NCBI GenBank assembly: GCA_964022095.1
Contig: CAXHZO010000002.1
Span: forward strand, 32,001 to 96,000
Origin: an uncultured Arcobacteraceae bacterium
GTDB taxonomy: Bacteria; Campylobacterota; Campylobacteria; Campylobacterales; Arcobacteraceae
DNA length: 64,000 bases
Reading direction: 5' to 3'
Shown here: piece by piece, positions 1 to 64,000 of the stretch
Layout: each line of letters opens with the position of its first letter
How positions within the stretch are numbered: the first letter of the stretch is position 1
Made by a program: the position numbers and the translations under genes
Notes under the pieces: model-generated
Databases searched by the model: none
Told to the model about the DNA's origin: nothing
What the model saw: only the letters and a program-made list of their open reading frames with translations

Positions 1-1280
1 CTATGCATATTAAAGATACTTTAGAAGCAGGTGTTTATCATAATGATGAAAAAGCAGTTGAACTATTAAGTACAAAATCACTTGATGCTGTGCAAAACTT
101 AATTGATTCTGGCATGAAATTTGATAAAACATCAAAAGGAAAATTAGCCTTTACAAAAGAAGCAGCTCATAGTAGAAATAGAATTTTACATGCAGATGGT
201 GATGCAACTGGAAGAATGATTCATATGTTCTTATTAGAACAGTGCAAGCATGAAGTTGTGACTCAAGCAGTGGTAAATGATTTATTAATAAAAGATGATG
301 TTTGTTACGGAGTTCAATATTATGTTAGTGAAACAGAACAAAAAGTAGCTTATGCAAATAATGTCTTTATTGCAAGTGGTGGTGTAGGTTCAATTTATAG
401 GTACCATACTAACTCAACTGCAAATGCAGGAGAAATTCAAGGTATTATTGCAGAAAAAAACTTACCACTAAAAGATATGGAAATGATGCAATTTCACCCA
501 ACTGTTGTTAGAGGAACTTCATTTGCTAGAAAGCCACTTTTAAGTGAAGCTTTAAGAGGTGAGGGTGCTCATGTTGTTGATGAAAATGGTTACAGGTTTT
601 TATTTGATTATCATGAAGGTGGAGAATTAGCACCAAGAGATGTGGTAAGTAGATCAATTTTTGATTATAATCAAAAAACAGGTCTTGGTGTATTTTTATC
701 ATTTAAAAACTTTGAAAAGAATGCTTTTAAAAAGAGATTTCCAAATATTTACGCAAACTTAAAAGAACTAGGTTATGAATTGCCTTTTGAAAATGTTCCT
801 ATTTCTCCAGCATTTCACTATTCAATGGGTGGAATTGATGTAGAAATGAATGGAAAAGTAAAAGGAATGAAAAACTTATATGCCATTGGTGAATCTGCAT
901 GTACTGGAGTACATGGTGCAAATAGATTAGCATCAAATTCATTACTTGAAGCACTTGTATTTTCTCAACTAGCTGTAGAGGATAGTGAAAAAAATAATTT
1001 TCAAATAACTAAAGATAATTATAGTAAAAGTATTATAGAGTACACTAGGAATAAGGTTATTGATAAAGAAATAAAAAATAATCTTAGAGAAATAATGTGG
1101 AGTAATGCTGGAATTGTAAGAGAAAAATCAAAATTAGAAGAATCACTAAAACAGATTGAAGGTTATTTAACTCATGATGTTGGAAGATTATTATATTTAA
1201 GATTATTAACTGCAAGATCTATTCTAAAAGGTGCAATTAATAGAAAAGAATCATTAGGTGCTCACTATATTAAAAATTGA
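1..1280 (+). CDS. nadB: L-aspartate oxidase (5' end lies before the window)
   Basis: EAAHS, QFHPT, EALRGEG, LAPRD, HYSMGG and GVHGANRLASNSL motifs; the N-terminal FAD-binding GxG motif is absent, so the gene starts upstream of the window. Confidence 0.93.
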   Translation, partial: MHIKDTLEAGVYHNDEKAVELLSTKSLDAVQNLIDSGMKFDKTSKGKLAFTKEAAHSRNRILHADGDATGRMIHMFLLEQCKHEVVTQAVVNDLLIKDDVCYGVQYYVSETEQKVAYANNVFIASGGVGSIYRYHTNSTANAGEIQGIIAEKNLPLKDMEMMQFHPTVVRGTSFARKPLLSEALRGEGAHVVDENGYRFLFDYHEGGELAPRDVVSRSIFDYNQKTGLGVFLSFKNFEKNAFKKRFPNIYANLKELGYELPFENVPISPAFHYSMGGIDVEMNGKVKGMKNLYAIGESACTGVHGANRLASNSLLEALVFSQLAVEDSEKNNFQITKDNYSKSIIEYTRNKVIDKEIKNNLREIMWSNAGIVREKSKLEESLKQIEGYLTHDVGRLLYLRLLTARSILKGAINRKESLGAHYIKN

Positions 1281-1304
1281 CACTTTCTTGACAAAAAATT
1301 GACA
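1277..1304 (+). promoter_or_regulatory. three TTGACA direct repeats at 11-bp spacing upstream of nhaD; candidate OmpR/PhoB-type operator
   Basis: TTGACA at 1277, 1288 and 1299. Confidence 0.5.
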
Positions 1305-1401
1305 TTTTCTATTATTTTTAAGGCTACTTACGGCAAAATCTATTCTAATTTCTGCTCAAAATAGAAAAAATCTTAAGGGCATATTTTATCAAGGAGAATT
1401 A

Positions 1402-2796
1402 ATGTTAAAAATTTTAATGACATTACTGTTATCGTCAGTGGCGTTATTTGCAGCTAGTGGAGCTTCTGGAACTGCAGAAGTTGCACCAGATATTACTATG
1501 ACATGGGTTGGATTCGCGTGTTTAGTAATTTTCGTAATCGGATATTATTTTGTTGCTGCAGAAGAAAAATATGAAATCGATAAGGCTAAACCTGCGTTAT
1601 TTATCGGTACATTTATGTTTATGTTAGTTGCATTGTATTATGCGTTAAATGGTTTAGATTTAGGGCTTGTACATACAGAAGCACAACACTTAATCTTAGA
1701 GATTGCTGGTATTTTCTTCTTCTTATTTGTTGCTATGACATATATTGAATCATTAATTCACATGGGTGTTTTTGATAGATTAAAATATAACTTAGTATCA
1801 AAGGGATACACATATAGAAAATTATTCTGGGTAACTGGTATTATCGCATTTTTCTTATCTCCAATCGCAGATAACTTAACAACTGCATTAATTTTATCAA
1901 CTGTTTTAATTACTATTGAAAAAACAAGAAAAGACTTCTTAGTTCCTGGTGCTATTAATATCGTTGTTGCAGCAAATGCTGGTGGTGCTTGGTCTCCATT
2001 TGGTGATATTACTACACTTATGGCTTGGACTGCGGGTAAGGGTACATTTACTGACTTCTTATTCTTATTTCCAGCTTCAATTATTGGATACTTAGTAACA
2101 GCTGTTATTTTATCTAAATTTGTACCAGATGTTAAACCTGATTTTGATGCTTCAAAAGAGGAAAAACCTGCTATGGCAGAAGGTGCAAAAGTTGTTATGG
2201 GATTAGGTGTATTTACTATTTTCTGTGCAGTTATGTCACACCAAGTATTACATTTACCAGCTATGTGGGGTATGATGTTTGGTCTTTCTTTACTTAAAAT
2301 TTATTCTTATGGACTTAAAAGAAAATATGGTTCAGATCACTTCAATATTTTCCATTCTATGGCAAAAATTGAAAACAATACATTAATGTTCTTCTTTGGT
2401 ATTTTAGCAGCTGTTGGTGCATTATACTTCATTGGATGGTTAGCATTAGCAGTTATTGTTTATGATCCTTCAGTATTAGGACCAACTTGGTCAAATATTG
2501 GTGTTGGATTCTTATCTGCAATCGTTGATAATGTTCCTGTTATGTCAGCAGTACTTAAAGCATCTCCAGAAATGGGATTAGATCAATGGATGCTTGTTAC
2601 ATTAACAGCTGGTGTTGGTGGTTCTTTAATTTCATTTGGATCTGCAGCTGGTGTTGGTGTTATGGGTAAATTACATGGTATTTATACATTCGGTTCACAC
2701 ATGAAATATGCGTGGGTAATCTTAATTGGTTATATTGTTTCTTGTGCAGTTTGGTATGTTCAATATCAAGTTTTAGGATTCTATCACGTTGGATAA
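1402..2796 (+). CDS. nhaD: Na+/H+ antiporter, NhaD family
   Basis: polytopic membrane protein; ADNLTT, AANAGGAWSPFGDITT, SAIVDNVP and GSAAGV motifs; AAGGAG RBS. Confidence 0.92.
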   Translation: MLKILMTLLLSSVALFAASGASGTAEVAPDITMTWVGFACLVIFVIGYYFVAAEEKYEIDKAKPALFIGTFMFMLVALYYALNGLDLGLVHTEAQHLILEIAGIFFFLFVAMTYIESLIHMGVFDRLKYNLVSKGYTYRKLFWVTGIIAFFLSPIADNLTTALILSTVLITIEKTRKDFLVPGAINIVVAANAGGAWSPFGDITTLMAWTAGKGTFTDFLFLFPASIIGYLVTAVILSKFVPDVKPDFDASKEEKPAMAEGAKVVMGLGVFTIFCAVMSHQVLHLPAMWGMMFGLSLLKIYSYGLKRKYGSDHFNIFHSMAKIENNTLMFFFGILAAVGALYFIGWLALAVIVYDPSVLGPTWSNIGVGFLSAIVDNVPVMSAVLKASPEMGLDQWMLVTLTAGVGGSLISFGSAAGVGVMGKLHGIYTFGSHMKYAWVILIGYIVSCAVWYVQYQVLGFYHVG

Positions 2797-2836
2797 AGTA
2801 AAAGTGCTTTAGGCACTTTTACTTCACTTCTTTTTA
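2796..2836 (+). terminator. intrinsic terminator after nhaD
   Basis: AAGTAAAAGTGC-tttag-GCACTTTTACTT hairpin followed by a T-rich tract. Confidence 0.75.
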
Positions 2837-2939
2837 TTCTTTTCTACTAATTCACTTTTAACTAACTTTTCGATAAAATATTCAATTAAATTTTTGTAAC
2901 AAACAAGCACTTTTTGTGTTTAATCAAGGAAAAACATAT

Positions 2940-4475
2940 ATGAAACATGTACCAATAGTTGTATTAGATTTCGGTAGTCAATATACTCAAATTATTGCAA
3001 GAAAATTAAGAGAATCAGGTGTTTATTCTGAAATAGTTCCTTACAGTGAAAGTATTGAAGATATTATGGCTAGAACTCCAAAGGGTATTATCCTTTCTGG
3101 TGGTCCAGCTTCTGTTTATGCACCAGATGCATACCACCCTGATGCAACAATTTTTGAATTAGGACTTCCTATTTTAGGTATTTGTTATGGAATGCAGTTA
3201 ATTTCACAACATTTTGGTGGAAGTGTAATTCCAGCAGATCATCATGAATATGGTAAAGCTAAATTAAAATTTGAAAAAGAGAGTGAAATATTTAAAGACA
3301 CTACTGATGGACAAACTGTATGGATGTCACATGGAGATAGAGTTGAAAATATTCCAGAAGGTTTTCAAAAAATCGCTACAAGTGAAAACTCTCCATTTGC
3401 TGCAATTGCAGATTTAGATAGACTTGTTTATGCATTCCAATTCCACCCTGAAGTATACCATTCAGATGAGGGATCAAAATTACTTAAAAACTTTGCAAAA
3501 CATATTTGTGGTTGTGAATCAACATGGAATATGGGTTCATTCGCAAAAGAACAAATCAAAAAAGTTCAAGACCAAGTAGGAAATAAAAAAGTACTATGTG
3601 GTGTATCAGGTGGTGTTGATTCATCAGTTGTTGCTACACTATTAGCTGAAGCTATTGGTGATCAACTTATCCCTGTATTTGTTGATAATGGATTATTAAG
3701 AGCAAATGAAAGAGAACAAGTTGAAGCTATGTTCAAAACTAGAGGTGTTGATTTAATCACTGTTGATGCTAGTGAAACTTTCTTAGAAAGACTTGCAGGT
3801 GTAACTGATCCTGAAACAAAAAGAAAAATTATCGGTGAAACATTTATCGAAGTATTCGATGAAGAATCTAAAAAACACGATGGTATTGAGTTCTTAGCCC
3901 AAGGTACACTTTATACAGATGTTATTGAGTCAGTATCAGTTAAAGGACCATCTAAAACTATCAAATCTCACCACAATGTAGGTGGATTACCTGATTGGAT
4001 GACATTTGAGTTAATCGAGCCATTAAGAGAAATCTTCAAAGATGAAGTAAGACTTTTAGGACTTGAATTAGGACTTCCAAAAGATATGATTGGTAGACAT
4101 CCTTTCCCTGGACCAGGACTTGCTATTAGAGTAATGGGTGATGTAAATAAGCCTGATTTAGAAATCTTAAGAAAAGCTGATACTATTATGTTAGACGTAT
4201 TACATGCTACTGGATTATACGACAAAACATGGCAAGCATTTACAGTACTTCTAAATGTAAAATCAGTAGGTGTTATGGGTGATAACAGAACTTACGATAA
4301 CACTGTTTGTGTAAGAATAGTAGAAGCAACAGATGGTATGACTGCAACATTTGCACATATCCCTCATGATGTATTAGAAACAATCTCTAGAAGAATTATC
4401 AACGAAGTTGATGGAATCAATAGAGTAGTTTATGATATTTCTTCAAAACCACCAGCAACTATCGAGTGGGAATAA
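2940..4475 (+). CDS. guaA: GMP synthase (glutamine-hydrolysing)
   Basis: [26 protein letters not shown] and terminal [12 protein letters not shown] 2940 follows AAGGA and is preferred over GTG 2916. Confidence 0.98.
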
Positions 4476-4579
4476 TTTCTAACAATTTTCACGCATCTTT
4501 CACCAAAGTTTGGCTCGATGTACTTGTAGTACACCTTCGCCAAACTTTGGCAAAATCTACATAAAACTTGTTAGAAATT
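4474..4579. repeat. 106-bp imperfect palindrome (MITE/RPE-like element or structured RNA)
   Basis: AATTTCTAACAA/TTGTTAGAAATT outer arms, CCAAAGTTTGG/CCAAACTTTGG inner arms, TGTAC-ttgta-GTACA apex. Confidence 0.85.
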
Positions 4580-4648
4580 CTCTGACAAACTATATAACCT
4601 ATAAAACAATTTAACTTTTTTGTATAATTAAATAAAAAAGGATTAAAT

Positions 4649-5017
4649 TTGAAAAGAGATTGGGATATTATTAGAACAATATTATTAAAGACTGAGAATA
4701 AGGAAGAATTCTCTCCTATTACACTAAGTGATTTTTCTACTGATAAAAGAGCATTTGTATCTTACAATGTAGAGTTATTACTTGAATCAGGTTTAATAAA
4801 AGGTTATATGTCAAGTATAAATAATGATTCTAGGATAGGTCAAGACTTCTCAATCTATCGACTTACATGGGAAGGACATGAATTTCTTGATTCAATTAAG
4901 AATGATAATGTATGGAAAAAGACAAAAGATACATTTAGTCAGAATTGTATTTCTATGTCTTTTGACTTAATGAAATCTATGGCAAATGAAGTGGCTAAGC
5001 CTCTTCTAGGTTTATAA
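4649..5017 (+). CDS. DUF2513 family protein
   Basis: MKRDWDIIR start and RLTWEGHEFLDSIK..VW motif; AAGGA RBS, TTG start. Confidence 0.8.
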   Translation: MKRDWDIIRTILLKTENKEEFSPITLSDFSTDKRAFVSYNVELLLESGLIKGYMSSINNDSRIGQDFSIYRLTWEGHEFLDSIKNDNVWKKTKDTFSQNCISMSFDLMKSMANEVAKPLLGL

Positions 5018-5035
5018 ATTAAAGGATATATTCTA

Positions 5036-5662
5036 ATGCAAGACTCTATTTATGAAGAAAAAGCTGAATTTTCTTTATCTTCTGGATTTGACCATCACTT
5101 CAAAATGTTCAAACCATATGGTTGTGTGAGTCAATTTAAACCAAAACCAAAGAAAAGTAAGACTTTATTAGGTGATCACTATGATTTCCCTGAAGGTACG
5201 ATGGCGATTGGTAGATTGGATATGGATTCTGAAGGTTTACTTTTACTTACAACAGATGGTATGACAAGTTATAAAGTTAGAGATAAAAGTATAGAAAAAG
5301 AGTACTATGTTCAAGTTGATGGAAAGATTTCTGATGAAGCAATATTAAAGTTATGCAATGGCGTAGAGATTAGTACAAATGGAAAAACATACATGACTCT
5401 TCCTTGCAAGGCTTTTAAGCTAGAGCAAGAACCAACACTACCTTCACGAGGTAGAAATATTCGTAACGCAAAGCATGGAGAAACTTCATGGGCTTCTATT
5501 ACTGTTACTGAAGGTAAGTTTCGACAAGTGCGAAAAATGACAGCAGTTGTAGGTTTTCCTACTTTAAGATTAGTAAGAGTTCGTATAGGAAATATTCATA
5601 TTGATAATTTACAACCAAGTGAAGTAGTTAATTTGAATAATTTAGATGATGTATTTATTTAA
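5036..5662 (+). CDS. RsuA/RluE-family pseudouridine synthase
   Basis: KPYG, GRLDxDSEGLLLLT, EKEYYVQV, EGKFRQVRKMTA and TLRLVR. Confidence 0.9.
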   Translation: MQDSIYEEKAEFSLSSGFDHHFKMFKPYGCVSQFKPKPKKSKTLLGDHYDFPEGTMAIGRLDMDSEGLLLLTTDGMTSYKVRDKSIEKEYYVQVDGKISDEAILKLCNGVEISTNGKTYMTLPCKAFKLEQEPTLPSRGRNIRNAKHGETSWASITVTEGKFRQVRKMTAVVGFPTLRLVRVRIGNIHIDNLQPSEVVNLNNLDDVFI

Positions 5663-5725
5663 AACCTTTTTTCATAAAATTTCACTACAATCACTTTTTA
5701 AAATATATTTATAAATAGGTATAAA

Positions 5726-6475
5726 ATGGTTGAGTTAAATTATAAAAAAGTCGGTACTGGTTCAAAAACTATGATTTTGATGCATGAGTGGATGGGAGAT
5801 CATACAAACTATCATACATGTATTCCTTTTTTAAATACTAGTGCTTTTACTTATATTTTTGTTGATTTTAGAGGCTATGGTTTATCAAAGGATATTCAAG
5901 GTGAGTTTACTTTTGAAGAGATGGTAAGTGATATTAAGAACTTAGTATCAAAACTTGGTCTAGAAGAGTTTTATTTGCTAGGTCATTCTATGTCTTCACT
6001 TATAGCCCAAAAGCTTGCAATGGATTTAAAAAATCAAATAAAAGAACTGTTTTTAATAACTCCTATTTTACCAACAGGTATAAAAATGAAAGAAGCTTCA
6101 AAACAAAAGCTTTTAGATGATGTTAAAAACCAAAATAATGTTATAGAAAATGTAGTAAATCAAGCAAGCAAAAGATACAACAATACTTGGAGAAACTACA
6201 GAATAAATCTAGCTCATAGTTGCTCTACATTGGAAGCAAAAGTTTCATATATGAATATGTATCTATCAAATGATTTTAGTGAAGAGATAAAAGGTTTAGA
6301 TACTAAAATTACAGTTATAACTGGAAAACATGACTTGCCAGCTTTTCATAAAAACTCTTTAGAAAAAAGATTTATGAACTATTATACAAATATCAGTTTT
6401 ATAGAGTGTATGGAATCAGGTCATTATCCTATGATTGAGTGTCCAGTATTTTTCTCAACAGCCATAGATAAGTAG
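5726..6475 (+). CDS. alpha/beta fold hydrolase
   Basis: DFRGYGLS, GHSMS nucleophile elbow, GHYP catalytic His. Confidence 0.85.
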   Translation: MVELNYKKVGTGSKTMILMHEWMGDHTNYHTCIPFLNTSAFTYIFVDFRGYGLSKDIQGEFTFEEMVSDIKNLVSKLGLEEFYLLGHSMSSLIAQKLAMDLKNQIKELFLITPILPTGIKMKEASKQKLLDDVKNQNNVIENVVNQASKRYNNTWRNYRINLAHSCSTLEAKVSYMNMYLSNDFSEEIKGLDTKITVITGKHDLPAFHKNSLEKRFMNYYTNISFIECMESGHYPMIECPVFFSTAIDK

Positions 6476-6476
6476 T

Positions 6477-7178
6477 ATGAAAGAAAAGATATATTTAATC
6501 CCTGGTCTTATGTGTGATGAAAGATTATGGAGTGCAATTATACCTTATTTAGAAGATAAATATGAGCTAATAAACTTACCAATACCTTTAATTGAAAATT
6601 TTGATATGGCTTTAAAAGAGTTAGAAAATATTATAGAAGATGAAAATATAAATCTTTTAGGTTTTTCATTAGGCGCTTATTTAGCTTCTTATTTTACTAT
6701 AAAAAATCCAACAAAAGTAAAAAGGCTTTTTTTATTAGCTGGAACACCAGGAAGTATGAATGAAGATGAAATTATAAAAAGAAAAATGACTTTAAATCAA
6801 ATAGAAAAATTTGGATTTAAAGGCCTATCTCATAAGGTTGTTTTAACACTATTAAAAGAAAAAAACCATGATAATATTGAGTTAATAGAACTAATAAAAG
6901 ATATGTTTAAAAAGCTAGGAAAAGATGTTTATAAAATTCAAATTAAGTCAAGCTTCAATAGAATAGATATATCAAATGAATTGAAAAACTTAAAAATACC
7001 TATTAGATTTTTTTATAGCAAAGAAGACAAACTTTTAAACTATGAGATTTTAAATAAATTTACACAAGAAGATAAACATATATCATTGGTTTCAAAAGAG
7101 GGCTCAAGCCACATGCTACCTTTAGAAGAGTCAAAAGATGTATCAAAAGAGATTATAAAATGGATGGAAATTAGTTAA
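6477..7178 (+). CDS. alpha/beta fold hydrolase
   Basis: IPGLMCD, GFSLG, SHMLPLE; paralogue of 15759..16463. Confidence 0.85.
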   Translation: MKEKIYLIPGLMCDERLWSAIIPYLEDKYELINLPIPLIENFDMALKELENIIEDENINLLGFSLGAYLASYFTIKNPTKVKRLFLLAGTPGSMNEDEIIKRKMTLNQIEKFGFKGLSHKVVLTLLKEKNHDNIELIELIKDMFKKLGKDVYKIQIKSSFNRIDISNELKNLKIPIRFFYSKEDKLLNYEILNKFTQEDKHISLVSKEGSSHMLPLEESKDVSKEIIKWMEIS

Positions 7179-7213
7179 AATCGATTTTTACAAAAATACA
7201 AGGATAATATATT

Positions 7214-7831
7214 TTGGAATTTTTACAAACAATTATAAAATCACTAAATGTAATGAGTACATATGAAGCAATAGCTATGCTTTTAGCAATAGCTTATATT
7301 TTACTAGCTATTAAACAAAGCCTTTGGTGTTGGCCAGCTGCATTTATTTCAACACTTATATATACTATACTTTTTTATGATGTTTCACTTCTTATGGATT
7401 CAGCTTTAAATGCTTACTATCTTATTATGGCAGTTTATGGTTGGTATTCTTGGAAGTATGGAGGAAAGTTAGAAGAAAAGGATTTAGAAGTATCAACTTA
7501 TGGTATAAACAAAAATATTCAAATCATTTTTATTTTAAGCATTGTATCTTTAGCTTTTGGATACATCATGGCAAATTATACAAGTGCTGATTTTGCATAT
7601 GTTGACTCTTTTACTACTGTATTTGCTGTATTTGCAACTTATATGCTTGCTAAAAAAGTTATAGAAAACTGGATATATTGGATTGTTATTGATGTGATTT
7701 CAATTTATATTTATATTCAAAAAGGTTTAAATCTAACAGCAGTTTTATTTATGATTTATACTATATTAGCAATTGTTGCTTACCTAGATTGGAAAAAAGA
7801 TTATGACTTTAGAAAAGCTCAAACAGTATAA
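7214..7831 (+). CDS. pnuC: Pnu-family vitamin transporter (PnuC/PnuT)
   Basis: WCWP, YGWYSW, DSFTT and KVIENWIYWIVID motifs; about 7 TM segments. Confidence 0.85.
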   Translation: MEFLQTIIKSLNVMSTYEAIAMLLAIAYILLAIKQSLWCWPAAFISTLIYTILFYDVSLLMDSALNAYYLIMAVYGWYSWKYGGKLEEKDLEVSTYGINKNIQIIFILSIVSLAFGYIMANYTSADFAYVDSFTTVFAVFATYMLAKKVIENWIYWIVIDVISIYIYIQKGLNLTAVLFMIYTILAIVAYLDWKKDYDFRKAQTV

Positions 7832-8558
7832 TATATTTCAAGATGAAGAAATTTTTAGTTTTAAAAAACTAAAAAATCAAGGATTTTGTAATATTAACTA
7901 TCATTTAAAAACTTCTAAAAAATCTTATGTTTTAAGGGAGTTTATAAGTGATAAAACTGTAAATATTAGTAGAAACTTTGAGTTTAAAGTTCAAAAAAAA
8001 GCTTTTAAAAAAGGTATTGCTGCAAAGCCTATTTACTTAGACAAAGACAAAAGATTTATGATATATGAATTTTTAGATGGAAAGCATAAAGAAGAGTTAA
8101 ATAAAAATGAATTAAAAACTTTGATGAAAACAGTAAAAAAGCTTCATAAAATCAAAATCAAATCAAAGCAAACCAATTTAAAAAAAGAGCTAAAAAATTA
8201 TACATACTTAAAAACTAATCAAGCAAAAAAAAGCTTGTCTATTTGTAAAAAAGAGTTAAAAAACTTAGACAAATATAATAAAAATATAGTTATATGTCAC
8301 CATGACTTAAATCCCAAAAATATTTTATTTACTAAAAACACAATAAAACTTATTGATTGGGAATATGCAGGATTAAATGATAGTTTTTTTGATTTAGCAA
8401 CAATTTGTTATGAATTTGATTTAAGTAAAAAAGAGCAAAAATATCTATTAAAACAGTATTTAAAACAATACACAAAAAAAGATATTTTGAAGCTAAATTC
8501 ATATATTAAAATCTATAAACATATTTGTAAACTATGGTTTTTAAGTTTAGATGTTTAA
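7803..8558 (+). CDS. choline/thiamine kinase-like phosphotransferase (APH fold)
   Basis: GFCNINY, CHHDLNPKN, IDWEYAG and FFDLA; overlaps the transporter gene. Confidence 0.8.
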   Translation: MTLEKLKQYNIFQDEEIFSFKKLKNQGFCNINYHLKTSKKSYVLREFISDKTVNISRNFEFKVQKKAFKKGIAAKPIYLDKDKRFMIYEFLDGKHKEELNKNELKTLMKTVKKLHKIKIKSKQTNLKKELKNYTYLKTNQAKKSLSICKKELKNLDKYNKNIVICHHDLNPKNILFTKNTIKLIDWEYAGLNDSFFDLATICYEFDLSKKEQKYLLKQYLKQYTKKDILKLNSYIKIYKHICKLWFLSLDV

Positions 8559-8578
8559 ATGCAGGATAATTTATAAAA

Positions 8579-11092
8579 ATGAATAAGCTACCAATAAATG
8601 ATGTCTTAGATGATATAAAAGAAACACTAAATCAAAACTCTACTTTGGTTTTACAAGCACCACCAGGGGCTGGTAAAAGTACGCTTGTTCCTATTTCATT
8701 ACTAAAAGAGACGTGGTTAGGTGATAAGATGATTATCATGCTAGAACCAAGAAGAGTAGCAGCTCGTATGGTAGCATCCCAAATGGCAAAACTACTTGGA
8801 GAAGAAGTAGGTCAAAGTGTTGGTTATCAAGTCAAAATGGAGAGTTGTTTTTCAAAAGAGACAAAACTACTAGTTGTCACTGAAGCAATATTAGTGCGTA
8901 AACTTCAAAGTGACCAAGCTTTAGAAGATGTGGCTATGATAATCTTTGATGAATTTCATGAAAGAAGTATTCATACTGATTTATCACTAGCTTTATCTTT
9001 GCAAGTTCAAGAGTTACTAAGAGATGATTTAAAACTTTTGATTATGTCAGCAACGCTAAATTCACAGCAGTTGGTAAATCTTTTGGGTGAAGTACCTGTT
9101 ATTAGCTCCAAAGGTAAGTCATATCATGTTCAAAATATATATTTAGAACCAAATATCAAACAACCTGATTTTAAAAGTATAAATGCACTTTTATATGATA
9201 CAACACTAAAAGCTCTAAAAGAAGATGAAGGGGACATATTAGTTTTTTTAGCAGGAGCAAAAGAGATTAGAACTCTTCAAAATGTATTAGAAGAGAAATT
9301 AAAAGATGAAGATATTGAAGTTCTTCCTTTGTATTCTGCTTTAAGTAAAGAAGCTCAAGATAAGGCAATAGGAACATTAACTAAAAGAAAAATAATACTC
9401 TCAACAAACATCGCTCAAACTTCACTTACAATTTCTGGTGTTAAAGTAGTGATTGACTCAGGCTTAGAAAAGCAGTCACTTTACAATTATTCAACAGCAA
9501 TGAATCATCTAAATCTAGCATTTATCTCAAATGATAGTGCTATTCAAAGAGCAGGGCGAGCAGGAAGATTAAGTAGTGGAAAGTGCTATAAACTTTGGCA
9601 TGAAAAAAAGATACTTCAAGACTCTACGAAACCAGAGATTTTAAGAAGCGATTTGAGTTCGTTTTTTTTAGAGATAGCTTTATGGGGAATAGAAGATATA
9701 AAAGAGCTAAAGTTCTTGGATTACCCTTTAAAAGAAATTGAGCAAAGCACTAAAAAGATACTTCAAGAACTAAAGATGTTAGATGATGATTTTGAAATAA
9801 CTAATCTTGGAAAAAAGTCATTATCCCTTGGTGTTCATCCTAGGTTTGCTTTTATGATATTAAAAGCAAATGAGCTTGGATTTGCATATGAAACTTGTAT
9901 TTTAGCTTCAATGTTAAGTGAAAAGGATATTTTTAAAAACAGTTTTAATGATTCTAATATCTATTCTAGGTTTATTCATCTATATGAAAAAGATTTCAAT
10001 AGTTCTTTTATAAATACTTTTCTTGCAAAAAATATCTTAAAACAAGCACAGTTTTTCTATAAAAAACTAAAAGCTATAGAAGAGGTAAAAGTATCTAAAA
10101 AAAATATAGATGAAGAGACTCTTAGTATCATTTTACTTTTTGCATATCCTGATAGACTAGCAAAGCAAAGAAGTAAAAATGATAATAAATACAAACTAAG
10201 TAATGGCAAAGGTGCAATTTTAAACAATGAAGATAGTCTATTTAATGAAGCATTTTTAATAACACCAATGCTAAATGCCCAAAATAAAGATTCATATATA
10301 AATCAAGCCCTAAAAATATCACTAAACACAATAGAAGAGTATTTTAAAGAGTATATTCAAACAAAAGAATCAATCACTTACAATAAAGAGACGAAAAAAT
10401 TTGATATAAGAGAAGTTTGTAGTTTTTATGAACTAGAACTTTACTCAAAAGCAATATCTTCTAATGGTAAGCATAATTACTCAGATTTATTTTGTGATTT
10501 GATAAAAAAAGAGGGATTAGAGCTTTTAAATTGGAGTAAAAAAGCAATTGATTTAAAACACAGGGTTATTTTTATACATGAGCATATACCAAATGAATTA
10601 TCAAGTTTTAGTGATGAAGATTTAATAAATAGTTTAGATGTTTGGTTAAAGCCATATTTGACGGATATAAAAACTATGAAAGAGCTTGAAAGCTTAGATA
10701 TTTATACTATTTTATTATCTTCAATACCTTGGGAAAATCAACAATTAGTTGATACTTTAGCTCCAAGTCATATAAAAGTACCAAGTGGTTCAAGTATCAA
10801 AATTGATTATTCAAATACACAAACACCAATACTAGCAGTGAAAATACAAGAGATGTTTGGGATGAGTGATACTCCAAAAATATTAAATGGTCAAATTCCT
10901 CTTCAAGTTCATCTTTTAAGTCCAGCTTTAAGGCCTATTCAAATAACATATGATTTAAAAAGTTTTTGGGAAAATTCATATACTGAAGTTAAAAAAGAGT
11001 TGTTTTCAAAATATAAAAAACACTATTGGCCAGATAATCCATATGAGGCAATAGCTACAAATAAAACAAAAAAGAATATAAGGTTAATATAA
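8579..11092 (+). CDS. hrpB: ATP-dependent helicase HrpB
   Basis: PPGAGKST, EPRRVAAR, DEFHER, MSAT, QRAGRAGR and C-terminal LLSPAxRP...KHYWP. Confidence 0.95.
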   Translation: MNKLPINDVLDDIKETLNQNSTLVLQAPPGAGKSTLVPISLLKETWLGDKMIIMLEPRRVAARMVASQMAKLLGEEVGQSVGYQVKMESCFSKETKLLVVTEAILVRKLQSDQALEDVAMIIFDEFHERSIHTDLSLALSLQVQELLRDDLKLLIMSATLNSQQLVNLLGEVPVISSKGKSYHVQNIYLEPNIKQPDFKSINALLYDTTLKALKEDEGDILVFLAGAKEIRTLQNVLEEKLKDEDIEVLPLYSALSKEAQDKAIGTLTKRKIILSTNIAQTSLTISGVKVVIDSGLEKQSLYNYSTAMNHLNLAFISNDSAIQRAGRAGRLSSGKCYKLWHEKKILQDSTKPEILRSDLSSFFLEIALWGIEDIKELKFLDYPLKEIEQSTKKILQELKMLDDDFEITNLGKKSLSLGVHPRFAFMILKANELGFAYETCILASMLSEKDIFKNSFNDSNIYSRFIHLYEKDFNSSFINTFLAKNILKQAQFFYKKLKAIEEVKVSKKNIDEETLSIILLFAYPDRLAKQRSKNDNKYKLSNGKGAILNNEDSLFNEAFLITPMLNAQNKDSYINQALKISLNTIEEYFKEYIQTKESITYNKETKKFDIREVCSFYELELYSKAISSNGKHNYSDLFCDLIKKEGLELLNWSKKAIDLKHRVIFIHEHIPNELSSFSDEDLINSLDVWLKPYLTDIKTMKELESLDIYTILLSSIPWENQQLVDTLAPSHIKVPSGSSIKIDYSNTQTPILAVKIQEMFGMSDTPKILNGQIPLQVHLLSPALRPIQITYDLKSFWENSYTEVKKELFSKYKKHYWPDNPYEAIATNKTKKNIRLI

Positions 11093-11094
11093 AT

Positions 11095-11955
11095 TTGTCA
11101 GAAAAAATAAAATCAATAGACACAGGCGTACTTTTTATGCTTGCAAGTGCAGTTTTAGGGGCACTAAATGGAGCAGTTGCTAAATATTTATCTTCTGATA
11201 TGGATCCTTTAGAAATAGTTTTTTACAGAAATTTAATTGGTATAGTTATTGTTGTATTCACCTTAAAAAAATTTACTGTTTCATTTGATACTTCAAGAGT
11301 TCATCTACTTTTATTAAGAGGAGTTTTTGGAGCAACTGCAATGGTTTTGTTTTTTTATACAATTGCTACAATTCCCTTAGGAGAAGCAGTTGTCTTAAAT
11401 AGAACATCACCATTTTTTGTAACAATACTTGCATACTATTTAGTAAAAGAGAGTATTAATTTAAGAACATTTTTTGCACTTATAATTGGGTTTATCGGTA
11501 TTATATTTATTATGAAACCTTTTGGTGTTGAAATATCTTTTGAACATATATTAGGTGTCTTAGGCGGTTTTTTTGCAGCATGTGCTTATGCAACAATCAA
11601 AAAAATAAAAGATATCTATGATGCAAGATTAATTATGCTTTCATTTATGAGTGTTGGTATGTTAATTCCTTTAGGATTGTATTTATTTACTTCTATTGTG
11701 GAGTTTAAAATTTATACTGATCCTTTAATTTGGGCATTAATAGGATTTATGGCTTTTATTTCAACCGCTTCTCAATGGTTTATCACAAGAGCATATAGTT
11801 TAAGTAAAGCTAGTATTATTGGAGTTGTTAGTTATACAAATATTCCTTTTTCTATAGGTTTTGGTGTGATACTGGGAGATTTATTTCCTGATATGTATAC
11901 TTTTATTGGGATTACTTTAATTGTAATTGGTGGGATAATAGTTAGTAAAAAGTAA
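11095..11955 (+). CDS. DMT/EamA family transporter
   Basis: about 10 TM segments in two EamA-like repeats. Confidence 0.85.
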   Translation: MSEKIKSIDTGVLFMLASAVLGALNGAVAKYLSSDMDPLEIVFYRNLIGIVIVVFTLKKFTVSFDTSRVHLLLLRGVFGATAMVLFFYTIATIPLGEAVVLNRTSPFFVTILAYYLVKESINLRTFFALIIGFIGIIFIMKPFGVEISFEHILGVLGGFFAACAYATIKKIKDIYDARLIMLSFMSVGMLIPLGLYLFTSIVEFKIYTDPLIWALIGFMAFISTASQWFITRAYSLSKASIIGVVSYTNIPFSIGFGVILGDLFPDMYTFIGITLIVIGGIIVSKK

Positions 11956-12035
11956 TTGAAGAATTTACTAACTATTGAATTTAGAAATATTTTCTGTTAG
12001 ACTTTGGCTTGTTAGATATTAACTAAGGAGAAAAA

Positions 12036-12347
12036 ATGATTAGAGTAAGTGTTTTATACCCAAATGGTGAAGATGTGAAGTTTGATATGGACTATTATTT
12101 AAATACTCATATCCCAATGGCAGGAGAACTAGTAGGTGATGCTTTAAAAGGTGCAAATATAGATCAAGGACTAGCAAATGGTATACCAGGTGAACCAATA
12201 GCATATGTAGTTATGACTCATCTTACATTTGAATCAGTTGAATCATTTCAAGAAGCTTTTTCACCCCATGCTGAAAAAATTATGGCAGATTTACCTAACT
12301 TTACTAATTCTAAGCCAATAATTCAAATAAGTGAAGCAAAAGTATAA
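12036..12347 (+). CDS. EthD family protein
   Basis: VSVLYP..FDMDYY..HIP and IMADLPNFT..P.IQISE. Confidence 0.85.
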   Translation: MIRVSVLYPNGEDVKFDMDYYLNTHIPMAGELVGDALKGANIDQGLANGIPGEPIAYVVMTHLTFESVESFQEAFSPHAEKIMADLPNFTNSKPIIQISEAKV

Positions 12348-12359
12348 CTAAAGTAAAAA

Positions 12360-13328
12360 ATGTCAGATTCAATTTTATATAAAAATATTGGTACTGAATT
12401 AAACTTAGGAAGCCTAAACTCAATTGAAACTATTCAAACCTTATGGAGTGGATATGGTCAGTTAGTTAGGCTAAGATTTGAAAAAAATAGTATCATTGTA
12501 AAACATATAAAGCTACCAAAAACAAGCTCTCATCCACAAGGGTGGAATACAAACTTATCACATAAAAGAAAACTAAAATCATATAAAGTAGAAGTAAACT
12601 GGTATGGAAACTTTTCAAAACAAAAAGATAAAAGATGTATTATTCCACAAGGTTTAAAAACTTTTCAAACTAAAAATGAGTGGCTTATAGTTATGGAAGA
12701 TTTGGCAACTCTTGGCTTTAACACAACTACTCTTGAAGCTTCAAAACAGCAAATTATATCTGCTCTTACATGGCTAGCAAATTTTCATGCTAAATACTTA
12801 AATACAAAAAGTGAAGTAGTTTGGGAAATAGGAACTTATTGGCATTTGGATACTAGACCTGATGAATTAGAAGTTTTAGATGATATTGAGCTTAAAAAAT
12901 ATGCAAAAAAAATTGATGAGGTACTAAATAATAGTAAATATAAAACTATAGTTCATGGTGATGCAAAGCTTGCAAATTTTTGTTTTACTGTTGATGGAAA
13001 ATCTTGTGCAGCAGTTGATTTTCAATATGTAGGGCATGGATGTGCTATGAAAGATGTTGTATATTTTATGAGTAGTGCAATACCACCACAAGATTGTGAA
13101 AAAATGCAACCGTGGCTTTTAGATACTTATTTTAAAGCCTTAAATGAAGCTATTAAATACTATAAACCCAATATAAATACAACAGATTTAGAAGATGAAT
13201 ACAGAGCGTTATTTGAGATTTCTTGGGCAGATTTTCAAAGATTTGTTAAAGGCTGGAATCCTAATCATTTTAAAATTAATTCATATACAGAAAATTTGAC
13301 AAAAAAAGCAATAAAACTTTTAAGCTAA
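12360..13328 (+). CDS. EcKinase/DUF1679-like phosphotransferase
   Basis: LWSGYG, SYxVE, MEDL, HGDAKLANF and VDFQYVG. Confidence 0.8.
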   Translation: MSDSILYKNIGTELNLGSLNSIETIQTLWSGYGQLVRLRFEKNSIIVKHIKLPKTSSHPQGWNTNLSHKRKLKSYKVEVNWYGNFSKQKDKRCIIPQGLKTFQTKNEWLIVMEDLATLGFNTTTLEASKQQIISALTWLANFHAKYLNTKSEVVWEIGTYWHLDTRPDELEVLDDIELKKYAKKIDEVLNNSKYKTIVHGDAKLANFCFTVDGKSCAAVDFQYVGHGCAMKDVVYFMSSAIPPQDCEKMQPWLLDTYFKALNEAIKYYKPNINTTDLEDEYRALFEISWADFQRFVKGWNPNHFKINSYTENLTKKAIKLLS

Positions 13329-13364
13329 TTTTTTATGTTAAAATCCAAATAAAAAAGAATAAAA

Positions 13365-13931
13365 ATGTTTAAAACCAATGACTATTGGGAAGAAGAATTC
13401 CAAGACTTAGAAGAAAAAGATTTAGATGGTATTTATTTTGATAATTGTACTTTTATTAAGTGTGATTTCTCAAAAAGTATTATTAGTTCTTGTAAATTTA
13501 CTGAGTGTATTTTTATAAATTGTGATTTATCTTTATGTAGTTTAAAATCATCAACATTTAATGATGTTACATTTAAAAACTCAAAGATTATTGGAGTTTC
13601 TTGGAGTAACTGTCTTGAGCCTTTTGATGTTAGTTTTGAGAATTGTAATATTTCACAAAACTCTTTTCACTTACTTGATTTAAGACAAATGAGATTTATA
13701 GATTCTTTAATAAAAGATTGTGGCTTTGAACAGTGTAATTTAGAAAAGGCATTATTTGATAATTGTGATTTAGAATTAACTACATTTGTAAATAATAACC
13801 TAAAAAAGGCTAATTTTGAGACTTCTAAAAACTATTTAATTGATCCTAAATATAATGACCTAGAAAAAGCTCAATTTAGTTTACCAGAAGCTTTAAGTTT
13901 TTTAAGTTTATTACCTATAAAAATAAAATAA
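13365..13931 (+). CDS. pentapeptide repeat protein
   Basis: tandem 5-residue repeats (CTFIK CDFSK ... CKFTE CIFIN CDLSL). Confidence 0.9.
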   Translation: MFKTNDYWEEEFQDLEEKDLDGIYFDNCTFIKCDFSKSIISSCKFTECIFINCDLSLCSLKSSTFNDVTFKNSKIIGVSWSNCLEPFDVSFENCNISQNSFHLLDLRQMRFIDSLIKDCGFEQCNLEKALFDNCDLELTTFVNNNLKKANFETSKNYLIDPKYNDLEKAQFSLPEALSFLSLLPIKIK

Positions 13932-13937
13932 AGTTTT

Positions 13938-14327
13938 TTAGTTTTTTTTGAAAAATACTTTATAGTTTTTATAACAGTTTATGATTTCTAAAATCAAAAC
14001 AGCCAAAATACCCATAATCCAGTATAAAAGCCATTGACTTATCATTCCAATAAAACCATCTTCTGAAATATAATCCACTACTTGAAATATAAGAAAAATA
14101 GTTATTGTAGATTTTAAAGATAAATTATTTTTGTTAAAATCTATTAGTTGATAATCTTTTAATTTGATTTTGAAATATACAAATATTAGACTCAATGGAA
14201 TTAAAGCTAGTAAAAAAAGATACTCTTGTTTTATCATCTCAATTGTTTTTGCTTGACCAAATACATATAAGTAAACACTAAGTATGCCTATAAATGTGAA
14301 AAGAAAAATATATTGTGTTTTAATCAA
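13938..14327 (-). CDS. hypothetical membrane protein
   Basis: 4 hydrophobic segments; AGGA RBS before a TTG start. Confidence 0.65.
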   Translation of the reverse strand: MIKTQYIFLFTFIGILSVYLYVFGQAKTIEMIKQEYLFLLALIPLSLIFVYFKIKLKDYQLIDFNKNNLSLKSTITIFLIFQVVDYISEDGFIGMISQWLLYWIMGILAVLILEIINCYKNYKVFFKKN

Positions 14328-14463
14328 ATTTAAGTCCTATTTTAAAGGGAATTCTAACAGATATATTCTTAATGATTTAAAACTTCCCAATTTAACCCTT
14401 ATGTAAAAGTGTATGTGCTAATATTTCAATCGATTTTGACAATTATTTTTTATAGGGACAACA

Positions 14464-15756
14464 ATGAGATTTTTATTACTTCTTATACCTTTTATGATGT
14501 ATTCAGCTAATTTGAATTTTACATTATTTAAAAAAGAGGGTGAAGTTAAAGGTAATACATTACTAGTAATAGGTGGAATACATGGAAACGAACCTGGCGG
14601 ATATTTTGGTGCAGCTTTTTTAGAAAAATATTATGATATAAAAAGTGGTTCTCTTTGGCTTACTCCAAATTTAAATTTTGATAGCATAATTACCAATAAA
14701 AGAGGTATTTATGGTGATATGAATAGAAAATTTAGTGAGATTAAAAAAAGTGATAAAGATTATGAAATAGTTACAAAAGTTAAAGAGTATATCTTAAATG
14801 AAAAAGTAGATTTAGTATTAAACTTACATGATGGTTTTGGTTTTTATAGAAATAAATACGAAAATGCAATTTTTAATCCAAATGCATGGGGTCAAGCAAC
14901 TATTATAGATCAGGATAAAATTCATGGTCTTGAGAAGTTTGGTGATTTAGACAAAATTGCAAAAACTGTTAGTAAGAAGTTAAATGGCGATGATTTATAT
15001 CAAGACTATCACTCATTTGGGGTAAAGAATACAGAAACAAAATTTAAAGATGAACAACAACAATTATCTTTAACTTTTTTTGCGGTAACTCACAATAAAC
15101 CTGCATTTGCAATTGAAACAAGTAAAAATATCACTGATCTAACTCAAAAAGTAATATATCAACTAAAATCAATAGAAGAGTTTATGAATATTATGGGTAT
15201 TGAATTTGAAAGAAAATTTGATATAAATAATTATGAAGATGTTAAACAAAAAGTCTATGATTTTGAGAAGGTAGTAATAAACAATAATATAGAGTTATCA
15301 TTAAGTAATATAAATAAAACTTTGAGATATGTTCCTATGAAAAAAGATGATAATAAAATAGAATTTTCTCATGTTTTAGGTGCTTATTCTTATAAAAATG
15401 GCATTTACACTTTTCATATAGGAAATAAAAAAATATGCAATATCTATCCTCAATATTTCAAATTAGGGAAAAGTGAAAATCCTATAAAAATTGAAATTGA
15501 CGATAAAGTACAAGATGTAAAATTTGGATCACAAATAAATATTAAAGATCACTTTAAAATACTAAAAGACGGGTATAGAGTAAATATTATTGGATTTAGT
15601 AAAAGTGGGGTAGATAGTGAAGATGGTATCTTAATTCATAAAGATGATATTTTAAATAGATATTCAATTGATAAAGGTAATAAACAATATAGAGCAGAGT
15701 TTTATAAAGATGGTGATTTTTATGGGATGATTGTTCTTAATTTTGAGGATAAATAA
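14464..15756 (+). CDS. M99 (Csd4/Pgp1-like) peptidoglycan DL-carboxypeptidase
   Basis: signal peptide; GGIHGNEPGG, GDMNRKF, LNLHDG, WGQ..IIDQ and AIETSK. Confidence 0.85.
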   Translation: MRFLLLLIPFMMYSANLNFTLFKKEGEVKGNTLLVIGGIHGNEPGGYFGAAFLEKYYDIKSGSLWLTPNLNFDSIITNKRGIYGDMNRKFSEIKKSDKDYEIVTKVKEYILNEKVDLVLNLHDGFGFYRNKYENAIFNPNAWGQATIIDQDKIHGLEKFGDLDKIAKTVSKKLNGDDLYQDYHSFGVKNTETKFKDEQQQLSLTFFAVTHNKPAFAIETSKNITDLTQKVIYQLKSIEEFMNIMGIEFERKFDINNYEDVKQKVYDFEKVVINNNIELSLSNINKTLRYVPMKKDDNKIEFSHVLGAYSYKNGIYTFHIGNKKICNIYPQYFKLGKSENPIKIEIDDKVQDVKFGSQINIKDHFKILKDGYRVNIIGFSKSGVDSEDGILIHKDDILNRYSIDKGNKQYRAEFYKDGDFYGMIVLNFEDK

Positions 15757-15758
15757 TT

Positions 15759-16463
15759 TTGAAAAAAGAGAAAATATATTTAATTCCTGGTTTCATGACA
15801 GATGAGAGACTATGGAGTCGAATTAAACCAATACTAGAACACAAATATGAATTAGTGCATATTCCTATCCCAAATACTGAAGATTTTGATGAGATGAATC
15901 AATGTATATTAGATGTAATAAAAGATGAGAAAATAAATATTTTAGGTTTTTCTTTAGGTGGTTATATTGCTTCTTATTTTAGTTTAAAATATCCCCATAA
16001 AGTAAATAAACTTTTCGTAGTTGCTGTTACTCCAAGTGCAACAAATAAAGAAGATGAACTTAGAAGAAAAGAAAAACTAGAAATCATAAAAAAAGATGGT
16101 TTCAAACCTTTAGGTTTTGAAAAGGCAAAATCATTAGTTGAGCCTAAAAATAAAGAAGATAATGAACTAATTCAAATAATTGAAGATATGTATAATGATT
16201 TTGGGATGGATGCTTTTATTACTCAAATGAATAGCACTTTTAATAGATTAGATCTATTTGAAGATTTAGATAAGTTAGATATTCCTGTTTGGTTTTTTGT
16301 AAGTTTAAATGATAGACTTTTAAATAAAGATTCATTAACAAAATTATTAACTAAACCAAAAAGATTAAATGTCATATCAAGAGAGGGAACAAGTCATAAT
16401 ATCCCTTTAGAAGAGCCACTTAAACTTTCAGAATATATCAAAAACTGGATGCAAGAAAGCTAA
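15759..16463 (+). CDS. alpha/beta fold hydrolase
   Basis: IPGFMTDERLWS, GFSLG, SHNIPLE. Confidence 0.85.
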   Translation: MKKEKIYLIPGFMTDERLWSRIKPILEHKYELVHIPIPNTEDFDEMNQCILDVIKDEKINILGFSLGGYIASYFSLKYPHKVNKLFVVAVTPSATNKEDELRRKEKLEIIKKDGFKPLGFEKAKSLVEPKNKEDNELIQIIEDMYNDFGMDAFITQMNSTFNRLDLFEDLDKLDIPVWFFVSLNDRLLNKDSLTKLLTKPKRLNVISREGTSHNIPLEEPLKLSEYIKNWMQES

Positions 16464-16529
16464 TATTTTTTTTGATATATTTAAGCTATTTTTTTTGGAT
16501 ACACTTTTAAAAAAATTCAAAGAGTTTAA

Positions 16530-17522
16530 ATGTTTAAAATATTTTTATTTACAATCCTTTTAATAAGTTTATCTTTTGGACATGGAATGTCTGATGCAGA
16601 AAAGCAAATCATTGTTGATGGTGGAAATTTACACTATATTTATATTGGTGCAGTTCATATGCTGTGGGGATTTGATCACCTTTTATTTGTATTGGGAATA
16701 ATATTCTTTTTACAAACTTTTAAAGATATAGTTAAATATATTACTGCTTTTACAATAGGCCATTCAATAACATTAATTCTTGCTACTTTTAATGCAATTG
16801 CAATTAATTATTACATCATAGATGCAATAATAGCTTTAAGTGTGTGTTTAATTGGAGTTATAAATTTAGGTTTATTAAAAAAGTATGTAGATTTTACTTC
16901 AAATAAGATGCTTACTTTAATATTTGGCTTAGGCCTTATTCATGGTTTAGGATTATCTACACGACTGCAACAACTACCTTTAAATCAAGATAATTTACTA
17001 CTTAATATTATCTCATTTAATATTGGTATTGAACTTGGCCAAATTGCTGCATTGGCAGTAATGTTAATATTAATTAATACTCTTCGTAAATCTAAAAACT
17101 TTAAGATTGTTTCAACAATTATAAACTCTTTAATTGTAATGGCAGGAATTTATTTCTTTATATATCAAGTAGTTGAATATAAAAATAATGTAAACTCTGG
17201 GAGAGATACTATAACTATAGTTATTCCAGCAAAGGGTGAAAAAGAGTATAAATTATGGCTAGAGACTGACAATAAACTACAATACTCTTGGAGTACTAAT
17301 CCAAAAACATCTATATATTTTGATTTTCATGGGGAACCAGCTGCTGATACAACGGGCTATTTTAAAAGCTATAAAGAGTCTACAAAAAGTGAAGATAAAG
17401 GAGAGTTAGTTGCTTCTTTTATAGGGACACATGGTTGGTATTGGAAAAATGAAAGTTCAAATAATATCACGATAAATCTAAATATAAATGGAACTTATAA
17501 GCGAATGGATAACTATAAATAG
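16530..17522 (+). CDS. HupE/UreJ family protein fused to a C-terminal soluble His/aromatic-rich domain
   Basis: signal peptide followed by HG; H..G.DHL, FTIGHS, GLIHG and FNIG.E.GQ; tail with FDFHGEP and GTHGWYW. Confidence 0.8.
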   Translation: MFKIFLFTILLISLSFGHGMSDAEKQIIVDGGNLHYIYIGAVHMLWGFDHLLFVLGIIFFLQTFKDIVKYITAFTIGHSITLILATFNAIAINYYIIDAIIALSVCLIGVINLGLLKKYVDFTSNKMLTLIFGLGLIHGLGLSTRLQQLPLNQDNLLLNIISFNIGIELGQIAALAVMLILINTLRKSKNFKIVSTIINSLIVMAGIYFFIYQVVEYKNNVNSGRDTITIVIPAKGEKEYKLWLETDNKLQYSWSTNPKTSIYFDFHGEPAADTTGYFKSYKESTKSEDKGELVASFIGTHGWYWKNESSNNITINLNINGTYKRMDNYK

Positions 17523-17733
17523 GCCTTATAAATGAATAGATATTCATTAGAAAAACTTATAAAAATAGAGATAAAATACTATCCTCTTTTAATATTATTA
17601 AAAAAATGTAACCTTTCTTAAGTGCTTTTATATAGGGATTTTTTAATATGTTATAAATGATTTTTTTTCAATGTTTTGTTAATGCTACGTTTAATTGATA
17701 TAATCCTGAAAAATTAGTTTTAGGATTGTATTC

Positions 17734-18609
17734 GTGTTATTTAACAAAGAGTTTAAAAAAGATAACTTTACAACAAGTGATAATATAAAAATAAACTATG
17801 TATGTGGTGGTAGAGGTGAACCCTTAGTATTACTACATGGTTACCCTCAAACACATAGTATGTGGGCAGATGTTGCTAATGAATTATCAAAAGAATATTT
17901 TGTTATATGTCCAGACTTAAGAGGTTATGGTGATAGTTCTAAACCAAAAGGTTTAGATAACCACGAAAACTATTCAAAAAAAGTTATGGCAAATGATATA
18001 ATTGAATTAATAAAAGATTTAAATTTTGATGAATTTTTTATCGCAGGTCATGATAGGGGAGCTAGAGTTACACATAGAATATGTTTAGATTATCCTCACA
18101 TGGTAAAAAAAGCTTGTGTATTAGATATTGCGCCTACTTTTCATATGTTTTTAAATAGTGATATGAATTTTTCAACTGGTTATTATCATTGGTTCTTTTT
18201 AATACAAGAGGGTAATTTACCGGAAACTCTTATTGGAAATAATTCAGAATACTATTTAAAAGAGAAATTAAAAAGATGGAGTGCTCCTGGGGCAGTTTTC
18301 AAACAAGAAGCAGTTGATGAGTATGTTAGATGTTTTGATAAAGATATGATTCATGCTACTTGTGAAGATTATAGAGCTTCTGCAACAATTGATATGCAAG
18401 ATGATGCTTTTTCTAGAGATAGAAAAATTACTATGCCACTTTTAGCTTTGTGGGGTGAAAAAGGTTTTATTAATAAAAACTATAATGTAATAGATGTTTG
18501 GAAAGATTATGCAAATGATATTACGGGAAAAGCATTAGATTGCGGTCATTTTTTAGCAGAAGAGGCTTCTAGTGATGTAATCTCAGAGTTTAGAAAATTT
18601 TTTAAATAG
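17734..18609 (+). CDS. fluoroacetate/haloacetate dehalogenase-like alpha/beta hydrolase
   Basis: LLHGYPQT, GHDRGARV, LDIAPT, YHWFF, CEDYRA and CGHF. Confidence 0.85.
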   Translation: MLFNKEFKKDNFTTSDNIKINYVCGGRGEPLVLLHGYPQTHSMWADVANELSKEYFVICPDLRGYGDSSKPKGLDNHENYSKKVMANDIIELIKDLNFDEFFIAGHDRGARVTHRICLDYPHMVKKACVLDIAPTFHMFLNSDMNFSTGYYHWFFLIQEGNLPETLIGNNSEYYLKEKLKRWSAPGAVFKQEAVDEYVRCFDKDMIHATCEDYRASATIDMQDDAFSRDRKITMPLLALWGEKGFINKNYNVIDVWKDYANDITGKALDCGHFLAEEASSDVISEFRKFFK

Positions 18610-18617
18610 GGAATATT

Positions 18618-18929
18618 TTGGGGAAAAGAACAACTGACAATAAAAACAATGAAAAAATAAAAAAAGAGTTTGCAAGAGTAATAAAAAATGCTCAGATTAC
18701 TGCATTTATATTTTTTATACTTTTAACACCTACTATTGTTTTGAAAGTAAAAGAAAAAGAAGAGATCTTTGGTATGAATGAAGATATGTGGTTAAAAGCT
18801 TCTGTTGCAGGTTTTATAATATATTTAGGCTATATGATATTTTTATGGAAATGTCCAAATTGTGGGAAATATCCAGGTCGAGGTTGGTTTAGAAAAGAGT
18901 GTGACAACTGTGGGTGTGAACTAAGTTAA
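18618..18929 (+). CDS. membrane protein with C-terminal zinc ribbon
   Basis: 2 TM segments, then CPNC...CDNC. Confidence 0.7.
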   Translation: MGKRTTDNKNNEKIKKEFARVIKNAQITAFIFFILLTPTIVLKVKEKEEIFGMNEDMWLKASVAGFIIYLGYMIFLWKCPNCGKYPGRGWFRKECDNCGCELS

Positions 18930-18930
18930 A

Positions 18931-18952
18931 AAGAGGTTTTATTAAACCTCTT
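18931..18952. terminator. hairpin between convergent genes
   Basis: AAGAGGTTT-tatt-AAACCTCTT. Confidence 0.55.
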
Positions 18953-19142
18953 CTTTAAACTTAGGTGTACATTTTTTTGAAATAATACAAACAGGACAAA
19001 AATCTACAAGTCCAGCAATTAATGGTATAACTCCAAGGTAAAACCATGGGTTTTCTAAATAAAAACCAATTGCAATTAATACTAATCCAACAACAATTCT
19101 AAATGGTCTACAAAAAGCTCTAATCTTGTCAAAAATATTCAT
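18942..19142 (-). CDS. DUF2892 (YgaP-like) membrane protein
   Basis: R...G..LI and GVIPLIAGL..FCP; ATG at 19142 follows AAGGAG. Confidence 0.8.
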   Translation of the reverse strand: MNIFDKIRAFCRPFRIVVGLVLIAIGFYLENPWFYLGVIPLIAGLVDFCPVCIISKKCTPKFKEEV

Positions 19143-19291
19143 TTGTGACTCCTTTATCAATATTATATCTTTTTTTGGAATTATATATAATTAAACTTAA
19201 TATCTATTGAATAAGTTTTACTTATAAATAAATTACTAAACACTAATTAAACATAGTAAGGTTAAAATAAAAAATTAAAAAGGAAAATCAA

Positions 19292-20359
19292 ATGAGAATT
19301 TTTATTATGTTTATGCTTATTTTTCAAGTATCACTTTTTGCAAATTATAGTGCAAAAAAAATTGTTTCAAATCTTGGTGTAGTTTGGGGTATGGACTTTA
19401 TTGATGAAAATAAAATAGTTGTTAATATTAAAGATGGAAAGATTTTATTACATGATTTAAAGCAAAATAAAACTAAAACTTTAATAGAAATTGATGTTTA
19501 TAATAAGGGCCAAGGTGGATTATTAGATGTTAAAATTTCTCCTAATTTTAAAGATGATAAAACAATATTTTTTACTTATGTAAAAAATGTAAACTCTTAT
19601 GGTGCTACAACTTTAGCAAAAGCAAAATTTATAAATGAAAAACTTGAAAACTTTGAAGATATATTAGTGACAAAATCAACAACAAGCAATAATGTACACT
19701 TTGGAAGTAGAATAACTTTCGATAAGAATGGACATATATTTTTTGGAGTAGGTGATAGAGGTACAAGACCTAATGGTCAAGATTTAACCAATCATTCAGG
19801 AACTATAATGAGATTAAATCTTGATGGTTCAATTCCTAAAGATAATCCATTTGTAGCTGATGAATCTATTTTAGATGAAATATATACTTATGGACATAGA
19901 AACCCTCAAGGTCTATTTTATGACAAAAAGAATAATAGATTATGGGAAATTGAGCATGGTCCAAGGGGTGGAGATGAAATTAACTTAATACAAAAGTCAA
20001 AAAATTATGGTTGGCCTGTGGTTTCAAAAGGAAAAGAGTATTGGAATACTTTTAGTGTAGGCGTAAAGCATAAAGATGGGATGGAAGATGCTAAGAAATA
20101 TTACATACCTTCAATTGCTCCTAGTTCAATTGTTTATTATGATCAAGATGTATATAAAGATTTAAAAGGAAAACTTTTAGCAGGGGCTTTAAAACTTACA
20201 CATATAAATATTTTAACACTTGATGAAAATGCAAATATTATAAATGAGGATAGAATTTTAAAAAGCTTAGCTCAAAGAGTAAGAAATATAGCTATTTCGC
20301 CTAAAGGTTATATCTATTTTTCAACTGATAGTGGTAGTATATATTTACTTGAAAAATAG
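19292..20359 (+). CDS. PQQ-dependent sugar dehydrogenase (YliI/GSDH family)
   Basis: GQGGLLDV, HFGSRI, YGHRNPQG, EHGPRGGDEIN and NYGWP. Confidence 0.92.
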   Translation: MRIFIMFMLIFQVSLFANYSAKKIVSNLGVVWGMDFIDENKIVVNIKDGKILLHDLKQNKTKTLIEIDVYNKGQGGLLDVKISPNFKDDKTIFFTYVKNVNSYGATTLAKAKFINEKLENFEDILVTKSTTSNNVHFGSRITFDKNGHIFFGVGDRGTRPNGQDLTNHSGTIMRLNLDGSIPKDNPFVADESILDEIYTYGHRNPQGLFYDKKNNRLWEIEHGPRGGDEINLIQKSKNYGWPVVSKGKEYWNTFSVGVKHKDGMEDAKKYYIPSIAPSSIVYYDQDVYKDLKGKLLAGALKLTHINILTLDENANIINEDRILKSLAQRVRNIAISPKGYIYFSTDSGSIYLLEK

Positions 20360-20374
20360 TCTTGATATTTTTTG

Positions 20375-20411
20375 AAAAAAACTAGAATTCTTCTTTTCTT
20401 CTAGTTTTTTT
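20375..20411. terminator. bidirectional terminator-like hairpin
   Basis: AAAAAAACTAGAA...TTCTAGTTTTTTT between convergent genes. Confidence 0.6.
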
Positions 20412-20460
20412 TCTATTTTATAGGAAAGCTCTTTTAGTTTTTTTGGTTCATAAATATTTT

Positions 20461-21570
20461 TCATTTCTTATCCAAATAGTTTTGAAGCTCTTTTATTGCT
20501 GCTTCATTTTTAATTCTAAATTTTATTTCGATTCTTCTCGAAGCATTTTTATCTTCAACACCTTTTTGTAAAATCATATCTGAATATGACCTTCCACTAG
20601 CGCTTACGTATTTTGTTAGTAAATCTTTATTTACAATATTTGATTCAAATAAAAACTTCATAACTTCTAGTGCTCTTTGTTGTGATAACTCAAGATTAGC
20701 TAAGTATGTACCATCACTATTTGTATGTCCTTCGATTATTATGCTATCAATATATTTTTTTATATCATTATTATCAAAAAGTGCAGACATATAGTTCTTT
20801 AAAATAGATTTTAATTCTTCTTTTGAGTCCTCTTTTAGTTTGTATTCACCTTGTCCAAATAAAATATTTGAAGAGAATTTTATGGCACCACTTTTTGAAT
20901 CAATATCGATTGAATTACCAAGTTTTTCTTTTAGTTTTGTAATTACAGTTAGTTTAATACCTGTTAAGTGTTTGATTTTTGTTTTTGTAATATCAAACTC
21001 TTCTACAAGTTTTTGATGTACTTTTAGCTGCTCTAGTAGTTTATCTTGTAAAAGCCCTAATTCATCATCTTTTAGTTTTATAAAGTTGTTTTTTTCATCA
21101 AGTTTTACTTGTAAGCTATCTAACTTATTTGTTTCATCTTTTAATTTTAATTCATAATCTAAAAGTAGGGCTTTGAGTTTTTCTATTTCTTCATTTGATA
21201 AATTAACATTTTTTAAAGCATCATCTAAAGATAGTTTTAAGTTCTCTTGATTTTCTTCTAGTTGTGAATATAGTTTTTGTGATTGTGCTAAATCAAAAGC
21301 TAATCTAGTATTTTCTTCTAATGAAGATTTTAATTTTTTATTAATATCTTCAAGTTGAGATGTTCTACTTTTTAGCTCTTCTTCACTCATATTTAATGCA
21401 AGTTTTTCTTTTTCTAAATCTGTTTTAATAGCTTGTAGGTCAGTTTGAGTATATAAGTATTTTATAATAATTGCACCAATTACAAGTATAAAAACAAATA
21501 GCAATCCTGCCATTAAATCTGCATAAGATATCCAGAAGTTTTCATTGTTTTCTTTATTATTGTTGTACAT
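20461..21570 (-). CDS. MotB/ZorB-like protein: TM helix, long coiled coil, OmpA-like peptidoglycan-binding domain
   Basis: FWISYADLM TM motif with Asp; IEGHT..G....N.ELSQQRA and SRRIEI. Confidence 0.85.
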   Translation of the reverse strand: MYNNNKENNENFWISYADLMAGLLFVFILVIGAIIIKYLYTQTDLQAIKTDLEKEKLALNMSEEELKSRTSQLEDINKKLKSSLEENTRLAFDLAQSQKLYSQLEENQENLKLSLDDALKNVNLSNEEIEKLKALLLDYELKLKDETNKLDSLQVKLDEKNNFIKLKDDELGLLQDKLLEQLKVHQKLVEEFDITKTKIKHLTGIKLTVITKLKEKLGNSIDIDSKSGAIKFSSNILFGQGEYKLKEDSKEELKSILKNYMSALFDNNDIKKYIDSIIIEGHTNSDGTYLANLELSQQRALEVMKFLFESNIVNKDLLTKYVSASGRSYSDMILQKGVEDKNASRRIEIKFRIKNEAAIKELQNYLDKK

Positions 21571-21572
21571 GA

Positions 21573-22793
21573 CTATTTAGAGATCTCTTTAAACTCTTGT
21601 AAATCTTCAATAATTTTGACTGTTTGCGTATCAATAGCCTCAAGTGAAGTTTTGAGTTTTTCAGTAAATTTTGTATCGTAGTCATCTAATTCTTGTGTAA
21701 ATTTCCAACCAATTTTATCTGTTTCATTTTTCATAGTATTGATATTTTTAATCACACTTGAATAAATCTCTTCAACATTTGTTGAGTTTAGGTTTGAAAG
21801 TGTTGAGTTTAGATTTTCAATATTTTGACTTAAAATATTTGTACTATTTTGATAGTCATCTTTTTGTTCAGTAAATTTTGACATATTTGTCTCTATATTC
21901 AAAGTCATAAGTTTTATTTGTTCGAATAGTTTTTCAAAATTTTCAACATTTGATTTAATATTATGAACTAAAAGTTGCTCTTCTTTGATAATTGTTTCTA
22001 CCACTTGAGCTCTTTTTTCAAGTGAGTTATTGATTTCATTTAATAAATTAGTTGATGTGATTTGCTCAAATAGTTGACTCATTTTTTCAAAGTTTTTCAT
22101 ACTGCTTTGTAAGTGAATTGATTCAATATCAAGTTTTGTCCAAAAGAATGACTTAGTGTTTTCTTTGATAATAAATACATCATGCTCAAACCTACTCATA
22201 CCAATTTTTTCAAAAAATATCCACCAAAGTGATAAAAAAATACCATAAATTGATACATAAAAAGCAGTGCCAACACCACCTAAAAGTACAGTGATTTCTT
22301 TTTCTAAAGCACTAGAAGTTCCAGAAGAAAAATCAGGCATAGAAAATGCAATTGAGATAAATGTACCCAAAATACCAAGTGTGGGAAAAACCCCTGAAGC
22401 TATCGATGAGAAGTTTGTATTTCTAATATTACTAGTGAACTCTTTTAAAAAGTCATCAACATTACCGTTTGCTTTTGTTGTTTCCCCAATAGTTAGAAGA
22501 TTGTCATTTATGTAGTTTTTTAAATGCTCAACTAATTGTTTATATTGAGATTTAAATTTGCATGATACATAATAAGCATTATGTTTTACAAAAAATAGAT
22601 ATATAAAATAAATAAATCCAATAAGAATCACACTATGAATTTCTACTTTTAGTGGAAAATATTCAAAGTAACCAAGTACAACTAATGCAAAAACTAAAGT
22701 TGGAACAGTAAGTAAATTAAAAATTCTAGCACTAGCTTTGCAGTGAGTGTAGAAGTTCTTATTTAGAAATATAAAGTCTTCTCGTGTAACCAT
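21573..22793 (-). CDS. MotA/TolQ/ExbB-family (ZorA-like) channel subunit with long helical tail
   Basis: PTLGILGTF and GTAFYVSIYGI channel helices; about 210-aa heptad-rich C-terminal tail. Confidence 0.8.
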   Translation of the reverse strand: MVTREDFIFLNKNFYTHCKASARIFNLLTVPTLVFALVVLGYFEYFPLKVEIHSVILIGFIYFIYLFFVKHNAYYVSCKFKSQYKQLVEHLKNYINDNLLTIGETTKANGNVDDFLKEFTSNIRNTNFSSIASGVFPTLGILGTFISIAFSMPDFSSGTSSALEKEITVLLGGVGTAFYVSIYGIFLSLWWIFFEKIGMSRFEHDVFIIKENTKSFFWTKLDIESIHLQSSMKNFEKMSQLFEQITSTNLLNEINNSLEKRAQVVETIIKEEQLLVHNIKSNVENFEKLFEQIKLMTLNIETNMSKFTEQKDDYQNSTNILSQNIENLNSTLSNLNSTNVEEIYSSVIKNINTMKNETDKIGWKFTQELDDYDTKFTEKLKTSLEAIDTQTVKIIEDLQEFKEISK

Positions 22794-22856
22794 ATTAAAT
22801 CCCTTTTATGGAAATATTTTAACTTAAAAATATTAACCAATGTATAACAATATTGA

Positions 22857-23558
22857 TTAGATTTTAAACTCTATTTTTTTATTAATACTAATCTCTTTTT
22901 GACTTATATTTGATTGATAAACTAATACTTCAACACCTTGCTTTGTAACTTCCTCAAAAATTTGGGCATACTTTTTATCTATTTCATGTGCAATTCTAAA
23001 AGGTAAATCATCAGTTCTTTGAATTACATATAACATCACAGCTCTATGTCCTTCCTTTGCCATGTCTCTAAGCTCTTCTAAATGTTTTTGACCTCTTGTA
23101 GTTTTAGCATCTGGAAAAGCAAGTATATCTCCAAGATTTAAGCTAACACTTTTAATCTCTACAAAGCATTTTGTATCTTCATTTTCATTCCATAATAAAA
23201 TATCAATTCTAGAGTTTTGATTTCCATATTTTTGTTCAGGCTTTAAGTTATCATAACCTTGAAGCTCTTTTATTACTCCATTTTCAATAGCTTCAATTGC
23301 AATTTTATTTGCAACACCAGTGTTTGTACAAATAAGCTCTTTTCCCATCTTTGTTAATTCTAAAGTATATTTTAATTTTCTTTTTGGATTATCATGATGT
23401 GATACCCATACATCACAATTTTCTTCAATACAACTTGTCATTGCTCCACTATTTGGTACGTGTGCAGTTACTTCTTGTCCATCATCTAGTATGACATCTG
23501 CTAAAAATCTTTTGTATCTTTTTATTAGTTTTCCATGGATTAAATTGTCAAATTGCAT
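22857..23558 (-). CDS. sfsA: DNA/RNA nuclease SfsA
   Basis: RYKRFLAD, HVPNSG, SRIDILL, VEIKSV and FPDAKTTRGQKHL. Confidence 0.93.
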   Translation of the reverse strand: MQFDNLIHGKLIKRYKRFLADVILDDGQEVTAHVPNSGAMTSCIEENCDVWVSHHDNPKRKLKYTLELTKMGKELICTNTGVANKIAIEAIENGVIKELQGYDNLKPEQKYGNQNSRIDILLWNENEDTKCFVEIKSVSLNLGDILAFPDAKTTRGQKHLEELRDMAKEGHRAVMLYVIQRTDDLPFRIAHEIDKKYAQIFEEVTKQGVEVLVYQSNISQKEISINKKIEFKI

Positions 23559-23643
23559 ACAAATTCCTATTAAGTTTTACTATATTTTTTTTATACCAAG
23601 AGTATAATATTAATACTTAATTAGTAATACAAAAGAGGTTATT

Positions 23644-24942
23644 TTGCAAGATAAAATACATAGAAAAAGAGATAAGTCACTAGGACTATTAGAACTAATC
23701 GCTATTGCCCTTGGTGGAATGGTAGGTGGAGGTATTTTCACAATACTAGGTATCTCTGTTTCTATGATTGGTGCATATACTCCTATTGCTATATTTATAG
23801 GTGGAGTAGTTGCAGGTTTTGCTGCTTATTCTTATATAAAATTAGGAGTTTATTATAAAGATGAAGGAGCTTCTTATTCTTTTATAAAAAGAACATTTCC
23901 TAACTCTAAAATAGAAGCTTCACTTATTGGCTGGTGGGTAATATTTGGATATATAAGTACTTTGGCTTTATATTCATATACATTTTCTTCATATGCGATT
24001 AGTTCATATACTGATAGTGATATTGTAAGAAAACTTGTTGCAGGAGCTATTATATTAGTTTTTACACTTATAAATGTTTGGAGTGTAAAAGGTATGGGGA
24101 AAATAGAAGATATCATGGTTTATACTAAATTGATAATCTTAGTTGTAATCTCTTTTGTTTTAATAAATAACTCTCAAACTACACTTCCAGTACTATTTAG
24201 TGAAACTAAAGATGTTAGTTTTAGTGCTATTTTAATAGTTTCTTCTATTACTTTTGTAGCATATGAAGGTTTTCAATTAGTTATAAATGCAGTAAATGAA
24301 ATGCATAATCCAGAAAAAAATATACCAAGAGCAATTTATAGTGCAATTGGTCTTGCTATTTTAATATATGTAATAATAGCCCTTGGAGCAATTTTAGCAA
24401 TTTCTTTTGAAGATATTATCGCAAATGAAGAGTATGCCCTTGCAAGTGGAGCAAATAAAGTATTAGGTCACTTAGGAAATAATCTAGTAATCTTTGGAGC
24501 ACTGCTTGCAACAAGTAGTGCGATTAGTAGTACTTTGTTTGGAGCTTCAAGACAAATGTCTATTGTTGCAAAAGATGGATTGTTCCCAAATTTTTTATCA
24601 AAAAGAAATGAAATAAATATTCCTGTAAATGCTATTTGGACTATGGCAATTTTAGCTTTTATTTTAGTTTTAAGTGGAACTTTACAATTGATTTTAGAGT
24701 TTGGTAGTATTACATTTTTGATTGTTTCACTTCTTATGGCAATAGCAAATTTTAAAATAAAAGATAAAACAAACTCTTCAACTTTTGTTTTGATAGTTTC
24801 AATAATAGTATTAAGTGTAAGTACCTCACTTATAATTTATTATGAATACTTACATCAAATAGAACAACTTTTCTTTATAGTAAGTATTTATGTAGTATTA
24901 ACTTTATCTTCTATTTATTATGCAAAAAAGAGTAAATCTTAA
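23644..24942 (+). CDS. APC family amino acid permease
   Basis: GGMVGGGIF TM1 motif, FVAYEGF, PEKNIPRAI; about 12 TM segments. Confidence 0.88.
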   Translation: MQDKIHRKRDKSLGLLELIAIALGGMVGGGIFTILGISVSMIGAYTPIAIFIGGVVAGFAAYSYIKLGVYYKDEGASYSFIKRTFPNSKIEASLIGWWVIFGYISTLALYSYTFSSYAISSYTDSDIVRKLVAGAIILVFTLINVWSVKGMGKIEDIMVYTKLIILVVISFVLINNSQTTLPVLFSETKDVSFSAILIVSSITFVAYEGFQLVINAVNEMHNPEKNIPRAIYSAIGLAILIYVIIALGAILAISFEDIIANEEYALASGANKVLGHLGNNLVIFGALLATSSAISSTLFGASRQMSIVAKDGLFPNFLSKRNEINIPVNAIWTMAILAFILVLSGTLQLILEFGSITFLIVSLLMAIANFKIKDKTNSSTFVLIVSIIVLSVSTSLIIYYEYLHQIEQLFFIVSIYVVLTLSSIYYAKKSKS

Positions 24943-25820
24943 TCAAAAATTTGATTAGATGAAAATTTATATTTAATATCTAAAAACTCAAACTCTAAAT
25001 AATTTGCTTGCAATAAAAGCCTTGAGTTTTTGGTATATTTTATTCTTTGTTCAAGTGATAAGTTTTTATTTAAAATATCATTAGAAATATTTTCATCTAT
25101 TCCATAAACTGGATCACCTATAATACTATGACCAATTGAGTCTAAGTGAACTCTTATTTGATGTTGCCTTCCAGTTAGTGGTATTGCTTGAATCAAAGTT
25201 TGATCTTTTTCTTTATCATATCTAATTGGTTTAACAAAAGTAATTGATTCTTTTCCATCTTTTGATGTTGTCATTTTTAGTTTTATTTTAGAGTTTGAAT
25301 TTGAAATTGGCTTATCTATTTTTATGTCTTTTTTAAGTTCTTTATTTACAATTGCTAGATATTTTTTAGTGTATTGCTTTGTTTCAAACATAGGTTTTAA
25401 AACAGCTTCACTAAATTTGTTTTTAGAAACTAAAACAAGTCCTGAAGTCTCTTTATCTATTCTATGTACTAAACTAGCATTTTCCCCATATAAATATCTA
25501 ATTTCATCAAGTAGGGTATAAGAATAATCATTTGTTGAAGTAGGATGAACTAATAATCCACTTGGTTTATCAAATATTGCAAAAAAGAAGTTTTCAAAAA
25601 TAGGTTTTAAGCTTTTTGTGCTTGCTTCAAAGGTTGTTATAAAAATAGATTTACATTTTAGTTTTTCATTTTGTTGAATTCTTCTATTTTTTTCATCTGT
25701 AATTTTACCTTTCTTTAAAAGCTCTAAAGTTAAGTTAATATCTAAGTTAATATCTTCATTTAAAAAATCTTCAATTTTTTTGTTTCTAATAGTAGTAAAC
25801 TCTTTTTTTATATATGGCAA
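24939..25820 (-). CDS. RluA-family pseudouridine synthase
   Basis: KPSGLLVHP, HRIDKETSG and TGRQHQIRVH..GDPVYG. Confidence 0.92.
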   Translation of the reverse strand: MPYIKKEFTTIRNKKIEDFLNEDINLDINLTLELLKKGKITDEKNRRIQQNEKLKCKSIFITTFEASTKSLKPIFENFFFAIFDKPSGLLVHPTSTNDYSYTLLDEIRYLYGENASLVHRIDKETSGLVLVSKNKFSEAVLKPMFETKQYTKKYLAIVNKELKKDIKIDKPISNSNSKIKLKMTTSKDGKESITFVKPIRYDKEKDQTLIQAIPLTGRQHQIRVHLDSIGHSIIGDPVYGIDENISNDILNKNLSLEQRIKYTKNSRLLLQANYLEFEFLDIKYKFSSNQIFD

Positions 25821-25900
25821 AACACTTCCTTCAAATCTATTTGAAAGTATACAAAAAGTAAACTAATATAAAATCTAAAATTATTAAAAAAGAGACGCTT

Positions 25901-27469
25901 ATGCCTAAACTGTTCAAAAACTTTATTATCTTTGGTGCAATACTTATTGTAATTCTATCATTTTTTCACAACTTATTTATGTGGTTAACCCTAATTTACT
26001 TTGGAATTGTTTTACTTGGTATTTATGATTTAAGACAGACTAAACATTCATTGTGGAGAAATTTTCCAGTTATTGGTAGATTAAGATGGGTGTTTGAAGA
26101 GTTAAGACCTCCTATTAGACAATATTTTATAGAATCAGATATTGATGGAGTACCAATTAGTAGACAGCAAAGAACTGTTGTTTATAGAAGATCAAAAAAA
26201 CAAGCTAGTACAATTCCTTTTGGTACAAAAATGGATGTATATAAAGATGGTTATGAATGGATTGGACACTCTTTAAATGCACTAAAAGCACACGATTTGC
26301 ACCTAAACCCAAGAGTTAAAATAGGTGGAATAGAGTGTAAAAAACCATATGAAGCTTCTATATTAAATATTTCAGCCATGAGTTTTGGATCACTTAGTGC
26401 AAATGCAGTATTAGCATTAGGACATGGGGCAAAGATTGGAAACTTTGCTTTAAATACAGGTGAGGGTGGATTAAGTAGATATCATTTAGCTACTAATTGT
26501 GATTTAATATGGCAAGTAGGAACTGGATATTTTGGTTGTAGAACAGTTGATGGGAATTTTGATGAAAAGAAATTTGAAGAAAAAAGTCAAAAAGAAAACG
26601 TAAAAATGATAGAAATAAAACTATCTCAAGGTGCAAAACCAGGTCATGGTGGAATATTACCTGCAAATAAAAACACAGCAGAGATTGCAGAAGATAGAGG
26701 AGTTAAAGCAAATACAAGAGTTGATTCTCCTCCCACTCACAGTGCCTTTTCAAATGCAACTGGACTTTTAAGATTTATTCAAAAATTAAGAAAACTAAGT
26801 GGTGGAAAGCCAGTTGGATTTAAACTTTGTGTAGGTAGAAAAGAGGATTTTATTGATATTTGTAAAGCTATGATTGAACTTGATATTAAACCTGATTTTA
26901 TTACAGTTGATGGAGGTGAAGGTGGTACGGGTGCTGCACCATTAGAATATACAAACTCTGTTGGAATGCCTCTTAGAGAAGCATTAGTTTTTGTAATTGA
27001 TTGTTTAAATGGATTTGATTTAAAAGATGATATTAAAGTAATAGCATCTGGAAAAATATTAAATGGAATGGATATTACAAAAGCTTTATGTATAGGTGCT
27101 GATTTAACTGCAAGTGCTAGGGGTATGATGTTAAGTCTAGGATGTATCCAAGCACTAGCATGCCATAAAAATACTTGTCCAACTGGTGTTGCAACACAAG
27201 ATCATAGACTAGCAAAAGGTTTAGTAGTAGAAGATAAAAAACAAAGAGTTGCAAACTTTCATGAAATGACTTTAGAAAGTTTTATAGAAATCCTTGCATC
27301 TGCTGGTTTAGATACTCCAAATAAATTAAATAGAACACATATCTTTAGAAGATTAGATCAAACTACATACAAAAGATATGATGAATTATTCCCAATTATG
27401 CAAAGAGGGGATTTATTAACTGCTCCTTATCCAAAACAGTTTGAAAGGTTTATGATAAAAACTGCTTAG
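25901..27469 (+). CDS. stand-alone FMN-binding glutamate synthase family protein
   Basis: SAMSFGSLS, NTGEGG, EIKLSQGAKPGHGG, DGGEGGTGAA and C-x5-C-x4-CPTGV; N-terminal TM segments. Confidence 0.92.
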   Translation: MPKLFKNFIIFGAILIVILSFFHNLFMWLTLIYFGIVLLGIYDLRQTKHSLWRNFPVIGRLRWVFEELRPPIRQYFIESDIDGVPISRQQRTVVYRRSKKQASTIPFGTKMDVYKDGYEWIGHSLNALKAHDLHLNPRVKIGGIECKKPYEASILNISAMSFGSLSANAVLALGHGAKIGNFALNTGEGGLSRYHLATNCDLIWQVGTGYFGCRTVDGNFDEKKFEEKSQKENVKMIEIKLSQGAKPGHGGILPANKNTAEIAEDRGVKANTRVDSPPTHSAFSNATGLLRFIQKLRKLSGGKPVGFKLCVGRKEDFIDICKAMIELDIKPDFITVDGGEGGTGAAPLEYTNSVGMPLREALVFVIDCLNGFDLKDDIKVIASGKILNGMDITKALCIGADLTASARGMMLSLGCIQALACHKNTCPTGVATQDHRLAKGLVVEDKKQRVANFHEMTLESFIEILASAGLDTPNKLNRTHIFRRLDQTTYKRYDELFPIMQRGDLLTAPYPKQFERFMIKTA

Positions 27470-27518
27470 TCAAAAGTTAATTAACAAAGAAATACAAAAA
27501 AGTTTAATATAATTGCGT

Positions 27519-28427
27519 ATGAATTATGCGCAACTAAAAAATGAAATACTAAAAAATATAAAAAATACTACAAAAGAGATAAAAAGAGTTTTCCACGGAC
27601 GTGGAAACTTTTATGATGATTTTGAATATCTAACAATTGATAGCTTAGATAACTTACTACTAATAAGTCTTTTCAATAAAATAGATGAAGAGGTATATAA
27701 ATCAATTTTAGAAGTTATTGATGAGGTCTTAAAACAAAAAGATTATGAAATAGTTTTAGTTCAACACCGATATAAAAAAGATGAAATATATGAAGTAATA
27801 AAAGGTGAAATACCAAAAGAGTTTATTGCTTATGAAAATGGTTTAAAATATTCACTTAGTTTTTCAAACCAAAATATAGGTTTGTTTTTTGATATGAAAG
27901 CTGGACGAGAATATATTTCTAGTATTTGTAAAGATAAAAATGTATTAAATTTATTTTCTTATACTTGTGCCTTTAGTGTAAGTGCGATAAATGCAGGTGC
28001 ATCAAAAGTAGTAAATGTTGATATGTCAAAGGGTGCATTAAGTACAGGAAGAGTCAATCATCATCTAAATAAACTTGATACAAAAAAAGTAAAATTTATG
28101 CCTTATAATATTTTAAAATCTTGGAGTAGAATTAGAAAAGAAGCCCCATATGATATTATTATAATTGACCCACCATCTTTTCAAAAAGGTAGTTTTGCTG
28201 CAACAAAAGATTATGAAAAGATTATAAAAAAACTTCATGAATTAGCAAATGAAAATTGTATTGTACTATCTTGTTTAAATGCTCCAGAGTTAGATTCAAA
28301 GTTTATAAAAGATAAGTTTGCTGAATTTGCCCAAAGTTTTAAATATGAAAAAACTGTAAAAAATCTAACTGAATTTGTAACAAATAATGAAGAAAAAAGC
28401 TTGAAAAACTTAGTGTTTTTTAAGTAA
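27519..28427 (+). CDS. class I SAM-dependent methyltransferase (RlmI/RlmK-like)
   Basis: GLFFDM, VLNLFSYT, NVD and IIDPPSF; start could be TTG 27513. Confidence 0.85.
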   Translation: MNYAQLKNEILKNIKNTTKEIKRVFHGRGNFYDDFEYLTIDSLDNLLLISLFNKIDEEVYKSILEVIDEVLKQKDYEIVLVQHRYKKDEIYEVIKGEIPKEFIAYENGLKYSLSFSNQNIGLFFDMKAGREYISSICKDKNVLNLFSYTCAFSVSAINAGASKVVNVDMSKGALSTGRVNHHLNKLDTKKVKFMPYNILKSWSRIRKEAPYDIIIIDPPSFQKGSFAATKDYEKIIKKLHELANENCIVLSCLNAPELDSKFIKDKFAEFAQSFKYEKTVKNLTEFVTNNEEKSLKNLVFFK

Positions 28428-28491
28428 AATCAGAGTTTATTTACTTTTTTTTAGATAAAATCCCGACTTTAAAAACACACAAGGAAAATAA

Positions 28492-29733
28492 GTGGTAGAG
28501 AAAAATAGATGGCTAATGGCACTAAGTGCTGTAGGTGTGCATATCTGTATTGGTTCAGTATATGCTTGGAGTGTATATGTTAAACCTATTCAAACACAAA
28601 TGAACTGGGATTTAACAGATGTAACAATTGCGTTTAGTGTTGCGATATTCTTCTTAGGATTAAGTGCAGCTTTAATGGGTAAATTTGTTGAGAAAAATGG
28701 TCCAAGAGTATCTGCAATTATTGCAGCTTCATTGTTTGGTTTAGGAACTATGGGGTCTGGACTTGCAATTATGATGGAATCAAAATTGTTATTGTACTTC
28801 TTTTATGGAGTATTAGGTGGATGTGGACTTGGTATTGGATATATTTCTCCAGTTTCAACACTAGTAAAATGGTTCCCTGATAAAAGAGGTATGGCAACAG
28901 GACTTGCAATTATGGGATTTGGCTTCGCATCTGCTGTTTGGGGACCAACAATCAAAGTTTTAATTGAAGCAGTTGGAATTTCTGGAACATTCTTTATTTT
29001 AGGTGCAGTTTACTTTGTAATAATGTTTGCATCAGCACTTTATTTAGAAAAACCAGAAGAGGGTTATTTACCAGAAGGATTTAAAAAGAAAGTTGAATCT
29101 GGTAAAAAGAAAATCAAAAAAGACCTTGCTAATTTAGGATTAAACCAAGCTATTAAAACTCCAAGATTTTATGGCCTTTGGATTATGTTATTTATCAATG
29201 TAACTTGTGGTATTGCTATTATTGGTGTTGCTTCACCTTTATTACAAGAAGTACTTGGTGTATCTGCAATAGCAGCAGCTGCAGCTGTTGGTTTAATGGG
29301 TATTTTTAATGGTGCAGGTAGAATTATGTGGGCATCATTATCTGACTTTTTAACAAGACCTGTTGTTTATGTAATTTTCTTCGCAACTCAAGCAATTGCA
29401 TTTTATATGTTGCCTTCTATTACTGAAATTGTTGTATTTCAAGTGGTATTATACTTTATTATGACTTGTTATGGTGGCGGATTTGCTTCAATCCCAGCAT
29501 ATATTGGAGATATCTTTGGAACAAAAGAGCTTGGTGCTATTCATGGATATATCTTAACAGCATGGGCAGCAGCAGGACTTGTTGGTCCATTAATCATCTC
29601 AATGGTTAAAGATGCAACTGGATCATACTCTCAAACACTATATGTATTTGCTGCATTCTTTGTGGTTGCATTTATTGTTTCACTTTTAATGATAGTAAAT
29701 ATTAGAAGTATTAAAAAACAAAATAAACACTAA
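28492..29733 (+). CDS. OFA (oxalate:formate antiporter) family MFS transporter
   Basis: GSVYAWS, KWFPDKRG.ATG, FNGAGR..W and CYGGGF. Confidence 0.9.
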   Translation: MVEKNRWLMALSAVGVHICIGSVYAWSVYVKPIQTQMNWDLTDVTIAFSVAIFFLGLSAALMGKFVEKNGPRVSAIIAASLFGLGTMGSGLAIMMESKLLLYFFYGVLGGCGLGIGYISPVSTLVKWFPDKRGMATGLAIMGFGFASAVWGPTIKVLIEAVGISGTFFILGAVYFVIMFASALYLEKPEEGYLPEGFKKKVESGKKKIKKDLANLGLNQAIKTPRFYGLWIMLFINVTCGIAIIGVASPLLQEVLGVSAIAAAAAVGLMGIFNGAGRIMWASLSDFLTRPVVYVIFFATQAIAFYMLPSITEIVVFQVVLYFIMTCYGGGFASIPAYIGDIFGTKELGAIHGYILTAWAAAGLVGPLIISMVKDATGSYSQTLYVFAAFFVVAFIVSLLMIVNIRSIKKQNKH

Positions 29734-29754
29734 AAAGAGTTTAACTCTTTTTAG
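29730..29754. terminator. palindrome between convergent stop codons
   Basis: CTAAAAAGAGTT-t-AACTCTTTTTAG. Confidence 0.6.
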
Positions 29755-30437
29755 ATGTTTCTAACATCAATAAAACTACCTGATTCAAACTCATCAAATT
29801 TATCAATAACTTTATCTAATCTACTTGCAGCTTGAGTAGGAGTTTGGATTTCTCCATTTTTTAATCTTTGTGCTGAAGTAAATACAGTATCATCAATTTC
29901 AAATCTAATATAATCAGTCATAGGTGTTTCAATTACACCAGGAGCAACTGCTAATAGTTTTGTATTTATCATCTCTTTAGAATAAAGGTTTATAAGCATA
30001 TTAAGTCCAGCTTTTGATAAAGAGTAAGCTGCCCATCCATTTGAGCCATTTACAGCTGCTCCTGAAGATATAGCGACTACTTTTTTTGTATTAATCTTTG
30101 CTAAAATATCTAATAGCTCTTTATTTGCATAAACATTTAAACTATAAACTTCATTTAACTCTTCAGTTGATAGCTCAAATGATGATTTAATTTCTCCTAA
30201 CATTCCAGCATTTAAATATACAAGTTCAATCTTTTTTTCATTTAATATAATATGTTCTAAATTGCTTTTGATATTATTAATATCTGCTAAATCACATTGA
30301 ATATATTTAAAATGTTTATTTGTAATATTTGGTTTTGTTCTGGCTATTCCAATAACATTAAAGCCTTTATTTAAATAAAGTTGTGTTAATGCTAATCCTA
30401 ATCCTGAACTACAACCTGTAATTAATACTTTATTCAT
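29751..30437 (-). CDS. SDR family oxidoreductase (benzil/sepiapterin reductase-like)
   Basis: TGCSSGLG, NAG, ISSGAA, YSLSK and PGVIET. Confidence 0.88.
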   Translation of the reverse strand: MNKVLITGCSSGLGLALTQLYLNKGFNVIGIARTKPNITNKHFKYIQCDLADINNIKSNLEHIILNEKKIELVYLNAGMLGEIKSSFELSTEELNEVYSLNVYANKELLDILAKINTKKVVAISSGAAVNGSNGWAAYSLSKAGLNMLINLYSKEMINTKLLAVAPGVIETPMTDYIRFEIDDTVFTSAQRLKNGEIQTPTQAASRLDKVIDKFDEFESGSFIDVRNI

Positions 30438-30551
30438 ATATACATCCTTTTTATAATTGTTATAGTAGATTAAAGTAGGTTAAAATATATTTAGATATAA
30501 TCAATTCACTTTAAAAAAGGGAAGAAAGTATATTTATACTTTGACTTAAAA

Positions 30552-31688
30552 TTGCAACAATTTAAAATAACAGATAAAATTAAAAACCTTCAATTAGATG
30601 ATATAGAAGACAAACTTTTTTACTACTCATATGATAATAGAAGTTTAAAAGCACTACTTAGAAATAATGTTTCAAAAGATGACGTATCTTATGTTTCTGC
30701 TTATAGCAGTTTTAGAGGTGAAGTTTATGAAAATGTAATCTATGAATTACTTTTACAATATGCTATTACAAATGAAGATATTACAAGATTTGTATTAAAA
30801 GGCCCGTATCAAAATAAAGAGAATTTATATATTAAAAGCGGACTTTTAATAGACAGTAGTTCTCAAATAGTATATAGATCTGCATACAAAGATATATCTG
30901 AGTTTGATGCACTATTTTTTACACAAGATAGCATTTATTTTGTAGAAATGAGTACTTCAAAAAAAACAGCAAGTTTAAATAAAAGACTTGCTAAAAAGCA
31001 TGCTTTATTAAAATTGATTTTTCCTAACTTAAATATTAAAGCTTTAATTGTAGTAACTAAAGGTTCAATTGGTCTTAAAAACTTCCCTGACTATGCTACT
31101 ATTTGGGTTACAAATGATTTAGATGATGATAAACTATTAGAAAAAATCATTTTTGCAAAAAAAGCAAAAAAAGATATTCAATCTCTTAATCCTCCAAAAC
31201 AAAAGAAATTTATTGAAACTTTAAAAGTTAGATACAAGAAATTCCAATATTTTCCAACTTTACAATGGATATTAGATAGGTCAAGATCACATAAGTTTTT
31301 TGATGTAGATTTAAAGTTTTTCTCTTCATCAAGACTTAGTTTATATTTTGACTTATATACAAAACTTTATATAGGATATTTATCAACACAAGAGTTTACA
31401 AAGATTTATTCAGACTTTGAATTTAAAGTAAAAACTGATAGGGTTATTGTAACTATAGAAAAAGTTAATCAAACACAATTAGACTTAGTATACTACGCAA
31501 AACTTACAAATGGCAAATTAAAAAGAATAAGAGTTCAAGAAGATAATGTTTCAATAAAAGATAAAGAACCAGATGGTTTTACAAATGCAGAAGTTAGATT
31601 TTTTATGAAAGTTCTTGAAGAGAAACATGCTTTAAATGAAACAAATATAAAGCATATTTCTAATAATTTAGATTTAATCGACTATTAG
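30552..31688 (+). CDS. hypothetical protein with possible PD-(D/E)XK nuclease-like fold
   Basis: 378-aa ORF; GEVYE helix, EFDALF and FVEMSTSK. Confidence 0.55.
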   Translation: MQQFKITDKIKNLQLDDIEDKLFYYSYDNRSLKALLRNNVSKDDVSYVSAYSSFRGEVYENVIYELLLQYAITNEDITRFVLKGPYQNKENLYIKSGLLIDSSSQIVYRSAYKDISEFDALFFTQDSIYFVEMSTSKKTASLNKRLAKKHALLKLIFPNLNIKALIVVTKGSIGLKNFPDYATIWVTNDLDDDKLLEKIIFAKKAKKDIQSLNPPKQKKFIETLKVRYKKFQYFPTLQWILDRSRSHKFFDVDLKFFSSSRLSLYFDLYTKLYIGYLSTQEFTKIYSDFEFKVKTDRVIVTIEKVNQTQLDLVYYAKLTNGKLKRIRVQEDNVSIKDKEPDGFTNAEVRFFMKVLEEKHALNETNIKHISNNLDLIDY

Positions 31689-33628
31689 AAGATTAAATCT
31701 TTTTGCATTTTGTCATATTTATAAATATCATCTCTAAATTGTAGTTTTCCATTTTCATCAACCCAAGAAGTTAAATACACAATATGTACTGGAATTCTTT
31801 TCTTTAATCCAATATCTTTTTTCTCAATATCACTTAGTACTTCATTAGCTTTATCATAATCAAGATTTGCGTCATATGAAGAGATTGTTTTTAGTAATTC
31901 TTTAGGATCTGCTAATCTAATACAACCATGCGAAAATGCTCTTTTTGACCTTCTAAATAGTGATTTAGCAGGTGTATCATGCATATATACTGAGTATTTA
32001 TTTGGGAACATAAATTTCATTCTACCTAGTGGGTTTTGGTTGCTTGGTATTTGAATAAATCTTAAATTTGGTAAAGTTAGTATCTCTTCACTAACAACCA
32101 TAGGTTCTACTGGTTTTCTTTTTCTTATGTCTTCTAAGTTTTGTAAATAAGCTAAATATTCATTCCAGTTTATTGATAATGAATCATATTGTAAAGAGTT
32201 AGGATCCCAACCTTCATGTATTCTAATACCTTTTTCATTTACATAATTAGGGTTATTTACTAGTTTTGGAATAAGCTCATTTTTTGCAATTCTTTTTGGT
32301 ATTTTCCAATAAGGATTTAAAACTATATATGACATTTCATTTGAAAATATTGGTGTAGGGTGTTTTTTCTCACCTACTACAACTCTCATATCAAGTTTTA
32401 TCTCACCTTGGTCATACATTTTTAATTTATAATCTGGAATATTAACTAGTAAATATTTTTCTCCTAAATTTCTAGGTAACCATCTCATTCTCTCTAGATT
32501 CAATCTTATTTTTTCAATTTTATTTTTAGCAGTAATATTTAAAAATTTTCTAGTAGCAGGTCCTACTACACCATCTGCAGCTAAACCATGACTTTTTTGA
32601 AAAGATATTACAGCATTTTTTAACTCTTCATCAAAAACTACTTCACAATCTTTTTGTTTAATCTCTTTTTCTTTTAAAACTGCAGTAGTAGTCTGTTTAA
32701 TTTCAGTATTAATCTGTTCTTCTATTCCATTAGGAGTTTGTACTGCTTGTCTTTGAATATTATTAGTTATTATCTCATTTGCTGCAATAACTTGTTCACA
32801 GTTTTTTATTAAATCATTACTTTGTAATAATCTTTGTCTTAATACTTTAACCGTTTCTGATCTATCACCTAGTCTTAGACTCTTTTTAAATGTTGGTATT
32901 TTAGTGTAGTCACCATTTTCTACTACTTTTTTAAGCTCATCAATTGCTGTGATTAGTTTATCAGAGTTTGGATAAGTAAAGTTTGCTTTTGCAATTGCAT
33001 TTTCTAAGTTGTTTTGGTTTATTGCTTCAATTAAAAGTTTTCTTTTATCAACTTTTGCATTAAACTTTTCCCAATCAGCTAAAATATCTTTTCTTTTTAG
33101 AACATTTAATCTTCTTTTGAATTTTGACCAGTTTATTGTTCCTTTTGTAAGATATCTCATATATCTATCATAAATTTCAGTAAGCATAAAATCAATTTCA
33201 ATCATTGATTTATTATAGTTTTCAGGTGATTTATCTAGTTTTGATAGTGCATCTAAAACTTTATCTAGTTTAAAAGCACTTGTTGCTTTAGGTTCAATTA
33301 CTGGGTCATTTTTTATATAATCAAGTAGTTCTAATGCAATGTTTTTGATACCATCTTCATTGAACCAAAATGGTTGATATTGATTCTTTTTATAATAAGT
33401 TCTAAGATATTTTTTTGAAGTAAATAGAAATCTTCTTTTTGTTCTTAATACATCTTTAATATCTTTAGTAATTATCTCTTCAAAAGATGGTTTAGGTAAT
33501 TCAATTTCTACATTTTCATTTGTACTTGAATTTATATTTTTTTCTAAGCTATTTTTATTTTCTAAATTTGCATATAAGTTTGTCGCAGTTAATAAACAAA
33601 TTGAAAAAATAAAGGTTTTCTTTAACAT
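31685..33628 (-). CDS. L,D-transpeptidase, YcbB/LdtD family
   Basis: FQ..HGL.ADGVVG PG-binding domain; NLERMRW, VNIP, NP.G..KF.FPN and YMHDTP...SHGCIR. Confidence 0.9.
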   Translation of the reverse strand: MLKKTFIFSICLLTATNLYANLENKNSLEKNINSSTNENVEIELPKPSFEEIITKDIKDVLRTKRRFLFTSKKYLRTYYKKNQYQPFWFNEDGIKNIALELLDYIKNDPVIEPKATSAFKLDKVLDALSKLDKSPENYNKSMIEIDFMLTEIYDRYMRYLTKGTINWSKFKRRLNVLKRKDILADWEKFNAKVDKRKLLIEAINQNNLENAIAKANFTYPNSDKLITAIDELKKVVENGDYTKIPTFKKSLRLGDRSETVKVLRQRLLQSNDLIKNCEQVIAANEIITNNIQRQAVQTPNGIEEQINTEIKQTTTAVLKEKEIKQKDCEVVFDEELKNAVISFQKSHGLAADGVVGPATRKFLNITAKNKIEKIRLNLERMRWLPRNLGEKYLLVNIPDYKLKMYDQGEIKLDMRVVVGEKKHPTPIFSNEMSYIVLNPYWKIPKRIAKNELIPKLVNNPNYVNEKGIRIHEGWDPNSLQYDSLSINWNEYLAYLQNLEDIRKRKPVEPMVVSEEILTLPNLRFIQIPSNQNPLGRMKFMFPNKYSVYMHDTPAKSLFRRSKRAFSHGCIRLADPKELLKTISSYDANLDYDKANEVLSDIEKKDIGLKKRIPVHIVYLTSWVDENGKLQFRDDIYKYDKMQKDLIF

Positions 33629-33815
33629 TTCATTCCCTTGGTGTAGTATAACTAGTTATTTATGATTTAAAATACCAAAATATAGATTAAAAAATACTAT
33701 TTTGTAGTTATTATTTTAGAAGTAATTCAAAAATTTATATAATTTTTTTTTAATAATTAAATGAGAATAAATTAAAAAAAAGGTATAATCCCGTTATTTT
33801 ATTAGTTAGGTTGAC

Positions 33816-35087
33816 ATGAAAATACTATACGGTTGGTTTATTTTAATTGCTTTGATCTTATTTGCATTTTATTATGTAAATTTAAATTTAGAAAAAACTG
33901 TATTAGTTGATGATTTTTTAAAACTTAATGAAACCCCCACAAATATAGCTTATTCTGTAAAAAATGTAAATAATAAATCTGAAATAATCTCTTTAAATAT
34001 TGATAAAAATAGTGAAATTATTGTATTAAGTAGCAGTGAAAAAAAAATTAAAAATAGTGAAGATGAAACATTAAAAGTAAAAGTTAACAGAGCAGGTAAA
34101 AATGTTATTTTAATCTTACTTTCATCATCTGATGTTACTTGGGAAGTTCTTCCTTCTGATAATACAAATATTGATTTGATTGTATTTAATAATCCCTCTT
34201 CAAATGTTGTGTCAAAAACTAAAATATATAAAAAATATGAAGATTTAGAGTATATTGAAAATGTAGATAAAGTAGAATTTTTACATTTAATTAGTTTTAT
34301 AAAAGAACAGTTTAAGCAGAAAAAAATATCATATTTTTATAAACAAATTAATAATGAATCTATTCTTGTAGATATCACACAGTTTAATGATAAATTATCT
34401 TTAGAATACTTATCTTCAAATAAAGTTCAAAGAGATGTTCAATTTGAACTTTTATCTAAAGACTTAAAGTTTATCAAGTTTAATTTATATGGTCCAATTG
34501 ATAAAAATAATAAAAATACATTAATAGAAAAAAATGTAACTTTTAATCCAAGTAAAACAAAAATATATAAAGTTTTAGAAAATGGAATAAAAATAAAAAA
34601 TATAAAAGAGAATAGCGAAACAATAAAACCAATACCTGTAATAAAAAAGATATTTAATTCAAAAGGTATTGCATATGATAGGTTAAATGACAGAGTTTTT
34701 GTTGCTGGTAAGTTTGGAAAATTTTATGTTTTTGATGCAAACGAAGAAAGATGGCTATCTATTAGAAAATATATTGATGATTTCGATATTAATTCACTTA
34801 GTTATGATTTAGTTTCAAATGTGTATTTATCTTCAACATGGAAAAATGAAGGAATTTTAATTTTTGATCATGATGGAAACTTTGTAAAAAGAATAGATTT
34901 AATAAATAAATTAAAAGGTCTTTCTTATTACTACGACAAAGGAATACAAGATGTGCCACAATTATATATTGTAGGTGAGGGGAATGATATAGCCTTAGTT
35001 TTAATAAATGATTTTGTTGAATTTATATGGTTGTATGATGAGTTTAGTGATAAAGTTACTTTAACTTATAATTACTACGATATGTAA
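33816..35087 (+). CDS. hypothetical membrane-anchored protein, beta-rich C-terminal region
   Basis: N-terminal TM; GIAYD..N.RVFV and SLSYD repeats suggest propeller blades. Confidence 0.6.
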   Translation: MKILYGWFILIALILFAFYYVNLNLEKTVLVDDFLKLNETPTNIAYSVKNVNNKSEIISLNIDKNSEIIVLSSSEKKIKNSEDETLKVKVNRAGKNVILILLSSSDVTWEVLPSDNTNIDLIVFNNPSSNVVSKTKIYKKYEDLEYIENVDKVEFLHLISFIKEQFKQKKISYFYKQINNESILVDITQFNDKLSLEYLSSNKVQRDVQFELLSKDLKFIKFNLYGPIDKNNKNTLIEKNVTFNPSKTKIYKVLENGIKIKNIKENSETIKPIPVIKKIFNSKGIAYDRLNDRVFVAGKFGKFYVFDANEERWLSIRKYIDDFDINSLSYDLVSNVYLSSTWKNEGILIFDHDGNFVKRIDLINKLKGLSYYYDKGIQDVPQLYIVGEGNDIALVLINDFVEFIWLYDEFSDKVTLTYNYYDM

Positions 35088-35746
35088 TCTTTTTTAGGTT
35101 TAAATCTAATATTTTTATTAATATCTTTTATAAATTCTAACTGATAATCAACCATAGTTTCAAAGGGTTTTAAAAAATTATCTAAAGATTTATTTGATAT
35201 GTTTTCAATGTTTTTTTCATTTAATAGTTCAAGAATTACTTTAGTTGACTCAATTGTCGACAAGCAGTAGCTCTTAGGCTGTGTTTTTATTTTAAAATTT
35301 GATATTTCATTATGTGTAAAACTAAGTTTTTTTAACTTTTGTAAGTTTTCACTTAGTCGTAATATTTTTTTTGAGCAAGGCCATGTTGAATCTATTATAA
35401 ATAATAGTAAATTTTTTGATGAATCAATTTTGTCCTTGTTTAAATTTACACTATTTTCTCCTGGGTACATTACAAAAGCTTCATAACTTGAATCGTTGAT
35501 TAATTCATTTACTCTATTATGATTTGTAAAATCTATACCTATATATAATTCACTGTTATCTAAAGAGTTGTTAGTCATATGACCTGTACCATTTTTTGTT
35601 TTTTTGTACTCTTTTGGATGCATAAGAATTACAAATTTTGTTTTTGTTTTAATTGGTGTTTTAATTGAAGAGCAAATACATGATTTCTTTGGTCTATAAC
35701 ATTTATAACATACAGTTCTATTAATAGTTTTACTCATATTTCCCAT
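35075..35746 (-). CDS. DTW domain tRNA-uridine aminocarboxypropyltransferase (TapT-like)
   Basis: CxxC..C.C, HPKE, IDSTW and LSTIE. Confidence 0.88.
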   Translation of the reverse strand: MGNMSKTINRTVCYKCYRPKKSCICSSIKTPIKTKTKFVILMHPKEYKKTKNGTGHMTNNSLDNSELYIGIDFTNHNRVNELINDSSYEAFVMYPGENSVNLNKDKIDSSKNLLLFIIDSTWPCSKKILRLSENLQKLKKLSFTHNEISNFKIKTQPKSYCLSTIESTKVILELLNEKNIENISNKSLDNFLKPFETMVDYQLEFIKDINKNIRFKPKKDYIS

Positions 35747-35806
35747 TTTAGATAGATTTAAAATTAGTTTTTTGTTATTATATACAAAATAATTTAAAGG
35801 TAAGTT

Positions 35807-36907
35807 TTGGACTTTTTAGAAAAAAATATTGTTACAGAAAAGAATGAAGTATCAAAAGTTTATAATACTAATTTTACAGCAGCTTTTTATTTCTTTGCAT
35901 TTATGAGTTTAGTTGTATTTACATTAAGCAGTTTAAGTGACATTTTAACTCCAATTGCAATTGCAATTTTAATTTGGTTTTTAATAAATGCTTTTGCAAA
36001 TCAAATTAAAAAACTACCCTTTATGAACTCAAACTTTGGAGAACTTATTGCTATTCCTATATCTTTAATTATAATTGTATATTCAATGTTTGAAATAGGA
36101 AGTTTTATTACTAGTAGTATGGTTGAATTAAGTTCAACTATTTCTCAATTAGATAGTAAAATAAGTGTTATTTTAGAAAAAATATCAACTTTGACATCAT
36201 TTGATGTTGTAACTCCTGTTGAAAAACTTTTTGAACAGTTTAGTTTAACAACACTTATTAACAAAGTTATCTCTGCATTTAGTTCGATTTTTAGTAATAT
36301 TGTTCAGATACTTTTATATGTACTTTTTTTATTATTGGATCAAAGATTTTTTAATGCTAAAATAAATGCACTTTTTTCAAACTATGAAACAAGACAAAAA
36401 GCAAAAGAGGTTTTATCTTCAATTTCTAAAACGATTAGAATGTATCTTTCTATAACCACTATTATTAGTTTATTAACAGGTGTTTTAACATATGCTATTT
36501 GTAGTTTTTTTGGCCTTGAGGGTGCAGTTTTATGGGGATTTATTGCTTTTATTTTAAACTTTATTCCTACAATTGGAAGTATTATTGCAGTGTTTATTCC
36601 TTTAATGTTTGCATTAGTTCAATTTACTGATTATTCAGTAGTATTAATTTTATTTGTATGTTTAGTAAGTGTTCAGTTTGTTATTGGAAATATTTTATAT
36701 CCAAGATTAATGGGAAATAAATTAAATATATCTCAATTTGTTGTTATTTTATCTTTAGTTATTTGGGGAGCTATGTGGGGGACAGTGGGAATGTTTTTAT
36801 CCGTTCCTTTAATGATGATAATATTAATTATTCTTTCACAGTTTGAAAATACAAAAGCTATGGCGATTTTAATATCAGGTGATGGAAAGATTTTTAAAGC
36901 TTCATAA
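35807..36907 (+). CDS. AI-2E family transporter
   Basis: LNFIPTIGS, GN..YPRLMG and WG..WG..GMFLSVPL. Confidence 0.9.
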   Translation: MDFLEKNIVTEKNEVSKVYNTNFTAAFYFFAFMSLVVFTLSSLSDILTPIAIAILIWFLINAFANQIKKLPFMNSNFGELIAIPISLIIIVYSMFEIGSFITSSMVELSSTISQLDSKISVILEKISTLTSFDVVTPVEKLFEQFSLTTLINKVISAFSSIFSNIVQILLYVLFLLLDQRFFNAKINALFSNYETRQKAKEVLSSISKTIRMYLSITTIISLLTGVLTYAICSFFGLEGAVLWGFIAFILNFIPTIGSIIAVFIPLMFALVQFTDYSVVLILFVCLVSVQFVIGNILYPRLMGNKLNISQFVVILSLVIWGAMWGTVGMFLSVPLMMIILIILSQFENTKAMAILISGDGKIFKAS

Positions 36908-36972
36908 TAATTTTTTGATTATTAATAAAAAAGTTGTATAATAGTTTTAGTCTTAAAAAAAAGGATTAAATT

Positions 36973-37440
36973 ATGAAAAATTTATTTAAAATTGATACAG
37001 TAAAAGCTCATTGTGATGTTCCTTGTGGAATTTATGATCCAATTACAGCACAGATTGCTGCACTTTCTGTTATACGAATGGTTGACCTTATGGAAGGTTT
37101 AGAAAAGTCTGACTCTTTAGAGTATTCAAACACTATTTCAAGACACATCGCCGTTAAAGAAGAAGAAGCTGAAAAAGTAAAACATGAAATTAGAATTATT
37201 TGGGGTGATTTTATTAAGCCTCCTCAAATTGAGAAATATCCTGAAATTCATAAAATAGTACATAATATTATGATGCTAGGTAGTGAAAATAGACAACATG
37301 TATCTAGAGACAAAGCTCTTGAATTACTAAAAGAAGTAAATAAATTTGCTCAAATTTTTTGGGAAATCAAAGAAAAACAAACAAAAACGGTTAAAGCACC
37401 ATATGCACCAAATGAGGATATTGTAGTACCAGTATTATAA
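36973..37440 (+). CDS. sodN: nickel-containing superoxide dismutase
   Basis: 12-aa leader followed by the Ni-hook HCDVPCGIYDP; KEE.AE.VKHE and W.DF.K. Confidence 0.95.
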   Translation: MKNLFKIDTVKAHCDVPCGIYDPITAQIAALSVIRMVDLMEGLEKSDSLEYSNTISRHIAVKEEEAEKVKHEIRIIWGDFIKPPQIEKYPEIHKIVHNIMMLGSENRQHVSRDKALELLKEVNKFAQIFWEIKEKQTKTVKAPYAPNEDIVVPVL

Positions 37441-37721
37441 TGTTTAAACTTTTTAAATGTGAGGGAAATTCACTTTTCCCTCTATATAAAGATTCTCAAA
37501 CTATACTTACAATTAAAAAAAATAGATTTCTTAGTTTTAAAGTAGGAGATGTAGTTGTGTTTTTTCATAAAGATTATGGATTGATGATTAAAATAATCAA
37601 AGAAATAAAAGATAATAGTTTTTATGTAATAGGAACAAGTCCTGATAGTATAGATAGCAGAAACTTTGGATATATATCAAAAAATGATATAAAATACAAA
37701 GTTTTGTTTAAAATTTTCTAA
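37440..37721 (+). CDS. sodX: Ni-SOD maturation peptidase (S26 family)
   Basis: GNS..P (Ser), GDVVVF, MIK (Lys) and SIDSRNFG; TAATG stop/start overlap with sodN. Confidence 0.85.
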   Translation: MFKLFKCEGNSLFPLYKDSQTILTIKKNRFLSFKVGDVVVFFHKDYGLMIKIIKEIKDNSFYVIGTSPDSIDSRNFGYISKNDIKYKVLFKIF

Positions 37722-38230
37722 CTATTTTTACCATGGCCTTTACTATGTCCATGTCCACTTTGACCTTCTCTTTGTAAAAGTTCATCAAAGTTTTCTCCAC
37801 CAATATTATATGCTTTCCCAAATCCAAATACTGCTTCGCCATAAGTTGGTGAAAATTCAAATATATAGAAATCAGCCATACTTGATAAAGTATTTATCAT
37901 ATCTTCATCAAATTTAATTTTAAATTGCTCTAAAACTTCTTTTTCTTCACTACTTTCTTGCTTGAATCTTTTAGAATAACATTGCAGTGAAACTCTTTTT
38001 CTTGCAAATATATTTTTACACTCATTTTCATCTTCAATTAATAAAAGAGAACACTTATTATTAATAATAAGATTTTGAGAGTGTTTTGCCATTAGTGACA
38101 AATATACATAATATTTGCTATTGTATTTTACAAAAGGTGCATATGATGAAAAAGGAAACTCTTTATCATCTAGAGAGTTTATACAAACACTTTTTATTGA
38201 GTCTATAAACTCATTTAATTCTTTACTCAT
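37718..38230 (-). CDS. HugZ/HutZ-like pyridoxamine-5'-phosphate oxidase-family protein
   Basis: SYAPF, S.MAKHSQNL, IEDE....IFARKR and FGFGKAY; His-rich tail. Confidence 0.82.
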   Translation of the reverse strand: MSKELNEFIDSIKSVCINSLDDKEFPFSSYAPFVKYNSKYYVYLSLMAKHSQNLIINNKCSLLLIEDENECKNIFARKRVSLQCYSKRFKQESSEEKEVLEQFKIKFDEDMINTLSSMADFYIFEFSPTYGEAVFGFGKAYNIGGENFDELLQREGQSGHGHSKGHGKNS

Positions 38231-40620
38231 TACTCTTCACTCCATAATAATTCTATTTCTAAATCAAATATATCTTTTCTTCTTGGTTTTATAAATATCT
38301 CTTCAATTTCATAATTTGAGATTTTATACTCTTCATTAATCTCTTCAATACTAGTTTCTAACTCTTTTTGAAGACCTACAATTTCATCTTGCATAACTTG
38401 TATATCTTCTTTTACATATTTAACATCATTTCTTTCTTTCATGATTTTACCAGCTTTTCTAGCACTTGTAGCAACTTTTCCTATATTAGTCTTAGAAACT
38501 AGTGACTTACCAAAAAATGCTCCTATAATTGATGTACCAATAGATATAATTGTATCAGTTGTAGTTGAACTTGCTTGTGCTTCTTCTTTTTCTAATTTAT
38601 CATATAAAGACTCTAGTTTTTTCTCTAATGATTTTTCGTTTTTTTCAAACTTTTCTTGAAGCTTTTCTACTTGTTCATCTATTGATTCATTTAATCTATC
38701 TTGCATTCTAATTTTAAAATCTTCATATGATTCATTTTGTTTTGAAACTAATTTTAATTTTTTGTTTGAAAATAGAGTTAATTTTTTATTTCTATAAATA
38801 AAATTACTAAACTCTTTTTGTAAAGCTTTTATTTCACTATCATTTTGAATAAATGTAGGAATATCATAAAAGTTTGAATTAGGTCTATTTTTACTTTCAT
38901 AATTTAAAGACTCTAAAGTTTCTAATTCCTCAAAATTTAACTCTTGTACTTTTTTATTAAGATAGTATTTATATTTAAACTCTTGTTTGTCATCTATATT
39001 TTTTGAAGTATTAACAAAATGAACTTTACAACATAGTGTTAAATAAGGCTGTAAATAGTAACTATCACTTTGAGATACATAATTATACTTTTGAGGTAAA
39101 TTATTAGCAAGAATAGGCTTTATTGTGTTTTTAGACTCATGATTTGGTGCTTGTCTTTTTATATCTTGTTTTTCTTGAATATTATTTGAACTAGGGGCTA
39201 TAAATGATTTGATTTTTTCAATCTTTTCACTCATTAGTTTTTTTATATCATCTTTTGAAATAGGACCTTTTAGATATGATAGAACCCATCTTGTTTTAAA
39301 TATTTTAATTCCATCTTCATTTATATTTTTCATTATAAAGGTTCTTTTTTCTAAATTAGAAATTAGTTTTGAGATTTCACTTTTATTAATAGCACCTTCA
39401 TTTGCTGAACTTAGTCCATCTATAACTTTTTCAATGTCTTGTTTTGTTTGTAGTCTTCCTATAAACCAAGTACCAATATTTGATAAACCTTTGTAATCTA
39501 TATCAACAGGGTTTTGTGTTGATAAAATAACACCAATACCAAAAGATCTAGCTTGTTTTAAAAGAGTAAGCATTGGTTGTTTAGATGGTGGGTTTTTTGA
39601 AGGTGGAAAGTATCCAAATATTTCATCCATATAAAGTAGGGCTTTTAATGAACTGGTACCTTCTTGTCTTCTCATCCATGAAACCATTTGATTTAATAAA
39701 AGTGAAACAAAGAACATTCTTTGGGAATCATTTAAATGTGCAATTGAAAAAATTGATACTTTTGCTTTTCCATTTTCGTCATATAATAAATTTGAAATAT
39801 CTAAAGGCTGACCTTCAATCCATTGTTTAAATGATGGGTTTGCAATAATTGTATTTAGTTTTAATGCAAGTTTTAATCTATCATCTTGTGTAAAGAACGT
39901 TTCTAAATCAAATATTCCCACTTTTGAAAAAGGAGGAGTAACTATAAGTGTAATTAACTCTTCTAAACTTAAGTCTTTGTTTTGTGTGTAGTAATTCATA
40001 AATATTGAAGATATTAGTATAAACTCTTTTGATGTAGTGTCATTTTTTTCATCAATTAATGAAAGAATAGAAGATACAGTTGAATTAACTAATGAAACTA
40101 ATAAGTCGTGATCTTGTAAAACTTCATTTGATGGAGATTTAAAAGTAGAAAGAATTGATATTTGAACACCTGAACTACTTCCTGGAGTATAAATAGTAAA
40201 ATCAGCACTATCTTTTAGTTTTTGAATTCTACTTTTATTTTGATGATCTCCTGTAATTCCTTTTTCCCAAAGTTGAGCAGTTTTTTGTGCTTGCTCTTGC
40301 AGTGTAACACCATTGTTTATTGCATCTTGCTCTTCTATCCAAGGTTCAAAGTCACTACCTTTTAGTTGAGGAAATGTCAAAAGTAAATTCCCCATATCAC
40401 CTTTTGGGTCAATAATAATAGAAGGTATATTATCAATAGCAGCTTCTTCTAATAATGAAATACCAAGTCCAGTTTTACCACTACCTGTCATACCAATAAT
40501 AGCTGCGTGTGTTCTTAAGTCTTTGTTTTTATAAACTAGTGGAACAGTTGTTTCATCATCTAGTTTTTCTTTTCCTATGTAAAAAAGTTTTAGTTTTTCA
40601 TAGTCAAATGTGCTACTCAT
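38230..40620 (-). CDS. HerA/FtsK-superfamily ATPase (DUF87/DUF853-like) with C-terminal coiled coil
   Basis: GMTGSGKT, IDPKGD, LYMDE and QARSFG...STQNP. Confidence 0.85.
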   Translation of the reverse strand: MSSTFDYEKLKLFYIGKEKLDDETTVPLVYKNKDLRTHAAIIGMTGSGKTGLGISLLEEAAIDNIPSIIIDPKGDMGNLLLTFPQLKGSDFEPWIEEQDAINNGVTLQEQAQKTAQLWEKGITGDHQNKSRIQKLKDSADFTIYTPGSSSGVQISILSTFKSPSNEVLQDHDLLVSLVNSTVSSILSLIDEKNDTTSKEFILISSIFMNYYTQNKDLSLEELITLIVTPPFSKVGIFDLETFFTQDDRLKLALKLNTIIANPSFKQWIEGQPLDISNLLYDENGKAKVSIFSIAHLNDSQRMFFVSLLLNQMVSWMRRQEGTSSLKALLYMDEIFGYFPPSKNPPSKQPMLTLLKQARSFGIGVILSTQNPVDIDYKGLSNIGTWFIGRLQTKQDIEKVIDGLSSANEGAINKSEISKLISNLEKRTFIMKNINEDGIKIFKTRWVLSYLKGPISKDDIKKLMSEKIEKIKSFIAPSSNNIQEKQDIKRQAPNHESKNTIKPILANNLPQKYNYVSQSDSYYLQPYLTLCCKVHFVNTSKNIDDKQEFKYKYYLNKKVQELNFEELETLESLNYESKNRPNSNFYDIPTFIQNDSEIKALQKEFSNFIYRNKKLTLFSNKKLKLVSKQNESYEDFKIRMQDRLNESIDEQVEKLQEKFEKNEKSLEKKLESLYDKLEKEEAQASSTTTDTIISIGTSIIGAFFGKSLVSKTNIGKVATSARKAGKIMKERNDVKYVKEDIQVMQDEIVGLQKELETSIEEINEEYKISNYEIEEIFIKPRRKDIFDLEIELLWSEE

Positions 40621-40655
40621 AATATACCTTTGAAAAAATTTGATTTGATTATAGC

Positions 40656-40692
40656 AAAAAAAAAGTGAATGCCTAAATAGACATTCACTTTT
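40656..40692 (-). terminator. intrinsic terminator after the YegP-family gene
   Basis: AAAAGTGAATG..CATTCACTTTT hairpin with a 9-nt U tract on the minus strand. Confidence 0.75.
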
Positions 40693-40714
40693 ATGTATTG
40701 TGTTTTATTAAGAC

Positions 40715-41041
40715 TTATTCTTCAATAATCTCTGCATCTGCACTATCAGCTTTTAATTCAGCAATTGCAGCACTTCTTTCAGATTCATCAGCAAATAAAG
40801 CACTAGTACCTACTATTTGACCATTTGTTGATTTGATGTTAAAAAATGCTTTTCCATTTGATGACTCTTTTAACTCATATCTTGCATCTTCTTGACAGTT
40901 TTTCTTAACTGATTCAATACCATTTTTAGCACTAGCTTTTTGAGCATAGTTTTCACTCTTTACAATTGTTTTACCTTCTGCATTTACAAATATAAATGAA
41001 AATGGCTCTTTCGCATCACTTTTTCTAAGTTTAATTGTCAT
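40715..41041 (-). CDS. YegP (DUF1508 x2) family protein
   Basis: two repeats: SE.Y....A.NGIESVK and FNIKSTNGQIVGTS. Confidence 0.88.
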   Translation of the reverse strand: MTIKLRKSDAKEPFSFIFVNAEGKTIVKSENYAQKASAKNGIESVKKNCQEDARYELKESSNGKAFFNIKSTNGQIVGTSALFADESERSAAIAELKADSADAEIIEE

Positions 41042-41114
41042 CGTATTTCCTTGTAATTAAATTTATAACTATTTTATTTAAACATAATTTAAAAAGTTCT
41101 TATTTTAATAGTAA

Positions 41115-41645
41115 TTAAAAGAACTTTTTAGCCATTCCCATTAAATCATCAACAACATCACCATCTTTATCTTGGTCAATAAAGTTTGTAAGCATTGAAG
41201 TTATATTATTTGTATTTGATGTATCCATTGCTCCTAAGTTAGTTTGTTTATTTAGTGCTCCCATAACAATAGGTGCAAGCATAGGAATTAATGAAGATAT
41301 AGATGATGCATCAACTCCACTTTTAGAACTAAGATTATTTACAACATCACTCTCATTTTCATCTAATGAAGAAAAAAGTTCACCAGTCATATTAGTAGTA
41401 TCAAGATTTTCAATCTCTTGTGGATTTGAAGCGAGGTTATCTAGATTTACATTTGAAATCATATCAATTAAGTTTGATGAGTCCCCATCACTTGCTAGAT
41501 TTGCTTTAGCACCATTTAATAATTGTGGTGCTAAATCTTGAACTAGACCTTGTAGTGAGGCTGTATCAATTCCTGTTTTTGATGATAAAGAATTAACAAC
41601 ATTATCACTTAATCCTGATTCTAAAATAGTATTAAGAATATTCAT
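41115..41645 (-). CDS. DUF937 family protein
   Basis: duplicated LS.K.G.D helices, LAPIVMGAL, and C-terminal DQDKDGDVVDDL.GM.KKFF. Confidence 0.78.
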   Translation of the reverse strand: MNILNTILESGLSDNVVNSLSSKTGIDTASLQGLVQDLAPQLLNGAKANLASDGDSSNLIDMISNVNLDNLASNPQEIENLDTTNMTGELFSSLDENESDVVNNLSSKSGVDASSISSLIPMLAPIVMGALNKQTNLGAMDTSNTNNITSMLTNFIDQDKDGDVVDDLMGMAKKFF

Positions 41646-41740
41646 TTTATATGCTCCTTTAAGTTTATAATTATAAAAATTATATCATAAAAGACAATAA
41701 AGTAGAGAAGTTTAACTGTATATTTTGAAGTTTTAGGGGG

Positions 41741-41777
41741 ATAAAAATATATAGAAAAAATTTCTATATATTTTTAT
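41741..41777. terminator. 17-bp AT-rich hairpin downstream of carbonic anhydrase
   Basis: ATAAAAATATATAGAAA-aaa-TTTCTATATATTTTTAT. Confidence 0.55.
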
Positions 41778-41778
41778 A

Positions 41779-42543
41779 TTAGTCTAAGATATATCTAGAG
41801 TTAGTCTCTTGGATAGGTCTATTGTTTTTAGGCATAGCATTTTGAAAGTCTGCTAATTGACTTTTTGAAATTGTAACTGAATCTTTTAATACAACCCATC
41901 TAACACCTTCACTACAAGGAGGAGTTGTTAAAGAACCTAAGAATGTATAGTAGTCTTTGCTTTGAGGTAACATTTCATAACCTTCAACAACAGATTTAAT
42001 CTCTTTAGATACTTTTTCACCATCTTCACTTAGTTCTGGTAGGTTTCTTAATAATTTATTTAAAGTAATGTTATCTTCATTAGACTCTTCAAACATTACA
42101 CCAATTACTGCTAAATTATTGTATGAATCAGCATGTACAAAATGCGCTTCCATTGGGTATGATTTACCATCTATTTGGTTTTCACTTGGAGTATGGAAAT
42201 GAACTTGTTTTAAAGAGTATTTACTATCATCAATTGTTAAATAGTTTCCACTATTAAAATTAACTTGAACAGTATGCCCATTATTTACAAAAGTAGATGC
42301 TTTAGCTTCTCCTTGTAATAAAAGTGGGCTTAAGTTTGCATCAATAGAATTAGTTATATTTATTGGTGATTGAATAACTCCATCAGCACACATATGATAT
42401 CTCTCATCTAAGCTTGCCCATTCTTTTGGACCTTCATCTTCACCATAGTTCCAATGTGCATACTCTTTTGGCTCTCCCTCACTTAAAAGTAAAGCAGCAA
42501 CAAAAACAACAAAAATAGCTATAATAGTGTTTTTTTGACTCAT
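41779..42543 (-). CDS. periplasmic alpha-class carbonic anhydrase
   Basis: HW.Y, QSPINI, NNGHT, QVHFH..SEN, EAHFVH, GSLTTPPCSE.V.W and NNRP.Q. Confidence 0.95.
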   Translation of the reverse strand: MSQKNTIIAIFVVFVAALLLSEGEPKEYAHWNYGEDEGPKEWASLDERYHMCADGVIQSPINITNSIDANLSPLLLQGEAKASTFVNNGHTVQVNFNSGNYLTIDDSKYSLKQVHFHTPSENQIDGKSYPMEAHFVHADSYNNLAVIGVMFEESNEDNITLNKLLRNLPELSEDGEKVSKEIKSVVEGYEMLPQSKDYYTFLGSLTTPPCSEGVRWVVLKDSVTISKSQLADFQNAMPKNNRPIQETNSRYILD

Positions 42544-43586
42544 TTAATTTCCTTTTCTTTTTCTTTTCTTTTAGCTTTCATTTTATTTAATGCAAGTCTT
42601 CTCATATCAGCAGTCGTATCTGACTCATCCATGATTTCAAGACCTAGCAGTGTCTCAATACAGTCTTCTAATGTAACAATCCCTTCAGTTTGATCATATG
42701 AATCATGTACTATGAACATATGCTCTTTTTTCTGGATAAACATGTTTAATGCTTTTGAAACAGGTATATTCTCATGTAAAGAAATTACAGGTTTCATAAT
42801 ACTTTCAATCACAGTGTGACTGTCATTAATTGCATGTTTAAATAGTTTTTTTGTTAAAACTATTCCTACAATATTATCAACACTACCATCATAAATAGGA
42901 ACTCTAGAAAATTTAAAAGTTCTTTTATCTTCAGTAATATCTTTAATAATTGCCTCTTTAGGTATTGCATACATAACAGACCTAGGAGTTAAAATATCTT
43001 TAACTTTAATATTGTTTAATGTTAAAGTATTTTCAATAATATCAGATTCTAAATCACCGATAATTCCTTCTTCTTCACTAAGTAAAGTAGAGTGAATTAA
43101 CTCCTCTCTAGATATTGTATCATTATTTTCTTTACCTATTTTCTTTGTAACGAATTGTGTCATAATAATTATTGGATATGTTACGAAAATAAAAAAATTT
43201 ATGATTCTTGCTGCATATGGAGCTAATTCTTTCCAATAAACTGCACCAATAGTTTTTGGTATTATTTCTGCAAAAAATAAAATCATGAATGTTAATATAA
43301 TAGATACAACCATAACTAAAGTTTTATCACCATCAAAAACATTTTGAGCTTGTACACCAATAGCAGTTGCACCTAAAGTGTTAGCAATTGTATTAAGTAT
43401 CAAAATTGAAGCAATAGAACTATCTATGTCTGTTTTTAATTTTTTTAGAAGTTTACCAGCTTTGGGATTATTATCCTCTAATACTGATATGTAAGAAATG
43501 TTCGTAGATAATAGAATAGATTCTAAGACTGAACATAAGAACGATGTACCGATAACCGCAACAAATAGTAAGACTAAAATTTCCAT
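42540..43586 (-). CDS. CNNM/CorB (DUF21-CBS) Mg2+ transport protein
   Basis: SF.CS..E, ILNTIAN, AEIIPK, TPR, SRVP and GIVTLED..E.LLG.EI.DE.D. Confidence 0.9.
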   Translation of the reverse strand: MEILVLLFVAVIGTSFLCSVLESILLSTNISYISVLEDNNPKAGKLLKKLKTDIDSSIASILILNTIANTLGATAIGVQAQNVFDGDKTLVMVVSIILTFMILFFAEIIPKTIGAVYWKELAPYAARIINFFIFVTYPIIIMTQFVTKKIGKENNDTISREELIHSTLLSEEEGIIGDLESDIIENTLTLNNIKVKDILTPRSVMYAIPKEAIIKDITEDKRTFKFSRVPIYDGSVDNIVGIVLTKKLFKHAINDSHTVIESIMKPVISLHENIPVSKALNMFIQKKEHMFIVHDSYDQTEGIVTLEDCIETLLGLEIMDESDTTADMRRLALNKMKAKRKEKEKEIK

Positions 43587-43633
43587 TTTATCTCACCTTT
43601 AAATAAACTGCACCTCGGGGAACTATCTTCCAA
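43574..43633 (-). CDS. candidate 19-aa leader peptide overlapping the CNNM start
   Basis: AAGGAG, 6 nt, then TTG; translates as MEDSSPRCSLFKGEIKWKF*. Confidence 0.35.
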   Translation of the reverse strand: MEDSSPRCSLFKGEIKWKF

Positions 43634-43711
43634 TCACTACTCCTTGTTTTTATAAATTTAATTACTAATAATATCAAAAAATACTTAATATTATTGTTTA
43701 TTTTAAAACTT

Positions 43712-43741
43712 TTGACAAAAATCACATTTTTTTTGTATAAT
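43712..43741 (+). promoter_or_regulatory. near-consensus sigma70 promoter
   Basis: TTGACA-N18-TATAAT, 40 bp upstream of the ATG at 43782. Confidence 0.6.
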
Positions 43742-43781
43742 TTCATTAGAGGGGTTATTTTTTTATTGAAAGGAGTACGTT

Positions 43782-44135
43782 ATGGAATATGGATTAATAC
43801 CAAATATTGATCAGTATACAGACAATAAATCTTTAGAAATTCAAAAAATTCAACCAAGTAATGAAACTTCAGAAGTAAGTTCAAAAAAACAATTAGAACA
43901 ACTTCAAGAAACAGTGATCCAAAAAGAAAAAGAGGTTTCAAAAGCTGAAAAAATTGAATCTCAAAATTTAAATAGTCAATACGAAGTCGTATTAGCTAAT
44001 ACAAATTTTGGATTTAATAATCAGTCTAAAGATTTTTATGTAAAAGTTCAAAGAGGAGATATTGAAAATCAGTATCCTACTGAACAAATGATGAAAATGA
44101 AAGCCTTTATGATGAATTTAGATTCTGCATCATAA
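43782..44135 (+). CDS. FlaG-like protein
   Basis: low-complexity N-terminus, then FGFN....DFYVKV...QYPTEQMMKM resembling the FlaG C-terminal motif. Confidence 0.55.
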   Translation: MEYGLIPNIDQYTDNKSLEIQKIQPSNETSEVSSKKQLEQLQETVIQKEKEVSKAEKIESQNLNSQYEVVLANTNFGFNNQSKDFYVKVQRGDIENQYPTEQMMKMKAFMMNLDSAS

Positions 44136-44146
44136 AATGGAAGAAG

Positions 44147-45526
44147 TTATTTTAAGCTAGATGCATTGATAACTTGGTTTCTTCCACTTTGTTTTGCATT
44201 ATACATTGCAATATCTGCATTGGCTAACACTTCTTTAATTTCACTATGTTTATGGGCTTCACTAACACCAAATGATGCAGTTATTTGTCGTATTTCAAAG
44301 TTTTCATTTTCTATTAATTCTTTAAGTCTTTGAGCAATTATATTAGCTTCACTTTCATTTGTATTTTTACAAATTACTAAAAACTCTTCACCACCCCATC
44401 TTCCTAAAATATCATTAGAGTTTGTATTTTCTTTTAATAATTTTGCAAGACGAATTAATACTTTATCTCCCTCTAAGTGCCCAAAAACATCATTTATTTC
44501 TTTAAAGTTATCAATATCTAATAAAATTAAAGAGTACTTTTTGTTTTTTAATTGATTTAAAATCTCATCTATTTTTCTTCTATTGTAAAGTTTTGTTAAT
44601 GAGTCGGTTGTTGATAGCTCTTGTAACTGTTTATTATACTTTTTTAAATCTTTTTGTTTAAATATATAAAAGAGTATTAAAAGTATTAGTAAAATTATTA
44701 TTTGATAAAAGTATTCATAGTCTACAAATCTTTTATCAAACTTTACAGTTAGCCATTGATTGATTAAATCAGCTTTATCTTTTAGTGTTATTTGTGCAAT
44801 ATGTTTATTTATGACACTTAGTAGTTCTGGGTAATCATTTCTTACCATAAAAGAAATATTTACTTTTTCATCACTAGTCCCAGAAATTTTAAGATTATAG
44901 TACCCATTTAATGATATTAAGTGTGCAATTACAGGTAAAATGTCAATTACTGCATCAACTTTTCCTGCACTTAGTAGTTTCATCGCTACTTCAGTGTTTT
45001 TTACAAGTATAAAATTAATTTTCGGATATCTTTTTTTCATAATTAAGTAAGAACTATAGTTTTCACCCACTGCAACTCTTTTACCTTCTAAAAAAGAACC
45101 ATTTGGTATAAATCTTTTATCAAATAGTGTTGCAAAGGCAATAGGAAAAGAGATATAAGGGGTTGAAAATTGAGCATAAGATTTCTTTTGACTATCATAT
45201 GTTGTTCCTAACGTTATATCAGCTTCTTTCTTCTTAATTGAATCTAAAACATCATTCCAATCTTTAGCAATAATTGTATCTGATTTAATTCCTGCTCTTT
45301 GAGAAATTAAGTTCCAAAAATCAACAGCAATTCCTGATAATTTTTCTTCTTTATTATTCATGTTTATAGGTGCCCAAGTTTTCGAAGAAATTACTTTTAT
45401 ATTGGTATTTTCAATAAAACTTTTTTCTTCATTCGATAGTGAAATATATGATGCTACATCTTCTTGAGAATAGGCTATATTTATAAGAATCAATAAAGAA
45501 CTAATTAATTTAGTAAAACTTTTCAT
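44147..45526 (-). CDS. diguanylate cyclase with periplasmic solute-binding (PBPb) sensor
   Basis: signal peptide, WAP..GIAVD SBP domain, TM; TD.LT.L.NRR, DIDNFK.IND.FGH and GGEEF. Confidence 0.9.
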   Translation of the reverse strand: MKSFTKLISSLLILINIAYSQEDVASYISLSNEEKSFIENTNIKVISSKTWAPINMNNKEEKLSGIAVDFWNLISQRAGIKSDTIIAKDWNDVLDSIKKKEADITLGTTYDSQKKSYAQFSTPYISFPIAFATLFDKRFIPNGSFLEGKRVAVGENYSSYLIMKKRYPKINFILVKNTEVAMKLLSAGKVDAVIDILPVIAHLISLNGYYNLKISGTSDEKVNISFMVRNDYPELLSVINKHIAQITLKDKADLINQWLTVKFDKRFVDYEYFYQIIILLILLILFYIFKQKDLKKYNKQLQELSTTDSLTKLYNRRKIDEILNQLKNKKYSLILLDIDNFKEINDVFGHLEGDKVLIRLAKLLKENTNSNDILGRWGGEEFLVICKNTNESEANIIAQRLKELIENENFEIRQITASFGVSEAHKHSEIKEVLANADIAMYNAKQSGRNQVINASSLK

Positions 45527-45536
45527 GTGTGCCTTT

Positions 45537-45881
45537 TTATAATATCTTACTGTTTAAATCTATTAAAATATTTTTAGCTTTATAGTATTTGTCTTTTTCT
45601 TCAAAATCTACATCATCCAACAAAGGAACATATTTTTCAAAAGCAGGCCAAACTTTTTTATATCCATTTGGTCTTTTTTTTATATGATATAAAGCAAGTG
45701 CTGTTGCACCATTTATTAAACCTTTTAAAACAAGGGCTTTATTTTTTAAGCCTTGTTTTTTATACTTATTCCAATCATCTTCAAGTAATTCATGGGCCTG
45801 TACATAATAGCCATTTTGTATTGCAAATATAAATCTATCAATTGCAGTTTTTTGTTTAAAAATTGTATAGTCTATTTTCAT
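45537..45881 (-). CDS. DUF309 family protein
   Basis: G.Y..AHE.LE..W and KGLI..A.AL.H. Confidence 0.8.
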   Translation of the reverse strand: MKIDYTIFKQKTAIDRFIFAIQNGYYVQAHELLEDDWNKYKKQGLKNKALVLKGLINGATALALYHIKKRPNGYKKVWPAFEKYVPLLDDVDFEEKDKYYKAKNILIDLNSKIL

Positions 45882-45885
45882 AAAA

Positions 45886-48702
45886 TTACTTTATACTTAA
45901 CTCTTTTTCTAAATAATATCCAGTATATGAACCAGATTTTTTGTGATTTTTAGCTAGATTTTCAGGAGTTCCTTCATCAACTATCATACCACCTTTACTT
46001 CCACCTTCAGGACCCATATCTATAACCCAATCAGAATTTTTAATTACATCTAAATTATGCTCAATTACAAGTACAGAGTTTCCAACTTCAACAAGGTGAT
46101 GTAAAACTTTTGTAAGTCTATCAACATCTGCAAAGTGAAGTCCTGTTGTTGGCTCATCTAATACATAAAGAGTATTTCCAGTATCTTTTTTACTTAACTC
46201 TTTTGATAGTTTGATTCTTTGAGCTTCTCCTCCTGAAAGTGTTACAGCATTTTGACCAAGAGTAATATATCCAAGTCCCACATCGCTTAAAGTTTGAAGT
46301 TTAGCTTTAATTTTTGGAACTTTTATAAAGAACTCTAAAGCTTCATCAACACTCATACTTAATACTTCAGATATATTTTTCCCTTTATATAAAATCTCTA
46401 ATGTTTGAGCATTATATCTATGTCCACCACAGTCATCACACTTAACCATAATATCTGGTAAGAAGTGCATTTCAATTTTTATTTCACCTTCACCTTGACA
46501 TTTTTCACATCTTCCACCTTTAACATTAAATGAAAATCTACCTATTTTATAACCTCTAAGGCTAGCTTCTTTTGTTTTAGAAAATAGTGTTCTAATTTCA
46601 TCCATTAAACCTGTATACGTTGCAGGGTTAGATCTTGGAGTTCTACCAATTGGTGATTGGTCTAAGTAGATCACTTTATCAAGTTTTTCAAGTCCAGTTA
46701 TTTCAACTCCATCAACTTTGTTTACTTTTCTAGCATGATTTAATAACTCTTTTGCTACTGGAAGTAGGGTTTGTAAAATAAGTGAAGATTTCCCACTTCC
46801 ACTAACCCCTGTAATTGCACAAAGGTTTTTTAGTGGAATTTGAACATTTAGATTTTCAATATTATTTATCGTTACATTTTTTATTTCAATAAACTCTTCT
46901 TGGGGTCTATTGTGTGCATAATCGATTTTCTTTTTTCCATTCATGTACTGTGCAGTTAGTGTTTTTGCTTTGTTCATTTGAGGAAGTGTTCCTGCAAATA
47001 CAATTTCTCCACCATATTTACCTGCATTTGGACCAATATCAACTATATAATCAGCAGCTTCAATTGTCTCTTTATCATGCTCAACTACAATTACAGTATT
47101 ACCTTTTTCTTGTAAGGCTTTTAGTGTTTTAATAAGTTTACTTGTATCTCTTTCATGTAAACCAATTGATGGCTCATCAAGTACATACATTACACCAGTT
47201 AATCCAGAACCAATTTGTGAAGCAACTCTAATTCTTTGAGCTTCTCCCCCTGAAATTGTTCTTGCATCTCTTCCTAGTGTTATATATCCAAGTCCTACAT
47301 CATGTAAGAAGAAAATTCTCTCTTTTATCTCTTTTAAAATTGGTTTTGAAATCATTTGATTTTGTTCATTAAAGTATTCAAAGTTTTTTTCATCTTGGAA
47401 AAATGCATGGGCATCTTCAATTGGTTGGTTTATAATATCTGAAATGGTTTTTTGAGCTACAAAAACACTTTGAGAAGATGGTTTTAATCTATTTCCATTA
47501 CAGTCACTACATCTTTTTTCAGTCATGTATTCAGCCATCTCTTTTTCATCTTTGATCATGTCATATGCTAGCTTTATTACACCTTCCCATTTTCTTGTAA
47601 GTTTATGTCTTTTCCATGTAAATTTTGCTTCTTCTACCCCACCATGTAAAATTGCTTTTTGTTTATGAGAGGGTAACTCTTTAAATGGTATTTTAATATC
47701 AATATCAGCTGCTTCACAATAAGCCATAAGCATTTTGAAATAAAAACCTTTATTAAATCCATAGATGACTTTAATTGCACCATCTTCAAGTGGCAACTCA
47801 TCATTAACTACTTTTTTCATATCAAGTGCATATCTAATACCAAGTCCATCACAAGAACTACAAGCTCCTTTTGGTGAGTTAAATGAGAATGATAATGGCT
47901 CTAATGGTTCAAAAGATATTTTACAATCAAAACAAGCCATGTGCTCACTATAGTGAATATGTTTATCCGTTCCAACTTCCTCATGATTCATAACTTCAAC
48001 TTCAAGCTCTCCAAAAGATTCTTTTAAACCTTTCTCTACATCTTGTGCAATTCTATCTTTGTTTTCTTCTTTGATAACTACTCTATCAATTACTACTTTG
48101 ATAGTATGCATTTTATTCTTTTCTAATTCTATGTCTTCATCAAGTCTTGCCATAACTCCATCAATCATGGCTCTTACATAACCTTTACCTCTAAGACTTT
48201 CAAGTAAATCAGCAAATGTTCCTTTTTTCCTATTTATTAATGGTGCTAAAATAACTATTTTTGAATTATCAGGTAATTTCAATACTTGATCAATTACATC
48301 ACTTGCACTCATTTGTGAAATAGGTTCGCCACATTTATGACAATGTTGTTTTCCAACTCTTGCATATAGTAATCTTAAGTAATCATATACTTCTGTAATC
48401 GTTCCAACAGTTGATCTTGGATTTTTAGAAGTTGTTTTTTGATCAATTGCAATTGCAGGAGTTAAACCTTCAATTCTTTCAACATCAGGTTTTCCTACTT
48501 TGTCCAAGAATTGTCTAGCATAAGCAGAAAGTGATTCTATATATCTTCTTTGACCTTCTGCGTATAATGTATCAAACGCTAGTGTAGATTTACCAGAACC
48601 AGATAGTCCTGTAAAAACTATTAGCTTGTTTTTGGGTATTTCTAGATTTATATTTTTTAAATTATTTTCTTTTGCATTAAATATTTTGATTGAATCTTTC
48701 AT
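45886..48702 (-). CDS. uvrA: excinuclease ABC subunit A
   Basis: two ABC ATPase modules (GLSGSGKS, GVSGSGKS, SGGEAQR) and zinc fingers. Confidence 0.98.
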   Translation of the reverse strand: MKDSIKIFNAKENNLKNINLEIPKNKLIVFTGLSGSGKSTLAFDTLYAEGQRRYIESLSAYARQFLDKVGKPDVERIEGLTPAIAIDQKTTSKNPRSTVGTITEVYDYLRLLYARVGKQHCHKCGEPISQMSASDVIDQVLKLPDNSKIVILAPLINRKKGTFADLLESLRGKGYVRAMIDGVMARLDEDIELEKNKMHTIKVVIDRVVIKEENKDRIAQDVEKGLKESFGELEVEVMNHEEVGTDKHIHYSEHMACFDCKISFEPLEPLSFSFNSPKGACSSCDGLGIRYALDMKKVVNDELPLEDGAIKVIYGFNKGFYFKMLMAYCEAADIDIKIPFKELPSHKQKAILHGGVEEAKFTWKRHKLTRKWEGVIKLAYDMIKDEKEMAEYMTEKRCSDCNGNRLKPSSQSVFVAQKTISDIINQPIEDAHAFFQDEKNFEYFNEQNQMISKPILKEIKERIFFLHDVGLGYITLGRDARTISGGEAQRIRVASQIGSGLTGVMYVLDEPSIGLHERDTSKLIKTLKALQEKGNTVIVVEHDKETIEAADYIVDIGPNAGKYGGEIVFAGTLPQMNKAKTLTAQYMNGKKKIDYAHNRPQEEFIEIKNVTINNIENLNVQIPLKNLCAITGVSGSGKSSLILQTLLPVAKELLNHARKVNKVDGVEITGLEKLDKVIYLDQSPIGRTPRSNPATYTGLMDEIRTLFSKTKEASLRGYKIGRFSFNVKGGRCEKCQGEGEIKIEMHFLPDIMVKCDDCGGHRYNAQTLEILYKGKNISEVLSMSVDEALEFFIKVPKIKAKLQTLSDVGLGYITLGQNAVTLSGGEAQRIKLSKELSKKDTGNTLYVLDEPTTGLHFADVDRLTKVLHHLVEVGNSVLVIEHNLDVIKNSDWVIDMGPEGGSKGGMIVDEGTPENLAKNHKKSGSYTGYYLEKELSIK

Positions 48703-48815
48703 TAATAGTTGCCTTTAAATTTTTGAAGCTAATATTATAGGGTACATTACATAATAATCTATTAAAGATAATTTAGATATTTTTTGAAAGTGACTTACAT
48801 AAAAAGGTTATTAGT

Positions 48816-51362
48816 GTGAATAGATATATTAATAATTTTAGGTTCGGTGATAATTTATTTTATTACTGTGATTTAAAAAAGCTTTATAATGATTATCCTG
48901 TTTTAGAAAAATTGCCTAATTGTTTAAAAGTATTATTAGAATCAAATGTTAGAAATAGTAATGATTATAATTTAGAATCTATTATTGATATATTTGTCTC
49001 AAAAAATAAAAATAAAAAAATTCAGTTCGAAGCAACTAGAATTATTATGCAAGATTTAACTTCAATTCCTATTTTAATTGATTTGGCTTCTATGAGAGAA
49101 GAGGCTTTAAATATAGGTGAAGATATAGATAAAATTAATCCAAACGTTATGGTCGATTTAATTATTGACCACTCTTTAGATATATCAAAAACAAGCACTT
49201 CTGATAGCTTGGAAATAAATTTAAAAAATGAAATATCAAAAAATGAAGAGAAATATGAGTTTATTAAATGGGCTTCTAATAGTTTTAAAAACTTTTCAGT
49301 AGTTCCTCCTGGTTTTGGAATATCTCATCAAATAAATTTAGAATACCTTTCTACAATGATTTGTTTAAAACAAATAGATGAAAAGGTTTTTATATATCCT
49401 GAAACCGTTGTTGGTACTGATTTACACACAAGTATGATTAACTCATTAGGTATTTTAGGATGGGAAATAGGTGGCCTTGAAGCACAATGTATGATGTTTG
49501 ATTCTCATTCATCATTCTCTTTACCTAGTATTACAGGTGTAAAGTTAGTTGGAACATTAGATCAAGGTGTTACTATAAGTGATGTTGCTTTAAGTTTTAC
49601 AAACTTTATAAATGAACTAAAAACACATCAAGAGTTTATAGAGTTTTATGGTGAAGGGATAAAAGAGTTATCCTTAGAAGATAGAGCAACAATATCAAAT
49701 ATGGCAAATGAGTATAATGTTGCAGTGTCATTTTTTGGAGTTGATGATAATACTATTTCATATATTGAAAAAACTAGAGGGGTTGATGCTTCGCTAATTA
49801 GACAATACTATACTTTACTTGGTATGTATAATAATTATGATCAACTTGATTATGATGAAAACCTAGAGTTTGATTTATCTTTAGTTAAACCAGTTGTTGC
49901 AGGACCAGCAAGTTCTGAAAATAAAGTTTTAGCAAATAAAGTTCCTAGTAAGTTAAAAAGTTTTAAAAGAGGTAATTTATTAAAAGCAAATGATATTGTT
50001 TTAGGAAGTATAACTTCTTGTATGAGTAGTTCTAATCCTAGCTTAATAATTCAAGCAGCCCTTTTAATCAAAAATGCCATAAATTATGGTTTGGAAATAA
50101 ACTCAAATATCAAAAAAGTTTTTGCACCAGGTTCATATGTAGTTAAGTCTTATTTGAAACAATTAGATTTGTTAAAATATTTTGAGCATATTGGTTTTCA
50201 TATCTCAGGCTTTGGTTGTGCTAGTTGTTTTGGAAATAGTGGAGATTTATTACCTGGAATTGTTGATGAAATTACAAAGTATGACTTAGATGTAAGTTCA
50301 GTTAGTAGCGGCAATAGAAATTTTAAAGAAAATGTAAATCCTTTAGTTAAATCAAACTGGCTAATGTCTCCTGCTTTAGTAGTTGCATACTGTTTAAAAG
50401 GAACAATTAATTGTAATATTATTGATGATGAAATTTCAAAAGGGGTATATCTTAATGATATTTGGCCTAGTAATTTAGAAGTAAATGAGTATCTAAATAA
50501 AATTGATTCTTTACTGTACTTAAAAAGTTATAACAACATTTTTTTAGGAAATAATTATTGGCAAGCTTTAAATATACACAATGAGCCAGTATATGATTGG
50601 AATGAAGATTCAACATATATTCACCCTTCAACATTTTCTAAAAATATTAATATAGAAAAAATTGAAATTAAAAACGCTAGATTATTAGCAGTTTTAGGTG
50701 ATGATATATTAAATGAAGATATTTCTGCAATGGGGAAGATTAGTGAGAACTTAATAGCTAGAGAGTACCTTTTAGAAAAAGGAATTTCCGTTTCACAGCT
50801 TGGAACTTTTGAAAATAGAAAAGGGAATGTTGATTTAATGATAAGAGGAATTTTATCTTCCCCTAATTTAAAAAATAGAATTATATCTCCAAAAGAGGGC
50901 AGTTTGACAAGAGATTATGAAACAAATGAAATAATTTCAATATTTGAATTCTCAAAGAAAATGAAAGCTAAAAACACTCCTTTAGTTCTTTTTGTAGGAG
51001 ATAATTTTGGAGGAGGAGTTATTAGAGATTGGGCATCAAAAGGTTTAAGTATGTTAGGAGTTAAAGCAATTGTTGCAAAATCTTTTGATCATAACTTTAA
51101 ACTAAATTTAGTAAGAGTAGGAATACTACCTTTAGAGTTTGATAAAAATAATGTGGATTCTATAGAGTTTAGTGGAGAAGAGAAAATATCAATTAAAAGG
51201 GAAAATTTAATACCTAATGAAAAAATTGAATTAGATATTGAAAAAAATGGTTTTATTAAAACAGTTATAGTTCAATCTAAATTAGAAAACTTACAAGAAA
51301 TTGATTATTATAGAAGTGGTGGGGCTTTATCTTATATATTTAAAAACATTTACTCTTTTTAA
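48816..51362 (+). CDS. AcnA/IRP-family aconitase homologue, predicted catalytically inactive
   Basis: MQD, IDHS, HQINLE, ITSC, GCASC.GNSG, SGNRNF and RDW..KG present; GSSR replaced by GVIR. Confidence 0.88.
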   Translation: MNRYINNFRFGDNLFYYCDLKKLYNDYPVLEKLPNCLKVLLESNVRNSNDYNLESIIDIFVSKNKNKKIQFEATRIIMQDLTSIPILIDLASMREEALNIGEDIDKINPNVMVDLIIDHSLDISKTSTSDSLEINLKNEISKNEEKYEFIKWASNSFKNFSVVPPGFGISHQINLEYLSTMICLKQIDEKVFIYPETVVGTDLHTSMINSLGILGWEIGGLEAQCMMFDSHSSFSLPSITGVKLVGTLDQGVTISDVALSFTNFINELKTHQEFIEFYGEGIKELSLEDRATISNMANEYNVAVSFFGVDDNTISYIEKTRGVDASLIRQYYTLLGMYNNYDQLDYDENLEFDLSLVKPVVAGPASSENKVLANKVPSKLKSFKRGNLLKANDIVLGSITSCMSSSNPSLIIQAALLIKNAINYGLEINSNIKKVFAPGSYVVKSYLKQLDLLKYFEHIGFHISGFGCASCFGNSGDLLPGIVDEITKYDLDVSSVSSGNRNFKENVNPLVKSNWLMSPALVVAYCLKGTINCNIIDDEISKGVYLNDIWPSNLEVNEYLNKIDSLLYLKSYNNIFLGNNYWQALNIHNEPVYDWNEDSTYIHPSTFSKNINIEKIEIKNARLLAVLGDDILNEDISAMGKISENLIAREYLLEKGISVSQLGTFENRKGNVDLMIRGILSSPNLKNRIISPKEGSLTRDYETNEIISIFEFSKKMKAKNTPLVLFVGDNFGGGVIRDWASKGLSMLGVKAIVAKSFDHNFKLNLVRVGILPLEFDKNNVDSIEFSGEEKISIKRENLIPNEKIELDIEKNGFIKTVIVQSKLENLQEIDYYRSGGALSYIFKNIYSF

Positions 51363-52099
51363 GAGATAAATGTTTTATATACCATTGTAATTAAAATTAC
51401 AATATTTAAAATTAGGATATATTTTTTATATGAAGTTGAATTAATAGTATGTTTAGCTTTAATACCAAAAAATACTCCAATAAGTGAAGCAATACCTACT
51501 ATTGCACCTTCTAAAAATAGCATATGTCCATGCAGTGACATAGATGTAAATCCTGCAATTGAAGAGAATATTACAAAGAATAGTCCAAGTGAAGTCGCTG
51601 ATTTTAGGTCATATCTTAAGAATCCTACTAAAATAGGAGTTAATAGAATTGATCCTCCAACACCTATACTCATAGCAAAAATACCAATGAAAAAGCCAAT
51701 TACAAATAAAACAAACTTATTATGAGTTTTCGATTCTTGATTATGTTCTGCAGGTGAGAAAAATATTTTAACAATAGAGAAAATCAATATAGCAATAAAT
51801 ATATATTGTAAAGTTTCATTAGAAACATTAGAAACAATTAAACCACTTTGAAGACCACCAACAAAACCTCCAATACCAATAATTATTCCATCTTTTAAAA
51901 CATTTTTTGCTTTTTTCGCATTTAAAAAAGAGCCATAAATTGAACTAAATACCATTTGCATTATAGATATTGCAATTGCTTGTTTCATAACAAAACCAGC
52001 AACAAGTAGCATTGGAACAAGTACCATTCCTCCTCCAACTCCAAAAAAGCCAGAGATAAAACCTGTTAATACCCCAAATAGTAAAAGTTCAAGTATCAT
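51359..52099 (-). CDS. TauE/SafE (TSUP) family transporter
   Basis: two G.GGG...P repeats; about 8 TM segments. Confidence 0.88.
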   Translation of the reverse strand: MILELLLFGVLTGFISGFFGVGGGMVLVPMLLVAGFVMKQAIAISIMQMVFSSIYGSFLNAKKAKNVLKDGIIIGIGGFVGGLQSGLIVSNVSNETLQYIFIAILIFSIVKIFFSPAEHNQESKTHNKFVLFVIGFFIGIFAMSIGVGGSILLTPILVGFLRYDLKSATSLGLFFVIFSSIAGFTSMSLHGHMLFLEGAIVGIASLIGVFFGIKAKHTINSTSYKKYILILNIVILITMVYKTFIS

Positions 52100-52845
52100 T
52101 ATTTTTTCTTAATAGAATTCATAGCATTAATGAATTTATTATAATCCTCTTCTAATTTCTTATCTTTATCACTAACATCAATTCCATCTTGCTCTTTTAG
52201 GGCAATTTCAAGTACATGAATTCTTTCAATTAAATACTTGAACATCTCTTTATTTATATCTGGTAAGTCACCATGGTCAAGTTTACAGTTTTTATTATCT
52301 TTTTTGATTATTCTAGCTGGAACACCAACTGCTGTACTATTTTTTGGAACATCACAAACTACAACAGAGTTTGCTCCAATTTTAGAGTTTTTGCCTATTG
52401 TGATATTTCCTAAAACTTTTGCACCACTTCCAATAACTGCGTTTGATTTAATAGTAGGGTGTCTTTTCCCCTTATCTAAACTAACACCACCTAGTGTCAC
52501 TCCTTGATAAATTAATACATCATCTTCAATAATTGTCGTTGCCCCAATTACAACACCAATTGCATGATCAATAAACACTCTTCTTCCTATTGTCGCTGCT
52601 GGGTGAATATCTGTTTTTGTAAATAGTGATGAAAATCCAGTTAATGCTCTAGATAGTTTCTTCCAGCCTCTATTATATAATCTATTAGCGATTCTGTGAT
52701 TAATTATAGCCCAAACACCAGGATAGTTAAAAAATAGTTCAAAGCTTGAATCTAGTGCGGGATCATTTAATTTTGGTACAGAAAAATCCTCTTTTATTTG
52801 TTTCCAAAGTGATAAATCTTTTGGTTTTTTTTCTTCATTCGTCAT
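52099..52845 (-). CDS. cysE: serine O-acetyltransferase
   Basis: DPA, YPG, DIHPAA.IG...FIDH..GVVIG and GVTLGG...KRHPT. Confidence 0.92.
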   Translation of the reverse strand: MTNEEKKPKDLSLWKQIKEDFSVPKLNDPALDSSFELFFNYPGVWAIINHRIANRLYNRGWKKLSRALTGFSSLFTKTDIHPAATIGRRVFIDHAIGVVIGATTIIEDDVLIYQGVTLGGVSLDKGKRHPTIKSNAVIGSGAKVLGNITIGKNSKIGANSVVVCDVPKNSTAVGVPARIIKKDNKNCKLDHGDLPDINKEMFKYLIERIHVLEIALKEQDGIDVSDKDKKLEEDYNKFINAMNSIKKK

Positions 52846-54643
52846 AATAACTCCAAATTGTTTTTAAATAACTGTTTTCATTTAAATATTTTTCTAAATT
52901 TTTATAAATATCTGTTGATAAGTTTTTTTGTAATATTTTTTTCATATTATTTGTATCATAGTCAATATCTTCTAATATATCTATTACTTTTTGTGATTCT
53001 AATATCTTTTCTAATACAACTTCATCATTATTAAATACAACATTAACTTCAGTAGGGTGAGAAAATAAATTATGTTTCATCCCTAAAGTATCTTGATATG
53101 CTCCAACATTGAAAAAACCTATAAAGTAATCTTCTTTATTTAAATTTATATCATGTAGATATAAAGGTTTTTTCATATCAAATGGTAACTCTCCATCACT
53201 ATCACATGTAATATCCCATAGTGATGCACTTCTTGTTGGTTTTTTGTCAAGATGTGTTATTGGCATAATAGGAAACTCTTGATCTATTCCCCAATAATCA
53301 GGGAGTGATTGAAACATAGAAAAGTTTAGTAAATACTTTTCTTGAATATTTTCATCAATTCTTTGTAAATCTTTGAAGTCATCAATTTCAAGTAAATAAA
53401 TAGCTTTTTTTATAATTTGATGAGTTAAGATTTCGGCATTTGATCTATCTTGTAAATCAATATACCCTAAATCGAAAAGTGTAAGTAATGACTCCATATG
53501 ATCAGTACTATCATGCATATATTCATAAGCAGTTTTTTTAGTCATATCTCTATGTAAATAAAATAGCTCTTGAATTAAAGGAGGATTTTCATCTTTAAGT
53601 TTTAAATGTTCTAATTCATACTCTGATGAAAATAGTTCTAATACAGGTGCAATTAGAACTGTTGAAGCAGCTGATATAAATCTTCCTGATTCAGTGAAAA
53701 TATTAGGTTCATCTACACCTTTTTGCTTAGCAATCTCTTTTAATGTATAAATAACATCACTTGCAAACTCTCTTAATGAGTAAAACCTTGTTCTTTCATA
53801 GGCACTATATTCAATAGCTAATCCTCCACCAATATTAATTGATGTTAAACCTTTAGCTCCAAGGTTTTTAAGTTCTGCATATATATGTCCAGATTCTCTT
53901 AATGCTTTTTTTAATGGTTTAATAGAGTTCATTGCTGAACCTATATGAAAATGAATCATTGTTAAACTATTAACTATATTATTATCTTCCATTAGTTCAA
54001 AGGCTTCAATTATTTCAGTTGATGTTAATCCAAATTTTGAATTAATACCTCCACTTTTCGCCCATAAGCCACTTCCACCACTATGTAGTCTAACTCTTAA
54101 TCCTATATTAGGACATTCCAATTTGTATTCTTTTAATACCTCTATAATTATTTCCAATTCATTAAGACCTTCAATAATTACAGTAATGTCATGTCCCATA
54201 CTTTTAGCGATAAAACAAAGGTGAATCATCTCTTTATCTTTAAAACCATTTACAGTTATAGGTGAACCAATATTATTATATGTCATAGCTATAAGAAGCT
54301 CGGCTTTACTACCAGCTTCTAATCCATAATTAAACTCTTTACCATTTTTTATTAAAGGGTGAATAAAGTTTGGAAGTTGATTTACTTTTAGTGGAAAAAC
54401 TGCATTGAAACTTCCCTTGTAATCATATTGTTTAATGCTTTCTTTAAAAGTATCATACAAAGTTGAAATTTGTTTTTTTGTAATATGTGGAAATCTTAGT
54501 AGTAAAGGTCCTTTGAAGTCTTGGTCTCTTATTTCTTTAACTAAAGAAATAAGTGATGGTTTAGAATTATAATTAACTTTTGCTAAACCATCTTCAATAA
54601 TAAAGTTATCATCGCTCCAGATGTCGATACCATAGTTTGTCAC
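52835..54643 (-). CDS. speA: biosynthetic arginine decarboxylase
   Basis: FPLKVNQ, GLEAGSKAE, KSGG..SKFGL, HFHIGS, ESGR, FQSLPD.W and DITCDSDG. Confidence 0.95.
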   Translation of the reverse strand: MTNYGIDIWSDDNFIIEDGLAKVNYNSKPSLISLVKEIRDQDFKGPLLLRFPHITKKQISTLYDTFKESIKQYDYKGSFNAVFPLKVNQLPNFIHPLIKNGKEFNYGLEAGSKAELLIAMTYNNIGSPITVNGFKDKEMIHLCFIAKSMGHDITVIIEGLNELEIIIEVLKEYKLECPNIGLRVRLHSGGSGLWAKSGGINSKFGLTSTEIIEAFELMEDNNIVNSLTMIHFHIGSAMNSIKPLKKALRESGHIYAELKNLGAKGLTSINIGGGLAIEYSAYERTRFYSLREFASDVIYTLKEIAKQKGVDEPNIFTESGRFISAASTVLIAPVLELFSSEYELEHLKLKDENPPLIQELFYLHRDMTKKTAYEYMHDSTDHMESLLTLFDLGYIDLQDRSNAEILTHQIIKKAIYLLEIDDFKDLQRIDENIQEKYLLNFSMFQSLPDYWGIDQEFPIMPITHLDKKPTRSASLWDITCDSDGELPFDMKKPLYLHDINLNKEDYFIGFFNVGAYQDTLGMKHNLFSHPTEVNVVFNNDEVVLEKILESQKVIDILEDIDYDTNNMKKILQKNLSTDIYKNLEKYLNENSYLKTIWSYYDE

Positions 54644-55875
54644 TAAAAATCCTCAAGTTTAATATTTTTATCTTCTTTAGCTATTAAATCTTTAACAAAA
54701 ATTGTGCCTTCTTCAAGCTCTTTTTCTCCAATAAGTGCAACAATATTAGCTCCTGCTTTTTCTGCAAGTTTAAAGTGCTTACCAAAACTTCTAGGAGTGT
54801 ACTCAACATAAGTTTTAGTAGTTTTTCTTTTTTTATTTGCAGTTTTTAGTACAGTATTTAGAGATTTTTCATCTAGTGCTCCAATATATACTATATCTTC
54901 ATTTGATTCTTTCATTTTTACAAGTTCTAAAAGTCTTTCAATTCCTATTGCAAATCCAATACCAGGTGTTGGTCTACCACCTAAGAACTCAACAAGTCTA
55001 TCATATCTTCCCCCACCTGCAATTGCACTTTGTGCACCAATCTCATCACTTACAAATTCAAATGCAGTTTTTGAGTAGTAATCTAAACCTCTAACTAAAC
55101 TTGTATCAACTTCATATTTTACTTTATTAAAATCTAAAATCTCTTTTAATTTCTCAAAATCTGTATCACAGCTCTCACATAAATTATGAGTGATTCTTGG
55201 GGCATCTGTTAAAAGCTTTTGACAGTTTTCATTTTTACAGTCTAAAACTCTGATTGGATTTGTATCAATCCTTCTATTACAGTCTTCACAAAGATTTTCT
55301 TTAAAATTTGTTAAATACTTAACTAGATTTTCTTTGTATGGAGGCATACATACATTACAACCTAGTGAATTTAGTTGAAGTTTAAACCCAATTCCAAAGA
55401 AGTCTAAAATATCTTTTATCATCATAATTATATTTGCATCTTCTAAAACAGAATCAACTCCAAATACTTCACAACCAAATTGATGAAATTCTCTTAATCT
55501 TCCTTTTTGAGGTCTTTCATATCTAAACATTGGTCCATAGTAATACCATCTATAGTTTCCACCAGCTCTGTCTAATTTATGTTGTACAAAATGTCTTACA
55601 ACACCAGCTGTTCCTTCTGGTCTTAGACAAACATCATTTTCACCTTTATCAATAAATTGGTACATCTCTTTATTTACAATATCACTACTTTCTCCAACTG
55701 ATCTTTTAAAAAGTGCAGTCTCTTCTAAAAGTGGTGTCTCTAAATAGCTAAAACCATAGTTTTTTACTATTTGTGAAGCATTTTCTATAAAATAAGTAAA
55801 TAAAGTACTCTCTTCATTTACGATATCTTTCATCCCTCTTAGGCTTTGAATAGTTTTATTGTTCTCTTTAGACAT
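54643..55875 (-). CDS. hisS: histidyl-tRNA synthetase
   Basis: LRPEGTA, FRYERPQKGR, LVRGLDYY and GGGRYD. Confidence 0.98.
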   Translation of the reverse strand: MSKENNKTIQSLRGMKDIVNEESTLFTYFIENASQIVKNYGFSYLETPLLEETALFKRSVGESSDIVNKEMYQFIDKGENDVCLRPEGTAGVVRHFVQHKLDRAGGNYRWYYYGPMFRYERPQKGRLREFHQFGCEVFGVDSVLEDANIIMMIKDILDFFGIGFKLQLNSLGCNVCMPPYKENLVKYLTNFKENLCEDCNRRIDTNPIRVLDCKNENCQKLLTDAPRITHNLCESCDTDFEKLKEILDFNKVKYEVDTSLVRGLDYYSKTAFEFVSDEIGAQSAIAGGGRYDRLVEFLGGRPTPGIGFAIGIERLLELVKMKESNEDIVYIGALDEKSLNTVLKTANKKRKTTKTYVEYTPRSFGKHFKLAEKAGANIVALIGEKELEEGTIFVKDLIAKEDKNIKLEDF

Positions 55876-56434
55876 TTAAAAAATCCTCTATTTTCTTTTC
55901 AATTTCTTTAATTTTTAAACTTGCATCAATTGCAATATAGTTTATATTTAGTTTCTCAAGTGTTACTTTCATTCTGTTTTGAATATTTATTAAGTAGTCA
56001 ATTCCTCTTAATTCAATAGAATCATTCTCTTTTTGAGATAATCTATATTTTAACTCTTCAGGTGTTAATTCTAATAAAATCACATGACTTGGAAGTATAT
56101 TTTCTGTAGCAATTAAATTTAAATCTATTAACTTATCTATATCAAGTTGTGAAGCATAAGCAATCCCCGATATTACAGACCTATCTGATATTACTGTATT
56201 GTTCTTATTGGGCTTTATTACTTCTTCAATATGTTCAGCTCTATCGGCTAAAAAAAGAAACATCTCTGCAATTTTAGATTTTGCTTCACCACTTAATGCC
56301 ATAGCTCTAAGCTTTAATCCAATATCTGTTCCACCTGGTTCTTTTGTGAAAATTGCATCTTTAAATTTTTTTTGAAGTAAATCTAATTGTGTTGATTTAC
56401 CAGCAGTGTCAATACCTTCAATAACTACATACAT
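55868..56434 (-). CDS. tmk: thymidylate kinase
   Basis: EGIDTAGKST, EPGG, LADRAEH and SDR. Confidence 0.95.
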   Translation of the reverse strand: MYVVIEGIDTAGKSTQLDLLQKKFKDAIFTKEPGGTDIGLKLRAMALSGEAKSKIAEMFLFLADRAEHIEEVIKPNKNNTVISDRSVISGIAYASQLDIDKLIDLNLIATENILPSHVILLELTPEELKYRLSQKENDSIELRGIDYLINIQNRMKVTLEKLNINYIAIDASLKIKEIEKKIEDFLNV

Positions 56435-56922
56435 TTTATAACCTCATTAGGTACTAAATGCTCAAACTTTCCATTAAATCTAATGATTTCTCTAACAATA
56501 GTTGAAGATACAAATGCATTTTCAAGTGTAGGCATTAAATAAAGTGTTTCAATTTTATTATTGATTGATGAGTTAGCATAACCCATTTGTAATTCAAATT
56601 CAAAATCAGATACAGCTCTTAAGCCCCTAATAATAGTATTTACATTAAGTTCTGTAGCTAAATCTACTAATAATGTATCGAAACCTACTACCTTAACCCC
56701 AGGTATATCTTTCGTTGCAGCTATTACAAACTCTTCTCTTTGGAAGTGTGAAAACATTGGTTTTTTCATTTCACTTTTTGCAACAGCAATAATTACTTCA
56801 TCAAAAATATTCGAAGCTCTTTTAATAATATCTAGATGACCATTTGTTATAGGGTCAAAAGTACCACTGTATATCGCTTTTTTGTGTGATTTTACACACT
56901 CTTTATTTATTAGATCAGACAT
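56425..56922 (-). CDS. coaD: phosphopantetheine adenylyltransferase
   Basis: GTFDPITNGH, IRGLR..SDFEFE and VSST.VREI. Confidence 0.96.
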   Translation of the reverse strand: MSDLINKECVKSHKKAIYSGTFDPITNGHLDIIKRASNIFDEVIIAVAKSEMKKPMFSHFQREEFVIAATKDIPGVKVVGFDTLLVDLATELNVNTIIRGLRAVSDFEFELQMGYANSSINNKIETLYLMPTLENAFVSSTIVREIIRFNGKFEHLVPNEVIKCM

Positions 56923-56923
56923 C

Positions 56924-57478
56924 TTACTCCCATCTTTTATATAGATTATTGTTTATTTTTAACATATCTAACCATTTACCAATCATGAAGTTTTCCATAT
57001 CATCAAGTGACTGTTGATTTGAATAATACCCAAGAATTGGAGGGGCTATAGTAACCCCCATTTTACATAGTTTCAACATGTTTTCTAATGCTATTTGATT
57101 TAAAGGCATTTCTCTAGGAGAAAGAATTATCTCCCTTTTTTCCTTTAACATAACAGTAAATGCTCTTGTAATTAAGGAATCTGATATTCCTACTGCACAT
57201 TTTGCAAGTGTATTCATTGAGCATGGAAGAACAATCATTTTATCAACTTTGAATGAACCTGAAGCTATACATGCACCTATATCACTATCTTTTAAAATAG
57301 TAATATTTTCATAATCATCAAACATTTTTCTTGCAGATAGGTTAGTTTCAAGCTTTAGTGCTCTTTTCGCACTGTTTGAAAATACTAAAAAAACCTCAAT
57401 ATCTTTTGGTAGCTGTTTTACAAATTTAATAGCTAAATTAGTTCCACTAGCACCAGAAATAGCAACTGTTAGTCTCAA
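56924..57478 (-). CDS. ubiX: flavin prenyltransferase
   Basis: SGASG, ASGS, PCSMNTLA, LKE.R and PRE.P. Confidence 0.92.
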   Translation of the reverse strand: MRLTVAISGASGTNLAIKFVKQLPKDIEVFLVFSNSAKRALKLETNLSARKMFDDYENITILKDSDIGACIASGSFKVDKMIVLPCSMNTLAKCAVGISDSLITRAFTVMLKEKREIILSPREMPLNQIALENMLKLCKMGVTIAPPILGYYSNQQSLDDMENFMIGKWLDMLKINNNLYKRWE

Positions 57479-57690
57479 AAGAAAGCCTTTTTATTTTATT
57501 AAGATAATCAAGATAATAGCAAAAAAAAACTTTGAATTCAATCTTCTTTTTTACCTATGTTTTTCATAGTATCTTAAGTTAATTTTAATAAATTAAATGT
57601 TAACATTATGTATAATTATAAAGTATATTAAATAAAACAATATGTTTATTTATATAATTTATATATCATATTATGTAAAAGGAATTTATT

Positions 57691-58332
57691 ATGTCTCATG
57701 TTTATTCGTATGTTAGAGTTAATAAAAATAATGAATCATATACTCAAAACCAAAAGGTCTCAATTAGCAATTATATTGATGAACATAATATTTCTATTTA
57801 TAAAGAGTTTGAGATAGAAATTTCAAGTTCACATGAAGAGAAAAATATCTTAGAACTTTTAAGAAATAGTGAAAAAAATTCAACATTAATTGTTTCTGAT
57901 TTAAATGTATTTGGTAGAACAATTGAAACAATTTTAGAAATTGTTAAATTCTTGCTTTCTAATAAAGTTAGAATAATAGCTATAAAACAAAACCTTGAAT
58001 TAGTAGATGATAAAGACATGTTAACTCAAATGATTTTAGGCGTTATTTCAATGACTATGAATTTAGAAAAAGATTTAATGAGTCTAAGAACAAAAGAAGC
58101 TTTAAGTGTAAAAAAACAAAATGGAATTGCCTTAGGTAAACCAAAAGGTACAATTCAAAAGTCAAAATTTGATGATCAAAGAGATAAAATTGAAGAGTTA
58201 TTACAACTTGGTTTATCTGTTAGAAAAATTGCAAAACTTCTTGGTTATAACAATCATATTGGATTAAATAACTATGTTAAGAAGAGAAAGATAAGAGAAA
58301 ATTTGCCTAATACTCTTAATATCGCTAGCTAA
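57691..58332 (+). CDS. serine resolvase-family protein lacking catalytic residues, with C-terminal HTH
   Basis: Y.RVN instead of Y.RVS; LNVFGR instead of L[DS]RLGR; E....RTKEAL, LGKPKG and GLSVRKIAKLLG. Confidence 0.85.
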   Translation: MSHVYSYVRVNKNNESYTQNQKVSISNYIDEHNISIYKEFEIEISSSHEEKNILELLRNSEKNSTLIVSDLNVFGRTIETILEIVKFLLSNKVRIIAIKQNLELVDDKDMLTQMILGVISMTMNLEKDLMSLRTKEALSVKKQNGIALGKPKGTIQKSKFDDQRDKIEELLQLGLSVRKIAKLLGYNNHIGLNNYVKKRKIRENLPNTLNIAS

Positions 58333-58426
58333 TAAATTTTAACAATAGTATTAATAGCTATTTTATAATTTCTAATTAATAGTTGCTATTGTAGAATATC
58401 ACCAATAAAATAGAATTGGAGATATT

Positions 58427-58876
58427 GTGAAAGTATTATTAATTAAAGATGTTAAGAGTTTAGGAAAAGCTGGAGAAATAAAAGAAGTTAAAGATGGATA
58501 CGGAAAAAACTTTCTAGTTGGAAAAGGTTTTGCTTTACATGCGACTGATGAAGTAATTGCAGAATTTGAAGCAAAACAAGCTGAACTAAAGAAAATTGAA
58601 GCTCAAGAGATAGCAGAAGCTACTGAATTAGCAGAAAAATTAAATACTACAAAATTAACTATTAAGCATAAAATTGGTGCAAATGGACATTTAATTGGTT
58701 CTGTAACTAATAAAGAAGTTAGTGAATCATTAAAAGAGCAATTTGATATTGAAATAGATAAAAAAAGTATTTCATTAAAAGAAAAAATAAAAGCTGCAGG
58801 AATTTTTGAATCTGATTGTAAGTTAGGTCATGGAATTCACGCAACACTAAAAGTAGATGTAATTGGAGTTGAATAA
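58427..58876 (+). CDS. rplI: 50S ribosomal protein L9
   Basis: KV.LIKDV..LG..GE..VKDGY..NFL and GSVT. Confidence 0.97.
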   Translation: MKVLLIKDVKSLGKAGEIKEVKDGYGKNFLVGKGFALHATDEVIAEFEAKQAELKKIEAQEIAEATELAEKLNTTKLTIKHKIGANGHLIGSVTNKEVSESLKEQFDIEIDKKSISLKEKIKAAGIFESDCKLGHGIHATLKVDVIGVE

Positions 58877-59413
58877 ATGTTTGACGCTACTACGATACTT
58901 GCTTATAAAGGCCCAAATAAAGCTGTAATTGGAGGTGACGGACAAGTTACTTTTGGAAATGCAATTTTAAAGGGAAATGCAACAAAAATCAGAACACTTT
59001 ATAATGGAAAAATATTAGCAGGCTTCGCTGGAAGTACTGCTGATGCATTTAATCTATTTGACATGTTTGAAACACACTTAGAAAATAAAAAGGGCGATTT
59101 ATTAAAAGCTGTTATTGAATTTTCTAAAGAGTGGAGAAAAGATAAAGTTTTAAGAAGATTAGAAGCTATGATGATTGTATTAAATAAAGATCACATTTTT
59201 ATACTTTCAGGAAATGGAGATGTAGTTGAACCAGAAGATGGCTCAATTGCTTCTATTGGTAGTGGTGGAAACTTTGCTATTAGTGCAGCTCGTGCATTAG
59301 CAAAGCATGCAAAAATGGATGAAGAAGATCTTGTAAGAGAATCACTTATGATTGCAGGTGAACTTTGTATTTACACAAACCAAAATATTAAATTATTAAA
59401 ACTAGAGGATTAA
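58877..59413 (+). CDS. hslV: ATP-dependent protease subunit HslV
   Basis: [24 protein letters not shown] and IGSGG. Confidence 0.97.
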
Positions 59414-59419
59414 TAAGAT

Positions 59420-60748
59420 ATGGATTTAACACCAAAACAGATAGTAGAATATTTAGATGATTATATTATTGGTCAAAATAATGCTAAAAAAACAATTGCA
59501 TTAGCCTTAAGAAATAGGTTTAGACGAATGAAAGTTGAACCAGTTTTACAAGAAGAAATTATGCCAAAAAATATTTTGATGATTGGTAGTACAGGAGTTG
59601 GTAAAACTGAAATTGCTAGAAGATTAGCAAAAATGATGGGTTTACCTTTTGTAAAAGTTGAAGCTAGTAAATATACTGAGGTAGGTTTTGTAGGAAGAGA
59701 TGTTGAATCTATGGTTAGAGACTTAGTTTTTGAATCAATAAGTTTAGTTACAAAAGAGTATGAAGATAAAATAAAAGATAAAATTGAAGAAGAAGTAAAT
59801 AAAAAAATTATTGAAAAACTAGTTCCTCCTTTACCTGAAACTGCAAGTGAAAGTGCAAAAGAGTCTTTTATAAAAACGTATAATACTATGGAAAAAAAGC
59901 TTTTAGATGGTGATTTAGATGAAAAGAAAATAGAAATAGAAATTCCCAAAAAAGCACATGTAGAAATTTTAGATTCAAATATGCCTTTAGATATGACTTC
60001 TATGCAAGAAAGCCTAAACAAAATGTTAGGTGGACTTAATAAAGAAAAAATAAAAAAAGAAGTAAAAATTAAAGATGCGAAAATTTTATTAAAATCAAGT
60101 GCAAGTGAATCATTACTTGACCAAGAAGCTATTAAAATTGAAGCTATCAAAAGAGCAGAATCAGGTGGAATCATTTTCTTAGATGAAATTGATAAAATTG
60201 CTTCTGGTAAATCAAATCAAAATCAAGATCCTTCAAAAGAGGGTGTTCAAAGAGATTTACTTCCAATTGTTGAAGGAAGTTCTGTTCAAACAAAATTTGG
60301 TCATGTAAAAACTGATCATATTTTATTTATAGCAGCAGGGGCATTTCATGTTAGTAAACCAAGTGATTTACTTCCTGAGCTTCAAGGAAGATTTCCTTTA
60401 AGAGTTGAGTTAGAAACACTTGATGAAGATGCATTATATAAAATTTTAACAAACACTAAAAACTCTTTATTAAGACAATACAAGGCTTTATTAGAGGTTG
60501 AAAATGTTACTTTAGAGTTTGATGATGAATCTATAAAAGCATTCGCAAAATATTCAGTTACAGCAAATAACAAAACTGAAGATATAGGTGCTAGAAGACT
60601 TCACACAGTAATTGAAAAAGTAATTGAAGATATTTCATTTAATGCAGATGAAATGAGTGGGGAAAAAGTAATAGTAACAAAAGAACTAGTTGAAGAAAAA
60701 TTAGATACAATTGTTGAAGACGATGATTTAGCTAAATATATATTATAG
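59420..60748 (+). CDS. hslU: ATP-dependent protease ATPase subunit HslU
   Basis: G.TGVGKTEIARR, DEIDK, GVQRDLLP, PELQGRFP and GARRL. Confidence 0.97.
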   Translation: MDLTPKQIVEYLDDYIIGQNNAKKTIALALRNRFRRMKVEPVLQEEIMPKNILMIGSTGVGKTEIARRLAKMMGLPFVKVEASKYTEVGFVGRDVESMVRDLVFESISLVTKEYEDKIKDKIEEEVNKKIIEKLVPPLPETASESAKESFIKTYNTMEKKLLDGDLDEKKIEIEIPKKAHVEILDSNMPLDMTSMQESLNKMLGGLNKEKIKKEVKIKDAKILLKSSASESLLDQEAIKIEAIKRAESGGIIFLDEIDKIASGKSNQNQDPSKEGVQRDLLPIVEGSSVQTKFGHVKTDHILFIAAGAFHVSKPSDLLPELQGRFPLRVELETLDEDALYKILTNTKNSLLRQYKALLEVENVTLEFDDESIKAFAKYSVTANNKTEDIGARRLHTVIEKVIEDISFNADEMSGEKVIVTKELVEEKLDTIVEDDDLAKYIL

Positions 60749-60808
60749 ACTTTTAAATTAATAATTTTTTAGCTAGAATATATCAATCTATAATTTGGGG
60801 AGTAAATT

Positions 60809-61114
60809 ATGAATATAATTACATTTAATCAGATTGATGAGTCATTATTTAATGATGAATTTAATGTTGAGCATTTTCATACAGGAACTAGTGAAAAAGC
60901 TGATATTGTTATATTAGACATAGATACAATTTTTGAATTTGAAGAAAATAAAGCAGAAGTTACTAAAGATAAATATGTTTCAATAGCTGTTATTGAAGAT
61001 GAAAGTGATTATGATGCTTTCAAAAACTTTGGTATTGATGCATGGATTTTAGGAAGTGAGCTTTCTCAAGTTAATAACATTGTAAATTTAGTTAATAAAA
61101 GATTTTTATCGTAA
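60809..61114 (+). CDS. small acidic protein, possible degenerate receiver domain
   Basis: ADIVILDI, SIAV and AF..FGIDAWI pattern; GGAG RBS. Confidence 0.55.
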   Translation: MNIITFNQIDESLFNDEFNVEHFHTGTSEKADIVILDIDTIFEFEENKAEVTKDKYVSIAVIEDESDYDAFKNFGIDAWILGSELSQVNNIVNLVNKRFLS

Positions 61115-61124
61115 GGAATAAGTT

Positions 61125-61913
61125 ATTATTTTAGATACACACTGTCATTTAGACAATGAAAAGTTTTATGAAGATATTGATGCTGTAATTAAAAATGCAC
61201 TTGACCATGGAGTTAAAGGTTTTTTAATTCCTGGTGCAGACTTTAAAGACTTACCTCAAGCTATTAAACTTGCAGAAAAGTATGATGAAGTATTTTTTTC
61301 AGTAGGAATTCATCCTTATGATTGTGATTCATATGATGAATCAGTCATGGAAAAGTATGTTAATCATCCTAAATGTATTGCAATAGGTGAATGTGGTTTA
61401 GATTATTTTAGACTTCCAGAAGACGAAGAAGAAAAAAAAGCTAATGTAGCAAAACAAAAAGAGGTCTTTATCTCTCAAATAGAGTTTGCTAAAAAAGTAA
61501 AAAAACCTTTAATTGTACATATTAGAGAAGCTTCAGATGATTCAAGAACAATTCTTATGGATTATAATGCAAAAGAAGTAGGAGGGGTTTTACACTGTTT
61601 TAATGCAAGTGAACATCTATTACCATTAGCAGATCATGGGTTTTATTATGGAATAGGCGGAGTTTTAACTTTTAAAAATGCGAAAAAATTAGTTGATGTA
61701 TTACCTAAAATCCCACAAGAAAAGTTAATAATTGAAACTGATGCACCATATTTAACCCCGCACCCTCATAGGGGAAAAAGAAATGAACCTTACTACACTG
61801 TTTTTGTTGCAGATAAAATGGCTGAATTACTTAATAAATCTAGAGATGAGATAGAAGAGTTAACTACAAACAATGCGATAAAATTATTTAATGAGTTTTC
61901 TAGTATATCTTAG
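61125..61913 (+). CDS. tatD: TatD family deoxyribonuclease (probable ATT start)
   Basis: frame open from 61122 with DTHCH, GIHP, IGECGLDY, H.R, LHCF and ETD.P; the ORF-track start at 61347 omits the HxH ligands. Confidence 0.88.
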   Translation: MILDTHCHLDNEKFYEDIDAVIKNALDHGVKGFLIPGADFKDLPQAIKLAEKYDEVFFSVGIHPYDCDSYDESVMEKYVNHPKCIAIGECGLDYFRLPEDEEEKKANVAKQKEVFISQIEFAKKVKKPLIVHIREASDDSRTILMDYNAKEVGGVLHCFNASEHLLPLADHGFYYGIGGVLTFKNAKKLVDVLPKIPQEKLIIETDAPYLTPHPHRGKRNEPYYTVFVADKMAELLNKSRDEIEELTTNNAIKLFNEFSSIS

Positions 61914-61949
61914 ATAAAATATATACTATTTCAAATTTTAGGAAACTCA

Positions 61950-63302
61950 TTGAAAAAAACTTTTGTACTATTTTTTTTCACATTAAATATTTTATATGCT
62001 AACATAAATTTAAATTATTCATCAAAAGATTTAAAAATATTAAAAAATTTAGATATTAATGAATCTTTTTTATATGATAAAGAATTGAAATTAATTTTTG
62101 AGAAATACTCTAGAAAGTCTCATTTAAGAACATATGTAAAAAATATTAAAAATGCGAAACATTATGTATCATCAATTGAAAATATTATTGAAGAAGAAAA
62201 CTTACCTAAAGAATTACTATTTATGCCAATGGCAGAATCAAATTTTAAAGTAAATGTTAAATCAAATGCAAAAGCTGCTGGTATTTGGCAGTTTATTCCA
62301 AGAACTGCAGAAAAATTTAAATTAAGAAATGATGATTATGTAGATGAAAGATTAGACTTTATTAAATCTACTAAAGCTGCAATAAGTTACTTAAAAGAGA
62401 ATCATAATCGTTTTGATAAGTGGTATTTATCAGTTTTAGCTTATAACTGTGGCGAAGGCAGAGTTATTGAAGCCATCACTAGAGCAAAAATAGATAAATA
62501 TGTAATGTTAAATCCAGAAAAAAAGAACTCAAAAACAATAAAAGATTTTAGAAAGACTTTAAAAGAGTTTTTTGAAACAAAAAAGAATTTTAATAAAGTA
62601 AATAAAATTTATAAGAAAGTTTCTAAATGGAATATTAAATTAACAGCAACTGATCTTATGAATGTTCAAGATAGAATTTTTAGACAGTACTTACCACAAG
62701 AGAGTAGAATTTATTTAAAAAAGATTCTTGCTTTTAACATGCTTGGTAATCGAAATTTTTATGAAAAAGAACCTTTATTTAAAAAAACAAATGAAGTTGT
62801 TACAGTTCAAGCTAATGGGGGCTTACATATAAGAGATATTGCTAATAGTATTAACATTGATTCAAAAAAATTAAAAAAATTAAATTTACATTTAAAAGAA
62901 GATATATTACCAAATAATGTAAAACTTTATGACATAAATATTTTAGAAAATAAAGTTAGTTTATTTAATAAAAACATTTCAAAGATTGAAAATAAATCAT
63001 TTACGATACATAAAGTAAAAAGTGGTGAAACATTGTCTTCTATTGGAAGAAAGTATAAGATTAGATATGGAATAATTAAAGATTATAATGAAATGAAAAA
63101 TAATAGATTAAAAGTTAATCAAGAACTTATTATTCCAGTTAAAAGAGAATATTTAGTTCATAAAGTTGAAAGTGGAGATACTCTTTACGATTTAGCAAAA
63201 GAATATAATATTACGTACAAAAGAATAAAAGAGAAAAATGATTTAAAAACAAATAGGCTTTCTATAAATCAAAAGCTTATAATACCAATTGCTAATAATT
63301 AA
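61950..63302 (+). CDS. MltD-like lytic transglycosylase with LysM domains
   Basis: MAES, A.GIWQF, DERLD..KST and AYN.GEG; two HKV.SG.TL LysM repeats. Confidence 0.9.
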   Translation: MKKTFVLFFFTLNILYANINLNYSSKDLKILKNLDINESFLYDKELKLIFEKYSRKSHLRTYVKNIKNAKHYVSSIENIIEEENLPKELLFMPMAESNFKVNVKSNAKAAGIWQFIPRTAEKFKLRNDDYVDERLDFIKSTKAAISYLKENHNRFDKWYLSVLAYNCGEGRVIEAITRAKIDKYVMLNPEKKNSKTIKDFRKTLKEFFETKKNFNKVNKIYKKVSKWNIKLTATDLMNVQDRIFRQYLPQESRIYLKKILAFNMLGNRNFYEKEPLFKKTNEVVTVQANGGLHIRDIANSINIDSKKLKKLNLHLKEDILPNNVKLYDINILENKVSLFNKNISKIENKSFTIHKVKSGETLSSIGRKYKIRYGIIKDYNEMKNNRLKVNQELIIPVKREYLVHKVESGDTLYDLAKEYNITYKRIKEKNDLKTNRLSINQKLIIPIANN

Positions 63303-63314
63303 CAGGAGATAGAT

Positions 63315-64000
63315 TTGAATAGTATATTAAAAAACTTTGTTTATACATTTTTTATGATTATAATTTTAGGATTAGTTTTCACTGGATGTTCATCTAAGAA
63401 AACAAAACTTGCAAGTAATTCTACAATTAATAAATTTTATAAGAATACTAACAACACTAAAATAAAAAATTCAAAAAACATGCATAAATATACATTAAGA
63501 CCTTATAGTGTGTTCGGGATTAGATATTATCCTTTTGTAGCTAATGTTGGAGATCAATTTAGAGGAATTGCATCTTGGTATGGCCCAGATTTTCATGCAA
63601 AAAAAACTTCAAATGGTGAAATTTACAATATGTACGCTTTAACAGCAGCACATAAAACACTGCCTATGAATACAGTAGTAAGAGTTGATAATCTTGAAAA
63701 TGGTAAATCTGTAGTTGTTAGAATTAATGATAGAGGGCCTTTTGTAAGAGGTAGAATTATTGATTTATCAAATAAAGCAGCCCATGCAATTGATATGGTT
63801 AGAAAAGGCACAGCTAAAGTAAAAGTTACTGTATTGGGGTATAATGGAGAAATAGAAAACTATAATGCACCAATAATGGCAACAACTCCTAAACCAGTTG
63901 TAGTAAAAAAAGAGAAAAAAGTAACTCAAGTTGAGCCTTTAAAACCATTAAAAATAAAAAGTAATGTTACTCCTGTTTTAGATGGTAATTATAGTTTACA
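63315..64000 (+). CDS. rlpA: septal ring lytic transglycosylase RlpA lipoprotein (runs off the window end)
   Basis: AGGAG RBS, TTG start, FTGC lipobox; GIASWYG..FH...[13 protein letters not shown] and RINDRGPF; not in the ORF track. Confidence 0.92.

Follow-up and report, generated by a model that had tools for sequence, protein, structure and literature searches.

What is an aconitase for once the residues that act on its substrate are gone and the ligands of its iron-sulfur cluster remain? This question is raised by one gene in a 64,000-nucleotide stretch of DNA (the window) from an uncultured Arcobacteraceae bacterium. The initial annotation had described an uninterrupted 848-aa AcnA/IRP1-type open reading frame, divergent from uvrA and convergent with tauE-cysE. 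We found the frame as described, with Pfam and the match to IRP1 agreeing on its assignment, and the coordinates and strands of the neighboring genes agree with that arrangement:

45886..48702, - strand: uvrA, the divergent neighbor (NCBIfam NF001503, 1383 bits), 92% identical to its counterpart in a Halarcobacter MAG (L003), where the arrangement is the same
48801..48806, + strand: AAAAGG, a likely ribosome-binding site read from the sequence, 9 bases 5' of the GTG start
48816..51362, + strand: the pseudo-aconitase gene, encoding an 848-aa AcnA/IRP1-type four-domain protein from a GTG start
51359..52099, - strand: a gene for a TauE/SafE-family membrane protein (Pfam TauE, 2.4e-39), convergent, the two gene ends overlapping by 4 bases

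An AcnA-type gene at a conserved position

The GTG start fits the length of the Malaciobacter pacificus protein (845 aa), which is 72% identical to the window protein. The latter matched Pfam Aconitase (PF00330, 3.5e-110) and Aconitase_C (PF00694, 2.5e-21), and its closest solved relative was human IRP1 (2b3x, E 7.4e-166). It passed the AcnA model NF006757 (848 bits, cut-off 686) and failed two equivalog models, TIGR01341 (821 bits versus a cut-off of 945) and NF009520 (799 bits versus 905). When its AF2 model (mean pLDDT 85.8, pTM 0.85) was compared with solved structures by Foldseek, the TM score was 0.84 to 9a4j_A, 0.79 to closed IRP1 (2b3x) and 0.74 to the IRE-bound form (3snp); 9a4j_A, the aconitase chain in an ACNA-IDH integrative model, and IRP1 were the top structural matches. 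By sequence and predicted fold, the window protein is thus a member of the AcnA/IRP1-type superfamily, with the catalytic domains and the C-terminal swivel domain in one chain.

Past tauE the gene order is cysE, speA, hisS, tmk, coaD, ubiX, and this order is conserved in L003, which holds the gene at the matching position (uvrA, the gene, tauE-cysE-speA-hisS). Of 19 window genes, 18 are matched there in the same order, at 42-92% identity; neighboring proteins are 52-92% identical as against 35% for the pseudo-aconitase. This synteny is a statement about two Arcobacteraceae genomes, the window and L003: a search of genome contigs with the clade alignment returned mostly true AcnA, and L003 was the one Arcobacteraceae locus among the 80 that were kept.

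The gene neighborhood points to no partner, and the 64-kb window holds no aconitase besides this gene. Rfam and tRNA scans across the window gave no match, a promoter scan of the same DNA found 23 promoter-like sites (22 +/- 5 expected) and a terminator scan found 0. Neither the window protein nor the corresponding L003 protein matched a defence system in PADLOC.

Catalytic residues are lost and cluster ligands are kept

Thirteen of the 18 canonical active-site residues are kept in the window protein. The five that are lost are the Ser base, the Ser adjacent to it, the Ser of TDSHT and two of the four substrate Arg residues. The positions concerned, all on the + strand, are as follows:

49167..49172, + strand: D118-H119, the DH of IIDHS, kept here and in 8 of 8 members of the subclade described below
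49419..49427, + strand: D202-L203-H204, TDSHT changed to TDLHT; Asp and His kept, the substrate-binding Ser replaced by Leu
50019..50021, + strand: C402, the first cluster ligand (IRP1 C437), in ITSCMSS
50217..50228, + strand: C468 (codon 50217-50219) and C471 (codon 50226-50228), the second and third cluster ligands (IRP1 C503/C506), in GCASC
50313..50333, + strand: N500-R501...N506, NRNFEGR changed to NRNFKEN; IRP1 R536 kept, R541 replaced by Asn
50820..50822, + strand: K669, in place of the SRRGN Arg (IRP1 R713; the FRGH Arg of mitochondrial aconitase)
51018..51032, + strand: V735-I736-R737-D738-W739, GSSRDW changed to GVIRDW; both Ser lost, Arg-Asp-Trp kept

The sequence bears out the annotation on all of these points. 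The Cys triad (C402/C468/C471), the DH (D118/H119), the HQ (H171) and the Arg of RDW (R737), which it had called retained, are all present; the codons of V735-I736-R737 lie exactly at 51018-51026; and each altered motif that it had named was found, NEDISA, NRKGN and SCMSS in addition to TDLH and NRNFKEN. The Ser-Ser pair that V735-I736 replaces, which we take to be the catalytic base and its neighbor, S642/S643 of mitochondrial aconitase, is present in 23 of 23 true AcnA proteins in our comparison set. The substrate Arg set (IRP1 R536, R541, R713 and R780) is half kept, as R501 and R737. Since an alignment to pig mitochondrial aconitase sets the FRGH Arg on K669, the change from SRRGN to NRKGN removes a substrate-site Arg. 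IRP1 R699 was also tried as the fourth active-site Arg and rejected in favor of R713, because its column is variable even in true AcnA; R713 follows from the mitochondrial aconitase alignment and from PMC4184891.

The loop that follows GCASC (472-474) has a pLDDT below 50 in the AF2 model, and the stretch 461-480 is among the two least conserved in the clade. From the residues lost, we infer that dehydration of citrate or isocitrate by the window protein would not be possible.

A clade of degenerate AcnA-like proteins in Arcobacteraceae

We aligned 120 rows, namely the window protein and 119 among the matches listed, one duplicate having been dropped. Residue counts fell into two groups: 96 rows had at most 13 of the 18 canonical residues and the other 24 had 17 or 18. 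The degenerate clade was monophyletic with a FastTree SH-like support of 100, both when it made up 59 of 82 rows and when it made up 75 of 125, and no member had more than 13 canonical residues. All eight matches with Arcobacteraceae genus names were degenerate, and the named members of the clade are all Arcobacteraceae. The window protein therefore lies inside an Arcobacteraceae pseudo-aconitase clade by the tree, by residue count and by its position between uvrA and tauE-cysE, the last through synteny with one genome.

Among the 59 non-redundant full-length members, just 12 have the full Cys triad; the syntenic L003 frame is intact and encodes 0 of 3 Cys and 3 of 18 canonical residues. A common trait of the family cannot, then, be Fe-S sensing or storage, and whatever function is shared needs no cluster. 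In the clade alignment 39 columns are invariant and about 100 are nearly so. A further 35 columns that are at least 95% conserved across the 23 true AcnA vary freely in the clade, and these are concentrated at the cleft motifs; the active-site cleft is the part of the protein under least constraint. Only six columns were differently conserved between the clade and true AcnA, two of them resembling a one-residue alignment shift, and no clade-specific motif was found. A second search, from the sister protein P0053, added no member to the Cys-retaining subclade.

Public records of the relatives read "aconitate hydratase AcnA". For members of this clade that label is probably a misannotation, and metabolic reconstructions of Arcobacteraceae, which are marine, sewage-associated and food-borne bacteria, may consequently count an aconitase that does not exist. 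Full-text literature searches turned up no earlier account of dead aconitases forming a clade in bacteria.

A probable conserved unit around the cluster in this lineage

We consider it probable, on balance, that the gene encodes a non-catalytic ("dead") aconitase of the AcnA type, belonging to a clade that holds a fixed position between uvrA and tauE-cysE in the two genomes compared. The initial annotation had proposed a non-catalytic paralogue, and the sequence-based evidence is on its side: five of 18 residues are lost, the relatives are intact and the frame is open. It had gone further and proposed Fe-S storage or sensing; some Fe-S-dependent role is plausible for the lineage of the window protein and does not extend to the clade as a whole.

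Evidence for this lineage comes from the residues around the cluster. The window protein sits in an eight-member subclade in which 8 of 10 cluster-side positions show no change in any protein; on the substrate side the count is 0 of 8 (Fisher p 0.001). The split into two sides was made post hoc. Branch lengths in the subclade are appreciable (0.1-0.48 per branch). Among divergence-matched rows, those with the full Cys triad keep 5-7 of 7 cluster-side residues and the others 1-6 of 7 (Mann-Whitney p 1.5e-4), while the substrate side shows no difference by Cys triad (p 0.80). The argument becomes weak after correction for kinship, when three independent contrasts remain, each in the same direction, with p 0.25 at best. 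As the Cys triad and the residues surrounding it are conserved as a unit in this lineage, a Fe-S cluster (or other metal) is probably still bound; and as the cluster-side residues co-vary with the triad, a non-catalytic role that depends on Fe-S is plausible.

Another possibility is that the whole clade consists of scaffold or binding proteins that need only the folded four-domain body, the Cys residues of the window protein and those near them being unused ancestral leftovers. We regard this as a serious alternative, though a less than even prospect. It fits with the rarity of the triad in a clade whose members are all full-length, with the Cys-less syntenic protein of L003, and with the clade-invariant columns, which are largely common to IRP1 when the alignment is read by eye. 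Retention of the three Cys alone may be due to chance (p 0.084), the phylogenetically corrected test is not significant, and in IRP2 all three Cys persist although it uses no cluster; the cysteines of the window protein may simply not have been lost yet. However, cluster-side residues, unlike substrate-side ones, follow the triad whatever the overall divergence, and the 8 of 10 versus 0 of 8 difference has persisted over the branch lengths given above.

RNA binding, a different substrate and decay

Eukaryotic IRP2 suggested a more specific reading: an aconitase body that is always or conditionally apo, whose cleft binds mRNA stem-loops and which controls iron or redox genes. IRP2, which still has its Cys, departs from active aconitase only by R536K and S778N among the 18 positions, and apo-aconitases of several bacteria bind RNA. 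Two papers, PMC3048577 and PMC4184891, name R269, S371, K379, T438, N439, S681, P682, R713, R780, D781 and W782 as IRE-contact residues. Of these 11 the window protein keeps five, namely the C-bulge pocket (R780, D781, W782), K379 and S681, but the other six are changed (R269N, S371A, T438M, N439S, P682A, R713K), and positions from the same set are conserved in true AcnA and not in the clade. The drift of the 35 otherwise conserved columns at the cleft motifs speaks against a nucleic acid-binding cleft of the IRP2 kind, as does the charge of the protein: its pI is an acidic 5.1, with medians of 5.6 for the clade and 6.3 for true AcnA. An insert of roughly 80 residues found in IRP2 is missing. 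A crude scan of the window for IRE-like hairpins gave 38 CAGTGN sites, of which three could form 4 or more of 5 stem pairs; all lay within coding sequence and none was convincing. The annotation's proposal of IRP2-like RNA binding is therefore one that we consider unlikely, given the number of IRE contacts kept, the weak constraint on the cleft, the acidic pI and the lack of a convincing hairpin in the window.

It could also be speculated that the protein is a Fe-S hydro-lyase whose substrate is different and carries fewer carboxylates, some other residue serving as base; we think this improbable. In its favor, the window protein still has its cluster ligands and the Asp/His network that surrounds the cluster, and three AcnA variants (P0128, P0307 and P0380), the first two of which branch beside the degenerate clade, share a coherent signature (Q86H, S206A/V, R536H/Q, R541K/H) with Ser-Ser-Arg kept. 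However, over the eight-member subclade the residues at the Ser-base position are V, V, N, S, K, Q, E, K, and variability extends to the columns of R541, R713 and R780. Neither a new substrate site nor a new base is thus conserved there. To our knowledge, the enzymes of this family (aconitase, isopropylmalate isomerase, homoaconitase) all keep the catalytic Ser.

The gene has evolved quickly. Between the window and L003, the sole cross-genus comparison, it has diverged several times faster than its neighbors, with an NG86 dN/dS of 0.55 as against 0.07-0.42 for 11 neighbors; these values are rough because dS is near saturation (about 1) between the two genomes. The other five frames across the gene contain 31-141 stops, and its own composition predicts about one stop per 10 codons, from which the chance of 848 stop-free codons is about 1e-37. 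Early decay, that is, a functionless pseudogene in the making, would account for the missing catalytic residues and for the highest dN/dS and lowest identity (35%) of the syntenic block, but is very improbable and already contradicted by the evidence at hand: the 848 open codons, a dN/dS below 1, the frame in L003 that is still intact at a dS of about 1, the 59 full-length relatives with their invariant and nearly invariant columns, and a confident fold prediction. Persistence of the open reading frame indicates instead that something selects for the whole protein. It is uncommon for a large cytoplasmic protein to evolve so fast while its gene is never broken, and this points to a function that has escaped recognition.

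A possible non-enzymatic switch

For the dead aconitase that we favor, one tentative mechanism, to which we would give somewhat less than an even chance, is that the protein binds a partner (a protein or a nucleic acid) through closed/open movement of its domains, with the presence or loss of the cluster modulating binding in the window's lineage; in many Cys-less relatives the same partner-binding role would be independent of a cluster. The boldest form of the idea, which we put forward as rather doubtful, is that Arcobacteraceae turned a redundant AcnA into a dedicated non-enzymatic Fe-S switch. In the lineages that keep the Cys triad, the window's among them, gain or loss of the cluster in response to iron, oxygen or ROS would then open or close the body and so alter its choice of partner. 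If true, bacteria would have arrived on their own at a counterpart of the IRP idea, and the sister lineages would be further along, with a protein that is permanently "apo". The clade also forms a natural series in which catalytic residues were lost first and Fe-S ligands later, and such a series could reveal which parts of the aconitase body serve non-enzymatic roles.

Comparison with known systems

The bacterial AcnA and cytosolic aconitase/IRP1 enzymes, which give the best family match (NF006757), resemble the window protein in fold, Cys triad and Asp/His network. What sets the window protein apart from them is the loss of three Ser (the base, its neighbor and that of TDSHT) and of two of the four substrate Arg residues.

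A further AcnA-like protein, present in Arcobacter butzleri (PMC2147049), is AcnD, the PrpF-dependent 2-methylcitrate dehydratase, a Fe/S enzyme of the methylcitrate cycle. We rejected this identity for the window protein, as it scored 518 bits with TIGR02333 (cut-off 1420) and has lost the catalytic residues. None of prpF, prpB and prpC occurs among the 61 window ORFs scanned.

Eukaryotes offer well-known examples of dead enzymes put to use as regulators or scaffolds; the aconitase case is IRP2 (IREB2) of animals. Like the window protein, IRP2 is an AcnA/IRP1-type four-domain protein (6vcd, E 4.4e-150) with its catalytic Ser replaced and its three Cys retained, and it does not act as an enzyme. 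In contrast, IRP2 retains SRRGN, HISP and RDW, with two canonical changes compared to five in the window protein, and its domain 1 carries an insert (about residues 134-216 of 6vcd) with no counterpart here. IRP2 is eukaryotic and a known IRE binder; the window protein keeps 5 of 11 IRE contacts and belongs to a clade mostly without the Cys.

The alignment also contained a second degenerate AcnA-like group. Its proteins are full-length (858-900 aa) and have 1-5 of the 18 canonical residues. None has more than one of the three Cys; one member keeps C437. They form a separate long branch in the 125-row tree, where their placement is unsure, and the one named member is an "aconitase family protein" from a Bdellovibrionales MAG. 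On the rather doubtful switch reading given above, this separate group would suggest that the same route has been taken at least twice in bacteria.

An intact reading frame with an altered active site

The gene under study is a reading frame without stops, and the intact AcnA/IRP1-type ORF of 848 amino acids proposed in the initial annotation was borne out.

Window 48816-51362, + strand: pseudo-aconitase ORF, 848 codons without interruption, GTG start
Nine bases 5' of that GTG, + strand: AAAAGG, by reading of the sequence

At the gene's own composition a stop should occur roughly once in ten codons, and 848 open codons have a probability of ~1e-37; chance is therefore ruled out. The other five frames of the gene contain 31 to 141 stops.

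Pfam identified an aconitase catalytic region (3.5e-110) and a C-terminal swivel domain (2.5e-21) in the protein. Among NCBIfam models it belongs to the AcnA subfamily NF006757 (848 bits, cut-off 686), and it falls under the equivalog cut-offs of TIGR01341 (821 vs 945) and NF009520 (799 vs 905) and far under that of the AcnD model (518 bits vs 1420). By sequence, human IRP1 (E 7.4e-166) is the nearest solved structure, followed by IRP2 (4.4e-150), and mitochondrial aconitase is a much weaker match (1e-30). An AlphaFold2 (AF2) model built with the alignment of the clade described below as input has four confident domains (pLDDT 85.8, pTM 0.85); very low confidence is confined to 121-123, 167-174 and 472-474, all of which adjoin former active-site residues. 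With Foldseek, the best match of this model was 9a4j_A, the aconitase chain of an ACNA-IDH integrative model (TM 0.84), followed by closed IRP1 (TM 0.79), with IRE-bound IRP1 slightly more distant (TM 0.74).

In mitochondrial aconitase a serine acts as the base and arginines bind the carboxylates. We read residue states from an alignment to IRP1, in which the chain index is the IRP1 number minus one. Thirteen of the 18 canonical active-site positions are kept in the window protein (Q79, D118, H119, H171, D202, H204, E222, C402, C468, C471, N500, R501 and R737, window numbering). The five lost are S206 (L203), R541 (N506), S778 (V735), S779 (I736) and R713 (K669), this last one in the alignments to both IRP1 and pig mitochondrial aconitase. 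R713 was taken as the fourth substrate arginine from the pig alignment and from the relevant part of PMC4184891; a column at "R699" was rejected for this role, as it varies even in true AcnA. All motifs quoted in the initial annotation were found, with V735-I736-R737 exactly at 51018-51026. Its reading of the protein as a pseudo-aconitase is supported, and we broaden it to an entire clade.

A clade of degenerate AcnA-like proteins

We searched a set of 5.8 billion proteins and used the best 120 of 7,242 matches. The alignment held 120 rows, the window protein and 119 of the 120 listed matches, with the duplicate P0002 omitted. In 24 rows, 17 or 18 of the 18 canonical residues are present; these are ordinary AcnA of many different phyla and share 37-40% identity with the window protein. 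The other 96, the query among them, have 2 to 13. When rows >90% identical or <780 aa were dropped, 82 remained, and the 59 degenerate ones formed a single clade against 23 true AcnA (FastTree SH-like support 100). With members from other searches added, the clade comprised 75 rows of a 125-row tree, again with support of 100.

All eight matches carrying Arcobacteraceae genus names, among those listed, are degenerate: Malaciobacter pacificus (72% identical), Aliarcobacter, Poseidonibacter, two from Halarcobacter and three from Arcobacter. A few clade members have broad or doubtful labels ("Campylobacterota bacterium", "bacterium", "Candidatus Paceibacteria bacterium"). Public records call clade members "aconitate hydratase AcnA" and, in one case, "aconitase family protein".

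Thirty-five columns with conservation of 95% or more among the 23 true AcnA are free to vary in the clade. They map to motifs of the active site (Cys loops, NRNF, HISP region, RRGN and GSSR). The conservation profile of the clade is flat (pair identity 0.4-0.6) and lowest at residues 121-140 and in the GCxxC loop (461-480). In most of its 39 invariant columns the residue is Gly, Pro, Leu or a charged one and, compared by eye, is shared with IRP1; thus the fold is what is kept.

The cluster site in the window's lineage

All three cluster cysteines are present in only 12 of the 59 clade rows drawn from the best 120 matches, and many members have the GCxxC loop deleted. The window protein's own subclade (P0001, P0003, P0004, P0005, P0051, P0053, P0057 and P0065; support 98) has three cysteines in all eight rows; a second search with P0053 as query gave no additional members. 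Eight of ten cluster-side residues are constant throughout this subclade (the three Cys, D125, H126, D205, H207 and N535), H147 and E262 varying slightly, as compared to none of the eight substrate-side residues (Q86, S206, R536, R541, R713, S778, S779 and R780; Fisher p 0.001, with the sides assigned post hoc from known residue roles).

Across the 59 clade rows, the 12 three-Cys rows keep a mean of 6.0 of the seven non-Cys cluster-side residues, and rows missing at least one Cys keep 3.0-4.4. In divergence-matched rows the three-Cys counts were 7, 7, 6, 6, 6, 6 and 5, against 1-6 in 20 others (Mann-Whitney p 1.5e-4), while substrate-side residues did not differ in the same comparison (p 0.80). 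Retention of the three Cys alone in the eight-row subclade is not significant (p 0.084). With kinship allowed for, there are three independent contrasts, all in the same direction, with p 0.25 at best.

These data point to a two-step history, in which substrate binding and catalysis would have been lost early and the cluster pocket later, in some lineages only. They also point to a pocket still selected as a unit in lineages that retain the Cys. An Fe-S-dependent, non-catalytic role for the window's lineage is thus a reasonable reading, if an unproven one.

One alternative is an altered enzyme. In the eight-row subclade the position of the Ser base is occupied by V, V, N, S, K, Q, E and K, and the R541, R713 and R780 columns are likewise variable, so that neither a replacement base nor a substrate site is conserved. 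On the other hand, P0128, P0307 and P0380 share a coherent alternative AcnA signature (Q86H, S206A/V, R536H/Q, R541K/H) and keep both the Cys triad and Ser-Ser-Arg. These three may be real enzymes for another substrate. P0128 and P0307 adjoin the Arcobacteraceae clade in the 125-row tree, and a state of this type is possibly where the dead clade began.

Genomic setting and evolutionary rate

Synteny was compared with one locus, L003 from a Halarcobacter sp. MAG, the sole Arcobacteraceae by title among 80 loci kept in a genome scan dominated by true AcnA.

L003 9998-12349: counterpart, 783-aa ORF between uvrA and tauE-cysE-speA-hisS-tmk-coaD-ubiX

Gene order around this ORF is exactly that of the window, and 18 of 19 window genes tested have ordered counterparts; the exception is a GGDEF diguanylate cyclase gene with a periplasmic substrate-binding-type N-terminal part (44147-45526, - strand). 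Neighboring proteins are 42-92% identical (uvrA 92, cysE 79, hisS 78, speA 73), the aconitase-like proteins only 35%. In the L003 protein all three Cys are absent, and just three of the 18 canonical residues remain.

By the Nei-Gojobori method, the pseudo-aconitase gene gave dN 0.60, dS 1.10 and dN/dS 0.55, compared to dN/dS 0.07-0.42 at dS ~1 for eleven neighbors; for ubiX dN was 0.28, and dS and dN/dS were not computable. These ratios are rough because dS is near saturation. The picture is one of weak but real constraint on the fastest-changing gene of the block, whose frame is never interrupted. Early decay, a caveat of the initial annotation, is answered negatively by that frame and by the dN/dS of 0.55, rough as it is. 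The 61 window ORFs of 100 aa or longer include no other aconitase-family gene. In Arcobacter butzleri, the pertinent section of PMC2147049 places AcnB in the TCA cycle and AcnD in the methylcitrate cycle.

A stretch near uvrA, GGG-n-CATTA...ATAATA...TATTAA, is common by eye to both genomes (window ~48735-48770; L003 ~9760-9795) and probably represents the promoter region of uvrA. Outside it, the divergent spacer is unequal in length (113 bases in the window, 263 in L003).

Further genes were recorded in the window:

20461-22793, - strand: two adjacent genes, weak matches to anti-phage Zorya ZorB1 (5.8e-23, under cut-off) and ZorA models and to MotB/OmpA-type peptidoglycan binders; could be a Zorya-like or a stator-like pair
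36973-37440, + strand: nickel superoxide dismutase sodN (1.4e-49), near the heme-utilisation gene and ~11 kb upstream of the pseudo-aconitase gene, with no link seen between these two
37718-40620, - strand: 796-aa HerA/DUF87-type ATPase (PADLOC mad8 1.4e-14, and HerA models), overlapping a HutZ/HugZ-like heme-utilisation gene by one base; pair kept at L003 1466-4314 (70% and 52% identity)
57691-58332, + strand: serine recombinase/invertase-like gene (Mpi family, 1.8e-32) between ubiX and rplI; 75% identity to L003 18723-20030, there two tandem 213-aa ORFs
61347-61913, + strand: TatD/YchF-family nuclease ORF matching only profile positions 78-252 of 253, the first ~77 residues missing or encoded elsewhere, with a misassigned start, a split or a frameshift as possible causes; a 101-aa ORF directly before it (60809-61114) matched no family

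A second degenerate group

When 1.84 billion representatives were searched with a profile, 19,350 relatives were returned at E <= 0.001. Clusters of Arcobacteraceae type, at 50% identity, numbered about a dozen among the best 150, which also included a separate set of degenerate, full-length AcnA-like proteins. A further search brought the latter to 14 clusters (P0218, P0215, P0231 and P0369-P0379; 858-900 aa) with 1-5 of the 18 canonical residues and no more than one of the three Cys ligands left in each. The one named member is an "aconitase family protein" of a Bdellovibrionales MAG. Since this group is distinct and long-branched in the 125-row tree, dead aconitases may have had more than one origin among bacteria.

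RNA binding and comparison with known systems

The initial annotation had suggested an IRP2-like RNA binder or Fe-S store, which our data do not support. Portions of PMC3048577 and PMC4184891 give the IRP1-IRE contacts as R269, S371, K379, T438, N439, S681, P682, R713, R780, D781 and W782. Five of these 11 are kept in the window protein (K379, S681, R780, D781 and W782); R269, S371, T438, N439, P682 and R713 are replaced by N, A, M, S, A and K, respectively. The contact columns vary in the clade (R780 is Arg in 39%, R713 in 36%). In true AcnA nine of the 11 are invariant, the other two being mostly Ala and Arg, unlike IRP1. The window protein is acidic (pI 5.1; clade median 5.6 vs 6.3 for true AcnA), and a scan for CAGUGN hairpins gave no convincing candidate. 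IRP-type RNA binding is thus not supported, although another binding mode is possible.

Full-text literature searches, judged mostly by titles and abstract openings, gave no title about non-catalytic aconitases in bacteria, and in PMC11265409 a term search for aconitase, acnA and acnB was negative. The closest known system is eukaryotic IRP2. In its alignment with the window protein, IRP2 shows just two departures from active aconitase, R536K and S778N, and has an ~80-residue insert that is not part of the window protein.
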